Source: Bacteroidales bacterium
Lineage (GTDB): Bacteria > Bacteroidota > Bacteroidia > Bacteroidales > WCHB1-69
Direction: 5' to 3'
Length of the DNA: 64,000 bases
Assembly (NCBI GenBank): GCA_017454945.1
Contig: JAFTCA010000010.1
Span: 161,619-225,618 of the forward strand
Shown here: positions 1-64,000 of the stretch, one piece after another
How the letters are laid out: the number at the start of each line of letters is the position of its first letter
Numbering within the stretch: position 1 is the first letter of the stretch
Notes under the pieces: model-generated
Told to the model about the DNA's origin: nothing
Seen by the model: the letters and a program-made list of their open reading frames with translations, nothing else
Database searches by the model: none
Made by a program: the position numbers and the translations under genes

Positions 1-1199
1 TGACCATCCCTTTTATTTGTGTAATATGAATTAGTGTTCACTATCCTATTCCCACTATATTTTGTTCCACCCTCGTTTGTGCTATAAGCCCTTACATAAA
101 CATCGGTATTGGCTGGTATGTTTTTCAATTCGAAGGTAAATGTTCCTGAACCAGAGCCGTGGATCGTATATGCGTTATCCAAAGTTGGATTGGAAGAGGT
201 GCTCCAGCAAATGCCACGGGCTGTCACAGGATAGTTGGTATCAGATACCGAGCATGAGCTTGTAACATTAAACACTCCGTCTTCCACACATATGTTTGCT
301 ATGCCCACGTTCGGCAGAGGACACACTTCCGTAGTGAAACTTTTCTCTTCACCATAACCTGTACCGTCACTATTAGTGGCATAAGCTCTAACATAGTAAG
401 TGGTTTTATGGCGTAACACTGACATAGTGCTTGTGAAAGTTCCTGCTCCAATACCATCTGTGGTATGCTCATCGTCAACAGTGGGGTTGTGAGAAGTACT
501 CCAACAAACACCACGGGCGGTTACGTATGTTCCCATATCTATCACTGTGCCGCCACAGGTTGCATTATTGTATCGTATATTAGTCACATCGGCAGTTACA
601 GCTACGGGCAGTTTGGCCTCTTCCGTAGTGAAACTCTTCTCGTCACCATAGAAGGTTCCATCAACAGTGGTGGCGTATGCACGCACATAGTAGAGCGTGC
701 TGTGGTCCAAGTTCTTCAGTGTGCTTGTAAATGTACCAGCACCTATACCATCGTTGGTGCATGAATTCTCCACCGTAGGATTGGGAGATTTGCTCCAGCA
801 TACACCACGGCCCGTAATCTGCGAACCCATATCCTGTATGGTTCCCCCGCAAGTGGCACTGTTGTTGGTAACGTTGCTCACAACTGCCGTGGTCACCACG
901 GGAGGCGTAATAGTAACGGTGGTAAAGCTTTGCTCGTTGCCGTAAGACACACCCATACCGTTTTCAGCGTAGGCGCGCACGTAATAGGTGGTGCCGTAAG
1001 TCAAACCTGTCAGCGCACTCACAAAACTGCCCAAACCGCTGCCAGCAGCAATATGGCTGTCGTTTACGGTGGGATAGGGCTTCGTGTTCCAGCATAAGCC
1101 CTTCGTAATCACAGCACTACCGCCATCTTGCAGCACTTCGCCGCCGCTCATCGCACTGTGCGAGGTTATTTCGGTCACAGGAGCCGTGGTCACTGTGGG
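1..1199 (-). repeat. Tandem coding repeats of about 270 bp (~90-aa domains) inside the surface-protein gene
   Basis: Each unit in the hand translation carries GG..(D)xG...tarGvCWs....PT ... G.G.GtFts.l..L...T.YYVRAYAtn..G..YG.e.sFTT. At least four diverged copies are visible. Confidence 0.7.
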
Positions 1200-1904
1200 C
1201 GGATAGTTGTCGAAACTTAATGTGATAGTTTCCGAAATCAACTGCCGTTTTTCAACATTCTGGCTAACACACTCCTTGCCGTTAATCATGGCATAGCCCA
1301 TATAAATCATATTATCACCAAAGGCAAAGGGCTTGTTGGTACTGCCCTTGCCGCCTTTCAGCGTGGCGGTCAGCGGGTAGAAATTGCCTTCGCCCAAATA
1401 GGTAATGGCGTTTTCGCCAGCTCCGCCGTTGTTCACCATTTTGATCGTGGCCACATTATTCCCACAGCGGGCAGTCAGTAGGTATGTGCCAGCGGTGGCC
1501 ACGGTTGCGCGGAAATGGTGGGTGCCGGCTTGTAGAGACGCAATACATTGCGTCTCTGCAACGGCACGCCCATTTATATCCACAATTTCCAATGTAACAT
1601 TTCCATTTTCAGTTGTTTGCAATTCAAAATCCGTGGCGCCATCGAACGGGTTGGGCACATTCTGCGATAGTCTCATTCCGCTGGCGTTCTCAAAATCTTC
1701 CACGCCTGTTCCGCCCATCATCAGAATGGTGTCGGGATAATAAATGGTCTCCTGCCAGTTCTGTGTCAGGTTGGTAATCACCACACGGTTCAGTTTCACA
1801 TACTGGTTACGAGCGTCTTTACCCGTAAACATAAGGGTTACAGTTTGCGCTGTTGCACCAAGGCATAGCAGCGCAAAAACGAAGGTTGAAAGAATTTTTT
1901 TCAT
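1..1904 (-). CDS. Secreted multi-domain cell-surface protein, partial (runs off the window start)
   Basis: Minus-strand frame is open from the ATG at 1904-1902 to position 1. It is absent from the ORF track because there is no stop in the window. Hand translation starts MKKILSTFVFALLCLGATAQ (signal peptide), followed by a Por_Secre_tail-like block and at least 4 tandem ~90-aa domains. Confidence 0.75.
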   Translation of the reverse strand, partial: MKKILSTFVFALLCLGATAQTVTLMFTGKDARNQYVKLNRVVITNLTQNWQETIYYPDTILMMGGTGVEDFENASGMRLSQNVPNPFDGATDFELQTTENGNVTLEIVDINGRAVAETQCIASLQAGTHHFRATVATAGTYLLTARCGNNVATIKMVNNGGAGENAITYLGEGNFYPLTATLKGGKGSTNKPFAFGDNMIYMGYAMINGKECVSQNVEKRQLISETITLSFDNYPPTVTTAPVTEITSHSAMSGGEVLQDGGSAVITKGLCWNTKPYPTVNDSHIAAGSGLGSFVSALTGLTYGTTYYVRAYAENGMGVSYGNEQSFTTVTITPPVVTTAVVSNVTNNSATCGGTIQDMGSQITGRGVCWSKSPNPTVENSCTNDGIGAGTFTSTLKNLDHSTLYYVRAYATTVDGTFYGDEKSFTTEEAKLPVAVTADVTNIRYNNATCGGTVIDMGTYVTARGVCWSTSHNPTVDDEHTTDGIGAGTFTSTMSVLRHKTTYYVRAYATNSDGTGYGEEKSFTTEVCPLPNVGIANICVEDGVFNVTSSCSVSDTNYPVTARGICWSTSSNPTLDNAYTIHGSGSGTFTFELKNIPANTDVYVRAYSTNEGGTKYSGNRIVNTNSYYTNKRDG

Positions 1905-1989
1905 TGTAAATTGTTTGATTAAATTATGAAACTATTAAATTATTAATATATTGACACTTACATTATCTTTATCTCTTATTTTCCAGACA

Positions 1990-2188
1990 TAAAAAAACCG
2001 CGAACTTCATATTGTGGTTCGAGGTTCTGGTAAAACCCAATGCTACAAATAAGAAAGCTCACGGTTAATCCGCGAGCGTCTTAGCTTTCTTTGTAGCATT
2101 TTTGAAATTTACCAGATTTCGAACACACTAAAGAAAAGCGAAAACGCTTTTTATGTCAAGAAAATGCTGAGAACGTTTCCGTTAACAA
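1990..2188 (-). ncRNA. Candidate rod-like small RNA downstream of rplT (possibly the Bacteroidales-1 / 6S-like motif)
   Basis: Minus-strand -7 box TATCTTTG (2194-2201). An irregular extended hairpin spans 2017-2124 with helices 2039-2048/2091-2100, 2052-2059/2083-2090, 2026-2034/2108-2116 and 2017-2022/2119-2124. It ends in the stem CCTCGAAC/GTTCGCGG plus a U7 run (A-run 1991-1997 on the plus strand). No ORF is present. Confidence 0.4.
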
Positions 2189-2193
2189 CGGTG

Positions 2194-2201
2194 CAAAGAT
2201 A
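2194..2201 (-). promoter_or_regulatory. Bacteroidetes-type -7 box (TATCTTTG) for the sRNA candidate
   Basis: Exact TAnnTTTG on the minus strand, with a TTG about 20 nt upstream. Confidence 0.45.
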
Positions 2202-2287
2202 CGAAAACAATTTATAATTAACAATGTATAATGTATAATTGAGGGGCGCTCGCTGAACTTGTCGAAGCGAGCGGTACAAGAATACAT

Positions 2288-2319
2288 AAAAAAAGAAGAG
2301 CCCCTTTGGGAGGCCCTTC
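2288..2319 (-). terminator. Intrinsic terminator of the infC-rpmI-rplT operon
   Basis: Minus-strand GAAGGGCCTCCCAAAGGGGCTCTTC forms a 10-bp stem (including 2 G-U pairs) and is followed by T7. Confidence 0.7.
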
Positions 2320-2370
2320 CTATGATTGCAATTAAACCCGTTATTTTTTCTTTGTGAGTTGCGGTTAATG

Positions 2371-2715
2371 TTACTTAACCAAATCAACGATCGCTTTGAA
2401 TGCCTGAGGATTATTCATAGCGAGGTCGGCGAGGGCTTTGCGGTTCAAAGCAACACCCTTCTTTGCTATTTTGCCCATGAAGGCAGAATAGGACATGCCA
2501 TATTCGCGTACTCCCGCATTGATACGGGTGATCCATAAACTTCTGAATACACGTTTTTTGGCTTTTCTGTCGCGATAAGCGTACTGTTGACCTTTTTCCC
2601 ATGTATTCTTAGCTACGGTCCAAACATTTTTTCTCTTTCCGAAATAACCTTTGGTCCGATTCAAAATCTTTTTTCTTCTTGCTCTTGAAGCAACATGATT
2701 AACTGATCTTGGCAT
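2371..2715 (-). CDS. rplT: 50S ribosomal protein L20
   Basis: 114-aa ORF beginning [18 protein letters not shown]...YAYRDRK, typical of L20. Confidence 0.97.
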
Positions 2716-2793
2716 AAGTTCTCCTTTCTTTTTACGTCAGCGGTTTAAACTGATAAACTCTTGATGTGCTGATGGTAAAGTTAATAATTCGTT

Positions 2794-2991
2794 TTATTTG
2801 CAGCCTAACATTTCTTTGATAGTTCCTTCATTAACCTTGTCGGCAACGACTCCGTAACCGAGGTTACGTTTTCTCTTCTTTGTCTTCTTGGTTAAGATGT
2901 GACTCATGTAGGCATGGTGTCTTTTGACTTTTCCGGTACCTGTCAAGGTAAATCTTTTCTTGGCAGCGGATTTGGTTTTTGTTTTTGGCAT
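2794..2991 (-). CDS. rpmI: 50S ribosomal protein L35
   Basis: [14 protein letters not shown]...[20 protein letters not shown]. The ATG at 2991 is preferred over the TTG at 2997 used by the ORF track. Confidence 0.95.
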
Positions 2992-3039
2992 TTCCAAGTA
3001 ATTTTTTAAGGTGAATATTTTGGGTTTAATGCAATTTTC

Positions 3040-3603
3040 TTATTTCTTGGGATTCAGTATCATAATCATTCTCTTACCTTCCAACTTGGGCAACTGCTCG
3101 GGCTTTCCATACTCTTCCACCGCTTGCGCAAACTTGAGCAGTATCAACTCACCTTGGTCCTTGTAAACAATGGAACGTCCTTTGAAATAGACATCCACCT
3201 TCACTTTGCAACCGTCTTTCAAGAACTTGATGGCATGATTGGTCTTGAACTCGAAATCATGATCATCAGTCTGGGGCCCGAGGCGGATTTCCTTAATCAC
3301 CACCTTTGCCGATTTTGACTTGATCTCCTTCTGCTTCTTCTTCTGGTCATAGAGAAACTTCTGGTAATTCATCACACGGCATACCGGAGGAGTGGCCTGA
3401 GGAGAAATCTCCACTAAATCCAACTCTAACTGGTTGGCAATCTCCATAGCTTCTTTCAATGAAACTATCTTTGACTCAATTCCTTCACCTACAACACGTA
3501 CGGTGGGCGAAGTGATCTTCTCGTTAATCTTGTGCAAAGCCTCTTTCTTCTGAGGACCTCCACGATGGAAACCGGATTTGGTAACTGGTGTTGCGATACT
3601 TAT
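3040..3603 (-). CDS. infC: Translation initiation factor IF-3, probably with a non-AUG start
   Basis: The ORF-track fragment (TTG at 3537) is N-terminally short. The frame stays open upstream to the TAG at 3613-3615 (plus-strand cta) with no ATG, GTG or TTG in it. Candidate starts are ATA (3603) and ATC (3597), preceded by AAAGGAG. Confidence 0.85.
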   Translation of the reverse strand: MSIATPVTKSGFHRGGPQKKEALHKINEKITSPTVRVVGEGIESKIVSLKEAMEIANQLELDLVEISPQATPPVCRVMNYQKFLYDQKKKQKEIKSKSAKVVIKEIRLGPQTDDHDFEFKTNHAIKFLKDGCKVKVDVYFKGRSIVYKDQGELILLKFAQAVEEYGKPEQLPKLEGKRMIMILNPKK

Positions 3604-3780
3604 GACTCCTTTCTACTTTAAGTTTGTATTCTATTTATTTTGAAAATTTTAGGGGTGCAAAAATACATTTTTTTTTGATACGCACAAACCCCTCTGCATT
3701 TTTTTCTTTTAATCAAATAGTACTAATGCGATATTTTTATTGTTTTAGGTTCATATTATATACGATTTTTTTGGTAACCA

Positions 3781-3788
3781 TATACTTG
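3781..3788 (+). promoter_or_regulatory. -7-like box TATACTTG for large ncRNA copy A
   Basis: Lies 2 nt upstream of the conserved 5' GGCAC. Copy B has the equivalent TATACATG at the same spacing. Confidence 0.5.
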
Positions 3789-3790
3789 AT

Positions 3791-4187
3791 GGCACAAAGT
3801 GTTTCGGGAACAAAACCTTTTAGTCTTGTCGATTCGCATTGTTGCACGAGTGTCTCTTTCGCGGCGATTAAGCATGTTGTTTCATATCGCATCCTCCCCG
3901 CGCCGCGAGGAGCGCACATGCCTTCCACCGCCCCACACAGCGCGCTACCGCGCTTGTGTGGAGTTATTGATAGGGTATCCCTACGGGATACTTCCACATA
4001 TGCCATGCGCATTTTTAAACCTCGTAGAGGTTCCCTCCCAATAACCCCAGATGAGCGTAGCGTAATCTGGGGTAGCGAGAAACATCATGATACTCACCGC
4101 GGCGCGCTATGAATGTTTTATGGAACACCAAACTTGGTCGCCGCGGAAGGGACTCAGTGCCAACAAGTATATAGTTCCCTTTTTTTT
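3791..4187 (+). ncRNA. Unassigned large structured RNA, copy A (~397 nt)
   Basis: Paralogous to 41776-42164. Long-range helices are 3791-3795/4157-4161, 3857-3867/4138-4148 and 3899-3907/4098-4106. Hairpins lie at 3933-3961, 3975-3991, 4018-4032 and 4045-4072. The 3' terminator is GGGACT...AGTTCCC plus T8. The ORFs here are short and not conserved between the copies. Confidence 0.75.
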
Positions 4188-4243
4188 ACTATTTTTGTCT
4201 CCTATAAAAGATAAACTCTTAACATTATTTATATCTGATAATT

Positions 4244-5296
4244 ATGATGAAATCAAAACAAATCTTCAGCCTTTTTGCCTTCGCTCTCTTCATCTTGTTC
4301 GCAGGCAATAGCTGCTCCCATCGCTCTTCCACTGATGCGGATACCACCACCGACAGCACCACTACGGCCTACGAACAGAGCTTGCTCATCCACCCCGAAG
4401 AGCTGAGCATCAAATGGATAGACCGCATGCACGCACTGGGCATCAACACCATCACAATGCACCCACGCGGCGGCCGCAACGCCTACAAAACGCTGGAAGA
4501 GATGCTGCAAATGCTCGAAACTGAGGAGTTTAGAGCAATGCTCGACCATGCAGACTCGCTAGGACTGAACATCGAATACGAATTTCACGCCGCCAGCTAC
4601 CTGATGCCCCGCGACCTCTACGAGAGCCACCCTGAATATTTCAGGATGAACGCCGACGGTCAGCGCGAACCGCTGCTCAACTTCTGCGTCTCAAACGAAG
4701 AAGCCCTCGACATTGTGGCCAAACGTGCCGTGGAATTGGCTAAAAAACTCTATAAAAGCACGCACCGCTACTATTTCTGGATGGACGACGTGAAAGAGAG
4801 CACTTGCCAATGCGAAAAATGCGCCCAACTTTCCGAATCGGACATGACGCTTCTGGTGATGAACCGCATTATCAAAGAATTGCGCAAAGAGATTCCCGAC
4901 GCCCAACTGGCCTATCTGGCCTACCATGGCGCCATGCCTACCCCCACGCAGGTCACCCCCGAAGAGGGTATCTTTGTGGAGTACGCCCCCATCGACAGAG
5001 ACTTGAAATGCCGCCTGCGCGAGAACAATCCCGACGAAGAAAACATCAAGGCCCTTCTCGACTTCTTTGGCAAAAAGAATGCCAAAGTGCTTGAATACTG
5101 GTTTGATAACTCAATGATGTCGAACTGGACCAAACCACCCAAACAGTTTGTCCCCGACAACGACCTGATTCGTGACGACATAGATTATTACCGTCAACTC
5201 GGCTTTAGCTACATATCCTCTTTTGCCTGCTTCCTCGGAGCCGACTATGAAGAGCTTTATGGCGAACCCGATGTGAGTGCCTTCAGCATGAAATAA
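4244..5296 (+). CDS. Lipoprotein, DUF4838-like / glycoside-hydrolase-like TIM-barrel protein
   Basis: Signal peptide with lipobox (FAGNSC). The family assignment is from memory of Bacteroidetes DUF4838 proteins and is uncertain. Confidence 0.6.
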   Translation: MMKSKQIFSLFAFALFILFAGNSCSHRSSTDADTTTDSTTTAYEQSLLIHPEELSIKWIDRMHALGINTITMHPRGGRNAYKTLEEMLQMLETEEFRAMLDHADSLGLNIEYEFHAASYLMPRDLYESHPEYFRMNADGQREPLLNFCVSNEEALDIVAKRAVELAKKLYKSTHRYYFWMDDVKESTCQCEKCAQLSESDMTLLVMNRIIKELRKEIPDAQLAYLAYHGAMPTPTQVTPEEGIFVEYAPIDRDLKCRLRENNPDEENIKALLDFFGKKNAKVLEYWFDNSMMSNWTKPPKQFVPDNDLIRDDIDYYRQLGFSYISSFACFLGADYEELYGEPDVSAFSMK

Positions 5297-5305
5297 TCTG
5301 ATACT

Positions 5306-5686
5306 ATGACACATACCGACAACATTTATTCTGGCACAATCATCAAAGGGCTCCAAAACGGACGCAAATTTGGATTCCCCACTGCCAACATCGAATTGGC
5401 CGAGGGACTGCTGCCGCCCGAAACAGGCATCTATGCTGTCAAAGTATGGCTCGAAAAACAATCTCTGTTCGGTATGCTCTATGTGGGCACACGCCCTACC
5501 TTGCAACTTGACAAACTCTCCATTGAAATACATCTTTTTAATTTTCAAGAAGATATTTATGGACAACAGTTGCAATTCGAGATTCTGAAAAAAATACGGG
5601 AAGAAAAAACTTTCGACTCACCACAACAACTTATTGACCAATTACGTTTAGACAAACAACACATTATCCGACTTTTGAATGAATAA
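5306..5686 (+). CDS. Monofunctional riboflavin kinase (RibF C-terminal-domain type)
   Basis: 126 aa with the GRKFGFPTANI motif and IEIHLFNFQEDIYG. There is no FAD-synthetase N-domain. Confidence 0.8.
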   Translation: MTHTDNIYSGTIIKGLQNGRKFGFPTANIELAEGLLPPETGIYAVKVWLEKQSLFGMLYVGTRPTLQLDKLSIEIHLFNFQEDIYGQQLQFEILKKIREEKTFDSPQQLIDQLRLDKQHIIRLLNE

Positions 5687-6287
5687 ACTGATTTTCACCA
5701 TATTGTGTTTAGGACTCATCGTCATGGCTCAGGCACAGCCGCTCTCACCCGTCGAGTTGCAGGATCAGCCCGTCTATACCTCTCTGGACGAAGCACTTAA
5801 AAATCCCGAACAGGTATACCGACTTAAGCTCAAAGGTGAGAAAAAATGGGACACCATTCCCAACAAATTATTCCTCTTAACCAATCTTCAGGAACTGACC
5901 ATTGTGCGCTGCGGCCTAATGCAGGTAAACCAACAAATTGAAAAGTTGCAAAACCTCCAATACCTGGATGTTTCGCGCAACAAACTGATTACCCTACCCG
6001 AAAGCATCGGCAACTTACAAGAGTTGAAGACGCTGATTATCAATCGGAATATGATTGAATATCTGCCCGAAAGTATGGGTAAACTCAAAAAACTGGAAAG
6101 CATCGATGCCTGGGATAACCATTTGTATGTTCTTCCTAAAAGTATGGCCGAACTTGCCGAAACACTGAAAATCATCGACTTACGACAGATTCCCCTGCGC
6201 GCTGAAGAGTTGGATTACATGGAACTGCTACTCCCTAAAACCAAAATATATTACACATCGCTTTGCGAATGCAAAGATTCAAGATAA
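5679..6287 (+). CDS. Secreted leucine-rich-repeat protein
   Basis: Signal peptide followed by repeated LxxLxxLxLxxNxL units (LQELTI, LQNLQYLDVSRNKLITLPESIGNLQELKTL...). Confidence 0.8.
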   Translation: MNKLIFTILCLGLIVMAQAQPLSPVELQDQPVYTSLDEALKNPEQVYRLKLKGEKKWDTIPNKLFLLTNLQELTIVRCGLMQVNQQIEKLQNLQYLDVSRNKLITLPESIGNLQELKTLIINRNMIEYLPESMGKLKKLESIDAWDNHLYVLPKSMAELAETLKIIDLRQIPLRAEELDYMELLLPKTKIYYTSLCECKDSR

Positions 6288-6292
6288 CACCC

Positions 6293-7024
6293 ATGAACCT
6301 GGTTATTGATATTGGCAACAGCACCCACAAGTGGGCCATCTTTACCAACGAGGGCAAAATGGTTGACAGCCAACAACAACCGCAACTGACAACCGACCTG
6401 TTGCAAGCCACCCTCGACCGCTACCCCATCCGCCATTCCATTTGTTCGGCTGTGGGCGCCTGCGATAGTCAACTTATTAACATACTGAAAGATAGAACCA
6501 ATTATCACGAGTTTTCTTATCTTTCGCGCCTCCCTATTGAATTGTGCTACGAAACCCCGCAAACCTTAGGCCTCGACCGCATTGCCAACGCTGTCGGCGC
6601 CTTCTCGCTCTATCCGCATCACGACATTCTCTCTATACAAGCCGGCACCTGCCTCGTCTTCGACTTTGTTGACCACAACGGCCGCTATTTGGGTGGCAGC
6701 ATTTCGCCTGGACTCGAAATGAGATTCAAGGCACTGCACCATTTCACCCAAAAGTTGCCTCTCGTCACCAAACGTGACATCGATTTCTTCATCGGCAACT
6801 CCACCCAACACTCGATTGAGAGCGGCGTTATGCACGGAATTATTGACGAAATCAACACTTCCATCGACCGCTACGCCCAACAGGCAACCGACCTCAAAGT
6901 GTTGCTAACAGGGGGCGATTCCGCCTTCCTATGCAATTCAATAAAAAACACTATATTTGCACCTTCAAATATAGTACTGTTAGGTTTGCATAAAATATTA
7001 CAGTTGAATGTTGAACACGCTTAG
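6293..7024 (+). CDS. coaX: Type III pantothenate kinase
   Basis: MNLVIDIGNSTHKW... and GLDRIANAVGA motifs. The ATG at 6293 is preferred over the upstream in-frame start. Confidence 0.9.
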   Translation: MNLVIDIGNSTHKWAIFTNEGKMVDSQQQPQLTTDLLQATLDRYPIRHSICSAVGACDSQLINILKDRTNYHEFSYLSRLPIELCYETPQTLGLDRIANAVGAFSLYPHHDILSIQAGTCLVFDFVDHNGRYLGGSISPGLEMRFKALHHFTQKLPLVTKRDIDFFIGNSTQHSIESGVMHGIIDEINTSIDRYAQQATDLKVLLTGGDSAFLCNSIKNTIFAPSNIVLLGLHKILQLNVEHA

Positions 7025-8294
7025 AAAAGGGATTACACTGTTACTGGTTCTGATGACGTTGGCACTGTTGCAATTACAAGCACAGAACAACATCAGTTCC
7101 CCCTATTCAGGCTATGGTGTAGGCCTGCTCGACAATGTGACCTCAGCGCCGTTGGCAGCTATGGGCCACGTGTCGTATGCCATGCAACATAACACTGGCT
7201 ATATTAACTTCCGCAATCCCGCCTCCTACGCAGCATTCGACTCATTATCATTCATAGCCGATGCAGCCTTCAGTATTATCTCCAGCACACTGAAAACAGA
7301 TGAGCTGTCACAAAAAACCACTTACGCACGGCCAGGTTATCTAACCATCGGCTTGCCCGTGACCAGACATTGGCGCACCAGCGCCGGCATACTGCCGTTC
7401 AGCAAGTTAGGCTATGCTATTCTCGACAAGCAAGAGGTGGACAATATCGGCAAAGTGGAATACACCTACAAGGGCGAGGGGGGCCTGATGCAGCTATACT
7501 GGGGCAACGCTTTCAAGTTGTGCAAAGGACTCTCCATCGGACTGAATGTCTCCTACATCTGGGGCCGATTGAGTTCCATCAGAACCATTGCTTTTTCGGG
7601 AGAAAACTATGCTAATTCACTAATTGACAATTATATCCATGTCGACGGCATACATCTTTCAGCCGGCGCACAATATTTTGTCAACATCAAAGAAAATCAC
7701 CGCCTGGGACTGGGTGCCGTGTATGAAAACACCGCCTACATTTGGGCTAAGGAAAACAGCTTGGTGCTGAACTACGAAGGTGAAGCCACCGCCTCAACCT
7801 CATACGACACGGTGGCGAACATTATCGGCAACAAAGGCAACATGCGCATTCCCCAATCAGTTGGTGGCGGCCTCTCTTATTCTTTCAAAAACAAAATCCT
7901 GGTGGCCGCTGACGTTACCTGGCAAAACTGGAGCAAATACAGCCTGATGGGCCAAAAAGACTCGCTGCAAGATGCTATCAACGTCTCGGTAGGCGTTCAA
8001 TACACACCCAACCCCACCTCTTCGAAAGTATATAAACGACTCAATATCAGAGCTGGAGCCAGATATTCTACCGGCTATATTAGGATAAAAGATACCCCTA
8101 TCTCCGAATTCAGCGTGGCCTTGGGCTTGGGCATCCCGCTCAAAACCGCTACTTCGCAATCATCTATCAACATCATGATGGAATATGGTCAGATGGGCAC
8201 ACTGGCAAATGATCTGATTAAGGAGAACTTTTTCAGACTTACATTCAACTTCGTACTCCACGAAAAGTGGTACCAACGCGTCAAACTTGAATAG
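7008..8294 (+). CDS. Outer-membrane beta-barrel protein (porin / FadL-like)
   Basis: Signal peptide, an SPYSGYGVG N-terminal motif and alternating beta-strand composition. The C-terminus is not a classic aromatic terminus. Confidence 0.6.
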   Translation: MLNTLRKGITLLLVLMTLALLQLQAQNNISSPYSGYGVGLLDNVTSAPLAAMGHVSYAMQHNTGYINFRNPASYAAFDSLSFIADAAFSIISSTLKTDELSQKTTYARPGYLTIGLPVTRHWRTSAGILPFSKLGYAILDKQEVDNIGKVEYTYKGEGGLMQLYWGNAFKLCKGLSIGLNVSYIWGRLSSIRTIAFSGENYANSLIDNYIHVDGIHLSAGAQYFVNIKENHRLGLGAVYENTAYIWAKENSLVLNYEGEATASTSYDTVANIIGNKGNMRIPQSVGGGLSYSFKNKILVAADVTWQNWSKYSLMGQKDSLQDAINVSVGVQYTPNPTSSKVYKRLNIRAGARYSTGYIRIKDTPISEFSVALGLGIPLKTATSQSSINIMMEYGQMGTLANDLIKENFFRLTFNFVLHEKWYQRVKLE

Positions 8295-8355
8295 CAAATT
8301 TAACCTCGAAAAAATAATATTGTCTAATAGGAAATTACTTTAAAACATTATACCA

Positions 8356-9819
8356 ATGAAAAAAATTGCTGTTTCACTCTGCCTTATCTTAGCAGGTCTG
8401 CTTGTCAGCGCACAAACACCCTGCGGTTTTAAGTATGGTAAAACCCCCGAAGACTCACTGAAATGTCTGGAGCAAATCAGTCAGTTCCGCGTGTTCTACG
8501 ACCAGAAAAACTATGCCGACGCCTATCCGTCATGGCAATATATCGTTGAACACTGCCCCTGCTCATGGGACGGCGTTTTCACATACGCTCAGACTATGTT
8601 CGACAACCTCATTAAAGTGGAAAAAGACTCCGCCAAGAAAGAGATGTTGATTGATGAGTTAATCAACTCGTATCAAATCAGATACCAATACTTTCCCAAG
8701 AAATTCTCGGAAGGTAACGGTCTAGGCTTCATGTCTTTCAACGAGTATCGCTACAGAATCAAAGATTACTTGAGCAACAAAAAGTATGACAAGATTGAGG
8801 CTATGTACAACAGGTATGTGAAATCCATCGAGTTGGATAAGGAGAACACCCAGCCGGCTTTGTGGGATACCTACTTTATCGTAGCTGAAATCATGACTCA
8901 GATGAAGAAGGACACCACCATCATCATCGATGCTTACGAAAGAGCTACCGACTACATTGACGCCGCTGTGATCAACTGCTACAAGAAATATGAAAAGCAA
9001 CTGCCCAACTTCGAGAATTTGGAAGCCGCTTTCGCTAATAACCAAATCGACAAGATGGAGTATGACAAGCGTTTCAAACAGCTTTCAGCCGACACCGCCC
9101 GTCAGATGAAGCTCGTTAGCAACTACACCAAGACTCTCCGCAACATCGAGAACAAGTTCGCCCCCTACGCACCTTGCAGCGTACTTGAGAAAGTATATGC
9201 CAAGAAGTTGGATGCCAACAAGGACAACATCGCCGTGCTGAAGAAGATTGTGGCCACCATGAGCAAGAACAACTGCATCATGTCGCCCGTATTCAGCGAA
9301 GCATTGGAAATTGTTCACAAACAAGAACCCGGTGCACAGAGTGCCTATCTGATGGGTAACTTCTCCATCATGCACAACAAGGATTACGACAAGGCCATCG
9401 AGTACTACAAGGAAGCCATCAGCTTGTACGAGACCAACGAACAGAAGGTGGATCCTTACTATATGTTAGGTCTGGCCTACATGGGCAAGGGCAACTATGT
9501 TGAAGCAAGAGCCGCCGCCTTGGCAGCCATCAAGATTAAACCCAACTGCGGTAAGGCATATATCCTGATTGGCGACCTCTACGCTTCATCAGGCAGCCGT
9601 TGCTCGGGTGGTGACGAAGTTCCTGGCGCTTACGCTTGGGCCGCTGCCGACAAATACGCCCGCGCTGCCTCAGTTGACCCGTCGGTTGCTGAAGACGCCG
9701 CCGCCAAACGCGCCAAACTGCCTGGCGTTTCTGGCGAAGAGAAATTCAAGAGAGGTCTTAAATCCGGTGACTCCTACCACGTAGGCTGCTGGATCCAAGA
9801 AAATACTACCGTTAGATAA
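8356..9819 (+). CDS. Tetratricopeptide-repeat protein, secreted
   Basis: Signal peptide. TPR-like helical repeats, for example AIEYYKEAISLYETNEQKVDPYYMLGLAYMGKGNYVEARAAALAAIKIKPNCGKAY. Confidence 0.7.
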   Translation: MKKIAVSLCLILAGLLVSAQTPCGFKYGKTPEDSLKCLEQISQFRVFYDQKNYADAYPSWQYIVEHCPCSWDGVFTYAQTMFDNLIKVEKDSAKKEMLIDELINSYQIRYQYFPKKFSEGNGLGFMSFNEYRYRIKDYLSNKKYDKIEAMYNRYVKSIELDKENTQPALWDTYFIVAEIMTQMKKDTTIIIDAYERATDYIDAAVINCYKKYEKQLPNFENLEAAFANNQIDKMEYDKRFKQLSADTARQMKLVSNYTKTLRNIENKFAPYAPCSVLEKVYAKKLDANKDNIAVLKKIVATMSKNNCIMSPVFSEALEIVHKQEPGAQSAYLMGNFSIMHNKDYDKAIEYYKEAISLYETNEQKVDPYYMLGLAYMGKGNYVEARAAALAAIKIKPNCGKAYILIGDLYASSGSRCSGGDEVPGAYAWAAADKYARAASVDPSVAEDAAAKRAKLPGVSGEEKFKRGLKSGDSYHVGCWIQENTTVR

Positions 9820-9845
9820 TCTATTCTCACACAAAGAATAAAATT

Positions 9846-10397
9846 ATGAAAACCCTGAAGAACACCATGCTGGCACTGCTCTGCGTGGTGTTCTTTGTTT
9901 CTTGTCGCGACAGTTTCAAGACGGTCTCAAGAATGGACTACCACGGCAAATACCCCGACGAGTCGGCCACCGATATGGAATTGATTTTCAGCGATTCGGG
10001 TATCATCAACTACATTATTGAAATACCTCTGCTCAACAAATATATGGGCAAAAACGCCTATATGGACTGTCCAAAAGGGATTACCATCACCTCCTACACC
10101 GAAGATGGGGAACCTCAGTCGCGACTGACTGCCGACTACGCCATCAGCTACGAAAATGACATGCGTATGGAGGCCTCCAAGAATGTGGTCATCACCGACC
10201 TCATCAAGAACGAATCCATTGAAACAGAACAAATTATCTGGGATAAAAAGAAACGGCGAATCTTCTCCAATGTAGAGGTTTGCCAAAAGAAAGCCGACGG
10301 CACCATCAACTATGGTGATGGCTTCGACGCCGATGAACGATTCACCAAATATTCCGTGCGAAACCCACGGGGTGAAATGTTAGCCCAAGACCTTTAG
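9846..10397 (+). CDS. lptC: LPS export periplasmic protein LptC-like lipoprotein
   Basis: 183 aa with lipobox FVSC. The OstA/LptC-like pattern and the coaX-OMP-TPR-LptC context are typical of Bacteroidales. Confidence 0.6.
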   Translation: MKTLKNTMLALLCVVFFVSCRDSFKTVSRMDYHGKYPDESATDMELIFSDSGIINYIIEIPLLNKYMGKNAYMDCPKGITITSYTEDGEPQSRLTADYAISYENDMRMEASKNVVITDLIKNESIETEQIIWDKKKRRIFSNVEVCQKKADGTINYGDGFDADERFTKYSVRNPRGEMLAQDL

Positions 10398-10606
10398 CGG
10401 CACTCAATGCCCGTCTTTACGCCTTCCACTTCTTTATAAGTATTCATATCTGAACAAGTTTTGTAGTAATCCTTGTCCAGTTCTATCTCATATTCATCAC
10501 CGGCCACGCCCACTGTCCAGGCCTTACAGGTGCAGTTTTTCACGCAAGAGGTCGAAAGGGCGGCTACAAGGCAGAATGCTGCCAACAAACAAAAAGTTTT
10601 CTTCAT
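10394..10606 (-). CDS. Small Cys-rich lipoprotein (paralog 1)
   Basis: MKKTFCLLAAFCLVAALSTSC then VKNCTCKAW...YKTCSDMNTY...GIECR. Paralogous to 10675-10893. Confidence 0.7.
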   Translation of the reverse strand: MKKTFCLLAAFCLVAALSTSCVKNCTCKAWTVGVAGDEYEIELDKDYYKTCSDMNTYKEVEGVKTGIECR

Positions 10607-10621
10607 ACGAACGGTTTTAAG

Positions 10622-10654
10622 CAAAAACAGGGCAACCCGAAGATTGCCCTGTTT
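10622..10654 (-). terminator. Intrinsic terminator between the two small lipoprotein genes
   Basis: CAGGGCAA (10628-10635) pairs with TTGCCCTG (10644-10651), followed by a T-run on the minus strand. Confidence 0.65.
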
Positions 10655-10674
10655 GATGTTGGTTTAGCTTAGAA

Positions 10675-10893
10675 TTATTTGCATTCCAAACCAGTTTTGT
10701 TTTGACCATTGTCATCAGTAACGAAGGTGTTCATATCAGAACATTTTTTGTAGGTGTCTTTGTCCAGTTCTACTTCATCTGTTCTCAAAACAACGCCTGC
10801 TGCATAGGTTTTGCAGGTGCATTTTTTGTTGCAAGAAGTGGTGAAAGCTGCAACGCAAGCTACGAGAGCTAAAATTCCAATGATTCTTTTCAT
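10675..10893 (-). CDS. Small Cys-rich lipoprotein (paralog 2)
   Basis: MKRIIGILALVACVAAFTTSC then NKKCTCKTY...YKKCSDMNTF...GLECK. Confidence 0.7.
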   Translation of the reverse strand: MKRIIGILALVACVAAFTTSCNKKCTCKTYAAGVVLRTDEVELDKDTYKKCSDMNTFVTDDNGQNKTGLECK

Positions 10894-11067
10894 AACTTTA
10901 AAATTTTATATGGTTAATTAATTAAGGACTTCCTTATTTCTTTTATGCTACAGTTGTGAAGTCCACGACAGACTGTAACATATTATTTAACTTGCAAAAT
11001 TAAAATTAATTGTTCAATATCTCAACCTAAAAAAAGTTAATTTTGTAATTACTTGATTTTAAGTTGA

Positions 11068-13794
11068 TTATTTTGAAGCCTTGATGGCGGCTTGAGAAGC
11101 GGCCAGACGGGCAACGGGAACGCGGAACGGCGAGCAGGATACGTAGGTCATGCCAGCTTTGTAGAAGAATTCTACAGAAGCGGGGTCACCACCATGTTCA
11201 CCGCAAACACCCACTTTCAGTTTGGGGTTGGTGCCACGACCACGTTGAACGCCCAGTTTAACCAATTGACCCACACCTTCTTGGTCGAGAGTGTTGAACG
11301 GGTCGGCCGGGATAATCTTACCATCGATGTAAGTATGAACAATGGTGTTCACATCGTCGCGCGAGAAGCCGAGCGTCATCTGGGTAAGGTCGTTGGTGCC
11401 GAATGAGAAGAACTGTGCCACCTCAGCAATCTTGTCGGCCACGAGGGTAGCGCGCGGGATTTCGATCATCGTACCATACAGGTAGTCGATCTTCACACCG
11501 TAAGCGGCTTCTACTTTGGCCTTTACATCTTCGATGATAGCTTTCTGATGTTTCAACTCATCTACGCAGATGGTCAGAGGCACCATAATTTCGAGGTGAG
11601 GATGATAGTTTTCCTTCATCAGTTCGGCCGTAGCTTCAAACAAAGCCTTGGCTTGGATTTCGGTGATTTCGGGATAAACAATGCCCAGACGAACACCACG
11701 GAGACCCATCATCGGGTTCACTTCGTGCAGACCTTCGATACGATGTTTCAGTTCTTCAAAGTCCATACCACGTTCTTTGGCCAGTTCACGTTGTTTATCT
11801 TCAGTTTGAGGAACAAATTCGTGCAATGGGGGGTCCATCAAACGGAAAGTGAGCGGCTTGCCGTCCATCACTTTCAGCGTGCCCTTGGCAGCCTCTTTGA
11901 TGTAGGGTTCCAGTTCGTTCAAGGCGGCTACGCGCTCTGCCTTGTTGCCAGCCACGATCATATTACGCAGCTTAGCCAGAGGCTCTTCGCTGTTTTCGCC
12001 ATAGAACATGTGTTCGATACGGAACAGGCCGATACCTTCAGCGCCGAAGTTGATAGCGTTCTGTGCATCTTGCGGTGTGTCGGCGTTGGTGTGGACACCC
12101 ATGGTGCGATACTTGTCAACCAGTGCCATAAACTCTTGGAAGCGCGGATTTTCGGTTGCGTCAATCATGTTGACTTTCTCATCATAAACCCAGCCTTTCG
12201 AGCCGTTCAAGCTCAGCACATCACCTTCCTTGTAGGTCTTGCCGGCGATGGTTACCGTACGGCTGTTCATATCGATTTCGATGGCCTCGCAACCAACGAT
12301 GCAGCACTTGCCCCAGCCACGAGCCACGAGGGCGGCGTGAGAGGTCATACCACCGCGGGCGGTCAGAATACCGGTTGCCGAGCGCATACCTTCCACATCT
12401 TCGGGATTGGTTTCCTCACGAACGAGGATGTTCTTGATTTTCTTTTCAGTGTAAGTTTTAGAAGTTTCGCTGTCGAGGGCAATCACACCTACGGCACCGC
12501 CAGGACCTGCGGGCAGACCTTTAGCGATAACCTGATGTTTCTTCTCGTCTGCGGCATCCAAAATGGGGTGCAGCAGCTCGTCGAGCTGAGCGGGAGAGAG
12601 GCGGAGAACCACTTCCTTCTCATCGATGCGGCCTTCGTGCAGCATGTCGAGAGCCATATTCAGGGCAGCTACGCCGGTGCGTTTGCCCACACGGCATTGC
12701 AACATATAGAGCTTGCCTTCCTGAATGGTAAACTCGATGTCGAGCATATCTTTGTAATTGTCTTCCAAGATGGTACGAACATTGCACAATTCCTTGTAGG
12801 TGTCGGGCATCAGCTCTTGCAGCGAATGCATGTGCTTGTTCTGTTCGTTCTTGGTATCATCGTTCAGCGGGTTGGGGGTACGGATACCGGCCACCACGTC
12901 TTCACCTTGGGCATTTACCAGCCATTCGCCATAGAACTGGTTGTCGCCGGTGGCGGGATTTCGGGTGAAAGCCACACCAGTAGCTGAGTTTTCGCCCATA
13001 TTACCAAATACCATCGTTTGTACGTTTACGGCTGTTCCCCAATCATCGGGAATACCTTCGATACGACGGTAGGAGATGGCTTTCTTACCATTCCAGCTTT
13101 TGAACACGGCTTTGATACCGCCTTCGAGTTGTGCCTTGGCGTCATCGGGGAATTCGGTACCCAGCACTTCTTTCACTTTCTTCTTGAAGGCCTCGGCCAG
13201 ATCTTTCAGCTCTTCGGCCTTGATTTCTGTATCGCTCTTGTAGCCTCTGTTTTTCTTAAACTCATCCAGCATGTCATCCAGCTGTTTGCGGATACCTTTG
13301 CCATCGGCGGGCTCAATGCCTTCGGCTTTTTCCATAACCACGTCGGCATACATCATAATCAGACGACGGTAGGAGTCGTAAACGAAGCGGGGATTGTTGG
13401 TTTTCTTAATCAATCCGGGGATGGTTTTCGAGCAGAGACCGATGTTAAGTACGGTATCCATCATGCCGGGCATGGAGCTGCGGGCACCCGAACGGCAAGA
13501 GATCAGAAGAGGATTCTCGGCATCGTCATATTTCATGCCCATGATGTTTTCCACATTCTTCATGCCCTTCCAAACCTCGTCCATCAGACCTGCAGGGAGT
13601 TGGCAATTGTTTGCATAATAAGCTGTACAACATTCAGTTGTAATTGTCAGACCTGCGGGCACTGGCAAGCCAAGGTGACACATTTCAGCAAGGTTGGCAC
13701 CTTTACCGCCCAATAAATTCTTCATGTCTGCTCTGCCTTCCGCGGTCTTGCCGCCGAAAGAATACACATACTTTACTTCTTTCATAGTTTTCAA
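11068..13794 (-). CDS. ppdK: Pyruvate, phosphate dikinase
   Basis: 908 aa with an N-terminal ...LLGGKGANLAEM..., the GGMTSHAALVARGWGK phospho-His loop and a C-terminal PEP-utilising domain. Confidence 0.97.
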   Translation of the reverse strand: MKTMKEVKYVYSFGGKTAEGRADMKNLLGGKGANLAEMCHLGLPVPAGLTITTECCTAYYANNCQLPAGLMDEVWKGMKNVENIMGMKYDDAENPLLISCRSGARSSMPGMMDTVLNIGLCSKTIPGLIKKTNNPRFVYDSYRRLIMMYADVVMEKAEGIEPADGKGIRKQLDDMLDEFKKNRGYKSDTEIKAEELKDLAEAFKKKVKEVLGTEFPDDAKAQLEGGIKAVFKSWNGKKAISYRRIEGIPDDWGTAVNVQTMVFGNMGENSATGVAFTRNPATGDNQFYGEWLVNAQGEDVVAGIRTPNPLNDDTKNEQNKHMHSLQELMPDTYKELCNVRTILEDNYKDMLDIEFTIQEGKLYMLQCRVGKRTGVAALNMALDMLHEGRIDEKEVVLRLSPAQLDELLHPILDAADEKKHQVIAKGLPAGPGGAVGVIALDSETSKTYTEKKIKNILVREETNPEDVEGMRSATGILTARGGMTSHAALVARGWGKCCIVGCEAIEIDMNSRTVTIAGKTYKEGDVLSLNGSKGWVYDEKVNMIDATENPRFQEFMALVDKYRTMGVHTNADTPQDAQNAINFGAEGIGLFRIEHMFYGENSEEPLAKLRNMIVAGNKAERVAALNELEPYIKEAAKGTLKVMDGKPLTFRLMDPPLHEFVPQTEDKQRELAKERGMDFEELKHRIEGLHEVNPMMGLRGVRLGIVYPEITEIQAKALFEATAELMKENYHPHLEIMVPLTICVDELKHQKAIIEDVKAKVEAAYGVKIDYLYGTMIEIPRATLVADKIAEVAQFFSFGTNDLTQMTLGFSRDDVNTIVHTYIDGKIIPADPFNTLDQEGVGQLVKLGVQRGRGTNPKLKVGVCGEHGGDPASVEFFYKAGMTYVSCSPFRVPVARLAASQAAIKASK

Positions 13795-13835
13795 ATTTTA
13801 TATTCTAATTTTCGTTTATTTATTTCTATATCAAG

Positions 13836-13877
13836 CAAAAATCCGTTCTCGCATTGTACGAGCACGGATTCTTTTTG
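13836..13877 (-). terminator. Terminator after folD (hairpin is usable on both strands)
   Basis: AATCCGT.CTCG ... CGAG.ACGGATT, flanked by an A-run and a T-run. Confidence 0.6.
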
Positions 13878-13879
13878 TT

Positions 13880-14773
13880 TCACATAATTTTCTTTAAAGT
13901 TTTCTCGTTTTTTCGCTGGTACGCCGTCATCACATTCAGCAGCAGGCATACCATTGTCATAGGACCTACGCCACCCGGCACGGGCGTAATGGCCGAGCAC
14001 TTCTTCGCCACCTCGTCGAACTTCACGTCGCCGCACAGGCGGTAGCCCTTTTCGGTAGAAGCATCCTGCACGCGGTGCATGCCGATATCCATCACTACGG
14101 CATCTTTCTTCACATAGTCGGCGGTAATCATTTCGGGCTTGCCGATGGCCACGCAGAGGATGTCGGCTTGCGAGCAGATCTCTTTCAGATTCTGCGTACG
14201 GCTATGGCAAACGGTGACCGTGGCATTGTGCTCTTTGTCGGCCAGCAGCAGCGCCAGCGGTTTGCCCACAATGTTGCTACGACCAATAATCACGCAGTGC
14301 TTCCCTTCGGTTTCGATATCCGAGCGCTTCAGTAACTCCACAGTTCCGTGCGGTGTGGCGGGTACAAAGCACTCTTTGCCCAGCATCAGGTTGCCGCTGT
14401 TGATGGGGTGCATGCCGTCCATATCCTTCTTCGGGTCGATGGCAGCGATGATGTTGTCGGTTGAAATCTGCTTGGGCAGAGGCAGTTGGATGATGTAACC
14501 GTCGATTTCATCATCCTTATTCAAGAAGTTAATCACTTTCAGCAATTCTGCCTCATCAATGGTAGAAGAAAACTGATAAACCGAAGAGATATAGCCCACC
14601 TCTTTGCAAGTTCTTTCGATACTTTCCACGTATGTTCTGGAAGCGCCGTCCTCACCCACGATAACAGCAGCCAGATGCGGTGCCGGAAGATTATGGTCCA
14701 GCAATTGCTTTACCTTTAGCGCGATTTCGGCCTTGACATCACTTGCAACCTGTTTTCCATCAATTAGTTTCAT
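13880..14773 (-). CDS. folD: Bifunctional methylenetetrahydrofolate dehydrogenase/cyclohydrolase
   Basis: MKLIDGKQVA...YV(E)S..K.C.EVG and GRSNIVGKPLALLL motifs. Confidence 0.95.
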   Translation of the reverse strand: MKLIDGKQVASDVKAEIALKVKQLLDHNLPAPHLAAVIVGEDGASRTYVESIERTCKEVGYISSVYQFSSTIDEAELLKVINFLNKDDEIDGYIIQLPLPKQISTDNIIAAIDPKKDMDGMHPINSGNLMLGKECFVPATPHGTVELLKRSDIETEGKHCVIIGRSNIVGKPLALLLADKEHNATVTVCHSRTQNLKEICSQADILCVAIGKPEMITADYVKKDAVVMDIGMHRVQDASTEKGYRLCGDVKFDEVAKKCSAITPVPGGVGPMTMVCLLLNVMTAYQRKNEKTLKKIM

Positions 14774-14979
14774 AGAGAGCGAATTATTAAACCCGCTTTA
14801 GAAAGGGGATTTTCTTCAGCGTTGTAAATCAGTTCTTTAAGGTTATTTTTAATCTCCGATAAGAGTTCTGAGATTAAACGACAAAAATACAAAAAATTAT
14901 TTTTCAATAATTATTCCCTTTTTTTGAAAAAAACTTCGAATAATTTCATCTTACTATTCCGAGCGGTGAAAAAATGTTG

Positions 14980-14987
14980 TATCTTTG
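14980..14987 (+). promoter_or_regulatory. -7 box TATCTTTG upstream of metK
   Basis: Exact TAnnTTTG. It implies a leader of about 125 nt. Confidence 0.55.
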
Positions 14988-15117
14988 CCGCACGAAAAAG
15001 GACGGTGGACAAATTTGTAATGATTGCAACCACTTTAAAAAATGCTAAACCATTTCAAGTTTTCCCCTGCACCTTTCGTTAAACACCTAATTATCAACAA
15101 TAAAACTTTATTGTACT

Positions 15118-16401
15118 ATGAGTTATTTATTCACATCTGAATCAGTTTCGGAAGGTCATCCCGACAAAGTCAGCGACCAAATTTCTGACGGTTTACTTGA
15201 TGCTTTTCTGGCTCAGGACCCTGAGTCGAAGGTGGCTTGCGAGACTTTGGTGACTACAGGACTGGTAGTGTGCGCTGGGGAGGTCAACACCCACGGTTTT
15301 GTATCCATTGACGATGTTGCCCGAAAGATTATCACCAGGATCGGATATACCAAAAGCGACTATCAGTTTGATGCCAAGTCGTGCGCCGTCATTTCGTCTA
15401 TACACAACCAATCGTCGGACATCAACCAAGGGGTGGTGCGCCAAACTGCCGAGGAGCAGGGTGCCGGCGACCAGGGCATGATGTTCGGCTATGCATGCAA
15501 GGAGATGGACAACTTCATGCCCATCACTATTGAAATTGCCCACATCATTCTGCAAGAACTGGCGGCCATCCGCCGTGAAGGCAAGGTGATGACCTATCTG
15601 CGCCCTGATGCCAAGTCGCAGGTAACACTGCAATACTCTGATGACGGCAAGCCCGAACGTATTGACGCTTTGGTGGTTTCGACACAGCACGACGATTTTG
15701 ATGAAGAAGGCAAGATGCTGGCCAAAATCAAGGAAGACGTGCGCAACATTCTGTTGCCGAGAGTAATAGCACAATGCCCCGACAAGGTGAAGGTGCTTTT
15801 CAACTCCGACTTTAAGTTGCATGTCAACCCGACAGGCAAGTTTGTCATTGGCGGACCGCACGGCGACACGGGGCTCACGGGCCGCAAAATCATCGTGGAC
15901 ACCTACGGTGGCAAGGGAGCCCACGGCGGTGGCGCCTTCTCGGGCAAAGATCCGTCGAAGGTGGACCGCTCGGCGGCTTACGCTGCACGCCACATTGCCA
16001 AGAACATGGTGGCTGCCGGCCTTTGCGACGAGGTTCTGGTGCAAGTGGCTTACGCCATCGGCGTAGCCGAGCCTGTTGGCCTCTATGTCAACACCTACGG
16101 CACTGCCAAGGTGAACATGAGCGACGGCGAGATTGCCAAACGCATTTCCACCATTTTCGATATGCGTCCTTACGCCATCATCAAGCGGTTCAACCTCAAG
16201 AACCCTATCTACGAACCGACGGCATCGTATGGTCACTTTGGCCGCGACTGCTACGAAAAGGAAGTGGAAGTGTTCTATCAGGATGAAAACACCCGCACTG
16301 TCAATGAAAACGGCAAGGAGCGCCACTTCAAGAAAGTGACTTTCTTTGGCTGGGAAAAACTGGATTATGTAGATAAGATTAAAGAAAAATTTGGGTTGTA
16401 A
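15118..16401 (+). CDS. metK: S-adenosylmethionine synthetase
   Basis: [24 protein letters not shown]..., [21 protein letters not shown]. Confidence 0.98.
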
Positions 16402-16430
16402 TTAATTTTATTACAATCAATTAACCCTTT

Positions 16431-16465
16431 GTAGAGACGTTTCATGAAACGTCTCTACTTTTTTT
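16431..16465. terminator. Bidirectional terminator between metK and the radical-SAM operon
   Basis: Perfect 28-nt palindrome GTAGAGACGTTTCATGAAACGTCTCTAC followed by T7. It overlaps the last codons of the rSAM gene. Confidence 0.8.
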
Positions 16466-17543
16466 CTGTTAATGTCAGATATAGACACTCCTTCATGTTC
16501 TGGTTCTCGTCGCGGAGGTGCATACCACCGCCGAGGCAATATTTGAACACCTTGCAATCCTTGCAGGCGTCCTTGCGAGTCCATTCGCGGTTGCGGTACA
16601 TTTCGAAGCGCTTGTCCCACACTTCCCAGAAATCGTCTTTGTAGATGTTGCCCTGGTCATAGCGAGCGCGGATGCTGGTGCAGCCCGAGATGGCGCCATC
16701 GATACGGATACCCGCCACATTGACACCGGCGCCGCAATAGTAAAAATGATCACGAACTTCGGCTTCGTAGCCACCCAAGAAACCTTCGCAAGCAAAAGTG
16801 AGGTAAATCTCCTTCTCCTCACGGGTTTTCTTGATGAACTCAAGCAGCTCAACCGTTTGCTCGTGGTTGAGGAACATCGTCGGGTCTTCGGCGGCACGAC
16901 CCGATGGGAAGATGGTGAAAATGCGCCAATATTTCACACCACCGTCAATGAGGAAACGCTTCATGCGTTCCAAATCGCCGAAATTATGCTGGTTGACGCA
17001 GGTAACCACGTCATAAACCAAATCTTCCTCTTTGGAAATCATCTGGATGGCATTCCACGCCCTGTCGAAGCTCTGAGGATTGCCGCGGAAAGCGTTGTGC
17101 TGCTCAGCAAAACCGTCGAGGCTGACGGTAATGGAGTGCAGGCCAGCACGGAGCAGTGAGTCGAAGCGGGCGCGGTCGAGAGCCATGCCGTTGGTTACCA
17201 TACCCCACGGGTAGCCACGCTTATAGAGTTCAAGTCCCACATACTCAAGGTCTTTGCGCATCAAGGGCTCGCCGCCCGAAACCACAATCATCACCTTGTG
17301 CGGATCCACGTGCGGCGTGAGGGAATCGATAACGCGCAGGAAATCCTCGGCGGGCATGTCCTTGAACAACGACTCCTTACGGCAATCGCTGCCGCAGTGC
17401 TTGCACGCCAGGTTGCAACGCAGCGTACACTCCCAAAACAGTGTGTCGAGAGGGTGCTCTTTTACTTTTTGCTGATAGTACTTGGCAAACAGGTCGAGGG
17501 CTATCTTCTTACGCAGCCCAATTTTAGTGGCTTTGTTCTTCAT
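16455..17543 (-). CDS. Radical SAM/SPASM-domain enzyme (rSAM/lipoprotein-system type)
   Basis: CNLACKHC (CxxxCxxC) near the N-terminus and a Cys-rich SPASM-like C-terminus (CKDCKVFKYCLGGG). Its start overlaps the upstream small lipoprotein ORF by 20 nt. Confidence 0.85.
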   Translation of the reverse strand: MKNKATKIGLRKKIALDLFAKYYQQKVKEHPLDTLFWECTLRCNLACKHCGSDCRKESLFKDMPAEDFLRVIDSLTPHVDPHKVMIVVSGGEPLMRKDLEYVGLELYKRGYPWGMVTNGMALDRARFDSLLRAGLHSITVSLDGFAEQHNAFRGNPQSFDRAWNAIQMISKEEDLVYDVVTCVNQHNFGDLERMKRFLIDGGVKYWRIFTIFPSGRAAEDPTMFLNHEQTVELLEFIKKTREEKEIYLTFACEGFLGGYEAEVRDHFYYCGAGVNVAGIRIDGAISGCTSIRARYDQGNIYKDDFWEVWDKRFEMYRNREWTRKDACKDCKVFKYCLGGGMHLRDENQNMKECLYLTLTEKK

Positions 17544-17733
17544 CGTTCACAATCAAAGGTTGCTCCGTAGCGGCGGGATCAATTTGATGGATATTTTCTT
17601 TGTACTCGGCGGGGGCCACGCCGTACATCACACGGATATCTCCATCGCCATCCTCCTTATTACAGGAGACCATCATCGAAGAAAATCCCAACACACCGAT
17701 TAAAAATCGCAAAAATCTTTTTTTTGTTTTCAT
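17524..17733 (-). CDS. Small lipoprotein (69 aa), short paralog carrying only the YGxPxAxY motif
   Basis: Lipobox MMVSC followed by ...MYGVAPAEYKEN... Appears translationally coupled to the rSAM gene. Confidence 0.55.
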   Translation of the reverse strand: MKTKKRFLRFLIGVLGFSSMMVSCNKEDGDGDIRVMYGVAPAEYKENIHQIDPAATEQPLIVNDEEQSH

Positions 17734-17757
17734 GTTTTTTTTTGGAGTTAATATATT

Positions 17758-18174
17758 CTATTCGCTATCTTTCTTTTTCAAAATGAAATTGATTTCTTTG
17801 GTCAGCGTACCATAATCCCAATTGTCTCTTTTGTTTTCTTTTTTCATTTCATCACGTTCATACTTCAAATCTATTATCGCCGATTCAAAATCCCCTCCAT
17901 TTTCCTCGCCATCAATATCAGTTACTGCAACTCTAAGGGTTTGATATTCACCACCAATCTCTAACGATCCATGTGCTTGATAGTTTCCAGCGGCATCAGT
18001 GTACACCTTATTCCATTCGTTTCCTACTTGAACTTGAATATTGTTGATGGGTTGATTTTCCTCATCCATCACTTTTCCCGAAACTTTAAAGTCGGCATGA
18101 GGTGAGCCATAACAGGCCGTCAGGGTGACGCCCATGATGGGGAAAAGGAGCAGTAATATTTTTTTCAGTTTCAT
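17758..18174 (-). CDS. rSAM-associated lipoprotein (CarboxypepD_reg-like beta-sandwich)
   Basis: Lipobox LTAC followed by YGSPHADFKVSGKVMDEENQPI...TDAAGNY...TDIDGEENGGDF...GTLTKEINFILKKK. Confidence 0.8.
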   Translation of the reverse strand: MKLKKILLLLFPIMGVTLTACYGSPHADFKVSGKVMDEENQPINNIQVQVGNEWNKVYTDAAGNYQAHGSLEIGGEYQTLRVAVTDIDGEENGGDFESAIIDLKYERDEMKKENKRDNWDYGTLTKEINFILKKKDSE

Positions 18175-18193
18175 GATAATAATTTTTAAGAGG

Positions 18194-18595
18194 TTATTCT
18201 TTCTTTTTCAGTGTGAAATTAATTTCCTTGGTCAGCGTACCTTCATTCCATCCACTCCCTCCCTGCAAGTCGCCACGGCTGTAGGTTATCGTTTTTATCT
18301 GAGGCTCAAAATCCCCACCATTTGCTTCTCCGTCAATATCGGTAGCCGTTACGAGTAGGGATTCTCTCCCTAATCGCAAATCACCGTGCGCTCTATAAAT
18401 GCCCTCTGCGTCTGTATAAAATGTATCGTACTGTTGTACAACCACTTGAATATCTTGCAATGACTGATTATCCTCATCTGAAACCTGACCTTTGATTTCG
18501 TAAGTGGCTTTTGGGGTTCCATAAGCTGCAGTATGGTAGCACGTTGCCAATGAAAAGCCTAACAAACTCAACAAAAACGTTAATAAGCGTTTCAT
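18194..18595 (-). CDS. rSAM-associated lipoprotein, paralog
   Basis: Lipobox LATC followed by ...AAYGTPKATYEIKGQVSDEDNQSL...TDAEGIY...TDIDGEANGGDF...GTLTKEINFTLKKK. Confidence 0.8.
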   Translation of the reverse strand: MKRLLTFLLSLLGFSLATCYHTAAYGTPKATYEIKGQVSDEDNQSLQDIQVVVQQYDTFYTDAEGIYRAHGDLRLGRESLLVTATDIDGEANGGDFEPQIKTITYSRGDLQGGSGWNEGTLTKEINFTLKKKE

Positions 18596-18611
18596 AAGTC
18601 ACTATTTTTGG

Positions 18612-18619
18612 CAAAGATA
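18612..18619 (-). promoter_or_regulatory. -7 box TATCTTTG for the lipoprotein/rSAM operon
   Basis: Exact TAnnTTTG on the minus strand, about 17 nt upstream of the ATG at 18595. Confidence 0.55.
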
Positions 18620-18675
18620 ATACTATTTATTTACAGTAAGTATTAAATATAACGCTATTTAACATTTTTTATTAT

Positions 18676-18703
18676 AAAAATGGTAGCGTACCTTCGGTAC
18701 GCA
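18676..18703 (-). terminator. Possible murC terminator at the end of a hairpin-rich 3' region
   Basis: GCGTACC/GGTACGC stem (18686-18702). The U-run starts 5 nt after the stem, which is suboptimal. Confidence 0.35.
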
Positions 18704-18815
18704 AGCTTTGGTCTTTGCTACACTCCTCATACTGCGGCCTAACGGCCTTGTAAGGGGTTAATAGGAGATTGTGCCGATGGCACAAAAATTTCTTTTGTCG
18801 ATACTATCTCGTAGA

Positions 18816-20168
18816 TTAGCGCAGATTTTCCAACAGCGCTTTGATTTTCGGCACAAAGCGGTCGATGTTGCCAGCACCAATGGTGAGCAGCACTTCTGGG
18901 CGATTTATTTCCAGATAATCAAGCAGTTGCGAATCTTCTACCAGCACCTTATTTTCCACAGGGATCATATCAAGCAAATACTGCGAGGTGATGCCAGGGA
19001 TGGGCTTCTCGCGGGCGGGGTAGATGTTGAGCAGGATCACCTTGTCGAGCAGGGCGAGGGCCTCGGCAAACTGCGGGGCGAAGTCGCGGGTGCGCGAGAA
19101 GAGGTGCGGCTGGAAGATGCCCGTCAATTGTTTGTCGGGGTAGATGTTGCGCACCGCTTTAAGAAACGCTTTGATCTCTTCGGGGTGGTGAGCATAATCG
19201 TCGATATAGACCACATCATCGCGGACCACTTGGAAGTCGAAGCGCCGCTTGACACCGCTAAATTGGCTCAACTGACTTGAAATCAGTTCCGTGGGAAGTT
19301 TTGACAGCCATGCCACGGCAAAGGCGGCGGTAGCGTTCAGCACATTGTGCAAACCCGACACGCCCAGCTCCACATGGCGGCAAACATCGTCAGGACACCT
19401 GATGTCAAATTCGGCTTTGTGTGGCCACTGCTGAATGCGATGGGCGTAGAAGTCGGACGACGGCTCAAAGCCATAGACCATCTTGTGCGGATGGCTGATT
19501 TTGGCTGCCACTTTCTCGCACACCACCACGGCGCCGTCGCGATCCACCTGGTCGGCAAACTGCTGGAACGAAGCTTCCAGATTCTTCTTCTCGCCATAAA
19601 TGTCCAGATGGTCGGCATCCATCGAGGTGATGACCGCGATGGAAGGATAGAGTGTGAGGAACGAACGGTCGAACTCGTCGGCCTCCACGATGAAGGCCTC
19701 GGGATTGGACGAAAGCACCAGGTTGCTATCGAAATTCTTGGCAATGCCGCCAATGAAGGCCGTCACTGGCATGGCGGCGTGGAAAATTTGCGCCAGCATC
19801 GAGGTGGTGGTAGTTTTACCATGCGTGCCCGCTACAGCCAGCGTGCGATGCCCTTTGGTAATGATTCCCAGCACCTGTGAACGCTTGTAAATGGGAATAT
19901 TATTTTCTGTAAAAAATTGATATTCTGCGTGTTGTTTGCTTACAGCAGGTGTATAGACCACAAAATCAACGTGAGCAGGAATCTGGCTCACATCTTCGGT
20001 GAAATGCACATGCGCTCCTTCGGCCACGAGTTGGTCGATGAGCGGCGACGGTGTCAGGTCGTAACCGTAAACCTCATCACCGGCGTGCATAAAATAGCGA
20101 GCCAGCGCGCTCATGCCAATGCCACCTATACCAAGGAAATATATCGTTCTTTTCTGCTGCATAATCAA
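18816..20168 (-). CDS. murC: UDP-N-acetylmuramate--L-alanine ligase
   Basis: IYFLGIGGIGMSALARYF..., GTHGKTTTTSM, Mur ligase middle and C-terminal domains. Mpl was considered less likely given the N-terminal motif. Confidence 0.8.
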   Translation of the reverse strand: MIMQQKRTIYFLGIGGIGMSALARYFMHAGDEVYGYDLTPSPLIDQLVAEGAHVHFTEDVSQIPAHVDFVVYTPAVSKQHAEYQFFTENNIPIYKRSQVLGIITKGHRTLAVAGTHGKTTTTSMLAQIFHAAMPVTAFIGGIAKNFDSNLVLSSNPEAFIVEADEFDRSFLTLYPSIAVITSMDADHLDIYGEKKNLEASFQQFADQVDRDGAVVVCEKVAAKISHPHKMVYGFEPSSDFYAHRIQQWPHKAEFDIRCPDDVCRHVELGVSGLHNVLNATAAFAVAWLSKLPTELISSQLSQFSGVKRRFDFQVVRDDVVYIDDYAHHPEEIKAFLKAVRNIYPDKQLTGIFQPHLFSRTRDFAPQFAEALALLDKVILLNIYPAREKPIPGITSQYLLDMIPVENKVLVEDSQLLDYLEINRPEVLLTIGAGNIDRFVPKIKALLENLR

Positions 20169-20214
20169 CTGTCGTTACGAAACGCAAAGATACAGATATT
20201 TTTGTTGAAGAGAA

Positions 20215-20350
20215 CAGGGAGAAGTGAGGGGTGAGGAGTGAAAAGTTAAGAAACTAAGAAACTAAGGAGTTAAGAGTTATGGAATTATCGAATTATAGAA
20301 ATTTAATGTCTAATATCTAAAAACTAGAAACTAACAACTAATAACTAAAG
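20215..20350. repeat. Short-word intergenic array (AGTTAAGAA / ACTAAG / TTAT.GAA words)
   Basis: Shares the exact 19-mer agaaactaaggagttaaga (20257-20275) with 34831-34849, and is homologous in reverse complement to 31020-31070. Confidence 0.8.
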
Positions 20351-20389
20351 TCTCATTTGTTCTTTGTTCTTTGAATTTTGAATTTTTAG

Positions 20390-20397
20390 TATGTTTG
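20390..20397 (+). promoter_or_regulatory. -7 box TATGTTTG upstream of pepT
   Basis: Exact TAnnTTTG. Confidence 0.5.
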
Positions 20398-20434
20398 CAA
20401 TTCATTCATCGCATATCATTAAAACATCATAATT

Positions 20435-21658
20435 ATGAAAAAGAAATTATTGGAAAGATTTTCGCAATACATTGCGTATGCCACCACTTCCGACGAGACT
20501 TCCGCAAGTTATCCGAGCACGGCTGCCCAGCTGGTTTTCGGTGATTTTCTGGTTGAAGAACTGAAAAAACTCGGTTTGACCGAGGTCAAGAAGGACGAAT
20601 ACGGCTATGTGACGGCCACGTTGCCTGCCAACACCGACAAAGTGCTTCCCACGATTGGCTTTATTGCTCACTTTGATACGGCTCCCGATATGCCTGGCAT
20701 CGCCAAGCCGCGCATTATCAACAACTATGACGGCAAAGACATCATGCTGGATGCTGAAACCAACACGGCGCTGACGCTCGCCGACTTTCCCGAATTGAAG
20801 GAGTATGTAGGACAGACGCTACTCACCACCGACGGCAAGACGCTGTTGGGAGCCGACGACAAAGCCGGCATTGCCGAGATTGTCTGTGCCATGGAATACC
20901 TTATGGCCCATTCCGAAATCAAACATGGCAAAATCAGAGTGGGCTTCACCCCTGACGAAGAGATTGGCAAGGGTGTGCTGCATTTTGATGTAAAGGGCTT
21001 TGGCTGCGACTTTGCCTACACGATGGATGGTGGCGCCGTTGGTGAACTGGAGTATGAGAATTTCAACGCCGCCGCCGCAACCATCAAGGTGCAAGGCCGC
21101 AACATCCATCCAGGTTATGCCAAGAACAAGATGGTCAACTCGCAACTGATAGCGATGGAATTCAACGCCCTGCTGCCCGAGTTCCAAAGACCGCAATACA
21201 CGCAGGATTACGAAGGTTTCTACCTGCTCATCCGAATGGAAGGCACCGTGGAGAACAGCACTCTCACCTACATTATCCGCGACCACGACCGCAAACTGTT
21301 TGAAGAAAAGAAGCAATATATGCTAACTGTCACCGATTTCCTCAACCAAAAATACGGTAACCGTGTCACCTGCGACATCAAGGACCAGTACTACAACATG
21401 CGCGAAAAGATTGAGCCCGTATTTCATGTGGTGGAAATTGCCGAAGAGGCCATCAAGGAGGCAGGTGTTGAACCAAAGGTCATGCCCATCCGTGGCGGTA
21501 CCGACGGCGCCAACCTGTCGTTCAAAGGTCTGCCCTGCCCCAATATTTTTGCTGGCGGCCACAACTTCCACGGCAAGTACGAATATGTGCCGCTGGAGTC
21601 AATGGAAAAGGCTGTAGAGGTGATTGTCAACATTGCCAAGATTGTTGGCGAAAGATAA
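20435..21658 (+). CDS. pepT: Peptidase T (tripeptide aminopeptidase, M20B)
   Basis: [13 protein letters not shown]...SDE.S...[22 protein letters not shown]. Confidence 0.93.
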
Positions 21659-21666
21659 AAGAGGTG

Positions 21667-21700
21667 AAAAAACATCCATATTGATTATGGATGTTTTTTT
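21667..21700. terminator. Terminator after pepT
   Basis: AAAAAACATCCATA ttgat TATGGATGTTTTTT. Confidence 0.8.
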
Positions 21701-21744
21701 ACTTCCACAGCCGTAATATCTATACTATCGGTAAATGCTTTAAT

Positions 21745-22232
21745 TATCAACTTTCTTTTTCGGGCAAAAAAAGAAAGTTGCAAAGAAAAGTTGCCTTCGC
21801 CGCTGGCATTTTATTTTGCTAAAAAACGGCCACCGTACGCTAAAAATCTGAACTTGCAGTTCGTCACTACGTTCCTCACTGCTTCAAACAAGCAGATTTT
21901 TTTAACGCTTAACGCTGCCTCGTTTTTTGCAAGCCGCTTCGCGTCTTCCACGCAAAATACAATGAGGCGGCACTCTTGGTTCGATTTGATCTTTCATAAT
22001 CTCTTGAAATGATGGTATAACAAAGAATTTGAAAAAAACGCGCATTAGCAATAAGGATGCGTAAAAAATTAGCAATGGGTGGGCGTTAAGAGGCGGCGTT
22101 GTCTGAAGCACGCACAGCGTGCAAGTTTAGCCGCCTTAGCCCGCGGATTGCAATTTTTAGCATCCGTTTGCGTAGCGCTTAGCGCTTTTCTTTTGGTTCT
22201 TTTCTTTGGCAAGACAAAGAAAAAGAACATAA
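21745..22232. repeat. Diverged inverted duplication (arms of about 200 bp) in an ORF-free gap
   Basis: Colinear inverted word matches: gctaaaaa 21818 with 22153-22161; aacttgca 21851-21858 with 22120-22127; tgcttca 21880-21886 with 22104-22110; ttaacgc 21902-21908 with 22083-22089. The outer ends are A/T-rich hairpins at 21751-21777 and 22198-22228. Confidence 0.6.
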
Positions 22233-22273
22233 AATTACTATTGGTTTAATACTTGAGGAATATTTCTACATAC

Positions 22274-22307
22274 AAAAAAAGGGCGAATTTTCATTCGTCC
22301 TTTTTTT
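22274..22307 (-). terminator. Terminator after the MFS transporter gene
   Basis: GGGCGAA / TTCGTCC stem flanked by A7 and T7. Confidence 0.6.
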
Positions 22308-22328
22308 ATCGTTTTATAAATCAGTCGT

Positions 22329-24044
22329 TTATTTTACATTGGGTTCTTCCAGGCCGAGGTGTTGTTTCTTATCCACGGCTTTCAGGATAATACCCAGAAT
22401 AAGTGCGGAAACACCCAAGCATGCCAGCATTACAAGCGGCCAGGTATAGTCGTACTGAACGGCAGCTTGTTCAGAAATGGCTTGCACTTGGCTTGCGGCC
22501 TGTTCGGGAGTCATCAAACCACTGGCTACAGCTGCCGAGGTCTCTTCCTTAACTTGGGCAATACGAGCCACAATCTCCGGATTGGTCTTGTCGAGCACCT
22601 TACCGATAAGTAACGGGAAGAGCCACAAACCAATGTTCTGGATCCAGAAAATGAGCGCGTAGGCGGAACCGATGATCTTCTCATCGACCAACTTCGGCAC
22701 ACTGGGCCACAAAGCGGCGGGCACCAATGAGAAGGAGGCGCCGAGCACCAAAATAGTAACATAAGCCACGATAACGCCGCCGATTTCACTTTCTTTAAAG
22801 CCAGGAAGGATGAAAGCAAATGTCAAGTGGCAGATAATCAACAATAAAGAGCCAATCATCAGCATGGAAGCGGCTTTACCCTTGTGGTCCACATAGTTAC
22901 CGAGAATAGGGGTGATGGCCACAGCCAACAGCGGGAACACAGCGAAAATGGTTTCGGCAGTACCGCGCATGTAACCCATATAGCAATATACTACCAATGC
23001 CACAACGGCCAATGCCATCAGGACTATCTTGTTGGTTTTGTTTTTGGAGAAATTGCTGGTGAACGAGCAAACTGCCACTAACAACATAACAATGTATTGG
23101 ATGATGGTTACGCTGCTGCCAGCCCAGAAACCTTCACCAGGATTGAGGGTCAGGTTGCATTGCAACATGTTCACAGCATATTTCTGGAACGGGAAGATGG
23201 CGCTGTAGTAAAGTACACAGAGCAGAGCCACCAACCAGAAACCGCCAGAAGAGAGGATTTTGCCAATATCGGAAACCTTGAAGGGATCGTCTTTCTCTTC
23301 GGCTTCACCAGTTTGAGCATCCAATTTTTTGTCCATGAAGAAGTAAACAATAAACATCATGAGCGCGATGCAGAGCAATACCACACCAAATGCTACAGAG
23401 CGGGAAACATCCACATTACCACCCAACTTAGCAAAGAAAGGCGAGAAGATCATACAGGTGGCAACACCCAGACGGGCGAGGGCCATCTCAGAACCCATTG
23501 CCAATGCTGTTTCGCGACCTTTGAACCATTTTACAATACCACGTGAAACGGTGATACCGGCCATTTCTACGCCGCAACCAAAAATCATGAAACCGATAGC
23601 AGCCACTTTTGCAGAGGCGGGCATTCCTTCATAGAATGGAGCCACACCCAGTTGCTCAAAGCCTGGAATGTGATTCAAATGGTTGGTGAACCAAGCCTCT
23701 ATACCACTACCCATAAAAGCTTCTGTCACAGCATAATACTTAATGAGTCCGCCGATGAGCATCACAGCACCCGACAAGACGGCAGTGAAACGCACACCCA
23801 TTTTATCGAGAATAATACCGGCAAAGATGAGGAAGAAGACGAAGACATTCAGGAATGTCTCGGCACCCTGCATCGTACCGAAGGCGGTGGAGTCCCAACC
23901 GCGAGTTGACTGCATCAAATCTTTAATTGGAGAGAGAATGTCCATGAAGATGTATGAACAGAACATGGCCAGCGCCAGCAAAAGCAGCGCAATCCAACGC
24001 ATGGCGGGATTGTCTCTCAATGTAGCTTGTACTTTTTCTACCAT
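22329..24044 (-). CDS. MFS-type transporter (long, polytopic)
   Basis: 571 aa and strongly hydrophobic with many predicted TM helices. Substrate is unknown. A -7 box TATCTTTG lies at 24099-24106 on the minus strand. Confidence 0.7.
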   Translation of the reverse strand: MVEKVQATLRDNPAMRWIALLLLALAMFCSYIFMDILSPIKDLMQSTRGWDSTAFGTMQGAETFLNVFVFFLIFAGIILDKMGVRFTAVLSGAVMLIGGLIKYYAVTEAFMGSGIEAWFTNHLNHIPGFEQLGVAPFYEGMPASAKVAAIGFMIFGCGVEMAGITVSRGIVKWFKGRETALAMGSEMALARLGVATCMIFSPFFAKLGGNVDVSRSVAFGVVLLCIALMMFIVYFFMDKKLDAQTGEAEEKDDPFKVSDIGKILSSGGFWLVALLCVLYYSAIFPFQKYAVNMLQCNLTLNPGEGFWAGSSVTIIQYIVMLLVAVCSFTSNFSKNKTNKIVLMALAVVALVVYCYMGYMRGTAETIFAVFPLLAVAITPILGNYVDHKGKAASMLMIGSLLLIICHLTFAFILPGFKESEIGGVIVAYVTILVLGASFSLVPAALWPSVPKLVDEKIIGSAYALIFWIQNIGLWLFPLLIGKVLDKTNPEIVARIAQVKEETSAAVASGLMTPEQAASQVQAISEQAAVQYDYTWPLVMLACLGVSALILGIILKAVDKKQHLGLEEPNVK

Positions 24045-24144
24045 AATTAAGAAATTTAAAAAATGTTAATATGTTATGTTATCTTGATTTTCGATGGGCA
24101 AAGATACGGCAACTTTTGTTTTGTTATCAAAAAAAATCTTCACT

Positions 24145-24615
24145 TTAGTCGGCCTCATTGCGCATAGCGGCGCGCCGGTTGTCCTTCTCTTTGATGCTCT
24201 CACGCTTGTCGTACATCTTCTTACCACGGGCGAGGGCAATGTCGAGTTTGGCATAGCCATTTTCGTTAATCCACATACGTGTCGGAATGATGGTCATACC
24301 GCGTTCGTTGAGTTTAGATTGTAACTTCTTGAGTTCCTTGCGAGTAAGCAAAAGTTTGCGGTCGCGTTTGGGTTCATGGTTATTGTAGCTGCCGTTGGCA
24401 TACTCGCTGATATGGATATTGTGTGCCCACAACTCCCCATTTTCAAACGAGCAGTACGAATCGGTAAGGTTGACCTTGCCTGCGCGAATGGATTTTATTT
24501 CAGTGCCGCACAACACGATACCCGCCGTGAAAGTTGTGAGCAGATAATACTCAAACTCGGCTTTACGGTTTTTGATAGATATATTGGAATTGTTCTGGCT
24601 TTTATTCTTACTCAT
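24145..24615 (-). CDS. smpB: SsrA-binding protein
   Basis: [28 protein letters not shown]...KLLL.RKE..KL. Confidence 0.95.
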
Positions 24616-24630
24616 GAAAATCCTTCCCCA

Positions 24631-25725
24631 TTATACATACTTATCACCAAAATCCACCTGCACATCGTTGACGTACTGGCGAATCTGCTGTTCGTCCTCT
24701 TTCTTGCAAATCAGCAATTCATCATCGTGATCCACAATAATATAGTCTTCCATTCCCTGGATAACCGCCACTTTATGCTTAGGCATATTAATGATGCAAT
24801 TGCGTGTATTGTAAGTTTTTACCTGGCGTCCAATGATGGCGTTGCCATTGTCGTCTTTCGGGCGCATATCGTACAGCGAGCCCCATGTGCCCAGGTCGGA
24901 CCAGCCGAACTCGGCGGCGCACACATACACATTGCGGGCTTTCTCCATAATGCCGTAGTCGATGGAAATGTTACGACATACCTGATAGATGTTGTGGATG
25001 AAATCCTTCTCATCGCGGGTGTTGTAGAAGACCATGCCTTGCTTGAACAGGTCGTTGATTTCGGGCAAGAACTCCTCGAATGCCTGCTCGATGGACTTTA
25101 GCGACCACATGAAGATACCGGCATTCCACAAGAAGTCGCCGCACTCGATGAACTGTTTGGCCATTTCATACGCAGGCTTTTCGGTGAAGGTCTTCACTTT
25201 ATAGACAGAGTTGCTATCTTTATACTTCACATCTTCCTCGTATTGGATATAGCCGTAGCCAGTGTGCGGGAACGAGGGGCGGATGCCGATGGTGAGCAGG
25301 TTGTTGCTCTCGGCGGCGATGGCCATGCCCGACTGGATCACTTCGGTGAACACATCTTCTTTTTGGATGACATGGTCAGACGGAGCCACTACGATAACGG
25401 CATTAGGGTTCTTCTTCTTGATTTTATAGTTTGCGTAGGCGATACAGGGAGCGGTATTGCGGCGAGCTGCCTCCAATACGATGTTCTCTTCGGGCAGCGC
25501 AGGCAGTTGCGCCTTCACTGTATCACGATACATGATATTGGTCACCACATAGATATTTTCGGGAAGACAAATCTTCTCAAAACGACGGAAGGTCTTTTGT
25601 ATCAATGTGGTACCATCACCTAAAATATCAATAAACTGTTTTGGGGTGGCGGTTTTGCTGAGGGGCCAAAAGCGGGCACCGATGCCGCCAGCCATAATTA
25701 CGCAATAATAATTGGGATTTATCAT
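24631..25725 (-). CDS. Mannose-1-phosphate guanylyltransferase (nucleotidyltransferase)
   Basis: VIMAGGIGARFWPLSK...PKQF N-terminal motif, 364 aa. Confidence 0.8.
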   Translation of the reverse strand: MINPNYYCVIMAGGIGARFWPLSKTATPKQFIDILGDGTTLIQKTFRRFEKICLPENIYVVTNIMYRDTVKAQLPALPEENIVLEAARRNTAPCIAYANYKIKKKNPNAVIVVAPSDHVIQKEDVFTEVIQSGMAIAAESNNLLTIGIRPSFPHTGYGYIQYEEDVKYKDSNSVYKVKTFTEKPAYEMAKQFIECGDFLWNAGIFMWSLKSIEQAFEEFLPEINDLFKQGMVFYNTRDEKDFIHNIYQVCRNISIDYGIMEKARNVYVCAAEFGWSDLGTWGSLYDMRPKDDNGNAIIGRQVKTYNTRNCIINMPKHKVAVIQGMEDYIIVDHDDELLICKKEDEQQIRQYVNDVQVDFGDKYV

Positions 25726-25769
25726 AAAATGTATTGTTTGCTATGAATAACGCTAATTGGAAAAATAAA

Positions 25770-26420
25770 TTATGTTGTCTGCTGCTCTTTTTGTTTCTCG
25801 AGATAGCAGTGGCGGCAAAGCGGCTGGTAACTCTCCTTTTCACCCAACAGCACCTGCTTGTCGTTCAGCACGGTACGATAGGAATATTGCGCCAAGTCGC
25901 CACATTGAACGCAGATGGCGTGCGTCTTGGTCACATACTCGGCCACCGCCATCAGCTGGGGCATTGCGCCGAAAGGATTGCCGAGGTAATCCATATCGAG
26001 ACCTGCCACAATGACGCGGATACCGCTGTTGGCCAGCTTGTTGCAAACTGCCACAATACCCTCGTCGAAGAACTGCACCTCGTCGATGGCCACCACTTCC
26101 ACACTTTCCATATTGACGTACAGCAGTATCTCAGCCGAGTTGTTCACGGGCGTTGACATGACGGAAGTCTCATCGTGCGAAACCACAGCCTCCTCGTCGT
26201 AGCGGGTATCCACGGCGGGCTTGAATATCTCGATTTTCTGGTTGGCGAACTGCGCGCGGCGAATTCTTCGCAGCAATTCTTCCGTTTTGCCGGAAAACAT
26301 CGAGCCGCAAACCACCTCAATCCATCCTTTATTCTTGCTCCTATTCGCTTTACTCTCTAAGAACATCGACTTGATTGTTGCGTTTAATATTTTTTGTATT
26401 TTTGAAGACTTTTTCGCCAT
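25770..26420 (-). CDS. tdk: Thymidine kinase
   Basis: [21 protein letters not shown] and a C-terminal Cys pair (C..CG...C..C). The true start may be the internal ATG at 26366. Confidence 0.9.
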
Positions 26421-26474
26421 GCAAATTTACAAAATCATCGCATATATCTGTCATTAATTTCAATCCAAACCATT

Positions 26475-27458
26475 ATGAAAGAAAGTGTGCTTCAAATCAT
26501 TCACAATCTAACAGATATCAAAAATCAACTCAACGATTTAGCCCCTATTGAGAAAGACATTCTACTGCAAGAAATCCGTCAACTTTATGTTTCCGTTTTG
26601 GAAGCCGAAACTACTAAAACTGAAGAAGCCATTCCCGTGATAACACCTGCCAAGGAAGAGTCGAAGGAAGAAAAAGTTGTTGAGGCACAAGAAACTCCAG
26701 CCGAAGAACCCGCCATGGAGTTTGAGACGAAGGAAGAGGAACCTGCTCCCGAGCCGGAAATCATTGCAGAAGAGACGAAAGAAGAGCCGGCGCCATCTGT
26801 TGAACCAGAACCAGAAATTGCTGAGCCAGAGCCCATTGAACCAGAGCCCGAGCCTGTAGTTGAAGAGCCCACTGAGGCAGCACAGCCCGAAGTGGCCGCT
26901 ACGCTTGAGCCAGAGCCCGCCGACATTGCCGACGACCTGCTGCAATTCCTTCCAAAAGAGATGACCGAAGAGAAAGCGGTGGCCGAGCAGCCCGAGGAGA
27001 AGACCGCTGAAGAGAAGGTGGCCGAGTTTAGCGCCTCCCTGTTCCCCGAAGAGCCTGCCGTTGAGCCCGTTGCACAACCCGTTCAGCCAGAGCCCAAACC
27101 GGCCGAGCAACCCAAACCCGTTGAGCCGGCGCCACAAACAACATCGGAGAAACGCTCGCTGAACGACCTGCTGCAATCGCAACACGAAGAAAACTCCTTG
27201 TTCAACAAGATGCAGCAATCCAAAATCAACGATCTGCTCAAAGCCATTTCTTTAAATGATAAATTCTTGTTTATCAAAGAATTATTCCAAGGAAAAGGAG
27301 AGGATTTCAGTCTCAATATTCAGAAACTGAACAACTGTGCCAACCTGGATGAAGCCTTTGAGGAATTAGAAATGATGAAGAAACACTACTTCTGGGAATC
27401 CACCTCCGAGGCTTATCTGTCGCTGTGCGACCTCATCCGCAGAAGATATATCAACTAA
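26475..27458 (+). CDS. Hypothetical protein with a long acidic Pro/Glu-rich low-complexity linker
   Basis: About 200 aa of EEP/PEPE-type sequence sits between a short N-terminal helix and a C-terminal domain of about 100 aa. Confidence 0.6.
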   Translation: MKESVLQIIHNLTDIKNQLNDLAPIEKDILLQEIRQLYVSVLEAETTKTEEAIPVITPAKEESKEEKVVEAQETPAEEPAMEFETKEEEPAPEPEIIAEETKEEPAPSVEPEPEIAEPEPIEPEPEPVVEEPTEAAQPEVAATLEPEPADIADDLLQFLPKEMTEEKAVAEQPEEKTAEEKVAEFSASLFPEEPAVEPVAQPVQPEPKPAEQPKPVEPAPQTTSEKRSLNDLLQSQHEENSLFNKMQQSKINDLLKAISLNDKFLFIKELFQGKGEDFSLNIQKLNNCANLDEAFEELEMMKKHYFWESTSEAYLSLCDLIRRRYIN

Positions 27459-27463
27459 GAGAG

Positions 27464-28048
27464 ATGAAGAGACTGCTTTGCGTTTTTGGATTTCTTTTTT
27501 GCCTGAGTTTGGTTTACGCTCAGAGCGATGACGATATTCCGCTCCCAAAAAGCCTGCAAACAGGCAGAGCGGCCAATAATATCGACCGCAAAGTGAAATT
27601 TATGGTGGGCGGCTCCTTCGGCTTCCAGATAGGCACCTATACGGCCATTGAAGTGGCGCCCAAATTCGGCATTTATGCCACCGACTTCCTAGCTTTCGGC
27701 ATTACGGGCACCTACATGTTCATGCACACCCGCGCGTACGGACTGTCGCTCAACAGCCACACTTTCGGCGGCGGCGCTTTTGTAGAAGGATATGTCTGGA
27801 AACGACTCATTTTGCACGCATCCTATGAATATCTTAACTTTGATGCCTTATTTATTGATAATGCAAACCAAGTATATGTGGACAGAGTGGGTAATCATGG
27901 CATTTTGGTGGGACCGGGCTATCGCCAGAAAGTGGGCGAGCGTGTCAACATCTTCGCCTTGATATTGTTTCCCGTCTATCAAAGTCAACATGAGCTAAAA
28001 CCTTACTCCATACCCGTTTACAAAGTAGGTGTCACCGTTGACATATAA
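27464..28048 (+). CDS. Small outer-membrane beta-barrel-like protein
   Basis: Signal peptide MKRLLCVFGFLFCLSLVYAQ and alternating hydrophobic strands. The ATG at 27464 is preferred. Confidence 0.5.
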   Translation: MKRLLCVFGFLFCLSLVYAQSDDDIPLPKSLQTGRAANNIDRKVKFMVGGSFGFQIGTYTAIEVAPKFGIYATDFLAFGITGTYMFMHTRAYGLSLNSHTFGGGAFVEGYVWKRLILHASYEYLNFDALFIDNANQVYVDRVGNHGILVGPGYRQKVGERVNIFALILFPVYQSQHELKPYSIPVYKVGVTVDI

Positions 28049-28055
28049 AGTTGCC

Positions 28056-29348
28056 ATGTCGTCATTCCAAACCCAATACCAGCTTTCACGGGCCTTGTTG
28101 AAAAACAAGAACAACCGCTACTCGCGCCCGATAGTGCATCTGGCGGTGGCTGGCGTGGTGCTCAGCCTGGTCATCATGATTATCGCCGTATCGGTGACGA
28201 CGGGCTACAAAAATCAGATTCGGCAGAAGGTTATTGCGATGGGCTCGCACATCCGCATTTCGAACAACGACCTGAACTACTCGTACGAGCCAGTGCCATT
28301 CGACCGCCAACAGCCGTTTGTCGGCACGTTGGAAGCCAACCCGCACATCCAGAAACTGCAATACTACTCCACCAAAGTGGGCATCGTGAAGACCGATGAC
28401 CAAGTGGAAGGCATTGTACTTAAAGGCATTGACACATCGTTCCTATGGAGCAATTTCGGACAGAACATCATTGCGGGCCAGCCCTTGAATGTGTCGGGCG
28501 AAGAGGCCAGCAAGGAGATTCTGATTTCCTCCACACTGTCGAAAAAACTGCAGCTGGCGGTGGGCGACCGCTGTCGCACCTATTTTGTGCAAGACCCGCC
28601 GCGACAGCGCAACTTCACCATTGTGGGCATTTACGAAACGGGCATGCCCGAATATGACGAGAAATTCGCCCTCGTGGATTTGCGGCAGGTGCAAAAACTC
28701 AACGATTGGGACAGCAATCTCGTGGGCGGCATCGAAATACTGATTGACGACTACGACCGCATTGATGAAGTGGGCCAATTTGTCAAAGACAACGCCCAGA
28801 TTTTGCAGCAAGCCGTCAGGATGCAAACCTCGGGCGATTCAACCCTTACCGACACCGTGACTTACCAACTCAAAGCCGAGACCATCAAGGAAATCTATCC
28901 CGAAATCTTCGAATGGATTGCCCTTTTCGACACCAATGTCATTGTGCTGATCATCATTACTTGCATCATCTGCCTGGTTACAATGCTGTCTAACTTCTTC
29001 ATTATCATCTTGGAACAGGTTCAAACCATTGGCATCCTGAAAACGTTGGGTATGAAAACCGGCAACATTTTGCAACTCTTTCTCTTCATTGCCGGTAAAA
29101 TCATTTTGCGGGGCCTCATTATCGGCAATGTGGCGGCCATCGCCATCTGCTGGCTGCAAAAGGCGTTCCATCTTGTCAAACTCGATCCTGCCACTTATTA
29201 TGTATCCTACGTTCCCATCGACTTTAACATACCGATAATCATTGCGTTAAACGCTGGCATATTGCTGCTTTGCATTTTGGTGCTGGCGGTGCCCTCCTTC
29301 TACATTGCCAAACACATTTCGCCCGTCAAAGCCATTCGTTTCGATTAG
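28056..29348 (+). CDS. FtsX-family ABC transporter permease (LolC/LolE-like)
   Basis: N-terminal TM, a large periplasmic domain, and three C-terminal TM helices with an FtsX-like pattern. Confidence 0.8.
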   Translation: MSSFQTQYQLSRALLKNKNNRYSRPIVHLAVAGVVLSLVIMIIAVSVTTGYKNQIRQKVIAMGSHIRISNNDLNYSYEPVPFDRQQPFVGTLEANPHIQKLQYYSTKVGIVKTDDQVEGIVLKGIDTSFLWSNFGQNIIAGQPLNVSGEEASKEILISSTLSKKLQLAVGDRCRTYFVQDPPRQRNFTIVGIYETGMPEYDEKFALVDLRQVQKLNDWDSNLVGGIEILIDDYDRIDEVGQFVKDNAQILQQAVRMQTSGDSTLTDTVTYQLKAETIKEIYPEIFEWIALFDTNVIVLIIITCIICLVTMLSNFFIIILEQVQTIGILKTLGMKTGNILQLFLFIAGKIILRGLIIGNVAAIAICWLQKAFHLVKLDPATYYVSYVPIDFNIPIIIALNAGILLLCILVLAVPSFYIAKHISPVKAIRFD

Positions 29349-29363
29349 TATATCTTATTGAAA

Positions 29364-30833
29364 ATGAAATATTTCACACCTATAAAACTGTTTTTTTCAT
29401 TAATCTTCGGGATGATGACCATTGCCGCCACTGCACAAATATCGCCATTAGACTACGGTTTGCGCGACGCCACCACAGGCACTGAACGCTACAACGCTCT
29501 TTACAAAGTACATAGCGAGGCCATTTCACGTGGAACGACCGTGTCGTACGAAGGCATCCGACAGTTGGACATTGAGTTGCCGCCCGATTTCAAGAGCATC
29601 CCCGTTGGGCGCTACACCGACTTTGGCGGCGTGGTATTCTATGTCACCAACCGCAGTCGCCACGACGCCTTATTTGTGATGAACGACTGGGGCACGTCTG
29701 TTGACCTGCCCAAAGAGATGGTGGACGGCCGCGACTTTCGCTCGATTTCCGCATTGGCGGATGGGTATAAAATGTTGATATTAAACGATAAGCATCCGTG
29801 GACCGAGCGCCAGGGCTATGGATATCGTGTTTACCGTAAAGATATTCTGTTATTGCACAACGGACGAAGCGAAAGCGGCACCATTGCCCCGTGGAATACC
29901 GAAGCTACAGAATTGAGTGCCAGCTATATAAATATAGACACCGCACAAAAAGTATTCAAGGGACTCACGCTGCTACGGAGCAAGGAATCGACTTTCCGAA
30001 CCTACTGCCTTACGATGAACGGACAGTATAATGTGCTGATTGAAAATGTTTTAGTAAGTACACCAAGGAGTCGGATGATTGACGACCGCGTGTTTGGCGT
30101 GTACGACTGTATGCGCATCACCTTCCGCGATGTGCGCGTGGCCGGCACTTATTCGGGCTATGGCCGCTGGCGCGACTATGGTTACGCCTTCTCGATGAGC
30201 AACGTGCGCGATGCACGCTTTGAGCTGGTGAGCGCTGACGGCAACTGGGGTGTTTTCGGCACCAACAATCTGGCTAACACTACTTTGACAAGCTGCGACA
30301 TCAACCGCTTCGACATCCACTGCTATGGCCGCGACGCCCTGCTGGAGCGATGCACGCTGCGACAGCGCCAAACGCAGTTCTCGTCGATGTACGGCACCGT
30401 CACTTTCGACTCGTGCCGCTTTGTGGACTGCATACCCGTGCGCATCCGCTCGAGCTACAACGCCTACACTCCCTTCGATATTAAGATGTTGAACTGTACC
30501 TTCGAGCTGACACCACGCCACCACTCGTTAGTGAATGTCATGCTGCTTGACACAGCCGAAAACAGTCGTCCGGAGCTCAACACAAAGTGCTGGCCCAACC
30601 TGCAAGTCATTGGGATGAAGGTGATTGCGCCCCGAAATGTTCGTTCGCTGGACCTATTTGAACCGACGGGCACCCTCAGCGAACTGGACAAGCCTGTTGG
30701 CTATCTTAACCAAGTGACCGTCAAAGACTTGCAAATAATGCGCCCCAACGGGAAGGCCGCCGACATTCCCTGCCAGCTCTCAACCAAAGAGTTCAAGACG
30801 GTAACGGAGTTGCTATTTACAATTGATAATTAA
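29364..30833 (+). CDS. Secreted hypothetical protein (possible beta-helix fold)
   Basis: Signal peptide ...MMTIAATAQ. I recognise no family. The last codons (TIDN) are supplied by the intergenic word-repeat. Confidence 0.6.
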   Translation: MKYFTPIKLFFSLIFGMMTIAATAQISPLDYGLRDATTGTERYNALYKVHSEAISRGTTVSYEGIRQLDIELPPDFKSIPVGRYTDFGGVVFYVTNRSRHDALFVMNDWGTSVDLPKEMVDGRDFRSISALADGYKMLILNDKHPWTERQGYGYRVYRKDILLLHNGRSESGTIAPWNTEATELSASYINIDTAQKVFKGLTLLRSKESTFRTYCLTMNGQYNVLIENVLVSTPRSRMIDDRVFGVYDCMRITFRDVRVAGTYSGYGRWRDYGYAFSMSNVRDARFELVSADGNWGVFGTNNLANTTLTSCDINRFDIHCYGRDALLERCTLRQRQTQFSSMYGTVTFDSCRFVDCIPVRIRSSYNAYTPFDIKMLNCTFELTPRHHSLVNVMLLDTAENSRPELNTKCWPNLQVIGMKVIAPRNVRSLDLFEPTGTLSELDKPVGYLNQVTVKDLQIMRPNGKAADIPCQLSTKEFKTVTELLFTIDN

Positions 30834-31115
30834 CAATTTACAATTATTATCCGCGCAGATTCGTGGCAATTTATATCTCCGCGAATTACACGAATTAACA
30901 CGGAATAATTCTCCCGCAGATTTCGCAGATTAACGCAGATTTTTTCAATACAATATTCCCATTTCTTTCTCGTTATAATACTTTAGACTTTAGCAATTCC
31001 TTTTATCTATAACTCTATAACTCTATAATTCTTAACTCATTAGTTCCTAACTTCTTAACTATTCTTCACTCACTTCAACAGTTAAACATTTAAACAATCA
31101 ACACCTCAACAATCA
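30821..31115. repeat. Modular short-word intergenic array
   Basis: Module order is TTTACAATT-type words, then CGCAGATT-type words, then TATAACTC words, then CTTAACT words, then CACTCACTTC, then CAATCAACA words, then the gene start. Confidence 0.8.
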
Positions 31116-31125
31116 ACATACCATT

Positions 31126-32970
31126 ATGAGCACCTTAAAATCATGGTTTAAAAACCTTTTGGAAAACCTTAAGCAGGTTTTTATTCGTTATCCGTTGGCT
31201 TGCTTTTTTTCGCTGGCCATAACAGTTATGATTTCGTCTCTCATTATTGCCGAAGATATCAAAATGGAGGCTGTCTTTTTCAGTGTGATGTGGGGCTGCG
31301 GCTTGGCGGCCGTGCTGACTTTCGCCTTCGGACTTTTCTGCAAGCATCACGAAACCAAGTTGTGGCAACAGCTCACAGGCTATGGCGCGGCTGTCCTGCT
31401 GGCTGCTGGCGGCGGCTGGCTGTTCTTCCACTTTTACGGCAATGACGTTATTGGCTATTATGCCACCACGATGGTGTTTATCACACTGTTGGTACTTTTC
31501 TGGCTTCCTATGGCTGGCAAACGCAACATACAACTGACTTGGAACTACCACGCCCGTCTGGTGCTGTCGGGTATAGCAGCCGTAGTGCTGGGCTGTGTTG
31601 TAGCACTGAGCCTTAGCGGCATCCTCGGCTCCATCTATCTGCTTTTCAATGTGGAGACAGACAAACTACTGGAGGTCTTGCTGGCTGTCACCTACTGCTT
31701 TTTCACGCCGTGCTGCGCCATGGCCCTGATGCCCGTAGAACGCGAGGCATACGACCAGCCGCTGCAATACCAGAAATTCACCCGCATATTGGCACTGTAC
31801 ATCCTGCTGCCGCTCATCTGCATTGAAGGCATTATTTTATACATATATATGTTTAAGATATTGTTCCAGTGGCAATTGCCCGACGGTGGCGTTGCCTACC
31901 TTGTCTTCTCTTACGCCATCATCGGCTCGCTCATCTGGTACCTTCTTATGCCTGTCTATCTTTCCGAAGAGAAACAGTGGGCGCGCTTCTTCAACCGCAC
32001 TTTCTTCATCTCACTGCTACCGCTGTTAGGCTTGCTCTTCGTAGGCCTCTTCCGTCGCATTGGCGACTATGGTCTCACCACCAACCGCTATATCGTCTTC
32101 CTCGTGGCCTGCTGGTTTACCGTGATGGCTATCTTCATGGCGATTAAAAACACGAAGAATGTCCTGCCCTGGCTGATGTCGCTCACCGCTATCTCACTGC
32201 TGGTGATGTTCGGACCATGGAGTATGTTTGCCGTACCAAAAGTAATGCAAACGCGTCATTTTGAGAATATTACAACAGAATACAACCTACTCGTCGACAA
32301 TCATATAGTAGCACCGGCCGAGTCGCTGACCTTGGAGCAGAACATCGAACTGAGTGAGTCGCTCGACTTTTTCTTGGAAGAGCAAAACCGCTACGAATTC
32401 ACCGAACACTATTTTGGCCTCTCCAACGCCGAAACCGACTCGTTGGATGATGGTGGTTACTACGCATTACATAACAGACTGATGGAAAGAATGAAAGGCG
32501 AATATGTCCACGAAAGGGACCGCCGTCACCGCGAAGATGCGGAAGTAGAAGAGGTAGACCAAACTTACTCTTTCCGCCAGCATGTCGATACAAGACAGAT
32601 GTATCATATTTCGGGCTATGATTACAGTTTCTACTTGGATGAATGGAATAATGGGCTTAAGGAACATTGGTACGAAAACGATCCTATCCGCTTGAATATC
32701 AAGACCAATTTGGACAGCTCGGCGGTTATCACTTTCTCGTTTACCGACCACTCGTTCGACATCAACCCGATAGAGTCGTTAGGGTTGGCCAAGCGCATCG
32801 ACAACGGCTGCGATAACTACGGAAATCTGTTGCATAATCATGAAATAGTACACGAAGACAGCTATCTCAAACTCTATTTGGATGTTTTAGATATTCGTGT
32901 TTTAAGAGACTCAACAGGAACGGATTACCTTGACAATATTGAGTTCAGAGCGTTCTTGAAGAAGAAATAA
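31126..32970 (+). CDS. Polytopic membrane protein, DUF4153-like, with a soluble C-terminal domain
   Basis: About 10 TM helices over the first ~370 aa, followed by a hydrophilic domain. The family call is from memory. Confidence 0.6.
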   Translation: MSTLKSWFKNLLENLKQVFIRYPLACFFSLAITVMISSLIIAEDIKMEAVFFSVMWGCGLAAVLTFAFGLFCKHHETKLWQQLTGYGAAVLLAAGGGWLFFHFYGNDVIGYYATTMVFITLLVLFWLPMAGKRNIQLTWNYHARLVLSGIAAVVLGCVVALSLSGILGSIYLLFNVETDKLLEVLLAVTYCFFTPCCAMALMPVEREAYDQPLQYQKFTRILALYILLPLICIEGIILYIYMFKILFQWQLPDGGVAYLVFSYAIIGSLIWYLLMPVYLSEEKQWARFFNRTFFISLLPLLGLLFVGLFRRIGDYGLTTNRYIVFLVACWFTVMAIFMAIKNTKNVLPWLMSLTAISLLVMFGPWSMFAVPKVMQTRHFENITTEYNLLVDNHIVAPAESLTLEQNIELSESLDFFLEEQNRYEFTEHYFGLSNAETDSLDDGGYYALHNRLMERMKGEYVHERDRRHREDAEVEEVDQTYSFRQHVDTRQMYHISGYDYSFYLDEWNNGLKEHWYENDPIRLNIKTNLDSSAVITFSFTDHSFDINPIESLGLAKRIDNGCDNYGNLLHNHEIVHEDSYLKLYLDVLDIRVLRDSTGTDYLDNIEFRAFLKKK

Positions 32971-33147
32971 TTGATAATTAACAATTTATAATTTACAATT
33001 GATAATTATTTTCCGTGAAGATTCGTGTAATTCGCGGAAGAAAATGCTCCACGGATCTCGCGGATTTGCGCGGAGATATATTCCCGCAGATTGCGCGGAT
33101 TTGCGTGAAAAAGATTTCCGTGAAGATTCGTGTGATTCGCGGAGGTT
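32969..33147. repeat. Short-word intergenic array containing a pair of 30-bp direct repeats
   Basis: ttccgtgaagattcgtgt[a/g]attcgcgga[a/g]g occurs at 33011-33040 and 33116-33145. The 20-mer aattgataattaacaattta (32969-32988) is identical to 30821-30840. Confidence 0.8.
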
Positions 33148-33687
33148 TTACGACTGCTTCCCTATATTTTCCTCAATCATCTCTTTGAGGTATTGCACAA
33201 TTTCGGGGTTCTGGACCGACATGCCGTCCAGGGCCTCGTTCACTTCGTCGGTGTCAAGTACAAAGTCGGTCTGGTCGTCTTTGTAGTGAAAGATGAAGCG
33301 CACATCAGGATAGGAAGAGAGTGTGAGCACCACGGCGCCGGCCAGGTCGCCCATAGGCTTGCGGTCGATGTGTGTCAGGCCGAAGGTGGCAGTCACTTCG
33401 GTGCCTTTGCCCACCTCTGAGGTTATGTTGAACGAGCCTCCCGTCAGCTCGGCGTTCTGCTTGAGCAGCGGCAGGCCTAATCCCACCTTACGCGTGGTGC
33501 GCGTGGTGAAGAACGGCTCTGTCACCTTTTTCACCATCGCCTCATCCATGCCGCAACCATTGTCCTTGAAACGGAGCACCAGCTTGTCGTCGGCAGTGCT
33601 TTTCTCCACATCCAGTTCAATCTTCGTGGCCTTGGCGCGGGTAGAATTCTGTAATATATCGATGATATGTAGAGATAAGTCTTTCAT
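33148..33687 (-). CDS. GHKL (HATPase_c) ATP-binding protein
   Basis: DNGCGMD, GLGLPLL and EVGKGTEV boxes, with no DHp or His-phosphotransfer domain. Confidence 0.8.
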   Translation of the reverse strand: MKDLSLHIIDILQNSTRAKATKIELDVEKSTADDKLVLRFKDNGCGMDEAMVKKVTEPFFTTRTTRKVGLGLPLLKQNAELTGGSFNITSEVGKGTEVTATFGLTHIDRKPMGDLAGAVVLTLSSYPDVRFIFHYKDDQTDFVLDTDEVNEALDGMSVQNPEIVQYLKEMIEENIGKQS

Positions 33688-33699
33688 TATAAATGGTTT

Positions 33700-34440
33700 T
33701 TAAGTTAAAGAAACCAAACGCCCCTGCTCCTGATGCAGAGCCAAACGGATCTCCTCAAACGAGCGCGTCTCCATCTCAAAATAGCAGGGTGACGTGCCCA
33801 CCACGTCGGGAATGTGCGCATCGGAAGCACGCGTAAATGTTTTGTCTTTGAGGTAGGAATGCTCCTTCAAAATCTTCTCCTTGTCGCCAAACTTCGACAA
33901 CTCAACAGCATCGTAATCCAAATCGAAAGGAATAAAGCCCAACTGGGAGATAACACTATACTTCGGTTTGTCGATATGGGCTGGAATGAACAGGCCGTTA
34001 AGCTCCTTTACCTTTTTATTTATCTGACTTATAGATTCATCCAAGCACGAAGTGAGCAGCCGAGGTTCCTCATAAACGATATTGTCATCCTCATCAATCT
34101 GCACTTGGTCACCGAAAAGGTCGGGTGAGTTGGGTATATTGGGAAGATGCTCGTCGAGGTACTGCTGGAAAGCGTCCAGTTGCTCGTACGTCTCGAAAAA
34201 AGCCAGACAGTGCGCTTCTTCCTTCGTCGTCACCTCGGCGCCGCATAGGATGAAGATGTTGCGGCGCTTGGAGTAGTGCTGAGCCAAGCGGCAGTGACGG
34301 GTGGCGTTGTGGTCGGTGATACCCAGCACATCAACGCCGCGCTGTAACGCCAGCTCGACAATATACTCGGGTGTCATGTCCAAATCGCCACACGGGGAAA
34401 GAAGCGTGTGGTTGTGCAAATCGACTTTGTAGCGGGTCAT
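33700..34440 (-). CDS. PHP-domain phosphoesterase
   Basis: DLHNHTLLSPCGD...ITDHN...SDAH motifs. The ATG at 34440 is preferred over the TTG at 34461. Confidence 0.8.
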   Translation of the reverse strand: MTRYKVDLHNHTLLSPCGDLDMTPEYIVELALQRGVDVLGITDHNATRHCRLAQHYSKRRNIFILCGAEVTTKEEAHCLAFFETYEQLDAFQQYLDEHLPNIPNSPDLFGDQVQIDEDDNIVYEEPRLLTSCLDESISQINKKVKELNGLFIPAHIDKPKYSVISQLGFIPFDLDYDAVELSKFGDKEKILKEHSYLKDKTFTRASDAHIPDVVGTSPCYFEMETRSFEEIRLALHQEQGRLVSLT

Positions 34441-34454
34441 GGCGCAAAGGCTGT

Positions 34455-34787
34455 TTAGCAAATCAGCTGATATACCTGACCTGCCGTTTCAAAGGTCTGC
34501 TGTGAAGTGCCCAACACGGGAATCTCTTCTTCTACAGCATGTTGCAGCGTATCCTCTTCGGGCTCAAAGCCTTTGACAAGGATAATGCACGACAAATCTT
34601 TCAACGAAGCGATGGCAGCCACATTTTGGTGAGTTTGCAAAGTAATCCAGGCCATGCCCGATTTTGCGTTGCCCATCACATCGCTCAGCAAGTCGGATAC
34701 ATAGCATCCTTCAATAGTTCTATCTAAGTTGGTTTCTCCGCAGAAGATTTTCAGATTCATCTTCTCTGCTAATTCTTTTACTGTCAT
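34455..34787 (-). CDS. DRTGG-domain protein (copy 2)
   Basis: 110 aa with ...VSDLLSDVMGNAK...ITLQTHQNV... Paralogous to 36787-37134. Confidence 0.75.
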   Translation of the reverse strand: MTVKELAEKMNLKIFCGETNLDRTIEGCYVSDLLSDVMGNAKSGMAWITLQTHQNVAAIASLKDLSCIILVKGFEPEEDTLQHAVEEEIPVLGTSQQTFETAGQVYQLIC

Positions 34788-34794
34788 ATTGTTA

Positions 34795-34936
34795 GGGTTT
34801 AGGTTTAAAAGTTAAGAAGTTAAGAAGTTAAGAAACTAAGGAGTTAAGATTATATAAAGTGAATAAGTGAGGAGTTAAGATTATGTTCTTCTAATTGTAA
34901 ATTATTAATTGTCAATTGTAAATTATAAATTGTGAA
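34795..34936. repeat. Short-word intergenic array splitting the six-gene cluster
   Basis: Three tandem copies of (a)gttaagaa plus aactaaggagttaaga. Positions 34912-34933 are the exact reverse complement of 32981-33002 (22 nt). Confidence 0.8.
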
Positions 34937-36319
34937 TTACTCTATCGCCAAGTCCGCAATATTATCGGGGTTAAACTTATCGGTACCCCAAATCTGGTAG
35001 GCAATCTGCAGTGCTTCTTCGGTTGAGAGGCGGGCATTTTGTTCCAATATGCGTTGAATGAAGACGCAGCGCTTAATGTCGGTTTTTTCGCTACCCACGG
35101 CCAGCGAGAACTCCTTGCACGACTGGTAGCCGCACATACGGCAGTCGATTTGCGGCAGGTGCTTGTTGATAGAAATGGATTTCTCCATCTTGCGCATAGC
35201 CACGCTGATGTCATTGTCGAGCTTGTCCATAGAGCGCGGCTCCACCTTGCCTACCTTGCTGTGTTTATCTAAGTAGTCGGCATCGGCCAGCAAGCCGTTC
35301 TCCTTCACAGTCACTTCGGCGGGACTCTTCTCGGCTCTATATTTCTGTTTTTCAACGATAAGGAAGCGGTTGTTGGCGCAGAGGATGCCGCCAGCGCAAC
35401 TCTGGTCGCATGCGCGCAGTTCGAGGAAGTCGATATCGTCAATATCCTCATTTTCCAACTTCTCCAAGAATGTGGAAACGTTGTGCACATCGTCAATTGC
35501 CAAGTTACGACCTTTTTTCAGCAGGCTGATTTCACCGTCGGTCAGCGCCCACAGCAACGCATCTTTCGACAAGATGTTCATACGAAGATCGGCGGGTGGA
35601 GGTGGACAATCGCCCTGCTTGATACGACGCAATACTTTGTTATACAAGTAGTTCATATTGATAACGCCATCAATGGGCGACTTCTCATCACCCACAGGGC
35701 TTTTCACGGCAGCAATCTTGGCGGCGCAAGGAGCCACATAGAAAATGCCGATGTCTTCAGGAGCAACACCCTGTGTCTCAACAAGATGCTTTTTGATATA
35801 CAGGGCGGTCAAATCCAACGGCGGCTTGGTCAGCATCAGGTTGCCTACCAGCGAGGGAAACTTCACCTGTATCAATCGCACGATAGCGGGGCAGAACGAA
35901 GAGATGACGGGCATTCCCCTATCGGGATCTTGCATCTTCTTGGATAACAACTGCTTAATCACATCCACACTCTGTTCTACTTCATAAATATGTCGGAAGC
36001 CTAAATCGGCCACAGCGGCCACAATATCTTTTTCTTTAACTTTGTCAGGAAACTGCGATCCGAAAATGGAAGGGCATAGAAGCACAGGAACCTTATAGTT
36101 GTAAATCGTTTGGAAGTCGTCCTGTTCAATGTAGATAGCGTGCACGGGACAGGCCAGATAGCAATGGCCGCAGTCGATACAACGGTTATCGTCTAACACG
36201 GGGCGACCGTTTTCGATATGGATGGCGGCGGTAGGGCAGCACTCGGTGCAATGCGAGCAGCCTATGCACAAGTCATACTTGAATTTAAGGGCGTGATGAA
36301 ACGATTCTTGAGCTTCCAT
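34937..36319 (-). CDS. [FeFe]-hydrogenase-like Fe-S protein with degenerate H-cluster motifs (putative sensor)
   Basis: N-terminal 2x[4Fe-4S] (CIGCSHCTECCP, CIDCGHCYLACP). The hydrogenase large-subunit-like core carries SSFCPAIV, VAPCAAK and ACDQSCAGG in place of TSCCPxW, MPCxxKxxE and MxCxxGCxxG. The C-terminal CRMCGYQSCKEF...RCVF resembles the RnfB-type putative Fe-S domain. Confidence 0.75.
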   Translation of the reverse strand: MEAQESFHHALKFKYDLCIGCSHCTECCPTAAIHIENGRPVLDDNRCIDCGHCYLACPVHAIYIEQDDFQTIYNYKVPVLLCPSIFGSQFPDKVKEKDIVAAVADLGFRHIYEVEQSVDVIKQLLSKKMQDPDRGMPVISSFCPAIVRLIQVKFPSLVGNLMLTKPPLDLTALYIKKHLVETQGVAPEDIGIFYVAPCAAKIAAVKSPVGDEKSPIDGVINMNYLYNKVLRRIKQGDCPPPPADLRMNILSKDALLWALTDGEISLLKKGRNLAIDDVHNVSTFLEKLENEDIDDIDFLELRACDQSCAGGILCANNRFLIVEKQKYRAEKSPAEVTVKENGLLADADYLDKHSKVGKVEPRSMDKLDNDISVAMRKMEKSISINKHLPQIDCRMCGYQSCKEFSLAVGSEKTDIKRCVFIQRILEQNARLSTEEALQIAYQIWGTDKFNPDNIADLAIE

Positions 36320-36321
36320 GG

Positions 36322-36732
36322 TTAAAAATTGTTGGTTATTTCAACGGTAGTGCCTTTACCCACGACGGAATGGACTTCCAGCACATCCGAGTTGGCTTTG
36401 ATGTTGGGCAAACCCATACCAGCACCGAAGCCCATCTCACGCACTTCGGGCGAAGCGGTGGAGTAGCCGCGTTGCATAGCCTGATTGATGTCGGGAATGC
36501 CAGGACCTTCGTCATCCAACTTGATGTAAATTTTGTCTGAGTCCAGTTGTACCGTGATAACCCCTTTGTAAGCATGAGCCACGATATTGACCTCGGCCTC
36601 GTACAGCGCCACAATGGTCCGCTTGATAACACCTGCATCAACGCCGAGTTGACGCATCATCTTCTTGACCTTGCTGGACACCGTGCCCGCATTTGTAAAA
36701 TCGCCGCCTTGTACCGGATATTCAAAAACCAT
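36322..36732 (-). CDS. Small GHKL ATPase, anti-sigma-factor/RsbW-like serine kinase fold
   Basis: 136 aa with EAEVNIVAHAY, DEGPGIP, GFGAGMGLPN and VGKGTTVE. Confidence 0.75.
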   Translation of the reverse strand: MVFEYPVQGGDFTNAGTVSSKVKKMMRQLGVDAGVIKRTIVALYEAEVNIVAHAYKGVITVQLDSDKIYIKLDDEGPGIPDINQAMQRGYSTASPEVREMGFGAGMGLPNIKANSDVLEVHSVVGKGTTVEITNNF

Positions 36733-36786
36733 AGTTCTGCTAAATTGGATTAGTAATAAGGATAATTATGCCAATGTACACCGTTT

Positions 36787-37134
36787 TTAATACAACGGTG
36801 AGAGGCCATGAGCATACAAAATGCCCGACGTGCGGAACAGCGTGTAGTTCGTCTGAATGAGCACCATGCCGTTCTCTTCGGCCAATTCTTTCATCTCGTC
36901 GGTAATGTTTTTTCCTCTTACGAACAAGACGATTTGGATGTCAGACATCTCGCATGTCCGGATAGTTTGGGTGTTGGCTAACCCTGTGATGAGCATCAGC
37001 GAGTCGGTATCCTTGATGGTGAGCACATCGCTCATCAAATCCGAAGCAAAAGCGTTCGTAACTTCTTCATTTTCAACATCGCCACCCACAACCAAAGTAC
37101 CTTCAACAAGAGAAATAATTTCTTTAATCTTCAT
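36787..37134 (-). CDS. DRTGG-domain protein (copy 1)
   Basis: 115 aa with ...ASDLMSDVLTIKDTDSLMLITGLANTQTI... Confidence 0.75.
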   Translation of the reverse strand: MKIKEIISLVEGTLVVGGDVENEEVTNAFASDLMSDVLTIKDTDSLMLITGLANTQTIRTCEMSDIQIVLFVRGKNITDEMKELAEENGMVLIQTNYTLFRTSGILYAHGLSPLY

Positions 37135-37216
37135 GATTACGAATTTTATAATTTTGTTCGCAAAGATAGGAAATTAATTCTCAAACTCCCATATTTATTT
37201 TCATTTTGAATAATAA

Positions 37217-37290
37217 TTCCAGCAGATTACGCGTATTGACGCGGATTGTTTTCGGCGTTGTTCTGCGAGTTCTGTGAGTTCTGCGAGAGA
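37217..37290. repeat. Short-word array (cagattacgcg / gacgcggatt, then gttctg[c/t]ga x3)
   Basis: 9-bp tandem gttctgcga gttctgtga gttctgcga, just upstream of a TATTTTTG -7 box and the polyferredoxin gene. Confidence 0.65.
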
Positions 37291-37345
37291 GAAAAAATTT
37301 TTTCATTATTTTTGCCATTCATTTGCTAATCTAACACACCTTTTT

Positions 37346-38806
37346 ATGCTTCGAAAAATTAGAATTGGCCTTGCCGTACTCTTTTTCATTCTGCTAACGC
37401 TGCTATTTTTGGATTTTACCGGCGCGTTGCATCACTGGTTCGGCTGGATGGCCAAAATTCAATTCGTACCCGCCGTTCTGGCCATTAATGTCGCCGTTGT
37501 CATCGGCTTGATTGTCATCACTTTGCTATTTGGAAGAGTCTATTGCTCCGTCATTTGCCCATTAGGAATCTTCCAAGACATCTTCTCGGGAATGGCAAGC
37601 CGTATCAAGAAAAATCGCTTCCATTACCACAAAAACAGACCTATTTTAAGAGGTGTCATTTTATTGATTTTCATTATTTTACTAATTTTTCTACCACCTA
37701 TTGCGCGGCTCATTGAACCTTACAGCGCCTTTGGTCGCATGGCCGCCAATCTGTTTGCCCCGCTGTATGCGTGGTGTAACAACCTGCTGGCACAAATTGC
37801 CGAGCGTGCCCAAAGCTACGCCTTCTACTCGGTGGATGTGTGGTTGAAAAGCCTCTCGTCGCTCATTATTGCCGCAGTGACCTTCGTGGTGATTGCCGCC
37901 TTGGCTGTCTGGAAAGGCCGTATTTGGTGCAACACGGTCTGCCCTGTCGGCACGATAATGGGCTTCCTGTCGAAATACGCTTATTTCAAGCCTGTAATCA
38001 ATACCGACAAGTGCAACCACTGTGGCCTCTGCGGCCGCAACTGCAAAGCCGAGTGCATCAACTCGCAAGAGCAAGCCATAGACTACAGCCGCTGCGTGGC
38101 CTGTATGAACTGCCTCTCCAACTGTCATCAGAAAGCCATCAGCTACAAGCATATCCCCAAAGTCACAGCCGCTGATGACCAGCCCGACCAGTCGAAGCGC
38201 AAGTTTTTGGCTATCACAGCTTTATTTACTGCTGGCTCCGTACTCAAAGCCCAAGCCCAAAAGGTGGACGGTGGCCTGGCGGTCATTGAGGACAAGAAAG
38301 TGCCCGAACGCAAACTGTCGCCCTGCCCTCCCGGTGCCCGCAGCTATAACAACTTTTATCACCGCTGCACTTCGTGCCAGTTATGTGTGGCCGAATGTCC
38401 TAACCATGTGCTGCGCCCCTCAAACAAGCTCACCTCGCTGATGCAACCCGAGATGTCGTATGAGCGCGGCTACTGTCGCCCCGAATGTACGCGCTGCTCG
38501 GAAGTGTGCCCCACAGGAGCCATTGAGCGCATCACGCCTGTGGAGAAGTCCTCCATCCAGATTGGCCACGCCGTATGGATTAAGGAAAACTGCCTCGCCT
38601 ACAACGGTGGCAATTGCGGCAACTGCGCCCGCCACTGCCCCGTCGGCGCCATCCAGATATTGCCCGCCAGTGAAGGCAGCGTGCAACAGACCGTGGCAGT
38701 CAACACCGAGCGCTGCATCGGCTGCGGCGCCTGCGAGAACCTCTGCCCCGTGCGGCCACTCAGCGCCATCTACGTCGAAGGCCACGAACAACAGCGAATC
38801 CTATAA
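37346..38806 (+). CDS. Membrane-anchored polyferredoxin (NapH-like N-domain plus multiple 4Fe-4S motifs)
   Basis: TM helices with CSVICPLG and CNTVCPVG, followed by several CxxCxxCxxxCP motifs. The ATG at 37346 is preferred over the GTG at 37274. Confidence 0.8.
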   Translation: MLRKIRIGLAVLFFILLTLLFLDFTGALHHWFGWMAKIQFVPAVLAINVAVVIGLIVITLLFGRVYCSVICPLGIFQDIFSGMASRIKKNRFHYHKNRPILRGVILLIFIILLIFLPPIARLIEPYSAFGRMAANLFAPLYAWCNNLLAQIAERAQSYAFYSVDVWLKSLSSLIIAAVTFVVIAALAVWKGRIWCNTVCPVGTIMGFLSKYAYFKPVINTDKCNHCGLCGRNCKAECINSQEQAIDYSRCVACMNCLSNCHQKAISYKHIPKVTAADDQPDQSKRKFLAITALFTAGSVLKAQAQKVDGGLAVIEDKKVPERKLSPCPPGARSYNNFYHRCTSCQLCVAECPNHVLRPSNKLTSLMQPEMSYERGYCRPECTRCSEVCPTGAIERITPVEKSSIQIGHAVWIKENCLAYNGGNCGNCARHCPVGAIQILPASEGSVQQTVAVNTERCIGCGACENLCPVRPLSAIYVEGHEQQRIL

Positions 38807-38826
38807 CTCCCTTAAAGCGAAAACTC

Positions 38827-40665
38827 ATGTCACAAGAGAAATATATCAACAGAAGAGACTTTTTGAAAGTGCTGGGCGGCGGTGCAGCAGCCACTGCGGC
38901 CATCATGGCGGGCTGCACACCCAAAGAATACACCTCTTCGGGCGGACCGCAAGGCGAGGTGCCCACCGACAAGATGACCTATCACACCAGCAGTCGCGGC
39001 GACAAAGTGTCGTTGCTGGGCTACGGCTGCATGCGACTGCCTACCGTCAACGGCGCCAGCGGCCGCGAAGATAAGAACGCCGACCTCGACCAGGAAGCCG
39101 TAAACCGACTGATAGACTACGCGTTAGACCACGGCGTGACCCTGTTCGACACCTCCCCCGCCTACTGTCAGGGACAATCTGAAAAGGCCGTGGGCATCGC
39201 CCTGAGTCGGCACCCACGCAACAAATATTTGGTTTCCACCAAGTTATCCAACTTTACAGCCTACTCGCGCGAAGAGTCGCTGAAGATGTACCACAAGTCG
39301 TTCAAAGAGCTGCAAGTGGATGTCATCGACTACTACCTGTTGCACTCAATTGGTGGTGGCAAAGATTGGATGAAAACACTAAGCGACAGATACTTGGACA
39401 ACGGAATTCTCGAGTTTCTATTGAAAGAAAGAGAAGAAGGAAGAATTCGCCATCTGGGCTTTTCCTACCATGGCGACGTTCGGGCCTTCGACTACCTGCT
39501 TTCGAAGCACGACGAGTACAAGTGGGACTTTGTGTTGATACAGCTTAACTATGTGGACTGGAAGCACGCCAAGCAGATCAACCCCCGCAACACCAATGCT
39601 GAATATCTCTATAGTGAATTGGAAAAGCGTGGTATTCAGGCGTTTGTGATGGAACCTCTGTTGGGCGGAGCCTTGGCCTCGCTCAACGACCATGCCACCC
39701 AACTGCTTCGCCAGAAAGAACCTGAGGCCAGCACCGCATCGTGGGCTTTCCGCTTTGCCGGCTCCAAACCCAAAATCCTCACCGTGCTTAGCGGCATGAC
39801 CTACATGGAACACCTGCAGGACAACATCCGCACTTACTCGCCACTGAAAGAATTGACCGATGAGGAATATGCTCTGCTTGAGGAGATTGCCGACATCTAT
39901 GTCAACTTCCCCATCATCCCATGCACCAGTTGCCAGTACTGCATGCCCTGTCCTTACGGCATTGACATACCCGGCATTTTTGCCCATTACAACAAGTGCC
40001 TCAATGAAGGGTACATTGTAGAAGACCGCCGCAGTCCCGAATACAAAAAAGCACGCCGCGCCTTTCTGGTAGAGTACGACCGCAGTATTGAGCGACTGCG
40101 CCAAGCCGACCACTGCATCAACTGTGGACGATGTCAGCCCGCCTGCCCGCAGCAGATCGCCATCCCAAAGGAGCTGCACCGCATCGACCGCTTTACCGAA
40201 GACCTGAAACGCAACGGCGCTGAATTGGGCTCTGCCGCTCTGCTCACCGGCCTCATCCGCCACTTGGACGAAGGCAATTACTCGTGCGTCATCTACAAAA
40301 ATGGCGAGATGAGAACTGGCACACAACGCGGTGTCCTCGACTTGTACGGCATGGTGAAAAGCAAAGACACCTTCCTCAAAGACGCCAGCATGGCCGACAA
40401 GGTTGTGGGCAAAGGCGCCGCATACCTGATGGTGCTGGGCGGCATCAAAGAGCTGCGCACCCATGTGATATGCACACCTGCATTGCAACTACTTCAAAAA
40501 CATAATATTAAAGTCACTTTTGATAAGGAGGTGGACTATATCATCAATCGGAGCAAAACCGATTGGTGCCCGCTGGAAAAGAGAGTCAAAGAGTGCCGCA
40601 CGCCCGAAGAGGCATGGCCCGTGATAGAACAGTTTGTCAACGATTTGTTGGCTGGCAATATTTAA
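38827..40665 (+). CDS. Tat-signal lipoprotein: aldo/keto reductase, 2x[4Fe-4S] and a DUF1893-like C-terminal domain
   Basis: RRDFLKVLGGGAAATAAIMAGC (twin-Arg plus lipobox), AKR core (GYGCMRLP...), CTSCQYCMPCP and CINCGRCQPACP, and an extra C-terminal domain of about 130 aa. Confidence 0.8.
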   Translation: MSQEKYINRRDFLKVLGGGAAATAAIMAGCTPKEYTSSGGPQGEVPTDKMTYHTSSRGDKVSLLGYGCMRLPTVNGASGREDKNADLDQEAVNRLIDYALDHGVTLFDTSPAYCQGQSEKAVGIALSRHPRNKYLVSTKLSNFTAYSREESLKMYHKSFKELQVDVIDYYLLHSIGGGKDWMKTLSDRYLDNGILEFLLKEREEGRIRHLGFSYHGDVRAFDYLLSKHDEYKWDFVLIQLNYVDWKHAKQINPRNTNAEYLYSELEKRGIQAFVMEPLLGGALASLNDHATQLLRQKEPEASTASWAFRFAGSKPKILTVLSGMTYMEHLQDNIRTYSPLKELTDEEYALLEEIADIYVNFPIIPCTSCQYCMPCPYGIDIPGIFAHYNKCLNEGYIVEDRRSPEYKKARRAFLVEYDRSIERLRQADHCINCGRCQPACPQQIAIPKELHRIDRFTEDLKRNGAELGSAALLTGLIRHLDEGNYSCVIYKNGEMRTGTQRGVLDLYGMVKSKDTFLKDASMADKVVGKGAAYLMVLGGIKELRTHVICTPALQLLQKHNIKVTFDKEVDYIINRSKTDWCPLEKRVKECRTPEEAWPVIEQFVNDLLAGNI

Positions 40666-40691
40666 TGTAAATAACTTAAAACAAAATAATT

Positions 40692-40898
40692 ATGATGACA
40701 TTATTATTTATGGGAACCACCGAAATTATCATCATCGCCGTAGTCATTATTCTGCTTTTCGGCGCTAAAAAAATTCCCGAACTGATGAAGAGTTTAGGCA
40801 AAGGAGTGAAGAGCTTCAAAGACGGCATGAACGACACCGAACAGCCGAAGAACGACGAACCCAAGAAAGAAGATTCCACTTCTGACAATGCCCAATAG
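40692..40898 (+). CDS. tatA: Twin-arginine translocase subunit TatA/E
   Basis: ...EIIIIAVVIILLFGAKKIPELMKSLGKGVKSFKDG... The start may be the ATG at 40710. Confidence 0.9.
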   Translation: MMTLLFMGTTEIIIIAVVIILLFGAKKIPELMKSLGKGVKSFKDGMNDTEQPKNDEPKKEDSTSDNAQ

Positions 40899-41661
40899 CG
40901 AACATACGCAAACATTCTGGGACCATCTGGACGAACTCAGGTCGTGCCTGATACGCATGATTGTGGCCGTACTGGTGTGCGGCATCGTTGCGTTTTGCTT
41001 TAAAGACCTGCTGTTCAAGATTATACTTGCCCCTAAAGAGGCTTCGTTTGTCACCTTCAAACTTATTGAGCGACTCACGGGGCAGGCGTCCGATTTCTCG
41101 CTTACGCTCATCAACATCGACCTGGCGCAACAGTTCATCATCCACTTGAAAGTGGCCTTTTACTTCGGACTGCTGTGTGTCAGTCCCTACCTGCTGTACG
41201 AGCTGTTCAAGTTTGTGGCGCCCGCGCTCTACACGAGCGAGCGGAAATATGCTGTCACTGCGCTGGTTGGCGGCTGCGTGATGTTTTTTGCGGGCGTGCT
41301 GCTCAACTATTTCATCATCTACCCTGTGACGGTCCGTTTTCTCGGCAGTTATCAGGTCAGTGCTGCGGTGCCGAACATCATCTCGCTCGAATCGTACATC
41401 AGTGCGCTGCTGATGCTCAGTCTCACCTTGGGCATTCTATTTGAAATTCCCATATTATGCTGGCTTTTGGCCAAATTCGGTCTGCTGACCGAGGCGCCCA
41501 TGAAAAAGTACCGCCGCCATGCCATTGTGGTTATTCTCATTGTGGCTGCCATCATCACCCCCACCGCCGACGCTTTCACCCTCACCATCGTGGCGCTGCC
41601 CATCTATCTTTTGTATGAGTTGAGCATCGTCATAGTGAAAAAGACAAGTAAGGCAACGTAA
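40888..41661 (+). CDS. tatC: Twin-arginine translocase subunit TatC
   Basis: FWDHLDELRSCLIR... and a six-TM pattern. Confidence 0.9.
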   Translation: MPNSEHTQTFWDHLDELRSCLIRMIVAVLVCGIVAFCFKDLLFKIILAPKEASFVTFKLIERLTGQASDFSLTLINIDLAQQFIIHLKVAFYFGLLCVSPYLLYELFKFVAPALYTSERKYAVTALVGGCVMFFAGVLLNYFIIYPVTVRFLGSYQVSAAVPNIISLESYISALLMLSLTLGILFEIPILCWLLAKFGLLTEAPMKKYRRHAIVVILIVAAIITPTADAFTLTIVALPIYLLYELSIVIVKKTSKAT

Positions 41662-41765
41662 GGATTGATTATAAGTTCAACTTGGAAAGTTATAAAAGAG
41701 GAGTTACAGAACCCCTGCAAATTAATGCGACAAACTTTTTTTAATTCCATTAATATTGGTAACTA

Positions 41766-41773
41766 TATACATG
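41766..41773 (+). promoter_or_regulatory. -7-like box TATACATG for large ncRNA copy B
   Basis: Same 2-nt spacing to the conserved GGCAC as in copy A. Confidence 0.5.
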
Positions 41774-41775
41774 AC

Positions 41776-42164
41776 GGCACAAAGTGTTTAGTAAACAATC
41801 TCTTTTAGTCTTGCCGATTCGCATTGTTGCAAGAGTGTCACTTTCGCGGCGAATAAACGACCGCATCATTGCACACATCTACCGCGCCGCGAGTAGGCTT
41901 GCGAATTTTCCATGTGTTCCCCACACTGACGTGTGGGGTTATTGATAGGGTGTCCCTACGGGACACTTTCACATGTGGTCATGCGCACATCTTTTCGACC
42001 TCGTAGAGGTCGTCTGTCAGTAACCCCAGATGAGCGTAGCGTAATCTGGGGTATGCGAAAGCCGCTCATACTCACCGCGGTGCGCTATGAAAGTTCAACG
42101 GAGCAATCAACTTGTTCGCCGCGGAAGGGATTCAGTGCCAACAGGAAAACAATCCCCCTTTTTT
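41776..42164 (+). ncRNA. Unassigned large structured RNA, copy B (~389 nt)
   Basis: Colinear with 3791-4187. Shares an identical 33-mer (42021-42053 = 4042-4074). Hairpins at 41919-41938, 41950-41966 and 41997-42011 carry compensatory changes. The terminator is GGGATT...AATCCC plus a T-run. Confidence 0.75.
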
Positions 42165-42248
42165 ATGTTGAAATGACCTGAAACCAATAGGTAAATAATC
42201 ATTCTATTTTTTTCTTTACCATATATCTTTTTGATTGAAAAAATTTTT

Positions 42249-42256
42249 TAAGTTTG
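42249..42256 (+). promoter_or_regulatory. -7 box TAAGTTTG for the hydrogenase operon
   Basis: Exact TAnnTTTG, followed by the leader hairpin CGCTAA..AGCCA gca TGGCT..TTAGCG (42260-42285). Confidence 0.5.
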
Positions 42257-42349
42257 CAACGCTAATAGCCAGCATGGCTTTAGCGCGTATGTAAATATTT
42301 ATTAGTTAAACAACATATTATTTATCAACCACTTACAAAACCAAAAAGT

Positions 42350-42745
42350 ATGGAAAAAATTAAGTCATTAGCGGATTTGAAAAAGAGAAGAGAAGCTCTT
42401 CAATCCGATTTGAATTTGCGCGAAATGGGCGACAACGCCGAGAAGGTGATCCAAGTGAAGGTTGCCATGGCTACTTGCGGTATTGCTTCAGGTGCCAAGA
42501 AGACTATGGAAGCCATTATCGACGAATGCCAAAAGAACAACGTAGCCGCCGTGGTAACCCAAACCGGTTGCATGGGCTACTGCTATGCCGAACCGACCGT
42601 AGAGGTGAAGAAACCAGGCGCTGACCCTGTTGTTTTCGGATACCTGACCGCCGACAAAGCTGCCGACCTGGTGAAGAAATACCTCATCGGCAACGAGTTA
42701 TTGGAAGGCATCATTCCTGTCAACTATGAGAAAATTGATAAATAA
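42350..42745 (+). CDS. Thioredoxin-like [2Fe-2S] ferredoxin-domain protein
   Basis: 131 aa with the Cys pattern ...ATCGIASG... and ...GCMGYCYAEP... Confidence 0.7.
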   Translation: MEKIKSLADLKKRREALQSDLNLREMGDNAEKVIQVKVAMATCGIASGAKKTMEAIIDECQKNNVAAVVTQTGCMGYCYAEPTVEVKKPGADPVVFGYLTADKAADLVKKYLIGNELLEGIIPVNYEKIDK

Positions 42746-42764
42746 CATTTTAAAATAGACAATA

Positions 42765-44558
42765 ATGGCAAATTACAAATACCATATCTTGATATGCGGC
42801 GGTACGGGATGCCATGCTTCTCAAAGTGCGCTTATCAAAGAGAATTTTGAAAAACTGTTAAAGGAAAACAACCTTGAAAACGATGTTCAGGTTATCGGCA
42901 CCGGCTGCTTTGGCTTCTGCGAAAAAGGCCCCATCGTTAAAATCCTCCCTGATAACACCTTCTACACACAGGTTAAACCCGAAGACGCTGAAGAGATTAT
43001 CAAGGAACACATCATCAAAGGTAGAAAAGTAAACCGCTTGTTATACTTGGATCCCAAGACGCAAGAGCACAAAGATGACTCGAAGCACATGGGCTTCTAC
43101 AAGAAACAGCTGCGTATCGCTTTGCGTAACTGCGGTTTCATCAACCCTGAAAACATTGACGAGTACATCGCCCGCGACGGTTACAAAGCTTTGGCTACCG
43201 TTTTGGAAAAGAACGACCCCGAATGGACCATCGACGTAATCAAGAAGTCGGGTCTGCGCGGTCGTGGCGGCGCCGGCTTCCCCACAGGTTTGAAATGGGA
43301 ACTCTGCCGCAAGAACCAAGCTGATCAGAAATACATGATCTGCAACGCCGACGAAGGTGACCCCGGTGCATTTATGGACCGTTCCATCCTCGAAGGTGAC
43401 CCCAACACCTTGATTGAAGCTATGACCATCGGTGGTTTCTGTATTGGCGCCACCAAGGGTTTGGTTTACATCCGTGCCGAATATCCTCTGGCTATCCACC
43501 GTTTGCAAGTGGCCATCGGCCAAGCTCGCGAATATGGCTTGCTGGGTAAGGACATCCTCGGTTCGGGTTTCGACTTTGACATCGAACTGAGATACGGAGC
43601 AGGTGCTTTCGTATGCGGTGAGGAAACCGCCCTCATCCACTCGATGGAAGGTCTGCGTGGCGAACCTACCTTCAAACCGCCGTTCCCGGCCGTTGAAGGT
43701 TACTTGAAGAAACCCTCAAACGTAAACAACGTTGAGACTTTCGCCAACATCCCCGTTATCATCAACAAGGGTTGGGAATGGTTCTCATCCATCGGAACTG
43801 AGAAATCAAAAGGTACCAAGGTATTCGCTTTGGCCGGCCAGATCAACAACGTAGGTCTGATCGAAGTTCCTATGGGTATCACCCTTCGTGAAGTTATTTA
43901 CGAAATCGGTGGCGGCATCAAGAATGGTAAGAAATTCAAAGCCGTTCAAACTGGTGGTCCTTCTGGTGGCTGCTTGACCGAGAAATTCCTCGATACTCCT
44001 ATTGATTACGAAAACCTGATTGCTGCCGGTTCTATGATGGGCTCGGGTGGTATGATCGTTATGGACGAAACCTCATGTATGGTATCCGTAGCTAAGTTCT
44101 ACCTCGACTTCACCGTTGAAGAATCCTGCGGTAAATGCTCTCCCTGCCGTATCGGTAACAAGAGACTCCACGAGATTCTCACCAAAATCACCGACGGTAA
44201 CGGTACTATGCAAGATTTGGACGAGTTGCGTAATCTTGCCCACGTTATTAAAGACTCTGCTCTTTGCGGCCTTGGACAAACTTCTCCCAACCCGGTATTG
44301 TCAACCATCGACAACTTCTGGGATGAGTATGTTGCTCACGTAACCGAGAAGAAATGTCCTGCTGGCCAATGCAAGGCTCTGAAGCAGTACATCATCGATC
44401 CTGACAAGTGTAAAGGTTGTACGGCTTGCGCACGCAATTGCCCCGTTAACGCTATCTCGGGCACCGTTAAGAACCCGCACACTATCGATCAGTCGGCTTG
44501 TATCAAATGCGGTACTTGCTACGAAAAATGTAAGTTTAACGCAATTAGTATTAAATAA
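42765..44558 (+). CDS. hydB: NuoF-like flavoprotein subunit of the [FeFe]-hydrogenase (HydB)
   Basis: N-terminal 2Fe-2S thioredoxin-like domain, GRGGAGFPTGLKW FMN/NADH site, SLBB region, and C-terminal 2x[4Fe-4S] (CKGCTACARNCP, CIKCGTCYEKC). Confidence 0.9.
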   Translation: MANYKYHILICGGTGCHASQSALIKENFEKLLKENNLENDVQVIGTGCFGFCEKGPIVKILPDNTFYTQVKPEDAEEIIKEHIIKGRKVNRLLYLDPKTQEHKDDSKHMGFYKKQLRIALRNCGFINPENIDEYIARDGYKALATVLEKNDPEWTIDVIKKSGLRGRGGAGFPTGLKWELCRKNQADQKYMICNADEGDPGAFMDRSILEGDPNTLIEAMTIGGFCIGATKGLVYIRAEYPLAIHRLQVAIGQAREYGLLGKDILGSGFDFDIELRYGAGAFVCGEETALIHSMEGLRGEPTFKPPFPAVEGYLKKPSNVNNVETFANIPVIINKGWEWFSSIGTEKSKGTKVFALAGQINNVGLIEVPMGITLREVIYEIGGGIKNGKKFKAVQTGGPSGGCLTEKFLDTPIDYENLIAAGSMMGSGGMIVMDETSCMVSVAKFYLDFTVEESCGKCSPCRIGNKRLHEILTKITDGNGTMQDLDELRNLAHVIKDSALCGLGQTSPNPVLSTIDNFWDEYVAHVTEKKCPAGQCKALKQYIIDPDKCKGCTACARNCPVNAISGTVKNPHTIDQSACIKCGTCYEKCKFNAISIK

Positions 44559-44573
44559 TAAAGCATAGAATCA

Positions 44574-46364
44574 ATGGATACAGTAAAATTAACAATAGAT
44601 AACAGAGAAGTAGAAGTTCCGAAAGGGACTACCATTCTTAAAGCCGCACAGAGCATGGGCATCGATATCCCCACGCTGTGCCATTTTGAGCTGGAAGGTC
44701 TGGACATTCATAACAGACCCGGTGGCTGCCGTATTTGCGTTGTAGAAGTTGAAAAGCGCAGAAACCTGGCTCCCGCCTGCGTTACCGAATGTATGGAAGG
44801 TATGGTTGTAAAGACCAACTCTATCCGCGCCATCAACGCTCGTAAAACCGTTCTCGAGCTGATCCTCAGCGACCACCCCGCCGATTGCTTGCAATGCGCT
44901 AAGAACGGCCGTTGCGAACTGCAGGACCTCGCCGCACGTTTCGGCATCCGCGAGAACCCCTATATGGGTGGAAACCACGTTCAATCGCAATACCAAGTGG
45001 AAGTTTCTCCTTCCATCATCCGCGATATGAACAAGTGCGTTATGTGCCGTCGTTGCGAGACCATGTGCAACGAGCTGCAGACCGTAGGTGCCCTGTCAGC
45101 TATTGAAAGAGGTTTCCCCGCAGTGGTATCCACCGCTTTCAACCAGCATCTCGACCACTCACCTTGTACCTTCTGCGGCCAGTGCGTAGCCGTTTGCCCC
45201 GTTGGTGCTCTGACCGAGGTTGACCATACCTCCAAGATCATCCGCGCCATCGCCGATCCTACCAAGAAGACCGTCGTACAAGTGGCTCCCGCCGTTCGTG
45301 TTGCCCTCGGCGAAGAGTTCGGCATGGAACCCGGCACCATCGTTACTGGCAAGCTGACCGCCGCATTGAAGGCCCTCGGCTTCGACTATGTATTCGATAC
45401 CGACTGGAGCGCCGACTTGACCATCATGGAAGAGGGTACCGAGCTGATCGGCCGTCTGACCAGATACCTCAACGGCGACAAGGATGTGGCTCTGCCTATC
45501 CTGACCTCCTGCTGCCCCGCTTGGGTTAACTTCTTCGAACATCAGTTCCCCGAAATGAGAGCGCTGCCTTCAACGGCCAAGTCGCCTCAACAGATGTTCG
45601 GCGCCATCGCCAAATCTTACTTTGCAGAAAAGATCAACTGCAAACGCGAAGATATGGTCAGCGTATCAGTAATGCCCTGTTTGGCAAAGAAATACGAATG
45701 CAGCCGTGACGAGTTCAAGGTAAACGGCAATCCGGATGTTGACTACTCCATCTCAACCCGTGAGTTGGCCCGCCTGATTAAGCTCGCTAACATCGACTTC
45801 GCTTCGCTGCCCGAAGCTGAATTCGACAGCCCGCTCGGCGAATCTACCGGTGCTGGCGTCATCTTCGGAACCACCGGTGGTGTTATCGAAGCTGCCGTTC
45901 GTACCGCTTACGAAGTTATCACCAAGAAACCTCTTCCGAAGATCGACTTCGAAGAACTGCGCGGTCTGGAAGGCGTACGTTCAGCCACCATCGATGTGGA
46001 CGGTTTGAAACTGAACATCGGTATCGCCCACGGTTTGCGCAATGCCCGCAAGCTTCTTGAAGACATCAAGGCTGGTAAATGCCAATTCCACGCCATCGAG
46101 ATCATGGCATGCCCCGGCGGTTGTATCGACGGTGCAGGTCAGCCTCTCCACCATGGCAACAGCGACATCATCAAAGCTCGTTGGGAAGCCATCTACCGTG
46201 CTGACAAGGAAATGCCTATCCGTAAATCTCACGAAAACCCGTCAATCCAAGCTATCTACAAAGAATACCTTGGCGAACCCTGCGGTCACAAGTCTCACGA
46301 ACTGCTTCACACGCACTACTTCGACAGACAAACTACCGTGGAAGTTGATGTGGATAAAAAGTAA
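44574..46364 (+). CDS. hydA: [FeFe]-hydrogenase catalytic subunit (HydA)
   Basis: All three H-cluster motifs are intact: TSCCPAWV, VMPCLAKKYE and EIMACPGGCIDGAGQP. N-terminal 2Fe-2S and 4Fe-4S domains are present. Confidence 0.93.
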   Translation: MDTVKLTIDNREVEVPKGTTILKAAQSMGIDIPTLCHFELEGLDIHNRPGGCRICVVEVEKRRNLAPACVTECMEGMVVKTNSIRAINARKTVLELILSDHPADCLQCAKNGRCELQDLAARFGIRENPYMGGNHVQSQYQVEVSPSIIRDMNKCVMCRRCETMCNELQTVGALSAIERGFPAVVSTAFNQHLDHSPCTFCGQCVAVCPVGALTEVDHTSKIIRAIADPTKKTVVQVAPAVRVALGEEFGMEPGTIVTGKLTAALKALGFDYVFDTDWSADLTIMEEGTELIGRLTRYLNGDKDVALPILTSCCPAWVNFFEHQFPEMRALPSTAKSPQQMFGAIAKSYFAEKINCKREDMVSVSVMPCLAKKYECSRDEFKVNGNPDVDYSISTRELARLIKLANIDFASLPEAEFDSPLGESTGAGVIFGTTGGVIEAAVRTAYEVITKKPLPKIDFEELRGLEGVRSATIDVDGLKLNIGIAHGLRNARKLLEDIKAGKCQFHAIEIMACPGGCIDGAGQPLHHGNSDIIKARWEAIYRADKEMPIRKSHENPSIQAIYKEYLGEPCGHKSHELLHTHYFDRQTTVEVDVDKK

Positions 46365-46391
46365 TTTTAGTAACAAGAAAAAATCAGAACA

Positions 46392-46874
46392 ATGGATAAG
46401 ATAATCATTAAAATGAAAAAAGAAGTTCGTGAGAAAATTATTGAAATTTGCAACAAATTCAATAATCAACCGGGCGAACTCATCAATGTTTTGCATCAAA
46501 CTCAAGACTACCTCGGCTATCTGCCCGCAGAAGCTCAGGAACTGATTGCCGAATGTCTGCACATCCCCACCGCCAAAGTTTACGGTGTAGTTTCTTTCTA
46601 CGCATTCTTCACCATGACTCCCAAGGGCAAACATCCCATTTCAGTTTGCCTGGGTACCGCCTGCTACGTGCGTGGCGCTGAAAAGGTGCTGGACGCCTTC
46701 AAGAAAGAGTTGAACCTCGAAGTAGGCCAAACCACCGAAGACGGCGAATTCTCACTTACCTGCCTGCGTTGTGTAGGTGCTTGCGGTCTGGCTCCTGTTG
46801 CCATGGTTGGCGACAAGGTTTACGGCCGTTTGGCTCCCGACATGATCAAAGGTATTGTAGCTGAATATAAATAA
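46392..46874 (+). CDS. hydC: NuoE-like [2Fe-2S] subunit (HydC)
   Basis: CLGTACYVRGA ... CLRCVGACGLAPV. Confidence 0.88.
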   Translation: MDKIIIKMKKEVREKIIEICNKFNNQPGELINVLHQTQDYLGYLPAEAQELIAECLHIPTAKVYGVVSFYAFFTMTPKGKHPISVCLGTACYVRGAEKVLDAFKKELNLEVGQTTEDGEFSLTCLRCVGACGLAPVAMVGDKVYGRLAPDMIKGIVAEYK

Positions 46875-46893
46875 GCCATATACATATTATGGT

Positions 46894-46930
46894 AAAAGTG
46901 CTCCGGGCGAACGTTCGGAGCACTTTTTTT
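46894..46930 (+). terminator. Terminator after hydC
   Basis: AAAAGTGCTCCG ggcgaacgtt CGGAGCACTTTTTTT. Confidence 0.8.
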
Positions 46931-46973
46931 ATGGATTTTTCTTATTTTTGCATATTCATAACTCATTACAACA

Positions 46974-47699
46974 ATGAAACTATCTATCGTTATTCCCGTT
47001 TACAACGAGGAGAAAACCATCCACCTGATTCTCGACCGCGTGCTGGCAGTGCAACTCGCTGGCGATGCTGAGAAAGAGATTATCTTGGTTAACGACTGCT
47101 CGAAAGACAACAGTGAAGAGGCGCTGAAAAACTATATGCAAGCTCATCCCGAAGTGGATATGAAATATTTTGCCCAGCCCGTCAATATGGGCAAAGGCGC
47201 TGCGCTGCACCGCGGCTTTGAAGAGGCCACGGGCGATTACATTGTGGTGCAAGACGCCGACCTTGAATACGACCCCGAAGAGTACAACAAACTGCTGGTG
47301 CCCGTCTTTAAAGACAACGCCGACGTGGTTTACGGCTCGCGCTTCATGGGCGGCCAACCCCACCGCATCCTCTTCTTCTGGCACTCACGCGGCAATAGGT
47401 TCCTGACATTCCTCTCGAATATGTTCACCAACCTCAACCTCACAGACATGGAAACCTGCTACAAGCTCTTCCGTGCCGACATCATCAAGAAAATCTATTT
47501 TAAAGAGAACCGCTTCGGCTTCGAACCTGAAGTAACCGCCAAAATAGCCCGTTTCAAAGGCATCAAAATCTACGAAGTGGGTATATCCTACTACGGAAGA
47601 ACGTACGAGGAAGGCAAGAAAATTGGCTGGAAAGACGGCTTCCGCGCCATCTACTGCATTTTGAAATACAACATTTTCTCAAGAAAATATTTGAAATAA
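46974..47699 (+). CDS. Family 2 glycosyltransferase (polyprenol-phosphate sugar transferase-like)
   Basis: [13 protein letters not shown]..., [17 protein letters not shown]. Confidence 0.85.
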
Positions 47700-47754
47700 C
47701 CATCAAAAAATTTATTGCTCATAAAACTAATTTGGTTGTCGTTAAAAAATAGTT

Positions 47755-47762
47755 TATCTTTG
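47755..47762 (+). promoter_or_regulatory. -7 box TATCTTTG upstream of the usp gene
   Basis: Exact TAnnTTTG. Confidence 0.5.
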
Positions 47763-47796
47763 TAACCAAGATTATTAACCATAAAAATAAAGAGAT

Positions 47797-48645
47797 ATGA
47801 AAAATATTGTAGTGGGAATCGACTTCTCCAAGAACTCGCTGAATGCGTTGAAACACGCCGTAGCCATAGGCTTGAAAACCAAAGGCACCTTGCATCTGGT
47901 TTGGGTAAAAACTCCCGCCGTTTCAAACGAAATCGCCAAGAAATCGGCCTCTTCTTACACCAAAAGAGCCGAAGAATATCTGCAACATCTGAAAGCGGAA
48001 TGTAAAGCCGAAGCTCCCCACTGCGGTGTCAATTGCGTGATTTTGGAAGGAAAAACTGCTTACGAACTGACCAAGTTCGCCGCCAACCTGCAAGACTCGA
48101 TCTTGGTTATGGGTACCCACGGCGTTTCCGGCTTCGAAGAAGCTTTCATTGGTAGTAACGCCTACAAAACCATCGGTTTGACAGAAGTTCCCGTTCTGAT
48201 TATCCGTGAGAATATCGAAATCAACCGCGACTTGACACAAATTCTTGTGCCTATCGACTCAAGTTTCGAAACCCTGCAGAAGATCAAATATGCCATCGCA
48301 TTTGCCAAAGCATTCTCGGCTAAGATTCTTCTGCTCGGTATCAACACCAGCGAAGATGCTATGTTGAAACATACTATTAATGTGCAATTGGGCCACGCCG
48401 GCAATATGTGCACCAAAGCCAATGTTAGATACGATGTGCACACCATCGCAGTGAAAACCAACAGTTCGAAAGCCGTTATCGACTACGCTCAAAACGTGGA
48501 TGTGAACCTCGTGGTTATCATGCGTGAGGAAGAAGAGGATATGACCAACTTCTGGATGGGCAGCACCACCCGAATGATGATCAACACCTCTCCCGTGCCT
48601 ATGCTCATCATCCCCAACGTAAACCATTTTGCAGTAAGCAAATAA
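47797..48645 (+). CDS. Tandem-domain universal stress protein
   Basis: Two Usp-like halves (MKNIVVGIDFS...VMGTHG.SG... and QILVPID...). Confidence 0.8.
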   Translation: MKNIVVGIDFSKNSLNALKHAVAIGLKTKGTLHLVWVKTPAVSNEIAKKSASSYTKRAEEYLQHLKAECKAEAPHCGVNCVILEGKTAYELTKFAANLQDSILVMGTHGVSGFEEAFIGSNAYKTIGLTEVPVLIIRENIEINRDLTQILVPIDSSFETLQKIKYAIAFAKAFSAKILLLGINTSEDAMLKHTINVQLGHAGNMCTKANVRYDVHTIAVKTNSSKAVIDYAQNVDVNLVVIMREEEEDMTNFWMGSTTRMMINTSPVPMLIIPNVNHFAVSK

Positions 48646-48670
48646 AATAAATTCTCAAAACCTCATACCG

Positions 48671-48709
48671 ACAAAGATTTATACCTGACAAGTGTAAATC
48701 TTTGTTTTG
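48671..48709 (+). terminator. Terminator after the usp gene
   Basis: ACAAAGATTTA ... TAAATCTTTGT plus TTT. Confidence 0.6.
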
Positions 48710-48741
48710 TAAATAGTTGATTATTAAATAGTTTATCCAAT

Positions 48742-50481
48742 ATGAAAAAACATCTTTTCCCCTTATTGCTTTTAGTATTAATCAATGTGCCCTTGTTGGC
48801 TTGCACCAACTTCATTGTAACCAAAGGCGCCAGCAAAGACGGCTCGTGTATGGTTTCTTACGCCGCCGATTCGCATACGCTGTACGGCGAACTCTACTAC
48901 CGTCCCGCTATGGATTACCCAGCCGGCACCTGGATGGATGTCATTGAATGGGATACTGGCGAATTCAAAGGCAAAATCCTGCAAGCTGCTCATACCTACT
49001 CAGTTATAGGGAACATGAACGAGCACCAATTGGCCATCGGCGAAACCACCTACGGTGGCTTGGAGCCGCTTTGGAAACCCAATGGCATTATCGACTACGG
49101 TTCTTTGATTTACATCACCTTGCAGCGCGCCAAAACCGCCCGTGAAGCCATCAAGGTTATGAGCTACCTGCTGGAAACTTACGGCTACTGCAGCGAAGGC
49201 GAATCGTTTTCGATTGTGGACCCCAACGAAGCCTGGGTAATGGACCTGATTGGCAAAGGCGAAGAGATGAAGAACGAGAAGGGTAAAACCGTAAAAGGCT
49301 GGACCAAAGGCGCTGTATGGGTTGCCCGCCGCATTCCCGACGGCTACATCTGCGGCCACGCCAACCAATCACGTATCACCACTTTCCCGCTCAGCGACGG
49401 CAAAACCTCCATTACTTCCAAGGAAATTGACAAGATTTTCCTGCCCACCGTGGAAACCGTCTATGCTTATGATGTTATCTCGTTTGCACGCCTCAAGGGA
49501 CTGTATGACGCAAAAGCTCCCGATGCCGAGTTCAGCTTCTGCGACACCTACAACCCGCTCGACTTTAGCGGTGCGCGTTTCTGTGAAGCCCGCGTGTGGG
49601 CTGGTTTCTACCGCTGCAACCCCGAACTGATGAAGCCCTACGAGAAATACGCCCGTGGCGAAGACCTGCAGAGCAAAGAGAAGATGCCCCTCTGGATTAA
49701 GCCAGTACACAAACTCTCCGTGCAGGATGTAATGCAACTGATGCGCGACCACTATGAAGGCACCTCCATGGACATGACACAAGATATCGGCGCAGGCCCC
49801 TACGCATGCCCCTACCGCTGGAGACCCATGACATGGTCTTACGAAGGCAAAAACTATATTCACGAACGCGCCACGGCCACACAGCAGACCGGCTTCTCGT
49901 TTGTGGCACAATCGCGTAGCTGGCTGCCCGACAAGTTCGGCGGCATCTTCTGGTTTGGCGTTGACGACGCTGCCAGCACCTGCTACTTGCCCATGTTCTG
50001 CGGCATTACCGAAATTCCCGAGGCCTTCCGCGAAGGCAACGGCTCCATGGTTGACTACTCGCCTACCGCCGCCTATTGGATTTTCACCAAAGTGAGCAAC
50101 TTCGCCTACTCGCGCTACAGCGATATGATTGTCCCCATCAAAGCCAAACAGCAAGAGTTTGAAAACGCTTTTGTGAAAGACATCCAAAATATGGAAGGCG
50201 AGATGAAGAGCCTCTTCGCCAACAACCCCGCCAAAGCACAAGAACGCATTAACCAATACTCTAACAACAAAGCACAAGAAGTGTGCACAGCATGGAATCA
50301 TTTGTTCGAATACCTCCTTGTCAAATACAATGACGGTAATGTGAAAAAAGAAAAAGATGGTAAATTCTTGAAAACCAACGCTGTAAAACCACAATGCGAG
50401 AGTCCGGCACACCCCACCTACCCCGACAAATGGTATAAGATTATTGTAGATGACTGCGGAAACAACATTCAAGCAAGATAA
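48742..50481 (+). CDS. C69-family dipeptidase, secreted
   Basis: Signal peptide ending ...LLAC, then TNFIVTKGASKDGS (N-terminal nucleophile Cys), 579 aa. Confidence 0.85.
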   Translation: MKKHLFPLLLLVLINVPLLACTNFIVTKGASKDGSCMVSYAADSHTLYGELYYRPAMDYPAGTWMDVIEWDTGEFKGKILQAAHTYSVIGNMNEHQLAIGETTYGGLEPLWKPNGIIDYGSLIYITLQRAKTAREAIKVMSYLLETYGYCSEGESFSIVDPNEAWVMDLIGKGEEMKNEKGKTVKGWTKGAVWVARRIPDGYICGHANQSRITTFPLSDGKTSITSKEIDKIFLPTVETVYAYDVISFARLKGLYDAKAPDAEFSFCDTYNPLDFSGARFCEARVWAGFYRCNPELMKPYEKYARGEDLQSKEKMPLWIKPVHKLSVQDVMQLMRDHYEGTSMDMTQDIGAGPYACPYRWRPMTWSYEGKNYIHERATATQQTGFSFVAQSRSWLPDKFGGIFWFGVDDAASTCYLPMFCGITEIPEAFREGNGSMVDYSPTAAYWIFTKVSNFAYSRYSDMIVPIKAKQQEFENAFVKDIQNMEGEMKSLFANNPAKAQERINQYSNNKAQEVCTAWNHLFEYLLVKYNDGNVKKEKDGKFLKTNAVKPQCESPAHPTYPDKWYKIIVDDCGNNIQAR

Positions 50482-50505
50482 TTCTTTAATATACAAATAT
50501 TTACA

Positions 50506-51705
50506 ATGAAACGAATCGCCCTTCTATCCATCTTAAGTTTCTATTTTCTAATAGGTTACGCCCAAATTCCTGAAGGCTATTACGATGCGGCTGTCGGATT
50601 AAAAGGCGATTCACTCAAGGAGGCGCTGCACAAAATCATCCAAAACCACGATACCATCAGCTACAAAGGGTTGTGGGGCTGCTATCCTTACACCGATGCC
50701 CGTCTTGACGACAACACCAAGGTGTGGGACATCTACTCGGATATTCCTGGCGGTACGCCGCCCTACCTCTATACTTTTATCACCGACCAATGCGGCAATT
50801 ATAGTGGCGAGAATTCCTGTTATAATCGCGAACATCTGGTGCCGCAAAGCTGGTTTGGCGATGCTTCGCCTATGGTTTCCGACTTGCAACACATCTATCC
50901 TACAGATGGTTTTGTAAATAATCGACGCGGCAACTATCCGTTTGCCGAGGTGGGCTCAACCACCTGGACCAGTCGGAACGGCTCTAAGTTAGGAGTCAGT
51001 ATCACACCTGGCTATTCGGGCACTGCTTTCGAGCCTATCGATGCCTTCAAAGGCGATATTGCCCGCGTATTCTTCTATATGGCAGTATGTTATATGGATA
51101 AGAATTTAGGACAAGAAGGCAACTCCATTTTCAACGGCTCCACCATGGACTCATGGGCGCTGACCATGTTCATCCGATGGCATAATCAGGACACAGTAAG
51201 CCAAAAAGAACATATCCGCAACCACGCCGCCGATTCGCTCCAGCATAACCGCAACCCGTTTATCGACTATCCCGAGCTGGTAGAGATGATTTTCGGTAGC
51301 CAGAAAGAGAAACGCTTCTATCCCAACGGCATTCCTGGTGACGACCCGGGTGATGATCCGGGCGATGACCCTGGTGATGACCCGGGTGATGATCCGGGCG
51401 ACGATCCTGGAGACTCCACCATGGTTCATAACTATGTCAACGAGATACATTTCGTGCTTTACCCCAATCCTGTCAGCGACCGCATCTATATCCGCAATTT
51501 GAGCGGCCAGGCCGTACAAATCACTGCTCTTTCAGTATTCGACCTGCAAGGCCGCCTGCTCTACATGGACCGACAGGTAAATAATCCGACTTGGGCACAC
51601 GAAAACATCCTGCCCATAGACTTCTCCACCTTCAAGCCAGGCTGCTATTTCGTCAAAATAGACACCCCAACAGGTGTGGAGACACACAAAGTAATGGTGA
51701 GATAA
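50506..51705 (+). CDS. Endonuclease I-family nuclease with a T9SS C-terminal sorting domain
   Basis: NREHLVPQSWF..., NPFIDYPE, a (PGDD)n linker, and the C-terminal YPNPVSDRIYI...GCYFVKI...HKVMVR. Confidence 0.85.
   Translation: MKRIALLSILSFYFLIGYAQIPEGYYDAAVGLKGDSLKEALHKIIQNHDTISYKGLWGCYPYTDARLDDNTKVWDIYSDIPGGTPPYLYTFITDQCGNYSGENSCYNREHLVPQSWFGDASPMVSDLQHIYPTDGFVNNRRGNYPFAEVGSTTWTSRNGSKLGVSITPGYSGTAFEPIDAFKGDIARVFFYMAVCYMDKNLGQEGNSIFNGSTMDSWALTMFIRWHNQDTVSQKEHIRNHAADSLQHNRNPFIDYPELVEMIFGSQKEKRFYPNGIPGDDPGDDPGDDPGDDPGDDPGDDPGDSTMVHNYVNEIHFVLYPNPVSDRIYIRNLSGQAVQITALSVFDLQGRLLYMDRQVNNPTWAHENILPIDFSTFKPGCYFVKIDTPTGVETHKVMVR
51337..51408 (+). repeat. Six 12-bp in-frame tandem repeats encoding (GDDP)6
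   Basis: GGTGACGACCCG GGTGATGATCCG GGCGATGACCCT GGTGATGACCCG GGTGATGATCCG GGCGACGATCCT. Confidence 0.95.
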
Positions 51706-51732
51706 AAAAAGGGCGTTGCATGCAACGCCCTT
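51704..51732. terminator. Bidirectional terminator (palindrome GGGCGTTGCA/TGCAACGCCC)
   Basis: 20-nt perfect palindrome. The A7 on the left gives a U-run for the minus-strand floA operon. Confidence 0.7.
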
Positions 51733-51751
51733 ACAATATCATCTGATTGAA

Positions 51752-52378
51752 CTATTTGCCAAATCCTACGGGATGAGCCAATATGGCTTTACCGTTGAAT
51801 TTGAGCAAATCCTTGATTTTATCACGGTAGATGCTGCCGAGCGAAACGGTATGCAAGCCTTCGGATGCGCAATAGAGATAGATGTTCTGGCACACGTTAC
51901 CACAGTCGGTGGCTCCGTAGAACTCTTTGTGTTCCATGTCCATATCCTTCATCTTGTCGTAGTTGGCCACCATCACCAGCAATACCGGCGCTTCAGCGGG
52001 AAACGGCTGCATAGCAATGATTTTCCGCTTGTCGCCATTGACCATTAGCTTCAGCATGTTTTCTTTGGCGTCATAAAGATAGACACCTTTTTCCATAAAC
52101 ACATAGACTTCAATCTGTTGGCAGTTGCGAGCTGTCGGCGCCGTGCGCTTGCCATCGGGGCGGTTAACGCCAACGGCTGCCCACAGCAAGTCGGCCAGCT
52201 GCTGGTCGCTAAGCTGCTTGGATGAAAAATCGCGATGGGTTTGACGCTCGTTCAGCGCCTGCATGAGCGGTTTGCCGCCCTCTTTGTGCGGGGCGGGCAA
52301 CTTGATATTTTGTGCACATCCTGTCGTGCAGAGAATCATACACATAACACTTAAAATTGCTAAATTCTTCATAATCAA
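51752..52378 (-). CDS. Nitroreductase-family (SagB-like) protein with a lipoprotein signal
   Basis: Lipobox CTTGC. ...RQTHRDFS...LLWAAVGVNRPDGKRTAPTARN... Its start abuts the floA stop with no gap. Confidence 0.7.
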   Translation of the reverse strand: MIMKNLAILSVMCMILCTTGCAQNIKLPAPHKEGGKPLMQALNERQTHRDFSSKQLSDQQLADLLWAAVGVNRPDGKRTAPTARNCQQIEVYVFMEKGVYLYDAKENMLKLMVNGDKRKIIAMQPFPAEAPVLLVMVANYDKMKDMDMEHKEFYGATDCGNVCQNIYLYCASEGLHTVSLGSIYRDKIKDLLKFNGKAILAHPVGFGK

Positions 52379-53350
52379 CTAATTCTTTTTGGGTGAAGTG
52401 GGCTTGGCAATGCTGTCACGCATCTGCGTATCGGCCTTGATATTTTCCATTCTGTAATAGTCCATAATGCCCAAATTGCCATTACGGAAAGCTTCAGCCA
52501 TGGCCAACGGCACTTCGGCTTCGGCCAAAATAACCTTAGCGCGGGCTTCCTGTGCCTTGGCTTTCATCTCCTGCTCTTGCGCTACAGCCATAGCTCTTCT
52601 CTCCTCAGCCTTAGCCTGGGCAATGTTCTTGTCGGCATTGGCCTGGTCCATTTGCAGGATAGCACCGATATTCTTACCTACATCCACGTCGGCGATATCG
52701 ATAGAGAGAATCTCGAAAGCGGTGCCTGAGTCAAGACCTTTGGTGAGCACCAATTTGGAGATGGAATCGGGATTTTCGAGCACCGACTTGTGGGTGTCGG
52801 CAGAACCGATAGCCGAAACGATGCCCTCGCCAACACGGGCGATAATGGTCTCTTCGCCGGCACCACCCACCAGCTGGCGGATATTGGTGCGCACGGTTAC
52901 ACGAGCCTTGGCAATCAACTGGATACCGTCTTTGGCCACAGCTGCCACGGGTGGCGTATTGATAACTTTCGGGTTTACAGATGTTTGAATAGCTTCCAGC
53001 ACATCACGACCTGCCAGGTCGATAGCGGTGGCAGCTTTAAAATCGAGAGGAATGTTGGCTTTTTCGGCAGAAATCAGTGCACTTACGACTGCTTTCACAT
53101 GGCCGCCAGCCAAATAGTGGGCTTCCAACTGGTCGCGGTTGAGCTTGATACCGGCTTTGGTACCCGTAATCATCGCACCCACGATCAAACTCGGCGGAAC
53201 CTTTCTCCACCTCATCAGTATAAGCTGAAGCAGCGATACGTGCACGCCATTCAATAAAGCATTGAACCACAGTCCAATAGGAACCATCCACAAAAGAAAA
53301 ATTAGCAGAAATAAACATGCTAACGAGATAACAATGATAATTGCGTCCAT
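52379..53350 (-). CDS. floA: Flotillin-like protein FloA (SPFH family)
   Basis: Near-collinear with remembered FloA/YqfA: [11 protein letters not shown]..., [62 protein letters not shown]. Confidence 0.93.
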
Positions 53351-53356
53351 AAATGA

Positions 53357-53821
53357 TTATTTAGTTTGTTTGACAATAATTTTTCCGCCTTCTATTTTAA
53401 CAATGACGATTTCGCTATTCACATCGATGAAATCGTTGGAAGAATGAACTTCCACAAGCTCGTCGCCGAACTTGCCTGTGCCCGAGGGTGCCAGTCGCGA
53501 CACAGCCACACCCGTCATACCTTCGGCAATCTTACCCTCATCCACCTCGTTCATCTTGCTGTCGATATTGGTTTTGAGCATCAGTTTGTTCCACGTTTTC
53601 GAGCGCAGCATCATCACTGTCGTGATGGCCGTCAGCACCAGCGTGCTCAGCAGGGTGATATTGCCAGCCACGGCTCCGTACTGCACATACGAGATGACTA
53701 TGCCGCAGAGCATCATCAAACAGCCGAAAGTGGCCACCACGCCACCAGGAATCACCAGAATGTCGAGCAGCAGCGACAGCAGGCCCAAAACGATCAACGA
53801 AATGACAAGTCCCCAATTCAT
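53357..53821 (-). CDS. NfeD-family membrane protein
   Basis: Three or four N-terminal TM helices plus a C-terminal OB-like domain, located upstream of floA. A -7 box lies at 53847-53854 on the minus strand. Confidence 0.8.
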   Translation of the reverse strand: MNWGLVISLIVLGLLSLLLDILVIPGGVVATFGCLMMLCGIVISYVQYGAVAGNITLLSTLVLTAITTVMMLRSKTWNKLMLKTNIDSKMNEVDEGKIAEGMTGVAVSRLAPSGTGKFGDELVEVHSSNDFIDVNSEIVIVKIEGGKIIVKQTK

Positions 53822-53982
53822 AATTCAGTATGCTAAAAAAAGATTGACAAAGATAAAATTTATTTCCTTATGGTAAGAAGAATAGGAGTTTTTTCATAAT
53901 ATTAATGAATTATCAATTTCTTGGTTATCACCTGTTCCCCATTATTCAATCGGATAAAATAAAGTAACTATATACCTTATTT

Positions 53983-56900
53983 TTAAAAATCTGTACCTAT
54001 CGAGAACATCAGCATGCCCCTCTTCTTGTAAATCTTGTAGTCTTCCACGCCCCAAGCATAGTCGAGTTTGAGGAAATAACCAAGCACGCTGACGCGCAGG
54101 CCCAACCCGAAACCGCCAATGAACGGCTCAACCTGACGATGCACTTTGGCTGAGATGGAGCCGCTTTCCACAATGCGGGTATAGAGACTGTTCTCTTTCG
54201 AGTAGGGCGTAAGTCCCGTCCAGGCCGTGCCAAAGTCGCCGAACAGCACCAACTGCAACGATTTGAGGAAGTTGCTCGAGATGCGCCGTGCGGTGAACAT
54301 CTGCACAATGGGCATGCGCAGCTCGGTGCTCAGCACCACAAACGAAGTGCCATTGCGAATATTCTGCTCAAAGCCGCGCATGTTGGTGGCCAAAGTCTGG
54401 TAGGCATATCCTTTGGAAGGATCCACCCAAATTTCGCTGTTGAACTTGGCCAGAATCCAGTTGTCGATGCCACCCATGTAATATACCAGACGGCTGCTGC
54501 CGAAGTTGGTGCTTCCCGCCAAACGGGTGGCCCACGTCATGTTGCGGAAGACCTTCACCGACTTGCGGGCATCGAAGCCCACCACCAGCAAGTTCTTCAT
54601 ATCCTTGTCGATACGATGGTTATATTCGGCAAACACCTTGATTTTGCTGCCGCGCCACAGGTTGACAGCCAACTCCTTCGACGAGTCGAAAACATACTCC
54701 AGCTTGACACCGCCCCACACATGCCTCTGGTCGGGATTTTGTAACGAATAGTCGTTCAAGCCCGTCATAATGAAGGTCTCGTAGCGCCCTGTGAACTGCA
54801 GGCGCAAACTGTTTGTCTTGTTAAACGGATATTTGAGAATGTAGAACAAGCTGTTATTGTGCTGCTTATAGAGATATTGGTCCGCATACGATTTCAGCGA
54901 CTGCCGATAAACCACTAGCTGGCGGTCGAGGCGGCGCGACAGGTTCTCATAGCTCAGCATCACCTCGTTATTATCCAGATTGAAGGATATTCTGAAGCCC
55001 GCCGAAATGCGGTAATCCTCAAACAAGTCGTGTATGCCCACCATCACGAGGGCGTTGAGACCCGCATTGAGATAAATGGGGTTCTTGTCACCGGTAAACT
55101 GCTGGTAGGTGGTATTCAAAAAACTGAAGTCGGCTTGTGTAACCAACTTGTTAACAGTATATTGCACATAATAATTTCTCGGCACCTGCTGGATAAACTC
55201 GAAACCGTCGGCCAAATTACCGCTTAAGCCTTTAGGTTGGCGCGCCGTACGGAGCGAATCGCCACGTGCCTGCAGGTCGCTGCGGCGCACTTGATAGAAG
55301 CCGTGCTTCGTACTGCCCGACTTGCGGAGACTCTTCTTAGCCGCCGCCAGGCTATCGCGCTGACGCTGCTCCGCACGCATCTGCCGCTGGAACGACGACG
55401 GTGCCGCTGGCTGCGACAGTTTCTCCTCAACAGGGTGGATATAGATCTTCTTCACGTTGCCGTTAAGCACAATGTCGGCCACCTGCCCCGACGCAGCATC
55501 GTAGTCGTGCTCGAGAATGCTGTAAGCATTGTCGGTCAGTGGCGACACCTTGGCCGAGTAGGCATAGTGGATGGCTGTGTCAATGCGGCTGATGGTGCTG
55601 TCGAAACGAGCTGAGTAGCGGTTGACAATACCCGTCTCGTCTCCCAAAAAGAGAATACCCTCTGCGCCCTCCTTTACCTCCGTCTCGTTGGCGTAGGGCG
55701 TGTTGGTCACTCTAAGCAACTGATTATCTTTATGTTTATAGTCATAAAGGAATAAATCATACGACGTTTGGGGTTTGGCGGTGAAAAATGTCTCCTGGGT
55801 GTTCAGCGTATCGTGATTCCTATTGGAAGAAAAGATGATTTTGCGCTGATTATCAATAAATTTCGGGGCATAATCGTCAAAAACATCCTTGGTGACATAC
55901 TGAATGGAGCGCGCCTTGAAACTGTAGAGGAAGATGTCCGACTGGCCGTTTTTAAAACCCGAGAAGAGCAGGAGTTTGCCATCGTCGGAGAAGGAGAAGT
56001 CGGTGATTTTCTCCACATCTACCAGCAGGCGGTCGTCCAATTTACCGCTCTCCACATCGTAGGGATAGTAGTAGCAGCGCCCTTTGTCCTCGATGGTGAA
56101 ACCCAGCATGCCGCCCTGCGGGTGCCAGTTGATGAGCGGGAAGGTCAGGTCGGGGTTGTCCTCCGTCTTCTGGAACTTGCGGAAAATCACCTTGGCTTTC
56201 TTCATCTCTGCCGTCTTCACCCACACCTTAATCTGTCCCGCCTCATTGGTCGAGTAGGCGTAATCCTCACCGTTGGGGGCTATCTTTATCTGCGCGTAAT
56301 CGCGTTTGCGCTTGGCTTTCTGAACAATGCCCACCTCTTCGGGCATCGTCCGTTTCATATCCTTCTTATACAGAGCATAATAGTAGCGATACCAATTGGC
56401 TAGCAGCTGCCTATAGCCGACGCCCGTGCCGTAGTAGAAGCCCTTCTCGATGCTTTTCGAAGAGCGGGTGGCGTACAAGATGGTCGAGATGGTGTTTTCG
56501 CCGTAGATGTCGGCCACATATTTCCAGAACGAGTGGCCGGCGTAGGTCGCCTCGCGGGGCGAAAGCTCGTCAAAATCGGCGTAGCGCTGCGTCAGGATGC
56601 CGTCCTTGACATGCGCGTCAATCAGGCTGTTCCAGTGCTCGCCGATGTAGGAAGCCAGGCCGCTGTAATACCAGTTGGGCACGTTAAAGAGCGTGGCGGC
56701 GGAGATATTGGAGCCGACGCTTTGGCCTTCGACAATCAGGCGGGCGTAGATGTTGGCGATGCCGCTGCGAATCATCGCATCGAAGTTGCGGTGGTTGCCG
56801 TCGAAATAGAGATAGGCCTTGGTGCCGTAGATGTTGGTCACGCCACCTTGATTGTAGAAATCGTCGTCATCATAGGCAAAATTCGACTCCCGGAAATCCG

Positions 56901-57222
56901 ACTGGGTGTTATAGACGATGAACTGCAGTTTCTTGGTTGGTGCAAAGTTGAACAGCCGCTCAATCTCATCCATAAACTGAGGCGCTTTGAACATCGTATA
57001 TTGCGCCAACATCTTGCCTGTAGGATAAAAATAGACATCAAACTGGGTGGTGCGGTAATAGGTCCAATTGAATTTCTGATACTGCACCCTGTTTTTGCCG
57101 AAAGAAAGCTGCGAACCGTTGTAAAACTGCGCCTTTAACGGAAACGAAGAGACCACCAATCCCAATATCAACAAAGTGATAATGAAAATTTTATAATTGG
57201 AATTGTGAATGAATCGTTTCAT
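53983..57222 (-). CDS. Large outer-membrane protein: TolB-like beta-propeller region plus a C-terminal Omp85 (D15) barrel
   Basis: Signal peptide, PD40-like repeats (FSGFKNGQSDIFLY, FSSNRNHD), and a C-terminal ...GFGLGLR...LDYAWG...FSIGTDF. Confidence 0.7.
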   Translation of the reverse strand: MKRFIHNSNYKIFIITLLILGLVVSSFPLKAQFYNGSQLSFGKNRVQYQKFNWTYYRTTQFDVYFYPTGKMLAQYTMFKAPQFMDEIERLFNFAPTKKLQFIVYNTQSDFRESNFAYDDDDFYNQGGVTNIYGTKAYLYFDGNHRNFDAMIRSGIANIYARLIVEGQSVGSNISAATLFNVPNWYYSGLASYIGEHWNSLIDAHVKDGILTQRYADFDELSPREATYAGHSFWKYVADIYGENTISTILYATRSSKSIEKGFYYGTGVGYRQLLANWYRYYYALYKKDMKRTMPEEVGIVQKAKRKRDYAQIKIAPNGEDYAYSTNEAGQIKVWVKTAEMKKAKVIFRKFQKTEDNPDLTFPLINWHPQGGMLGFTIEDKGRCYYYPYDVESGKLDDRLLVDVEKITDFSFSDDGKLLLFSGFKNGQSDIFLYSFKARSIQYVTKDVFDDYAPKFIDNQRKIIFSSNRNHDTLNTQETFFTAKPQTSYDLFLYDYKHKDNQLLRVTNTPYANETEVKEGAEGILFLGDETGIVNRYSARFDSTISRIDTAIHYAYSAKVSPLTDNAYSILEHDYDAASGQVADIVLNGNVKKIYIHPVEEKLSQPAAPSSFQRQMRAEQRQRDSLAAAKKSLRKSGSTKHGFYQVRRSDLQARGDSLRTARQPKGLSGNLADGFEFIQQVPRNYYVQYTVNKLVTQADFSFLNTTYQQFTGDKNPIYLNAGLNALVMVGIHDLFEDYRISAGFRISFNLDNNEVMLSYENLSRRLDRQLVVYRQSLKSYADQYLYKQHNNSLFYILKYPFNKTNSLRLQFTGRYETFIMTGLNDYSLQNPDQRHVWGGVKLEYVFDSSKELAVNLWRGSKIKVFAEYNHRIDKDMKNLLVVGFDARKSVKVFRNMTWATRLAGSTNFGSSRLVYYMGGIDNWILAKFNSEIWVDPSKGYAYQTLATNMRGFEQNIRNGTSFVVLSTELRMPIVQMFTARRISSNFLKSLQLVLFGDFGTAWTGLTPYSKENSLYTRIVESGSISAKVHRQVEPFIGGFGLGLRVSVLGYFLKLDYAWGVEDYKIYKKRGMLMFSIGTDF

Positions 57223-57306
57223 TTCCGGTATGGCAAAATAAGTGGGCTAAATTACAAAAAATAATGAAAGGCTTTGGTTTTGAGGGGTTGCAATGTAAAA
57301 TTATTG

Positions 57307-57314
57307 TATATTTG
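57307..57314 (+). promoter_or_regulatory. -7 box TATATTTG upstream of pyrH
   Basis: Exact TAnnTTTG 16 nt before the ATG at 57330, which supports the shorter start. Confidence 0.5.
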
Positions 57315-57329
57315 CCACAAAATTTTGGA

Positions 57330-58040
57330 ATGCAAGTTAAGCGTATTTTATTGAAATTCAGTGGTGAATCTTTGGCAGGTCAAGAATCTTACGGTTTAGA
57401 CTACCAAGCGGTGAATCATTTTGCAGAAGAAATCAAATCGGTCGTGGACCAGGGTGTTGAAGTCGGTGTGGTTATCGGCGGCGGCAACATCTTCCGCGGT
57501 GTGAAAGGTGCCGGCAAGGGCTTCGACCGCCGTCAGGGCGACTATATGGGCATGCTGGCCACCATCATCAACGGCATGGCCATGCAAAATGCGCTGGAAA
57601 GTATGGGCTTGAAAGTCAAGCTGTTCTCGTCATTGGAAATCGAAGGCGTGGTGGAAAAGATCTTCTTCAAGAAGGTGGTTGAGCACTTGCAGAAGGGCTA
57701 TGTGGTCATCCTCGCTGGCGGCACGGGCAATCCGTTCTTCACCACCGACTCGGGTGCAGCCCTGCGCGCTGTGGAAATCAAAGCCGACGCACTCATCAAG
57801 GGCACGCGCGTGGACGGCGTTTACACTGCCGACCCCGAAAAGGACCCCACCGCCACCAAGTACGACGAGCTGACCTTCACCGAAGCCTACGAACGCAACT
57901 TGAACATCATGGACATGACTGCTTTCACCCTCTGCAAAGAGAACAACATGACAGTGTATGTCTATAATGCCAATGTCAAGGGCAACCTGCTCAAGATGCT
58001 TTCGGGCGAGAAAATTGGAACCAGAATCATAAACAAATAA
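57330..58040 (+). CDS. pyrH: UMP kinase
   Basis: KRILLKFSGESL..., GGGNIFRG, GTGNPFFTTD. Confidence 0.95.
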   Translation: MQVKRILLKFSGESLAGQESYGLDYQAVNHFAEEIKSVVDQGVEVGVVIGGGNIFRGVKGAGKGFDRRQGDYMGMLATIINGMAMQNALESMGLKVKLFSSLEIEGVVEKIFFKKVVEHLQKGYVVILAGGTGNPFFTTDSGAALRAVEIKADALIKGTRVDGVYTADPEKDPTATKYDELTFTEAYERNLNIMDMTAFTLCKENNMTVYVYNANVKGNLLKMLSGEKIGTRIINK

Positions 58041-58043
58041 GCT

Positions 58044-58457
58044 ATGGACGAGAACACCAAGGTTGTGGAACAACCTGAAATGATTGACATCAAAACATAT
58101 CGAACCGCCAACAAGCGCGCCCACTTCAAACGCCATATCGCTATTTATTTCCTGCTGATGATTGTGCTGTGGGTACTCTATTTTTTCATTTTCCGCGAAC
58201 CTAAAACTCCTGAAAACGCGGATGCCCCAATGGGCCTTTTCCTCAAATGCACTCTTTTTGTCACCATCATCTGGACGGTGCTCCTCTTCTTCCATTACCT
58301 GTTTGTCTATCGCCTCAACGCCACCATGGTTGACCGCGAAATCAAGAAGTTGCAGAAGGAGATCAAGAACAAGAAAATGCTGTTGGAAAAACTGAAAGAG
58401 GAAGCCAAGCAACTCGCCAATCCCGACAAAACCGACAATCCTATTAACGAAGAATAA
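58044..58457 (+). CDS. 2TM-domain membrane protein with a C-terminal coiled coil
   Basis: Two hydrophobic helices, then KEIKKLQKEIKNKKMLLEKLKEE. Confidence 0.6.
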   Translation: MDENTKVVEQPEMIDIKTYRTANKRAHFKRHIAIYFLLMIVLWVLYFFIFREPKTPENADAPMGLFLKCTLFVTIIWTVLLFFHYLFVYRLNATMVDREIKKLQKEIKNKKMLLEKLKEEAKQLANPDKTDNPINEE

Positions 58458-58476
58458 GTAATCTAATATCTTTACA

Positions 58477-59040
58477 ATGACTGAAGAAACAAAAAAATGC
58501 CTGGACCAGGCTAAGGAAAGCATGAACGCCGTGATTGCCTTCTACGATAAGGAATTGCAGAAAGTACGCGCCGGCAAGGCCTCTCCGCAAATGCTGGAGG
58601 GTCTCAAAGTGGACTATTACGGCAACCCCACGCCTGTTGAGCAGGTGGCCAATATCAATACACCCGACGCCCGACAGATTGTCATCCAACCCTGGGAACG
58701 CAATATGCTGCCCGTCATCGAGAAAGCCATTCTGGCCGCCAACCTGGGCTTCACTCCGCAAAACACGGGTGAGTTCATCCGCATCGTAGTGCCCACACCG
58801 ACCGAAGAGCGCAGAAAAGAGCTCGTGAAGAAGAGCCGTCAGGATGCCGAGCAGAACAAAGTGAGCATCCGCAACATCCGCCGTACCGCCAACGATACCG
58901 CCAAGAAGCTGAAAGACAATGGTATCCCTGAAGATATGGTGAAGAAACTGGAAGGCGACATCCAGAAGATGACCGACGAGTTCATTGCCAAGATTGAAAA
59001 GATGGCCGACGCCAAAGAAAAAGAAATCATGACTGTATAA
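58477..59040 (+). CDS. frr: Ribosome recycling factor
   Basis: ...LQKVRAGKASPQMLEGLKVDYYG...P.TEERRKELVK... Confidence 0.96.
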   Translation: MTEETKKCLDQAKESMNAVIAFYDKELQKVRAGKASPQMLEGLKVDYYGNPTPVEQVANINTPDARQIVIQPWERNMLPVIEKAILAANLGFTPQNTGEFIRIVVPTPTEERRKELVKKSRQDAEQNKVSIRNIRRTANDTAKKLKDNGIPEDMVKKLEGDIQKMTDEFIAKIEKMADAKEKEIMTV

Positions 59041-59059
59041 TTTTATAAAACAACAAATT

Positions 59060-59437
59060 ATGAAAGCATTAGACAACTACAAATTCACAAAAGATCACGA
59101 ATGGATTACCATGGACGGCGACACCGCTATCATCGGCATCACCGCTTACGCCGCTGACCAGCTGGGCGACATCGTTTTCGTTGACATCAACACCGTGGGC
59201 GAAACCCTGAACAAAGAAGAAGTTTTCGGCACCATCGAAGCCGTTAAGACCGTTTCCGACATTTTCTTGCCCATTGGCGGTGAAGTGCTCGAGTTCAACG
59301 AAGCCCTCGAAGGCAACCCCGGCTTGATCAACTCTGACCCCTACGGCGAAGGCTGGATTATCAAACTGAAACCCGCTAACGTTGCAGAAATGAACGAGTT
59401 GATGGACGAAAACGCCTACAACGCACTGATCGGCTAA
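59060..59437 (+). CDS. gcvH: Glycine cleavage system H protein
   Basis: ...YTKDHEWI...IGIT.YAADQLGDIVFV... and ESVK-type lipoyl-Lys (EAVKTVSD). Confidence 0.93.
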   Translation: MKALDNYKFTKDHEWITMDGDTAIIGITAYAADQLGDIVFVDINTVGETLNKEEVFGTIEAVKTVSDIFLPIGGEVLEFNEALEGNPGLINSDPYGEGWIIKLKPANVAEMNELMDENAYNALIG

Positions 59438-59457
59438 TCCGCTGATTTTGTAATTCT

Positions 59458-59504
59458 AAAAGTGACAAGGTGCCAATTTTTCCGCATTTTGTCACTTTTT
59501 TTTT
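59458..59504 (+). terminator. Terminator after gcvH
   Basis: AAAAGTGACAA ... TTGTCACTTTTTTTT. Confidence 0.75.
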
Positions 59505-59533
59505 GCCAACATGAATTGCACGATAATTTTTTT

Positions 59534-59541
59534 TATCTTTG
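59534..59541 (+). promoter_or_regulatory. -7 box TATCTTTG upstream of the TonB-family gene
   Basis: Exact TAnnTTTG. It supports the ATG at 59584 as the start. Confidence 0.5.
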
Positions 59542-59583
59542 CAGCGTTATTATTGTGAGAACTATCTAATAAAAATAACCAAC

Positions 59584-60267
59584 ATGTTAGAGAAAAAAAC
59601 ACCAAAAGGCGATATCGAAAGCAAGAGAGGTTCCTTTATTCTCATTGGCTTGATTGTGGTGCTCAGCTTGGTTTACGCCGGCTTTGAACTCTTTGCCAAT
59701 CAGGATAAACAAGAACTCGTTGTGGAAGATATGGATGAAGTCATCATCGTGGAAGATGATGTATTGGCAACCGACCAGACACCTCCCCCGCCACCCCCTC
59801 CCGTAGCTCAACAACAAGAAGTCATCCTGAACATTGTGGAAGACAATATCAAGGTTAACACCGACTTTGACTTCTCACAGGACTTCGATGAGAACCTCGA
59901 AATTGAAGAGTATGTTCCCATTGACATCGTGGAGGAAGTGGTGGATGATACGCCTCCCGTGCGTTTCGCAGAGAAGATGCCCGAATTCATCGGAGGTATG
60001 GACGCTCTGTACGCCTTCCTGAGAGAAAATCTGGTTTATCCCGAGGTGGCCCGTAACAACGGTATCCAAGGTACCGCCGTTATCGAGTTCGTTGTGGAAA
60101 GAGATGGTAGCATCAGTAACGTGAAGACGCTGGTGCCCCTGTTCCCAGAATGCGACGCCGAAGCTATCCGCGTTATCAAGAAACTTCCCAAGTGGAAACC
60201 CGGTGAACAGATGGGCAAGCCCGTCCGCGTGTTCTACAACATCCCCGTACGTTTCACCCTGCAATAG
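59584..60267 (+). CDS. TonB-family energy transducer
   Basis: N-terminal TM, a Pro-rich PPPPPPP segment, and a C-terminal TonB domain (PEFIGG...YPEVARNNGIQGTAVIEFVV..DG). Confidence 0.85.
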   Translation: MLEKKTPKGDIESKRGSFILIGLIVVLSLVYAGFELFANQDKQELVVEDMDEVIIVEDDVLATDQTPPPPPPPVAQQQEVILNIVEDNIKVNTDFDFSQDFDENLEIEEYVPIDIVEEVVDDTPPVRFAEKMPEFIGGMDALYAFLRENLVYPEVARNNGIQGTAVIEFVVERDGSISNVKTLVPLFPECDAEAIRVIKKLPKWKPGEQMGKPVRVFYNIPVRFTLQ

Positions 60268-60291
60268 ACAATCTTATTTCCGAATATAATG

Positions 60292-60323
60292 AAAGGCCGA
60301 GGATTTTCACCTCGGCCTTTTTT
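60292..60323 (+). terminator. Terminator after the TonB-family gene
   Basis: AAAGGCCGAGG attttca CCTCGGCCTTTTTT. Confidence 0.8.
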
Positions 60324-60376
60324 CTGCGCATATTCGCTATTTCTGCGGGAAACTAACCTGTTTGCGCTTATTTTTG

Positions 60377-60384
60377 TATCTTTG
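60377..60384 (+). promoter_or_regulatory. -7 box TATCTTTG upstream of trpS
   Basis: Exact TAnnTTTG. Confidence 0.5.
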
Positions 60385-60425
60385 CGCCATCATAGTTAAT
60401 TCGTTATAATTTAAACCCAAACAAT

Positions 60426-61421
60426 ATGGACATTGTCGTTAGCGGAATCAGACCGACAGGACTTTTGCACCTCGGCAACTATTTCGGTGCTTTAAGGAAT
60501 TTTATCAAGATGCAGAATGAGAACCGCTGCTATTTTTTCATTGCCGACTATCATTCTCTTACCACCCACCCCAAAGCCGAACACCTGCATCAGAATATCC
60601 GCAATGTGCTGATTGACTACCTGGCTGCCGGCCTCGATCCCGAAAAAGCCGCCATCTACGTGCAGAGCGATGTACCCCAGGTCTGCGAGCTTAGCCTGCT
60701 GCTCTCTATGCAAGTGTATGTAGGTGAACTACAGCGCGTTTCATCTTTCAAAGAGAAAGTGCGCCGCCAACCCGACAATGTCAACGCCGGCCTGCTGAAC
60801 TATCCCGTGCTGATGGCCGCCGACATCCTGCTGCACCGTGCCGACAAAGTGCCCGTAGGCAAAGACCAGGAACAGCACCTGGAGCTGACGCGCGACTTTG
60901 CCCAGCGTTTCAACCATATCCACGGCACCGACTATTTCAAACTGCCCGTGGCCTACAATTTCGGCTCTGAGCTGGTCAAGATTCCCGGACTGGACGGCAC
61001 CACTAAAATGTCGAAATCTGACAACGAGAATTCGTGCATATTCCTCTCCGACGCGCCCGAAGTGATTAGGAAGAAAGTGATGAAAGCTGTGTCGGACGCC
61101 GGTCCTACGGAGCCCAACCAGCCCAAGCCGCAGGCTATCGAAAACCTTTTCACGCTGATGAAAGCCGTATCGGCACCCGAAACCCTGCAATTCTTCGAGG
61201 AACAGTACAACCAGTGCCAGATTCGCTACGGCGATATGAAGAAGCAACTGGCCGCCGACATCACCGCCTACATCGCCCCCATCTACGAGCGCATCCTTGA
61301 GCTGCGCAGCGATGACGACTACTTGCGCAAAGTGCTGCAACGCGGTGCCGAACAAGCCCGCGAAAGCGCAACTCAAACCATTCAAGACGTAAGAGAACTC
61401 ATCGGTATCAAACCTCTGTAA
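60426..61421 (+). CDS. trpS: Tryptophan--tRNA ligase
   Basis: SGIRPTGLLHLGNYFGA (HIGH-type) and KMSKS. Confidence 0.96.
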   Translation: MDIVVSGIRPTGLLHLGNYFGALRNFIKMQNENRCYFFIADYHSLTTHPKAEHLHQNIRNVLIDYLAAGLDPEKAAIYVQSDVPQVCELSLLLSMQVYVGELQRVSSFKEKVRRQPDNVNAGLLNYPVLMAADILLHRADKVPVGKDQEQHLELTRDFAQRFNHIHGTDYFKLPVAYNFGSELVKIPGLDGTTKMSKSDNENSCIFLSDAPEVIRKKVMKAVSDAGPTEPNQPKPQAIENLFTLMKAVSAPETLQFFEEQYNQCQIRYGDMKKQLAADITAYIAPIYERILELRSDDDYLRKVLQRGAEQARESATQTIQDVRELIGIKPL

Positions 61422-61427
61422 TACAGC

Positions 61428-62624
61428 ATGGCAAAAGACAAATTAGAAGCGCAGATTGAAGAAGAGAAAGCTGTCCTGCTGAGCGTGTGCACCTCCAACA
61501 CCACCCTCGAGCGAGTGATGGAGTATTTGGAAGAATTGGCATTCCTAGTGGACACGGCTGGCGGCGTGCCTGTGAAGAAGTTCGTGCAGAATCTCGCCTA
61601 CCCAGACCCGAAAACTTACTTCGGCAGCGGCAAACTGGATGAGGTTCATGACTATATCAAAGAGAACGACATCGACCTGGCTGTCTTCGACGACGAGTTG
61701 TCTCCATCGCAAATACGTAATATTGAGGCGGTTCTGCAATGCAAAATCTTAGACCGCACCCACCTTATCCTCGACATATTCTCGAAGCGCGCCCAGACAG
61801 CGCACGCCAAGGTGCAAGTGGAATTAGCTCAGTACCAATATCTTCTACCGCGACTAACAGGTATGTGGTCGCACCTGCAGAAACAGCGCGGCGGTATCGG
61901 CATGAGAGGTCCTGGTGAGAAGGAAATAGAGACTGACCGCCGTATTATTCGTGACCGCATCTCATTGTTAAAGAAAAAGTTACAAGATATTGACCGACAA
62001 AAACTAACACAGCGCAGCAACCGCGAGAAGTTTGTGCGTGTGGCCCTGGTCGGCTACACCAATGTGGGCAAATCCACCCTGATGAACCTCATCAGCAAAT
62101 CAGATGTGTTTGCCGAGAACAAGCTATTCGCCACCCTCGACACCACCGTCCGCAAGGTGGTCATCGACAACCTGCCGTTCCTACTATCTGATACTGTGGG
62201 ATTTATTCGCAAGTTGCCACATACGCTGGTTGAGTCTTTCAAATCGACATTGGACGAGATTCGCGAGACCGACCTGCTACTGCATGTGGTTGATATCAGC
62301 CATCCCGACTTTGAAGAGCAGATTGCCGTTGTGAACCAGACCCTTGAGGAGATCCACGCCGGCAACAAACCTGTCATCACCATCTTCAATAAAATCGACA
62401 ACTACCGCTGGATTGACAAAGACCCCGACGACCTGACTCCCAAACAGAAATGCAACATCACCCTTGATGAGTTGAAACAGACATGGATGGCCAAGGCTGG
62501 GACCAAAACGCTATTCATATCTGCCAAAACCAAGGAAAATATGGACGAGTTGCGTACGGTGCTGTATGAAGAGATCAAAAAACTGCACATTCAGATTTAC
62601 CCCTTCAACAATTTCCTGTATTAA
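61428..62624 (+). CDS. hflX: GTPase HflX
   Basis: HflX N-domain, LAQYQYLLPRL, GYTNVGKSTL, DTVGFI. Confidence 0.95.
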   Translation: MAKDKLEAQIEEEKAVLLSVCTSNTTLERVMEYLEELAFLVDTAGGVPVKKFVQNLAYPDPKTYFGSGKLDEVHDYIKENDIDLAVFDDELSPSQIRNIEAVLQCKILDRTHLILDIFSKRAQTAHAKVQVELAQYQYLLPRLTGMWSHLQKQRGGIGMRGPGEKEIETDRRIIRDRISLLKKKLQDIDRQKLTQRSNREKFVRVALVGYTNVGKSTLMNLISKSDVFAENKLFATLDTTVRKVVIDNLPFLLSDTVGFIRKLPHTLVESFKSTLDEIRETDLLLHVVDISHPDFEEQIAVVNQTLEEIHAGNKPVITIFNKIDNYRWIDKDPDDLTPKQKCNITLDELKQTWMAKAGTKTLFISAKTKENMDELRTVLYEEIKKLHIQIYPFNNFLY

Positions 62625-62644
62625 CCTGCAAAAATAGTTCACAG

Positions 62645-63499
62645 ATGGAATACTTCTTAGATATGCCCGAAGAGTACTCGAAAGGGGAAAATGCCCGCTA
62701 CGTGCTGATTCCCGTGGCATACGACGGCACCAGCACCTTCATCAAAGGTGCCGACAAAGGTCCGCAAGCCATCATCGACGCTTCCGACAGCATTGAACTG
62801 TATGATGTTCCTTTAGACATAGAAGCTTATTACGCAGGTATTTACACCGACAAGCCCTCGTTCGATTTTTCCACGCCCGATAGTATGGTACAATCGGTAT
62901 ATGAACGAGTGAAGCATTTCTTGCAGAAAAAGAAGAACATCGGACTGTTGGGCGGAGAGCACTCCATCTCTGTCGGTGCCATCAAAGCCATGAAGGAGCA
63001 ATATCCCACGCTGTCGGTACTGCAGATTGACGCCCACGCCGACCTTCGCGACGAGTACCACGGCTCTATTTACAACCACGCCTGTGTCATGCGGCGCGCA
63101 CAAGAGATGGCTCCAGTAGTGCAAGTGGGCATACGCAATGTCTGCATTGAGGAAAAGCCCCACATTGTAGAAGAAAACATCTTCTACGCCCATAAAATTT
63201 GGAATCGCACCGACTGGATGCAGCAAGCCATTGACCGCCTTAGCGACACCGTTTATCTCACCATCGACCTCGACGGCTTAGATCCGTCGGTGCTGCCCGC
63301 CACAGGCACCCCGCTACCAGGCGGACTGGGCTGGTACCCGTTCATGCAATTCCTTGAACTACTGTTTAAAACGAAAAAAGTGGTGGGCTTCGACGTAGTG
63401 GAACTCTGCCCCAACCCCATCAACAAAACCTCCGACGTGCTGGCCGCTGTACTGGTGTACAAAATCATCTCAATGTTTGAGGTGTATAGAGAACGGTAA
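62645..63499 (+). CDS. speB: Agmatinase / ureohydrolase family protein
   Basis: GGEHSIS, IDAHADLRD, TIDLDGLDPS. Substrate specificity within the arginase family is not certain. Confidence 0.8.
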   Translation: MEYFLDMPEEYSKGENARYVLIPVAYDGTSTFIKGADKGPQAIIDASDSIELYDVPLDIEAYYAGIYTDKPSFDFSTPDSMVQSVYERVKHFLQKKKNIGLLGGEHSISVGAIKAMKEQYPTLSVLQIDAHADLRDEYHGSIYNHACVMRRAQEMAPVVQVGIRNVCIEEKPHIVEENIFYAHKIWNRTDWMQQAIDRLSDTVYLTIDLDGLDPSVLPATGTPLPGGLGWYPFMQFLELLFKTKKVVGFDVVELCPNPINKTSDVLAAVLVYKIISMFEVYRER

Positions 63500-63551
63500 G
63501 AGAAAATGAGGTTACACGTACATATACAACTCAACATCATAGAAAATTACA

Positions 63552-64000
63552 CTAAAACTCCACAGTAACCACCAGCGGAAAATGGTCGGACGGATAGTGC
63601 AACGAACCATCTTTTGTGGGAAATTTCTTGCGCACCGTTTCGTAAGATGTGAGTGTAAAACCTGTAAGGAACATGTGGTCAATACGATATGTCCCTGTAG
63701 CTTCTGTATTGTGATTATTCATTGTACCTGGACCCTCTTTTGCCATCGGTCCTAAAACGCCCTTTCTTTCCGCTTCCTCGTAGGCATTAAACCATTGATG
63801 AACACGGCCATTACTGTTGTTGAGATATTGAATATAACCCTGATCTGTAGGTTTGGCGTTCATATCGCCGCAAATGATGGCGGGCACACCTGGTCCTACC
63901 AACGTTTCATCAGCATAATTCATCAAATTCTTGCAGTTTTCAGTGTTCACCTCAGGATCATCAACACCTTTAAACGATGTTACTTCAAGATGGGTTGAAA
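63552..64000 (-). CDS. Endonuclease/exonuclease/phosphatase-family protein, 5'-partial
   Basis: The frame stays open upstream of the ORF-track GTG start to the window end. ...ICGDMNAKP... and ...YPSDHFPLVVTVEF are typical EEP C-terminal motifs. Confidence 0.75.
   Translation of the reverse strand, partial: STHLEVTSFKGVDDPEVNTENCKNLMNYADETLVGPGVPAIICGDMNAKPTDQGYIQYLNNSNGRVHQWFNAYEEAERKGVLGPMAKEGPGTMNNHNTEATGTYRIDHMFLTGFTLTSYETVRKKFPTKDGSLHYPSDHFPLVVTVEF

Follow-up and report, generated by a model that had tools for sequence, protein, structure and literature searches.

A 64-kb stretch of Bacteroidales DNA, referred to below as the window, carries two related elements in its intergenic spacers: copy A, between infC and a DUF4838 gene, and copy B, which follows tatC 38 kb away (Table 1). 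All of the sequence features that the initial annotation had listed for copy A were found at the positions it gave and are complementary as it claimed, and the second, diverged copy that it reported is real. Similarity between the two copies begins at TTGGTAAC and stops at the T-run. A third copy of this window type (copy C) lies at a third locus, in L034. With the covariance model R1, described below, five units were recognized in the window, including a degenerate solo unit laid out as a hairpin, the linker UCUCCUAUUAA, a second hairpin and a GAA-capped hairpin; the sole exact CTATTAACCCC of the window lies inside it. The elements are GC-rich, and the spacers around them are AT-rich.

Table 1. 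Features of the two window elements and of the solo unit (positions are those of the 64-kb window; bit scores refer to model R1)
Feature	Position	Strand	Remarks
Candidate Bacteroidetes -7 box, TTTTTTTG	3766..3773	+	Directly 5' of the conserved block of copy A; putative function
5' terminal inverted-repeat arm, 5' strand of P1, GGTAACCATATACTTGATGGCAC	3773..3795	+	Contains TATACTTG; complementary to 4157-4179 at 20/23 positions
Promoter-like box, TATACTTG	3781-3788	+	Ends 2 nt before GGCAC; inside the terminal inverted repeat
GGCAC/GTGCC segments	3791-3795 and 4157-4161
Tail of minus-strand unit	3796..3853	-	Includes conserved CCTTTTAGTCTTG (reverse complement CAAGACTAAAAGG); nearly invariant in copies A, B and C
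TTTCGCGGCGA/TCGCCGCGGAA complementary segments	3857-3867 and 4138-4148
Diverged B-type three-hairpin unit	3854..3993	-	70.8 bits, model positions 1-138
Hairpins of the B-type unit	Hc' 3858-3866/3901-3909; Hb' 3933-3961; Ha' 3975-3991		Plus-strand coordinates
CGCGCCGCG/CGCGGCGCG complementary segments	3899-3907 and 4098-4106
Head-to-head junction spacer	3994..4014		21 nt between unit 5' ends, from the coordinates of the two R1 matches
Conserved A-type three-hairpin unit	4015..4151	+	121.5 bits
A-type Ha	4018-4032	+	GUA triloop
A-type Hb	4045-4072	+	Apex GCGUAGC, internal loop GA/GUA
A-type Hc	4097-4104/4139-4146	+
3' end	4149..4187	+	Local hairpin GGGACU...AGUUCCC, 18-nt loop, then U8
Separate box, TATTTTTG	4190-4197		After the T8 run
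Degenerate solo unit	about 18684..18790	-	19 bits, E 0.005, filters off
Copy B -7-like box, TAATATTG	41751-41758		Position-equivalent to TTTTTTTG
Copy B of the dimer	41758..42164	+	84% identical to copy A over ~415 nt
Copy B minus-strand unit	41839-41968	-	66.9 bits
Copy B plus-strand unit	41994-42129	+	120 bits
Copy B 3' hairpin	42127-42158		Followed by T6 at 42159-42164

Each of the three window-type copies has a -7-like box at one end and a hairpin followed by a T6-T10 run at the other. The promoter box originally proposed for copy A is probably not a promoter element: it differs among the three copies (TATACTTG, TATACATG and TATACCTG), it lies inside the terminal helix, and where copy A differs from copy C in this box, the 3' arm carries a compensating change. 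The Bacteroidetes -7 promoter consensus is TAnnTTTG, and better candidates for it stand upstream, namely TTTTTTTG in copy A, TAATATTG in copy B and TATTTTTG in copy C, the last of which is a perfect TAnnTTTG; in the subfamily SF1, the -7-like box is poor. The separate box that had been noted downstream of copy A is present. Between copies A and C, the P1 arm shows one compensatory change (ATATACTTG/CAAGTATAT to ATATACCTG/CAGGTATAT), and in copy B the P1 pairing has decayed. In the 3' hairpin of copy A, GGGACT (4149-4154) pairs with AGTTCCC (4173-4179) ahead of the T8 run (4180-4187), so that the hairpin overlaps the 3' inverted-repeat arm; its stem covaries, copy B having GGGAUU/AAUCCC. Of the terminator claimed for this end, the hairpin and the T8 run are there, but a scan for canonical terminators makes no call for the 3' hairpins of copies A and B because their loops are 18-20 nt long.

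The description of copy A as strongly structured, conserved, duplicated and noncoding was borne out. Its minimum free energy is -170 kcal/mol (z = -9.0 against shuffles), and the minus strand folds nearly as well (z = -7.0); for copy B, z is -5.8. Copies A and B have no ORF in common, indels disrupt every frame, and none of the ten ORFs overlapping the element had ever been called as a protein in the collection in which they were looked up. A coding reading was rejected because the frames are not common to the two copies. A possible mini-ORF, AUG CGG UAG, in the A-rich part of the conserved tail was likewise rejected as unconserved. The initial annotation could not name a family, and the Rfam scan agrees: neither copy reaches any family of Rfam 15 at gathering score, and over the whole window that threshold returned a SAM-II riboswitch elsewhere, which is unrelated, and nothing else. 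A permissive Rfam scan of copy A gave only noise. RNase P, tmRNA, SRP, 6S, group II introns and riboswitches went unmatched in E-value scans of both copies and one SF1 copy.

What had been taken for the architecture of a single, ribozyme-like RNA turned out to be a duplication, the 5' half of the element being a diverged reverse-complement copy of the 3' half. Among relatives, wide conservation is limited to the 3' half, which has a core of about 138 nt, and R1 is a covariance model of this core with its hairpins Ha, Hb and Hc. Ha is a 7-bp hairpin with a triloop and is followed by the AU-rich linker AUCUUAUUAA. Hb has the form CCCCAGAU-GA-GC-GUA-GC-GUA-AUCUGGGG; after a spacer of about 28 nt comes Hc, with the closing helix CCGCGGYG/CRCCGCGG, and a unit usually carries a tail of about 40-80 nt after the three hairpins. 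R1 also matches the 5' half of copy A, on the minus strand (E 2e-14 to 2.8e-15), and the minus-strand matches in copies A and B span the full model with the hairpin order unchanged. Since R1 matches both halves on opposite strands, each element is a head-to-head inverted dimer: copies A and B consist of two diverged units of one building block of about 138 nt. The minus-strand unit of copy A shows compensatory changes relative to copy B.

Opposite-strand pairs of R1 matches also occur in copy C and in SF1 (L009, L019, L020, L040 and L042), as well as in L022 and L045, where the minus-strand partner is weak (29.4 bits). The 5' ends of the two units are 3-25 nt apart in the window copies, L034 and SF1; SF1 has a spacer of 3 nt, and L017 one of 179 nt. 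Within every dimer, one unit is strongly conserved and its partner diverged (120-150 versus 29-88 bits), and the A-type unit is near-invariant across subfamilies. The terminal inverted repeats are supplied by the tails of the two inverted units. They are present only in L009, L020/L042 and copies A and C (25/25 in L009:83-516, 20/23 in copy A and 18/20 in copy C), and most subfamilies are without them. The 25-bp perfect repeats of L009:83-516 are formed by the CCTTTTAGTCTTG/CAAGACTAAAAGG motif, a terminal motif common to units of other subfamilies. Conservation is strongest in the internal hairpins and weaker at the termini.

The dimer model bears directly on the nested long-range helices of the initial annotation, which were not upheld. 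Its two long GC helices join Hc strands of one unit to Hc strands of the other. In an alignment of nine full-length elements (A8), these helices are 85.6% paired with 0 compensatory changes, which is no better than shuffles, whereas the two alternative local hairpins are 97.4% paired, with 3 covarying pairs and 7 compensated cells. In four SF1 copies, a G-C pair has become U-A; the local pair is kept, and the long-range alternative would contain U·C and A·G mismatches. The long-range GC helices are a by-product of the inverted duplication, and copy A does not have the makeup of one large RNA folded by nested long-range helices. An inverted duplication can thus mimic a large ribozyme-like fold of this kind. 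The four enclosed hairpins (Hb', Ha', Ha and Hb), on the other hand, were confirmed by covariation in relatives. In an alignment of 53 distinct units of the family (A9), 20 of the 25 pairs covary, 190 cells are compensated and 97.6% of cells are paired, measures that 0 of 500 shuffles reached. The covariation indicates that the local hairpins are under selection.

Further members of the family were found in rumen Bacteroidales, a host group that is uncultured and poorly annotated. Neither blastn with copy A against plasmid and phage collections, nor exact-pattern scans of viral contigs, nor a metagenome scan with a copy-specific 21-base pattern gave a match. A degenerate DNA probe derived from a pseudo-protein alignment of one reading frame of copies A and B detected 20 loci spread over nine genomes of rumen Bacteroidales, each draft having 1-4 A-type loci when counted with a strict pattern, and a metagenome scan with the conserved hairpin added 21 further loci. 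In 36 sources, comprising the window and loci from rumen Bacteroidales genomes and metagenome contigs, R1 gave 55 matches at E <= 1e-9; at E < 0.01, it gave 113 in 472 kb. Units occur solo, in tandem (L023 and L016), as inverted dimers and in arrays, and in both orientations. For example, an array of Ha-linker-Hb modules in both orientations lies beside a tRNA gene in L031 (4400-4800).

No common function links the genes that adjoin the units. Some are core or housekeeping genes (infC, tatC, UvrC, DNA ligase, arginase and lipoamide dehydrogenase), others serve surface structures, transport and sugar metabolism (DUF4838, PorP, fucosidase and aldose epimerase), and a third set consists of likely accessory, toxin or defense genes (Fic, KilA-N, NERD, a PglZ regulator and an AbiL-like pair). 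At one locus, the downstream gene is a 131-aa ORF that matches nothing in Pfam, and a NuoF-like subunit (Complex1_51K domain) comes after it. A-type units mostly share the orientation of the downstream gene, whose TAnnTTTG box is usually found 40-110 nt past the element. One locus, downstream of an ATP-grasp gene, is kept in eight contigs, and the unit there equals the neighboring coding DNA in conservation, which speaks against simple selfishness. The gene after the unit at this locus alternates, being either a Fic gene or an AbiL-like pair.

Both window loci lack the element in close relatives, among them ones with 85-89% protein identity. Copy A is absent between infC and the DUF4838 gene in L001-L004, where the neighboring protein is 73-89% identical; the infC-DUF4838 spacer is at most 365 nt in L001, L002 and L004, and in L003 the locus holds an extra gene and no element. 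Copy B is absent after tatC in L051/L052 and L054/L055 (87-89% identical), with a tatC spacer of 252 or 140 nt versus 689 nt in the window. A clean empty site was found at neither locus in the relatives compared. Short contigs of near-identical strains end within the element, as repeats cause such breaks, and the repeat module explains contig breaks in rumen Bacteroidales metagenomes.

Genes that might mobilize the units were sought around them. No transposase or RAYT-like gene was found among about 50 neighboring ORFs scanned with Pfam, and among 330 ORFs from 50 loci, no recurrent transposase cluster emerged, only syntenic housekeeping clusters. A cognate RAYT (Y1 HUH transposase) was found neither in the neighboring ORFs of 57 loci nor among the scanned ORFs of the window, and a related insertion sequence neither in about 500 kb of loci nor in the plasmid and phage collections. 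Identical 8-mers flank the elements in L009 (ATTTCTTT) and L020 (TTTTCTTT), and T7/T8 runs flank copy A. The 8-mers of L009 and L020 are T-rich and could be promoter or terminator sequence. They were first taken as target duplications, but further copies showed a U-run at every 3' flank and no duplication for copy C, which reduced this reading to a possibility. No unambiguous target-site duplication was found.

Whether the hairpins act as RNA or as single-stranded DNA (ssDNA) can be approached through their loops and pairs. The Ha triloop is GNA in 50 of 53 units, and the Hb apex is GCG(U/C/A)AGC or c(GNNA)g; the rule for the family is a c(GNA)g or c(GNNA)g loop in each unit's own orientation. 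In the minus-strand partners, the GNA/GNNA loops are kept on the partner's own strand and not on the one presumed to be RNA. GCGNAGC and GCGNNAGC form extraordinarily stable DNA mini-hairpins, the RNA versions of which are far less stable, and mini-hairpins of this kind occur at ssDNA replication-initiation sites (PMC13037366). The GCGNAGC-type loop rule offers a concrete handle on the question. The pairs in the strong units comprise 970 Watson-Crick, 9 G·U, 7 A·C and 14 other combinations; G·U makes up about 1% of pairs and is no commoner there than A·C or other mismatches. A strand test of G·U against A·C (9 versus 7 in strong units and 7 versus 2 in diverged ones) is too weak to decide within this family. 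The loops in unit orientation and the rarity of G·U lean toward ssDNA or a strand-symmetric repeat. The promoter- and terminator-like boundaries, the polarity of the dimer and the co-orientation with the downstream gene lean toward RNA, and the GA/GUA internal loop of Hb, possibly loop-E-like, may lean the same way.

Among known families, the nearest is Acido-Lenti-1 (RF01687), at a sub-threshold score. The best match scores 29.6 bits, where the gathering score is 37, with E about 2e-5 to 8e-5 in small searches. It lies in the minus-strand unit of copy B, read on the plus strand at 41919-41965, covers model positions 1-46 and has only standard pairs; two L031 modules score 28.2 bits each, and no match to RF01687 was found in copy A or in A-type units. 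Acido-Lenti-1 is a two-hairpin motif of Acidobacteria, Lentisphaerae and soil, multi-copy and often tandem, with no gene association and of unknown function (Weinberg et al. 2010, PMC2864571). The units here share with it two hairpins joined by an AU-rich linker of about 11-12 nt, one with an 8-bp stem and tetraloop and the other with a 5-7-bp stem and triloop, and both are multi-copy and often tandem, with unrelated gene neighbors. However, the A-type unit goes beyond the 46-nt Acido-Lenti-1 model: its Hb is longer and has an internal loop, and it also has Hc and a tail. Rumen Bacteroidales are not among the taxa of Acido-Lenti-1, and inverted dimers have not been described for it. The likeness could reflect either homology or convergence. 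Read in its annotated orientation, the RF01687 seed has 37 A·C versus 8 G·U pairs; reading it on the reverse strand gives loops of the types GNRA/GNNA (GUGA 23, GUAA 14) and GNA (GAA in 39 of 69). The reverse orientation has exactly the Ha-linker-Hb architecture and direction of the units here, which suggests that the strand given in Rfam is probably reversed.

In behavior, the units come closest to REP, REPIN and BIME elements, which RAYT transposases mobilize. A REPIN consists of two inverted REPs and a spacer and is mobilized in trans (PMC3337134), and REPs, REPINs and BIMEs are described as non-autonomous and vertically persistent, with a proposed role as ssDNA or RNA hairpins (PMC3337134, PMC2817692, PMC3733652). 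Like them, the units here are intergenic palindromic sequences that occur singly, as inverted pairs with short spacers and in mosaic clusters, with hairpins kept by compensatory change. They differ in several respects. A REP unit has 20-40 nt and one hairpin, whereas the unit here has 138 nt and three; REPs number tens to hundreds per genome, while copy number here is apparently low (1-4 A-type loci by a strict pattern, with many weaker matches). A RAYT gene is typically flanked by REPs, but none was found near the units, and the GTAG/CGTC tag of REPs is not conserved in A-type units.

Modular, MITE-like intergenic repeats of 100-400 nt are also known as BOX in Streptococcus pneumoniae and as Correia and ERIC elsewhere. 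They vary in the number and order of their sub-modules, form stable stem-loops, are often co-transcribed with their neighbors and have no transposase of their own. They exist as tens to hundreds of near-identical copies, whereas the copies here are few, diverged and strongly covarying, and their sequences are unrelated. In size range and in being GC-rich structure within AT-rich spacers, the elements resemble ROOL, which was first seen in rumen data (PMC12286853), GOLLD, OLE and the HEARO/IscB omega RNA. However, these ornate RNAs are multi-junction folds, and the elements here are an inverted duplication of simple hairpins. The Rfam models of ROOL, GOLLD, OLE and HEARO gave no match even at E <= 10, and no IscB or TnpB gene was found beside the elements.

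We tentatively favor, at slightly less than an even chance, the reading that copies A (3773-4187) and B are REPIN- or BIME-like inverted dimers of a new, lineage-restricted family of modular repeats in rumen Bacteroidales. The dimer architecture is what resembles a REPIN or BIME; the units are far larger. They are possibly transcribed. In the proposed mechanism, the hairpins would function in a single-stranded form of the unit strand, which could be ssDNA exposed by replication or transposition, or else a transcript, and a structure-specific, trans-acting protein encoded elsewhere in the genome would recognize them; we infer that the copies spread because of this recognition. Once resident, a hairpin cluster with its U-run, typically 40-110 nt upstream of the TAnnTTTG promoter of the next gene, would probably also stop or insulate transcription and give RNAs an end that resists nucleases. 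The 138-nt module, with 20 of 25 pairs covarying, makes a solid new entry for catalogues of RNAs and of repeats.

The main alternative, a genuine multi-copy gene for a structured noncoding RNA, has a substantial though smaller chance of being right. Such a gene would yield a plus-strand transcript of about 400 nt running from the upstream -7-like box to the 3' hairpin and U-run. The A-type unit, with its invariant Hb and the loop-E-like GA/GUA internal loop of that hairpin, would be its functional, protein-binding 3' domain, and the 5' domain an ancient inverted duplicate, now a scaffold, with P1 joining the ends. TAnnTTTG-like boxes and hairpins with T6-T10 runs do delimit the block in the three window-type copies, and comparison of the copies reveals one compensatory change in P1 and another in the terminal hairpin. 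The polarity of the dimer, with a near-invariant A-type unit and a diverging partner, fits a directional transcript. The retention of one locus at an orthologous position (ATP-grasp), the GC-rich composition of elements in AT-rich spacers and the prevailing orientation of A-type units with the downstream gene point the same way, as does the Acido-Lenti-1 seed, which in unit orientation shows GNRA-type loops and an excess of G·U. However, a single plus-strand transcript does not account for the GNA/GNNA loops that the minus-strand partner keeps on its own strand, or for units that occur solo, in tandem arrays and with spacers of 3-179 nt. The low share of G·U pairs, with no excess over other mismatches in strong units, also argues against it, as do the absence of the element from both window loci in close relatives, the poor -7-like box of SF1 and the non-canonical terminators.

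The remaining explanations account for parts of the evidence. A classical MITE, derived from a DDE insertion sequence and moved by cut-and-paste with 8-bp target duplications in T-rich DNA, is improbable. The terminal inverted repeats of L009:83-516, copy A and copy C would suit it, as would the identical flanking 8-mers of L009 and L020 and the T7/T8 runs around copy A. Yet most subfamilies have no terminal repeats, those that exist are unit tails, and conservation peaks in the internal hairpins, not at the termini; moreover, covarying hairpins are unexpected in binding sites for a DDE transposase, copy C has no duplication, and no related insertion sequence turned up in about 500 kb of loci or in the plasmids and phages searched. 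That most copies stand upstream of a co-oriented gene would be expected of a cis-regulatory leader or riboswitch-like element, which we regard as very improbable: the downstream genes are unrelated in function (DUF4838, Fic, AbiL-like, fucosidase, PglZ regulator, PorP, aldose epimerase), and a hairpin with a U-run, and usually a canonical TAnnTTTG promoter, stand between element and gene. A cis-regulatory role was rejected on this diversity of neighbors. A chance palindrome, an assembly artifact or a small protein gene can be practically dismissed. A 162-aa ORF with a TTG start does span 3624-4112, but the ORFs are not conserved between copies and were never called; folding at z = -9 against shuffles, 55 homologues with 190 compensated cells, and the recurrence of the same element in independent assemblies do not fit chance or artifact.

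A broader, rather unlikely interpretation would join the unit and Acido-Lenti-1 in one widespread and so far unrecognized superfamily of self-propagating, strand-specific modules with c(GNA)g/c(GNRA)g caps. The dimers would then be either stable RNAs with a protein partner of their own or mobilized as ssDNA, and the Rfam strand would be reversed. In rumen Bacteroidales, such modules would have been assembled into pseudo-symmetric dimers of about 400 nt. If the link to Acido-Lenti-1 is true, a motif that stands alone in Rfam would have kin in a further phylum, and it would receive a probable correction of its strand and a testable interpretation as a repeat element. The strand asymmetry of the RF01687 seed (37 versus 8) is explicable by RNA and also by strand-specific ssDNA.

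Read in its annotated orientation, the seed of Acido-Lenti-1 (RF01687), the Rfam family nearest to the three-hairpin unit, contains 37 A·C pairs versus 8 G·U pairs, and GNRA and GNA loops are found on its reverse strand (PMC2864571, supplementary file 183). From the composition of the seed, the family is probably annotated in Rfam on the wrong strand. The family also behaves like a tandem or dispersed repeat.

The window holds a degenerate solo copy of the unit, which lies in the spacer upstream of a minus-strand ORF (18816-20168) and comprises three hairpins: the linker UCUCCUAUUAA separates the first two, and the last one is GAA-capped. Near-identical strains from other samples have contigs that end within copy A or copy B, the two inverted unit dimers: two (L046 and L047) start 88 nt ahead of the DUF4838 gene, and one (L050) ends 177 nt past tatC. 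Such ends are consistent with repeat-induced assembly breaks. A relative without copy A (L001) carries, at the equivalent place, the segment ACAAGGAAACAGGTTGAATCCGTTATTTTTT, which is similar to copy B's 3'-terminal sequence, ACAGGAAAACAATCCCCCTTTTTT, and, judged by that similarity, could be left over from deletion of the element.

Features in the window and in related loci, with coordinates (R1, covariance model of the unit core)
Feature	Location	Strand or orientation	Remarks
Degenerate solo unit	window 18684-18790	-	R1, 19 bits
SAM-II riboswitch, long-loop type (RF01726)	window 14999-15058	+	52.7 bits vs gathering score 44
AT-rich ~34-nt motif AATTGATAATTAACAATTTATAATT	window 2205-2242, 30815-30854, 32965-33016, 34892-34939	direct and inverted	
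8-nt-period short arrays, AAGTTAAG / AAACTAAG	window 20243-20283, 34801-34880		intergenic
Small repeat family TCCGCGAATTACACGAATTAACACGGAA	window 30877-30931, 33010-33038, 33047-33101, 33115-33143	direct and inverted	
12-nt periodic repeat CCNGGTGATGAC	window 51322-51417	+	within ORF 50506-51705
Segment ACAAGGAAACAGGTTGAATCCGTTATTTTTT	L001 5930-5975		
Candidate promoter box TATCTTTG and A-rich tandem repeats AAAAACTAATAATAGTAAAACG	L005 ~5290-5420; L009 ~5200-5400; L010; L030; L038; L044		3' of conserved copy
GTAG-tagged REP-like palindromes	L008 ~2780-2830, ~4880-4930; L011 ~4920-4945; L012; L013; L031 ~4925-4950		

At six loci, the copy conserved downstream of an ATP-grasp gene is followed by the candidate box, then by two to five tandem copies of a 22-24-nt A-rich repeat (AAAAACTAATAATAGTAAAACG), and then by the variable gene, a Fic gene in some cases and an AbiL-like pair (AAA_21 and RloB) in others. 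Canonical GTAG-tagged REP-like palindromes (e.g., TTGTAGGGACGCGATTCATCGCGTCC) share spacers with units at five loci, and because of this, the genomes concerned carry ordinary REP-type repeats as well.

Smaller repeats also recur in the window. Two arms of the AT-rich motif (32975-33008 and 34906-34939), 94% complementary and separated by 1897 nt, flank a pair of ORFs on the minus strand that carry HATPase_c and PHP domains; arms and ORFs together could represent an invertible or mobile segment, or the arms a shared regulatory site. Copies of TCCGCGAATTACACGAATTAACACGGAA cluster close to the AT-rich repeats, and the two sites of 8-nt-period arrays lie 14.5 kb apart. The 12-nt repeat would encode a Pro-Gly-Asp-Asp repeat in the predicted product. 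The sole match at gathering threshold in an Rfam scan of the whole window was the SAM-II riboswitch, and a 427-aa ORF (15118-16401) begins ~60 nt downstream of it.

Follow-up and report, generated by a model that had tools for sequence, protein, structure and literature searches.

A catalogued radical SAM/SPASM enzyme and lipoprotein pair from an uncultured Bacteroidales lineage whose lipoproteins carry the X-Y-G motif of splicease substrates

Spliceases are radical SAM/SPASM enzymes that excise tyramine at an XYG site. In nature the site is MYG or LYG, as in PIRPLYGLPI (PMC11414181, PMC10533398). In the described splicease and spliceotide systems (PlpXY/PcpXY, RhaX, RcsX/RasX; TIGR04103), the enzyme is encoded beside its substrate. 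The substrate has a Nif11 or NHLP leader, the X residue of its site is variable with Met as the commonest, and the site is sometimes present in several copies. In the proteobacterial GDL-motif system (TIGR03913 with DUF1842/DUF1843), the substrates are whole proteins with a single [M/P]-Y-G-V-A site. They are cytoplasmic and helical and have no signal peptide, and the enzyme, extended at its C-terminus, is about 490 aa long. A third point of reference is anSME, a cytoplasmic radical SAM/SPASM enzyme whose target is a single residue within a short, Pro-containing linear motif. It acts on full-size proteins before Sec export and is common in Bacteroides. Finally, a radical SAM/lipoprotein system is catalogued as the family pair TIGR04133/TIGR04134. 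A literature search found no paper that names these two families in their actual meaning. The single hit applies the label TIGR04134 to the T9SS type B C-terminal domain, and the search returned no function or chemistry on record for the system. None of the splicease papers found deals with Bacteroidales lipoproteins.

The locus described here was found in a 64,000-nt stretch of Bacteroidales DNA (the window), where its neighbours are metK, murC, folD and pepT. Four genes on the minus strand run in the same direction and encode lipoproteins of 133, 138 and 69 aa followed by a 362-aa radical SAM/SPASM enzyme. The features are, in the order of transcription:

18686–18702, minus strand: terminator-like hairpin with a T-run, 3' of the murC-like gene (7-bp stem with 5 GC pairs, tail TACCATTTTT)
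18612–18619, minus strand: candidate Bacteroidetes-type -7 promoter box TATCTTTG, 17 nt 5' of the first ATG (match to the consensus TAnnTTTG only)
18194–18595, minus strand: lipoprotein of 133 aa, TIGR04134, with LLGF in the signal peptide and lipobox Cys19 (ORF; 100.3 bits against a cutoff of 39.8)
17758–18174, minus strand: paralogous lipoprotein of 138 aa, TIGR04134, lipobox Cys21 (ORF; 86.8 bits against a cutoff of 39.8)
17524–17733, minus strand: short-form partner of 69 aa, with a signal peptide (VLGF), lipobox Cys24 and a polar/acidic tail, without a folded domain (ORF)
16455–17543, minus strand: radical SAM/SPASM enzyme of 362 aa, TIGR04133 (568.8 bits against a cutoff of 425)
16431–16458, no single strand assigned: 12-bp hairpin between the convergent radical SAM operon and metK, with the stop codon of the radical SAM gene inside (terminator-like site of the plus strand)

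All four ORFs lie on the minus strand where an initial annotation of this DNA had placed them, and the 20-nt overlap that it described between the 69-aa ORF and the radical SAM gene is present at 17524–17543. The TIGR04133 enzyme and the three lipoprotein precursors form one co-transcribed unit. Of the flanking signals in that annotation, the -7 box is a match to the Bacteroidetes consensus only, and a sigma-70 promoter scan of the sequence gave scores no better than shuffled sequence. The hairpin at 18686–18702 would separate the murC-like gene from the lipoprotein operon. The palindrome at the other end had been taken as the terminator of the operon. It is indeed a strong hairpin (-17.4 kcal/mol, z = -6.0 for the minus-strand RNA), but no U-tract follows it on the operon side. 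Its T-run (16459–16465) is on the plus strand, and therefore the element is oriented for canonical termination of the convergent metK.

The match of the enzyme to TIGR04133 ('rSAM_w_lipo') spans profile positions 1–346 of 350. Both PF04055 (Radical_SAM, 74.8 bits) and PF13186 (SPASM, 32 bits) were matched above cutoff. The radical SAM motif, C43-x3-C47-x2-C50, lies between the invariant C39 and C54, and all seven SPASM cysteines (C252, C270, C288, C327, C330, C336 and C353) are invariant in the family. In the CX2CX5CX3C motif of SPASM, the last Cys is replaced by the invariant Gly340, which sets the enzyme apart from spliceases. The initial annotation had named a TIGRFAM system that pairs such an enzyme with such lipoproteins, and correctly so: the enzyme belongs to TIGR04133 and the 133- and 138-aa proteins to TIGR04134 ('lipo_with_rSAM'). 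Since the enzyme and both lipoproteins score above the curated cutoffs, the locus is this catalogued system. This copy, from an uncultured Bacteroidales lineage, is unexceptional, being typical in scores, gene order and adjacency, without a difference in kind.

The enzyme family has at least 582 matching stretches in species-representative genomes, the best among the matches listed being 67% identical to the window enzyme. Alistipes, Parabacteroides and Bacteroides are among its hosts, and the same pair is annotated in RefSeq for Parabacteroides distasonis and for Treponema saccharophilum, where the spirochaete motif is C-Y-G-M-P. The lipoprotein family comprises about 400 clusters at 50% identity. 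In 79 of the 80 related loci, an iterated profile detected a family lipoprotein encoded upstream of the enzyme gene in the same orientation. At the remaining locus (L076), the sequence ends 196 nt upstream, yet a short lipoprotein is visible. The initial annotation had counted a radical SAM gene often found without adjacent lipoproteins as evidence against its hypothesis; an adjacent lipoprotein was present in 80/80 loci. No third conserved gene (transporter, protease or RRE protein) was found around the pair in the 80 loci. Adjacency of a C10 peptidase was considered as a general feature and dropped, as it was seen once (L084) and is absent from the 80 loci.

The 133- and 138-aa proteins had been called paralogs; their identity is 50%, and both contain TDIDGExNGGDF and GTLTKEINFxLKKK. 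In the 133-aa protein, the motif is A-Y25-G-T-P (18526–18512, read from the sequence). In the 138-aa protein, it is C21-Y-G-S-P (18114–18100) and begins at the lipidated Cys itself. The signal peptides of the three partners end in ...LATC, ...LTAC and ...MVSC (C19, C21 and C24), respectively. A CarboxypepD_reg-like signature had also been noted for the two larger proteins. Their scores of 27 and 24 bits are below the Pfam threshold of 32, but the fold itself is backed by a structural model. AlphaFold2 with a single sequence of the 133-aa protein was unusable (pLDDT 49), and a rerun with a 136-sequence alignment was used instead. This model (pLDDT 91) is a transthyretin/CarboxypepD_reg-like beta-sandwich with strands from residue 29, and its best fold matches in the PDB were the regulatory domains of carboxypeptidases N and D. 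The fold was also tried as a guide to function; only the generic transthyretin/CarboxypepD_reg sandwich was matched and no functional lead was obtained. Sequence searches of the PDB gave nothing meaningful with the lipoprotein as query, and only distant radical SAM enzymes (BlsE, SkfB and PqqE) and no splicease structure with the enzyme as query.

The motif proved to be a family-wide property. Y-G occurs within 45 residues after the lipobox Cys in 114 of 124 (92%) lipoproteins neighbouring TIGR04133 in 79 loci and the window, against a composition-based chance expectation of about 18%. It also follows the Cys in all 135 diverse family representatives with a lipobox. In full, this near-invariant motif reads [M/E]-Y-G-x-P. 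The 136-sequence alignment has just two invariant positions, Tyr25 and a structural Gly, while Gly26, Pro28, the lipobox Cys and Gly13 of the signal peptide are conserved at 90% or more. In about 8% of paralogs, Y-G is replaced by Y-A, Y-D or Y-P. The spacing from Cys to motif ranges from 1 to 45 residues, some members have tandem copies (e.g. MYGPAPDMYGPPMPMYGP), and one family member keeps the motif without a lipobox Cys. In the 133-aa model, the motif is located on the tether just before the beta-sandwich. The YGxPxAxY motif of the initial annotation was thus half retained: Y-G-x-P is on an unstructured tether, but 'xAxY' already forms beta-strand 1 of the domain. The signal peptide is unusual as well, since LG[FILV] is present in 77% of the signal peptides of the family compared with 4% (2/45) of other lipoproteins of the same loci. 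A signal peptide with LLGF directly ahead of the lipobox, a lipobox Cys and [M/E]-Y-G-x-P on an unstructured tether are the features common to the family. Conservation of the motif among homologs had been named as a check on its proposed role as a modification site, and the Tyr turned out to be invariant. As far as sequence comparison can speak for it, this site proposal came through every computational test put forward with it.

The 69-aa protein has an acidic NKEDGDGD stretch followed by V-M36-Y-G-V-A-P (17628–17611). Among the three lipoproteins of the window, only this one has an acidic post-Cys stretch, and C-NKEDGDGD resembles a Bacteroidota lipoprotein export signal. With 14 bits against the cutoff of 39.8, the protein is no member of TIGR04134 by that model, and it was matched by the iterated family profile with E = 1.6e-11. 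Its orthologues form six clusters (62–96% identity) in which MYGVxPxEYK is invariant, and they are called as genes in syntenic contigs. Compared with locus L081, the ORF has 9 synonymous and 7 non-synonymous codon differences. Such short forms, composed of a signal peptide, the motif and a polar tail, were found in 32 of 80 loci (79 and the window), and within the flanking sequence examined they were the sole partner in 18 of the 80. The 69-aa ORF, which the initial annotation had suggested could be a minimal substrate, thus belongs to a widespread class of minimal partners. Because the 69-aa protein and the Alistipes short forms (e.g. L003 and L017) score below TIGR04134, they are missed by annotation. 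We infer that this 69-aa protein and its many relatives serve as minimal substrates and amount to modified peptides on a lipid anchor.

The X-Y-G motif of the lipoproteins is the splicease target motif, a point absent from the initial annotation. The window partners carry A-Y-G, C-Y-G and M-Y-G. As in splicease substrates, X varies across the lipoprotein family with Met as its commonest residue. The local context is also comparable, with IRL-MYG-VPP in lipoproteins and PIRP-LYG-LPI and AVAA-MYG-VVFP in splicease substrates. Outside the family, the nearest BLAST relatives of the enzyme are enzymes associated with XYG substrates. Its five best non-family matches (152, 120, 118, 118 and 102 bits), taken from a plasmid collection only and therefore a sparse and biased sample, are all XYG/A-associated, and they share the signature VWE(I/C)TLxCNLxCxHCGS with the window enzyme. 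Lower scores were obtained for TIGR04347 (99 bits), MftC (88 bits) and NirJ (77 bits). A TIGR04103 enzyme on a Nostoc plasmid adjoins a Nif11 precursor with the end IALYGLPPELF. The GDL/TIGR03913 enzyme, a close relative at 118 bits, adjoins proteins with TPYGVAI and AAMYGVAI. Clostridial relatives adjoin peptides with FGPVMYGTG, five PLYGI repeats or AYA/LYA motifs, and Y-A and Y-S also occur in their substrates. In a neighbour-joining tree, TIGR04133 is sister to the XYG-associated clade with 52% bootstrap.

There are also clear differences. With 113 bits against a cutoff of 725, the window enzyme falls outside TIGR04103, and its HMM scores are about equidistant from TIGR04053 (119 bits), NirJ2 (118), TIGR04103 (113), AhbD (112) and MftC (108). 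The fourth SPASM Cys that it lacks is kept in an Agathobacter relative. Unlike splicease loci, the loci of this system have no PlpY-like protein, RRE domain, leader peptidase or exporter. The lipoproteins have a Sec/signal peptidase II signal peptide at the N-terminus in place of a RiPP leader (Nif11, NHLP or helical), and many are folded proteins of 130–280 aa.

The overall comparison points to a two-component protein-modification system. By analogy with the described enzymes, the likeliest chemistry is splicease-type excision of tyramine from X-Y-G, and we assign this reading as a whole a probability of about 50%. The sequences suggest that the enzyme cuts the motif Tyr out of the protein backbone, as spliceases do. 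Since it requires Fe-S clusters and SAM, the enzyme is presumably cytoplasmic. It would recognise the unfolded precursor there, with the conserved signal peptide possibly serving as the leader, and would act on the motif Tyr prior to Sec export. After export, the modified protein would receive its lipid at the Cys and lose its signal peptide to signal peptidase II. The modified residue would end up 1–45 residues from the lipid anchor. For the proposed timing and topology, anSME is the best precedent. Its motif is C/S-x-P/A-x-R with formylglycine as the product, instead of [M/E]-Y-G-x-P in the lipoproteins, and the window enzyme, with weak similarity to its family TIGR03942 (61.1 bits against a cutoff of 349), lies outside it.

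The substrate and the site could be as proposed and the radical chemistry a different one, such as a triceptide-like cyclophane between Tyr and residue i+2, epimerisation, beta-hydroxylation, dehydrogenation or C-alpha/C-beta cleavage. All evidence for the motif as the target fits such chemistries equally. The near equidistance of the enzyme from SPASM families of differing chemistries, a cysteine pattern unlike that of the Agathobacter relative and the weak tree link to the XYG clade would suit them too. However, what has been reported specifically for splicease sites is a near-invariant Gly directly after Tyr together with variation in the residue before it, and we know of no other radical SAM chemistry with this pattern. 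The nearest relatives all adjoin X-Y-G/A substrates. Moreover, crosslink partners are not conserved, and the aromatic residue at +7 is missing from the Alistipes short forms. A different chemistry is possible but less likely than splicing.

Two further explanations would take the Tyr out of the role of a modified residue. The actual substrate of the enzyme may be a small molecule such as a tetrapyrrole, on which NirJ, AhbC and AhbD act, and the lipoproteins may bind, carry or deliver it with the invariant Tyr as a ligand. NirJ2, AhbD and AhbC rank high among the HMM matches, and Bacteroidota beta-sandwich lipoproteins are often binding proteins. We consider this improbable, because short forms with a signal peptide and the motif but no folded domain are the sole partner found in 18 loci and the motif also occurs as tandem repeats. 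NirJ is farther than the peptide maturases in both BLAST and the tree, the scores for NirJ, AhbC, AhbD and NirJ2 (101–118 bits) are far below their cutoffs of 500–650, and the conserved neighbourhood contains no tetrapyrrole or transport genes. A heme-related function, which these matches had raised, was set aside as the lead reading on the grounds just given. The motif could instead be a sorting, processing or folding signal of lipoproteins that is unrelated to the enzyme, the adjacency reflecting co-regulation only. Its location near the lipobox is that of Bacteroidota export signals, and the C-NKEDGDGD of the 69-aa protein resembles one. A sorting signal is hard to reconcile with a variable distance to the Cys, with a motif that is kept in a spirochaete and in a member without the lipobox Cys, with the scarcity of LG[FILV] in the other lipoproteins of the same loci, or with adjacency in every locus together with a translational gene overlap. 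It is the most improbable of the explanations considered.

The family pair was already known as a catalogued system. Added here is the X-Y-G link to spliceases, through the motif and through the nearest relatives of the enzyme; the short-form partners are not recognised by the NCBIfam models. The question is now narrow: splicing at the motif Tyr would lower the mass by 135.07 Da (C8H9NO), and the 69-aa protein offers a minimal substrate. Any chemistry other than splicing would be a first among SPASM enzymes at a Tyr-Gly site. We tentatively propose a wider picture, in which gut Bacteroidales and at least one Treponema might perform a splicease-like tyrosine excision from Sec-exported lipoprotein precursors, with the signal peptide doubling as a RiPP-type leader. 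The products might be envelope-anchored proteins and lipopeptides of 45–80 residues that have an electrophilic alpha-keto-beta-amino acid beside the lipid anchor. Analogy with other ketoamides makes it plausible that such products inhibit serine or cysteine proteases from a tethered position. If splicing is true, ribosomal beta-amino-acid/ketoamide chemistry would reach beyond secreted peptides and include envelope lipoproteins of gut commensals, a signal peptide would be suggested as the leader of a maturase, and compact enzyme-and-tag pairs would become available for protein engineering. The splicease reading would then mean a new class of lipidated, ribosomal and backbone-spliced products in abundant commensals of the human and animal gut.

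Four minus-strand ORFs are arranged head to tail in the window, and the four-gene operon proposed in the initial annotation was found with the same genes, order and overlap. The operon and its flanking signals are as follows.

Features of the operon and its flanks
18702-18686, minus strand: terminator-like hairpin upstream of the operon, after a murC-like gene
18619-18612, minus strand: candidate -7 box, TATCTTTG, a match to the Bacteroidetes -7 consensus only
18194-18595, minus strand: lipoprotein ORF, 133 aa
17758-18174, minus strand: lipoprotein ORF, 138 aa
17524-17733, minus strand: short-form ORF, 69 aa
16455-17543, minus strand: radical SAM (rSAM)/SPASM enzyme ORF, 362 aa, with a 20-nt overlap with the 69-aa ORF
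16431-16458, downstream of the operon: 12-bp hairpin, -17.4 kcal/mol, z = -6

The last hairpin, which contains the rSAM stop codon, had been taken as the operon terminator. It is indeed strong, but the T-run of the 16431-16465 hairpin is on the plus strand, so that in canonical form it terminates the convergent metK. It is primarily the metK terminator, common to both convergent units. The operon neighbours are the housekeeping genes metK, folD, PPDK, murC and pepT, and a 133/138/68/362 arrangement recurs between murC and metK in a related metagenomic contig, where genes were called independently.

The enzyme is a full-length member of TIGR04133 (568.8 bits against a cutoff of 425) with Radical_SAM and SPASM domains. 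The 133-aa and 138-aa proteins scored 100.3 and 86.8 bits with TIGR04134, 'radical SAM-associated putative lipoprotein', above its cutoff of 39.8, and the 69-aa protein stayed below it with only 14 bits. Since the enzyme and the two larger lipoproteins exceed the curated cutoffs, the TIGRFAMs rSAM/lipoprotein pair named in the initial annotation was the right one. Invariant extra C39 and C54 flank the CX3CX2C of the enzyme (16455-17543, residues 39-54). Its SPASM motif reads CX2CX5CX3G, followed by an invariant Met-His (residues 327-342); therefore, one auxiliary cluster may be open or have a non-Cys ligand. In the literature searched, no paper dealt with TIGR04133 or TIGR04134 in the real sense. 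In RefSeq, Parabacteroides distasonis and Treponema saccharophilum already have the pair annotated. The accession TIGR04134 has been applied to the T9SS type B C-terminal domain, for which TIGR04131 was presumably intended. This sole literature match for TIGR04134 (PMC11611037) looks like a typo; its label differs from the description of the NCBIfam model and could mislead text mining.

Species-representative genomes were pattern-scanned, which gave at least 582 enzyme relatives, and the best 80 loci were kept (hosts: Alistipes, Rikenellaceae, Tidjanibacter, Parabacteroides, Bacteroides, Paludibacter and Azobacteroides). A profile built iteratively, starting from the two larger lipoproteins of the window, detected a same-strand upstream family ORF in 79 of the 80. 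In the remaining locus (L076) the sequence ends 196 nt upstream of the enzyme, yet a short lipoprotein is visible. Thus an enzyme without an adjacent lipoprotein, which had been named as evidence against the proposed pairing, did not occur among these best 80 of at least 582 relatives. Clustering of all larger ORFs around the pair in the same loci gave no third conserved gene. The enzyme and at least one lipoprotein make up the system.

The number and surroundings of the partners vary. At L010:2773-4990, seven tandem family ORFs (three long, four short) precede one enzyme, and M-Y-D or M-Y-A replaces M-Y-G in three of the four short ones. An Alistipes sub-clade (L054:3426-4985, L055, L061, L075) has two additional genes separating the lipoproteins from TIGR04133. 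One encodes another rSAM/SPASM enzyme (about 345 aa), which among NCBIfam models scored highest with GeoRSP rSAM, at 112 bits and far below cutoff; the other encodes a membrane-protein- or lipoprotein-like product of about 170 aa. The neighbouring lipoprotein paralogs have C-Y-A instead of C-Y-G in L055 and L061 and keep C-Y-G in L054 and L075. Outside Bacteroidota, a TIGR04133/TIGR04134 pair, its lipoprotein with the motif C-Y-G-M-P, was found on the 424-kb spirochaete replicon pTS1 of Treponema saccharophilum (L088:2797-5089). Directly upstream is a gene for an Mpi-family DNA invertase, a possible sign of phase variation or horizontal transfer.

Directly upstream of the enzyme, 32 of 80 cases (79 loci and the window) encode a short protein, roughly 48-130 aa long. 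It begins with a signal peptide and the lipobox Cys, continues through a variable low-complexity linker into [I/V]-x-[V/L]-M-Y-G-[V/P]-x-P, and ends in a polar or acidic tail. Such short forms, which the NCBIfam models do not recognise, are the only partner found in 18 of the 80. Therefore, the beta-sandwich of the long form is dispensable, and the constant companion of the enzyme is signal peptide plus motif. The 69-aa ORF belongs to this recurrent class and is no oddity: MYGVxPxEYK is invariant across its six close orthologue clusters, and its gene differs from that of locus L081 by 9 synonymous and 7 non-synonymous codons.

Conservation of the motif among homologs, a check suggested in the initial annotation, was borne out. 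Y-G follows the Cys in 114 of 124 lipobox-bearing family ORFs neighbouring the enzyme, where one Y-G in the post-Cys stretch is expected by composition in about 18%. Their consensus is [hydrophobic]-x-[V/L]-[M 59%/E 20%]-Y-G-[V/T]-P(69%)-x-[A]-x-[F/Y]-x-[V/I]-K. An exhaustive profile search yielded 409 cluster representatives at E <= 1e-10; among the best 150, Y-G lies within 45 residues of the Cys in all 135 with a recognisable lipobox, and [E/M/K]-Y-G-x-P is also present in all 11 with truncated or atypical N-termini. Across an alignment of 136 sequences, whose mean column identity is 20%, Tyr25 and one structural Gly are the only invariant residues, and Cys19, Gly26, Pro28 and Gly13 are at least 90% conserved. 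Tandem copies are common, such as MYGVPVEYGSP and MYGPAPDMYGPPMPMYGP, and Y-A, Y-D or Y-P replaces Y-G in a few paralogs. One member, P0193 of L084:1-1179, has LLGFSS and M-K-Y-G-V-P and is probably secreted without lipidation, because its lipobox Cys is absent. The gene directly downstream resembles a C10 (streptopain-like) cysteine peptidase (GCVATAMAQ), a single case that hints at a link to proteases; the C10 motif was found in none of the 80 loci.

Conservation of Gly13 is unusual, as it lies inside the signal peptide. LG[FILV] just before the lipobox occurs in 77% of family members versus 4% (2/45) of other predicted lipoproteins in the same loci, which exceeds what export alone requires. 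By analogy with RiPP maturases, which use leaders, we infer that the cytoplasmic enzyme recognises this region. The AlphaFold2 model of the 133-aa protein, run with the 136-sequence alignment (pLDDT 91), places a signal-peptide helix before an unstructured segment with Cys19 and Y25-G-T-P28, and a beta-sandwich from residue 29. Foldseek matched carboxypeptidase N/D regulatory domains, teneurin and the SusC N-terminal extension, in agreement with the earlier CarboxypepD_reg-like call; these matches gave no functional lead. Of the YGxPxAxY motif originally described, Y-G-x-P is placed on the tether, but 'xAxY' is the first beta-strand of the domain.

Spliceases, rSAM enzymes excising tyramine at X-Y-G, have natural MYG and LYG sites, such as PIRP-LYG-LPI, with variable X; short-tagged whole proteins can be spliced, and 939 systems are predicted in 189 genera (PMC11414181, PMC10533398, PMC10849128, PMC9811515). 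On a Nostoc plasmid, an annotated TIGR04103 enzyme is flanked by a Nif11 precursor, with the C-terminus ...IA-LYG-LPPELF, and by a 71-aa protein, matching the published PlpA/X/Y layout. A Burkholderia GDL/TIGR03913 enzyme adjoins DUF1843 and DUF1842 proteins with TP-YG-VAI and AA-MYG-VAI. The Agathobacter rectalis enzyme (TIGR04103 235 bits, TIGR03913 225, TIGR04133 185) adjoins a peptide ending FGPV-MYG-TGVRM, absent from the RefSeq annotation, and its clostridial homologues adjoin FGPV-MYG-TGVRV, five PLYGI repeats with a C39 exporter, or AYA/LYA/LYS motifs. BLAST bit scores of non-family relatives against the window enzyme were 152 (A. rectalis), 120 (Aureibacter), 118 (Nostoc TIGR04103), 118 (GDL/TIGR03913), 102 (Tropicibacter), 99 (TIGR04347), 88 (MftC) and 77 (NirJ). 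The best five are exactly the enzymes associated with X-Y-G/A-type motifs, and VWE(I/C)TLxCNLxCxHCGS around the SAM cluster is common to them and the window enzyme. In a neighbour-joining tree the XYG-associated clade has 97% bootstrap. Kinship of TIGR04133 with spliceases is suggestive, not established, because its sister grouping reached only 52% and HMM scores place it about equidistant from several SPASM families. Spliceotide substrates carry a RiPP leader, whereas a signal peptide stands here instead; the Y/RRE protein, peptidase and exporter are missing from the TIGR04133/TIGR04134 system, and Gly invariably replaces the last Cys of CX2CX5CX3C.

Members of a large clostridial rSAM/SPASM family, often TPR-fused (L089:3743-3949, L102:1808-1915, L104:1560-1817, L103, L105), are encoded next to leader-type peptides that contain MYG, PLYGI repeats or AYA/LYA/LYS, accompanied by MFS or C39-ABC exporters. 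The arrangement suggests spliceotide-type clusters in gut Firmicutes.

The precursor would be modified by the enzyme in the cytoplasm, while still unfolded and not yet exported by Sec, for which anaerobic sulfatase maturase is a precedent, and Lgt and signal peptidase II would process the modified lipoprotein afterwards. By analogy only, the reaction could be tyramine excision at [M/E]-Y-G; other Tyr-centred chemistry at the same site is a rival. The enzyme might alternatively act on a small molecule, or the motif might serve for sorting only. Co-location of enzyme and lipoprotein is strict across the compared loci, and the minimal partners are little more than the motif. In the model of the long form, the motif is placed on a flexible tether. 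Within the reach of computation, the proposal that the motif is a modification site is supported.

The locus is an ordinary member of the already catalogued TIGR04133/TIGR04134 system, a family that may already be listed, and may even have been tested, in Scott et al. 2022. This analysis adds family-wide conservation statistics with a conserved signal peptide, an unannotated short-form partner class, and a suggestive link to X-Y-G spliceases with a specific mass prediction.

Follow-up and report, generated by a model that had tools for sequence, protein, structure and literature searches.

The locus analysed here encodes a member of the putative sensory [FeFe] hydrogenases of group D (M2e). 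Their model, TamHydS, takes up the [2Fe] cofactor and is a slow catalyst of H2 turnover (PMC8163306). This turnover is reversible, with a high affinity for H2 and a structural change on H2 (PMC8163306, PMC13104023); its C-terminal cluster is unresponsive to H2, and the signalling partners of TamHydS are still listed as unidentified (2026 TamHydS paper). The proposal that a sensor hydrogenase, a kinase and a bifurcating hydrogenase are linked dates from Calusinska 2010, as cited in PMC3561251 and PMC3608648. The gene set described below was known in outline before; new here are the natural fusions of one of its ATPases, GHKL1.

The window, by which we mean the whole 64-kb stretch of DNA that was analysed, belongs to a gut or rumen-type Bacteroidales genome. 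An ORF check and Pfam searches bore out the coordinates, shared minus-strand orientation and domains that a first-pass annotation had given for six genes arranged in two triplets. Triplet 1 opens with DRTGG1 (36787-37134, 115 aa), a stand-alone DRTGG-domain protein. It is followed by GHKL1 (36322-36732, 136 aa), a SpoIIAB/RsbW-like GHKL ATP-binding protein whose stop codon lies 2 nt from the start codon of HydS (34937-36319, 460 aa), a group D (M2e) putative sensory [FeFe] hydrogenase. Triplet 2 comprises DRTGG2 (34455-34787, 110 aa), a paralogue of DRTGG1; PHP (33700-34440, 246 aa), a PHP-family metal-dependent phosphoesterase; and GHKL2 (33148-33687, 179 aa), a histidine-kinase-type catalytic ATP-binding domain with an extension.

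HydS and its cofactor pocket

HydS combines two N-terminal [4Fe-4S] motifs (two Pfam Fer4 domains), an H-domain (Fe_hyd_lg_C, 84 bits) and a C-terminal Cx2Cx4Cx16C motif (C393, C396, C401, C418) within the PF04060 'FeS' domain at residues 388-420. In BLASTP, residues 7-423 align with residues 3-409 of TamHydS at 33% identity (E 9e-81); the TamHydS sequence was rebuilt from the SI of PMC13104023, and 17/17 published residue numbers agree. With bit scores of 244 for TamHydS, 95 for a group-C-like protein and 67 for HydA, HydS is, as judged by alignment, a full-length homologue of the group D (M2e) model. Its AF2 model (pLDDT 92.9) has a hydrogenase fold, the top Foldseek matches being [FeFe] hydrogenases with query-normalised TM-scores (TMq) of 0.62-0.66.

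The sequence bears out every motif quoted in the first-pass annotation (SSFCPAIV, VAPCAAK and ACDQSCAGG in HydS; TSCCPAWV, MPCLAKKYE and MACPGGC in HydA), but the annotation's conclusion that the H-cluster of HydS is degenerate was overstated. All four H-cluster cysteines (C143, C198, C304, C308) and the cyanide-binding lysine K201 are kept, and the deviations are largely a group-D signature. The group-D-exclusive proton path is likewise complete, E263, E300, T260 and D276 corresponding to TamHydS E252, E289, S249 and D265; in TamHydS, the glutamates of this path touch the cofactor amine (PMC10407848). The intact H-cluster ligands, proton path and Cx2Cx4Cx16C motif rule out HydS as a degenerate hydrogenase. 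A complete H-cluster with catalysis, which the annotation took to speak against a sensory switch, is found in the family model TamHydS (PMC8163306), yet this does not discriminate, because the field still reads the catalytically slow TamHydS as a sensor.

The pocket also bears on whether HydS might be a redox sensor rather than an H2 sensor. The Bacteroidota H-domain would then carry only a [4Fe-4S] cluster or a non-standard site, and the Fe-S clusters of HydS would report how reduced the ferredoxin/NADH pool is, with the GHKL, DRTGG and PHP proteins again as the relay. In HydS, F142, A196 and R302 occupy CpI positions 299, 353 and 497, and the Bacteroidota clade has an H-cluster pocket with Phe/Tyr, Arg and Asp that is uncharacterised to date, which we count against our main reading. 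At the position of CpI C299, beside the cofactor amine, 113 of 120 Bacteroidota-type sequences have Phe and the other 7 have Tyr, whereas TamHydS-type sequences have Ala there (110/120); CpI M497 is Arg in all 120 Bacteroidota-type sequences, and their L3 motif reads ACD(E/Q)SC, not ACxGGC. Moreover, 44 of the 45 proteins in a clade of GHKL1-HydS fusions have lost the PCxxK lysine, which makes the existence of hydrogenase-like sensors that lack a [2Fe] site plausible. Genomic company points the same way: a triplet-1-like set adjoins an Rnf operon in one locus and the gene for the NADH sensor Rex in six. Nevertheless, if there were no [2Fe] site it would be difficult to account for the four cysteines, K201 and the full group-D proton path of HydS, and the catalytic HydA encoded in the window implies HydEFG maturases in the genome. 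We regard the redox-sensor reading as unlikely, and retain H2 sensing by HydS as the preferred one.

Predicted partners of HydS

GHKL1 matches Pfam HATPase_c_2 (E 6.8e-12), and its top NCBIfam match is the anti-sigma F factor SpoIIAB (E 6.5e-17, under the model cut-off). It retains an intact N box (E45, E47, N49, H53), G1 box (D74xG76xG78) and G2 box (G101-FGAGMGL). Fusion to a HydS-like protein (Fe_hyd_lg_C + PF04060) was found in 46 of the 150 top-ranking cluster representatives of the GHKL1 family, the GHKL1 part lying directly N-terminal of the HydS ferredoxin domain. A CBS pair, replacing or joining DRTGG on GHKL1, is fused in another arrangement seen in 24 of these 150 and lends some support to redox sensing; fusions to DRTGG1 (8/150) and DRTGG2 (1/150) were found with phmmer. 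All these fusions come from lineages other than that of the window, and those with HydS nominate GHKL1 as a direct partner of HydS, which is the new evidence of the present analysis.

GHKL2 matches Pfam HATPase_c (E 4e-18) and carries the ATP-site motifs N14, D42xG44xG46, PFFTTR and G69xG71, followed by a conserved extension of ~75 aa. As the first-pass annotation had noted for this protein, there is no histidine-kinase dimerisation (DHp/HisKA) domain, and a Pfam search of the module proteins found HisKA in neither GHKL1 nor GHKL2. In Foldseek comparisons of its AF2 model (pLDDT 82.7), the N-terminal half aligns with CA domains of histidine kinases and with BCKD kinase; the full-length chain aligns with the N-terminal regions of MutL and Topo VI-B (TMq 0.52-0.56). 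The ATPases of MutL and Topo VI-B are clamps, not kinases, and we count this whole-chain likeness against a kinase-based switch.

DRTGG1 scores 23.2 bits against Pfam DRTGG, slightly below the 25.2 cut-off, but its full-length paralogy with DRTGG2 (22% identity), which matches both DRTGG and Hpr_kinase_N, confirms the assignment. Both share a DLxS motif (S35), and D32-L33-M34-S35, T50-G51-L52, R59-T60, R73 and K75 of DRTGG1 are invariant across phyla. The phosphoesterase (Pfam PHP and PHP_C) has the metal motifs H16xH18, D50-H51, E76/E81, H84, H162 and D214xH216 (numbering of the 253-aa ORF), all conserved across phyla. Its subfamily relatives are nucleases and nucleotidases (TrlF, Ppl, Rnm), not PHP protein phosphatases, which also counts against our main reading. 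The catalytic motifs of the module proteins are invariant across phyla, and the ATP sites of GHKL1 and GHKL2 and the metal site of PHP are intact.

Association with HydABC(D) and possible output

The HydABC operon was confirmed on the plus strand at 42350-46874. It opens with a HydD-like small ferredoxin-like subunit (42350-42745, 131 aa), which no Pfam or NCBIfam model matches, and continues with HydB (42765-44558), a NuoF-like flavin and Fe-S subunit of the bifurcating type; HydA (44574-46364), a catalytic group A [FeFe] hydrogenase that passes NF040763 for NADH-dependent group A6 enzymes (897 bits versus a cut-off of 765); and HydC (46392-46874), a NuoE-like [2Fe-2S] subunit. Module and operon lie 5 kb apart on opposite strands in the window, which we count against our main reading.

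Across Bacteroidota, the order and strand of triplet 1 are constant in 80/80 loci and the complete six-gene set occurs in 38 of them, so the arrangement is not due to chance. HydA and NuoF lie in the same locus for 32 of these 38, and a HydD-like orthologue directly follows GHKL2 in most six-gene loci. The six genes are followed by HydABC(D) in Bacteroidota, Bacillota, Coprothermobacterota and Myxococcota; outside Bacteroidota, the same genes were found in Thermoanaerobacter, Caldicellulosiruptor bescii, Coprothermobacter, Thermovenabulum and a Myxococcota MAG. These comparisons support one conserved module tied to bifurcating HydABC in at least four phyla, in agreement with the co-occurrence anticipated by the first-pass annotation. 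The two-triplet build also held up: some loci have both triplets, one has them in swapped order, and 30 related loci have triplet 1 alone, with triplet 2 not within 10 kb, the last being counted against our main reading. The first-pass statement that similar gene sets occur in Thermotogae was right only in part, as Thermotoga has the PAS-containing group C (M2f) type instead (PMC3561251, Table 6).

The gene set fits a switch on the bifurcating hydrogenase that is driven by ATP and responds to H2 or redox state, and the kinase/phosphatase switch suggested in the first pass corresponds to the working hypothesis in the field for group D (M2e) hydrogenases (PMC3561251, PMC8163306). We lean slightly towards a module that, built around HydS, reports H2 pressure or the linked redox state to HydABC(D). 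H2 would bind the slow H-cluster of HydS and change its conformation; GHKL1, docked near the junction of the N- and C-terminal Fe-S domains, would sense this state and act as an ATP-dependent switch or serine kinase. SpoIIAB/RsbW systems use STAS partners and PP2C phosphatases; here, the small DRTGG proteins would fill the STAS role as phospho-acceptors or nucleotide-sensing regulators, and the PHP esterase would replace PP2C in resetting the switch. The candidate phospho-acceptor is the invariant Ser35 of the shared DLxS motif, a guess from conservation; to our knowledge, phosphorylation of DRTGG domains has not been documented. GHKL2, whose gene lies among hyd structural genes in Bacillota and Coprothermobacter, would provide the output. 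Both phospho-acceptor and output are what we infer from the gene set, and we know of no group D system for which any step of signal transfer has been shown, which counts against this reading. The proposed control would resemble that of mitochondrial 2-oxoacid dehydrogenase complexes by GHKL kinases and phosphatases.

The same sensor could instead have a transcriptional output, GHKL1 being a true anti-sigma-type kinase and the GHKL proteins targeting Rex, or a regulator or sigma factor encoded elsewhere, and thereby controlling how hydABC and fermentation genes are expressed. The SpoIIAB match of GHKL1 speaks for it, as do loci of three phyla in which a Rex gene immediately precedes DRTGG1, the altered adhE and hydrogenase transcripts in hfsB genetics of a related group C system (PMC5707799), and the AraC-type regulator that adjoins TamHydS (Land et al., PMC8163306). 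Against this, three single-sequence probes (receiver, STAS, ECF) of the 64-kb window found no regulator, sigma factor, STAS or receiver, weakly confirming their absence as first noted; Rex-box matches in the window are at chance level (7 found, 4.8 expected); and in Bacillota and Coprothermobacter the GHKL2 gene is flanked by the structural genes hydC and hydD. Since the DNA-binding protein Rex adjoins the module in only a minority of loci (~7/89 examined), we favour post-translational control of HydABC(D), with transcriptional control as a possible second choice.

It is very improbable, in our assessment, that no signalling is involved, with HydS an accessory hydrogenase of low activity or a subunit for electron transfer and the GHKL, DRTGG and PHP proteins assembly or maintenance factors of HydABC(D). 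Operons shared by module and hyd structural genes, the likeness of the whole GHKL2 chain to ATP-driven clamps and H2 turnover by TamHydS (PMC8163306) would fit such a role. However, active purified bifurcating HydABC has been solved without module proteins (HydABC-only entries PDB 7p5h, 8a6t, 7q4w), 27 of the 30 triplet-1-only loci (with at least 3 kb of downstream sequence) have no HydABC within 10 kb, and both GHKL proteins have kinase-type sequence motifs.

Gene starts and putative transcription signals

The PHP reading frame can be extended to a TTG start (33700-34461, 253 aa), but the ATG at 34440 is the better start, as a public gene call uses it and cross-phylum N-termini agree. The AT-rich spacer of 149 nt between the triplets (34788-34936) contains short direct repeats, TTCTTAAC three times and CTTAACTCC twice, and may hold an internal promoter or mark a transcription-unit boundary. 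The divergent intergenic region upstream of DRTGG1 (37135-37345) was read directly. The Bacteroidetes -7 promoter consensus is TAnnTTTG, and from the fit of TATCTTTG, on the minus strand at 37168-37161 and 26 nt ahead of the DRTGG1 ATG, we infer a putative DRTGG1 promoter element.

The gene set and its conservation

The six minus-strand ORFs were found exactly as the first-pass annotation had given them, by ORF, Pfam and NCBIfam analysis. Triplet 1 consists of DRTGG1 (36787-37134; 115 aa), whose DRTGG domain scores 23.2 bits in Pfam, just below the cut-off of 25.2, and of which DRTGG2 is a full-length paralogue; the small ATPase GHKL1 (36322-36732; 136 aa), a SpoIIAB-like HATPase_c_2 protein by both Pfam and NCBIfam; and the hydrogenase-like HydS (34937-36319; 460 aa), with two Fer4 domains, Fe_hyd_lg_C and the RnfB-type PF04060 in Pfam. 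Triplet 2 contains DRTGG2 (34455-34787; 110 aa; DRTGG and Hpr_kinase_N), a PHP esterase (33700-34440; PHP and PHP_C) and a second small ATPase, GHKL2 (33148-33687; 179 aa; HATPase_c). For the PHP gene, the ATG at 34440 is the most likely start (246-aa product), because a public gene call has the same start and the N termini of orthologues agree. From DRTGG1 to GHKL2 the intergenic distances are 54, 2, 149, 14 and 12 nt, and to judge from the gap of 2 nt, GHKL1 and HydS are almost certainly translationally coupled. The AT-rich 149-nt spacer between HydS and DRTGG2, and so between the triplets (34788-34936), holds the direct repeats TTCTTAAC (three copies) and CTTAACTCC (two copies) as well as several sigma-70-like hexamer pairs, the sigma-70/terminator scan being uninformative for Bacteroidetes genomes. 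In related loci, this gap measures either 2 to 40 nt or ∼215 nt.

The HydABC-type operon noted nearby (42350-46874, plus strand) is real and encodes a HydD-like small protein, a NuoF-like HydB, HydA and a NuoE-like HydC; HydA scores above the cut-off of the NCBIfam model for NADH-dependent group A6 hydrogenases. The HydD-like first gene (42350-42745, plus strand; 131 aa) matches no Pfam or NCBIfam model, yet almost all related hyd loci contain an orthologue. Among genome representatives, the nearest are Bacteroidales MAGs, with HydS identities of at most 66%.

The first-pass annotation had proposed genome-neighbourhood co-occurrence as a check. A scan limited to a single genome per species yielded 80 loci, exclusively from Bacteroidota; their ORFs were searched with the window proteins, and the check came out in favor of the module: triplet 1 is present in the same gene order in all 80 loci, at least one gene of triplet 2 in 46 and all three in 38, and 32 of these 38 six-gene loci also contain HydA and NuoF. 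The usual arrangement is a co-linear ten-gene cluster, DRTGG1-GHKL1-HydS-DRTGG2-PHP-GHKL2-HydD-HydB-HydA-HydC. The window departs from it in that module and hyd operon lie 5 kb apart on opposite strands, whereas they directly adjoin each other in related loci.

In 30 loci for which 3 kb or more of downstream sequence is available, no triplet 2 occurs within 10 kb; a rumen contig shows the reversed order (triplet 2, then triplet 1), and in two further loci (L017 and L021) GHKL2 directly follows HydS on its 3′ side while the PHP gene lies upstream and is divergent. Because of these triplet-1-only, swapped and split loci, we regard the triplets as two separable cassettes, which strengthens the original two-triplet idea. 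Comparison of 26 triplet-1-only loci revealed no further neighbour common to them; the recurrent downstream gene, found in 12 of the 26, encodes an arsenic-efflux-family protein that is probably unrelated to the module. Two long DRTGG1 ORFs (330 aa in L029 and 457 aa in L030) were rejected as fusions, as they gave no Pfam match and are first-start-codon artefacts.

Beyond Bacteroidota, the same genes occur in Thermoanaerobacter, Caldicellulosiruptor bescii, Coprothermobacter platensis, Thermovenabulum and one Myxococcota MAG. The sole consistent difference in the Bacillota and Coprothermobacter loci is that hydC lies between the PHP gene and GHKL2, placing GHKL2 among the structural genes. The first-pass statement that similar sets are found in Thermotogae and Firmicutes was only partly right: Bacillota do carry the gene set, while Thermotoga has the PAS-containing group C type. 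Genes of the M2e class of hydrogenases, to which we assign HydS below, have been reported upstream of bifurcating hydrogenases with kinase genes in between (PMC3561251, PMC3608648), in agreement with the loci seen here. The module is real and conserved, and the first-pass description of its genes is correct; its core, a sensor-type hydrogenase with kinase-like genes beside a bifurcating hydrogenase, is already in the literature.

Many of the Bacteroidota loci (L047, L049, L057, L062-L064, L068, L071-L073, L075, L078, L079) contain a second, trimeric hydrogenase (NuoE, a short NuoF of ∼390 aa, and HydA) 5′ of triplet 1, such that the sensor module is sandwiched between two different hydrogenases. 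On a complete Bacteroidales chromosome (L040), a hydrogenase of this trimeric NuoE/short-NuoF/HydA type is adjoined by a second HydS-like protein (5255-7108 of that locus, minus strand; 617 aa) with a TSNCP L1 motif and a C-terminal extension of ∼200 aa without Pfam match. It lies 2 kb from the six-gene module, and this locus therefore has two sensor types. Two other loci (L086, 12223-15276; L088, 1-3025) encode HydB fused to a GltD-like NAD(P)H/FAD domain, with products of 1017 to 1039 aa.

HydS as a group D hydrogenase and its variant pocket

The M2e, or group D, class goes back to Calusinska et al. 2010 (cited in PMC3561251, PMC3608648 and PMC8163306). For comparison with its sole characterised member, TamHydS, we rebuilt the sequence of that enzyme from its coding sequence, machine-read from the supplement of PMC13104023; the resulting 435-aa protein reproduces 17 of the 17 residue numbers quoted in that paper and is 99% identical to a database protein. 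HydS aligns with TamHydS over the whole length (33% identity, E 9e-81) and scores 244 bits against it in BLASTP, compared to 95 bits against a PAS-less-looking, group-C-like protein of 617 aa and 67 bits against the HydA of the window. Its architecture is the group D layout, with two N-terminal [4Fe-4S] motifs, the H-domain and a C-terminal Cx2Cx4Cx16C motif whose spacing is exact (C393, C396, C401, C418).

HydS retains the H-cluster ligands C143, C198, C304 and C308 as well as the CN-binding K201, all of which align with TamHydS and the window HydA. The proton-relay cysteine of group A (C299 in the numbering of the reference hydrogenase CpI) is absent, being F142 in HydS and Ala in TamHydS. 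The proton path reported to be exclusive to group D, formed in TamHydS by E252, E289, S/T249 and D265 (PMC10407848), is kept as E263, E300, T260 and D276. In an alignment of 74 sequences from both clades, G262, D276 and E300 are invariant and E263 is nearly so. An AlphaFold2 model of HydS built with 74 sequences (pLDDT 92.9, pTM 0.90) has only [FeFe] hydrogenases as its best structural matches, with query-normalised TM-scores (TMq) of 0.62 to 0.66; searches of the PDB by sequence and by structure returned no solved group C or D hydrogenase.

The first-pass annotation had called the H-cluster motifs degenerate. Since the ligands, the C-terminal motif and the proton path are all present as in TamHydS, this supposed degeneracy is instead the normal group D signature, with which TamHydS is active (PMC8163306). 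That enzyme takes up the [2Fe] cofactor, and its H2 turnover is slow and reversible (PMC8163306), properties which within group D have been shown for TamHydS only. The likeness extends to genomic context: TamHydS has the same domain order, likewise without PAS, and is encoded next to a bifurcating HydABC and an adjoining kinase-like ATPase (PMC8163306, PMC10407848, PMC13104023). Bacteroidia already appear in a published list of 70 group D enzymes, with Parabacteroides, Odoribacter, Alkaliflexus and Proteiniphilum. However, identity to TamHydS is just 33%, and the pocket residues of the Bacteroidota clade differ systematically.

These differences became clear when 120 Bacteroidota-type were compared with 120 TamHydS-type sequences. 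At CpI C299, the former have Phe (113) or Tyr (7) and the latter mostly Ala (110) or Ser (5); at CpI M497, all 120 Bacteroidota-type sequences have Arg, whereas 96 of the TamHydS type have Leu. The L3 motif reads ACD(E/Q)SCAGG in the Bacteroidota type and ACxGGCxGG in the TamHydS type, so that Asp-Glu/Gln-Ser stands in place of x-Gly-Gly between the two L3 cysteines. At CpI 353, where Ser/Thr has been called typical of group D, HydS of the window has Ala (A196). Counts for the Bacteroidota clade (Thr 48, Ala 40, Ser 29) make Ser/Thr a typical rather than a defining group D trait. In this so far uncharacterised pocket, a bulky aromatic residue beside the amine of the cofactor, together with Arg and Asp in the second sphere, may or may not permit a standard H-cluster. 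Metagenomes from rumen and gut are rich in this clade, and its pocket could be relevant to managing H2 and methane in ruminants.

Partner proteins, natural fusions and possible signalling output

Alignments of the partner proteins, made with 16 Bacteroidota orthologues and three from Bacillota and Coprothermobacter, point to intact active sites. In GHKL1, the N, G1 and G2 boxes are invariant across phyla; in GHKL2, the same holds for N14, DxGxG, PFFTTR and GxG; and every metal ligand of the PHP esterase is invariant. Both DRTGG paralogues share a DLxS motif with an invariant Ser35, which makes this residue a candidate phosphosite. GHKL2 is the most conserved of the six proteins (∼70% identity among Bacteroidales), and none of its best 120 matches is a fusion. 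In its AlphaFold2 model (pLDDT 82.7), histidine-kinase CA domains and BCKD kinase are matched by residues 1 to 105, and over the full chain the best alignments are to the N-terminal parts of MutL and Topo VI-B (TMq 0.52 to 0.56); by this model, GHKL2 may be either a kinase or an ATP-driven clamp. GHKL1 matches HATPase_c_2 with 46 bits and SpoIIAB with an E value of 6.5e-17 and 61.7 bits, below the model cut-off of 135. A two-component histidine kinase was rejected for either protein: Pfam finds no HisKA domain in GHKL1 or GHKL2, whose chains are just 136 and 179 aa long, a single-sequence probe of low sensitivity detects no receiver domain in the window, and the cross-phylum alignment reveals no invariant histidine outside the N box.

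The PHP esterase was also compared with PHP-family protein phosphatases of the CpsB/YwqE type: its metal motifs are intact, and the named proteins nearest to it are CehA/McbA, pAp phosphatase, RNase Rnm and the PHP domains of TrlF and Ppl, none of which is a protein phosphatase. An anti-phage defence system was considered and rejected, the sole PADLOC match being a domain-level hit of PHP to Ppl (32.7 bits), with none for the other five proteins. Searches of PDB sequences with the five partner proteins gave no informative relative (DRTGG1, no match; DRTGG2, only E > 0.3; PHP, only E > 1e-3). In the literature searched, we found neither a paper linking DRTGG with hydrogenase in this context nor a discussion of locus tags such as Cthe_0336 and Cthe_0337.

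Natural fusions offer a first concrete lead on the signalling chain of group D, with GHKL1-HydS as a specific candidate for the first contact. When 1.84 billion cluster representatives were searched exhaustively with GHKL1 in HMMER, 1600 matched at E ≤ 1e-3. Among the best 150, which were examined, 46 carry Fe_hyd_lg_C and PF04060, with GHKL1 N-terminal to a HydS-like protein (508 to 607 aa; e.g., MDY0059750.1 from Myxococcota). DRTGG1-GHKL1 fusions account for a further 8 of these 150 by phmmer (e.g., WP_424906316.1 from Thermovenabulum), with Pfam finding DRTGG in 4 of the 150; a single representative is a GHKL1-DRTGG2 fusion, and 24 have an N-terminal CBS pair. The surroundings of fused proteins are those of the same module, in the order Rex, DRTGG, GHKL1-HydS fusion, DRTGG2-like, PHP, GHKL2, NuoE, Fdx, HydB, HydA in one locus (L086) and Rex, DRTGG-GHKL1 fusion, HydS, DRTGG2, PHP, NuoE, GHKL2, Fdx, HydB, HydA in another (L089). 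The existence of such fusions is an argument for DRTGG1, GHKL1 and HydS working together as a single physical unit.

In family II pyrophosphatases, the regulatory insert combines CBS with DRTGG domains. Their interchange or combination on GHKL1 hints at a second signal input, from adenine nucleotides. The fusions would place GHKL1 beside the N-terminal ferredoxin domain of HydS, the domain which in the TamHydS model packs on the C-terminal cluster domain (PMC13104023).

The clade of fused GHKL1-HydS proteins (P0248, P0253, P0295 and 42 more) keeps the cysteines, yet the lysine of the PCxxK motif is missing in 44 of the 45, and going by their sequences, its members may be hydrogenase-like sensors without the [2Fe] subcluster. 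In a variant set without PHP and GHKL2 (L088, 6646-14924), a DRTGG gene, a CBS-GHKL1 fusion, a 506-aa HydS-like protein and a second DRTGG gene are directly followed by an RnfCDGEAB operon. Given this position before an Rnf operon, triplet 1 may serve redox enzymes besides hydrogenase.

Several known systems resemble the module in part. In the group C (M2f) systems, with HydS of Ruminococcus albus and Thermotoga and HfsB of Thermoanaerobacterium, the genes for a slow hydrogenase-like sensor, a PP2C phosphatase and a Ser/Thr kinase lie together beside catalytic hydrogenases (PMC5707799, PMC11837493). In contrast to their C-terminal PAS domain and PP2C, the module has no PAS (Pfam finds none in HydS, the chain of which ends 42 residues past C418) and instead contains a PHP esterase, two DRTGG and two GHKL proteins. 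Like the SpoIIAB/SpoIIAA/SpoIIE and RsbW/RsbV/RsbU switches, it combines a stand-alone small HATPase_c_2 GHKL protein, an antagonist-like gene directly upstream and a dedicated phosphoesterase; unlike them, it lacks STAS, PP2C and a sigma factor, has DRTGG and PHP in those places, and its phosphorylation is a prediction. The regulatory [NiFe] hydrogenase HoxBC likewise is a low-activity hydrogenase serving as an H2 sensor coupled to a GHKL kinase (PMC5707799), but its metal site and protein family are unrelated, and its kinase HoxJ, a histidine kinase of the classical kind, has a PAS domain and works with a response regulator, HoxA. Finally, the mitochondrial GHKL serine kinases PDK and BCKDK, with their dedicated phosphatases, exert post-translational control over a redox enzyme complex. 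This parallel is one of analogy only: BCKDK is among the structural matches of GHKL2, and homology to the module is limited to the Bergerat fold.

As the first-pass annotation had stated, the window contains no response regulator, STAS partner or sigma factor detectable with three single-sequence probes (receiver, STAS, ECF) of low sensitivity; nor is there a STAS or sigma factor among the Pfam-annotated module neighbours in seven further loci (L081-L083, L086-L089). The sole universally conserved neighbours are hydrogenase subunits, and for this reason we favor direct post-translational control of HydABC(D) as the output. The main alternative is transcriptional control through Rex or an unlinked factor. 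It draws on the presence of Rex directly upstream of DRTGG1 in six loci from three phyla (L066, L072, L073, L079, L086, L089), and for group C, where genetic evidence supports a regulatory role, Rex is also nearby in some organisms (PMC5707799, PMC11837493). The window has no Rex gene, and a scan for the Rex operator (TTGTGAAnnnnTTCACAA, up to three mismatches) gave 7 matches versus 4.8 expected, which is no enrichment, with none of them in the promoter regions of the module or the hyd operon.

Post-translational control is also part of a joint reading, which as a whole we consider rather unlikely to be correct. It would make the module an undescribed ATP-driven partner switch, with DRTGG in place of STAS and PHP in place of PP2C, that is physically wired to a hydrogenase-like Fe-S sensor (fused to it in other lineages) and controls the bifurcating hydrogenase post-translationally rather than via a transcription factor; the Bacteroidota clade, marked by Phe/Tyr299, Arg497 and Asp500, would in addition have a non-standard H-cluster or none and sense redox state, not H2. 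Electron-bifurcating hydrogenases set the H2 and redox balance of fermenting anaerobes in gut, rumen and sediment, and the "sensory" group D hydrogenases have so far been studied as isolated enzymes only. A 2026 study of TamHydS found its C-terminal cluster unresponsive to H2 and called the identification of interaction partners critical for the signalling mechanism. This locus and its relatives supply a short, concrete list of candidate HydS partners.

Other features around the module

Three plus-strand genes lie between the module and the hyd operon (37346-41661), encoding a NapH/NapG-like membrane polyferredoxin of 486 aa, a 612-aa fusion of a TAT signal, aldo/keto reductase, 4Fe-4S domain and DUF1893, and TatC. 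This trio is found beside the module in none of the 80 related loci. An Rfam scan of the region from 30 to 48 kb gave just two matches, both sub-threshold and neither within the six-gene module. One, to the group I intron (40514-40737, minus strand; 26.8 bits against a gathering score of 50), covers the 3′ end of the aldo/keto reductase fusion gene and the following spacer and is very likely a chance match. The other, to the Acido-Lenti-1 sRNA (41919-41965, plus strand; 29.6 bits against a gathering score of 37), overlaps a GC-rich hairpin, CCCCACAC-TGAC-GTGTGGGG, in the 688-nt gap 5′ of the hyd operon; the hairpin may be the terminator of TatC.

Farther away (16455-18595, minus strand), a tandem pair of TIGR04134 "radical SAM-associated" lipoproteins precedes a TIGR04133 radical SAM/SPASM protein, which is not a HydE or HydG maturase; TIGR04133/TIGR04134 is a conserved pairing of unknown function.
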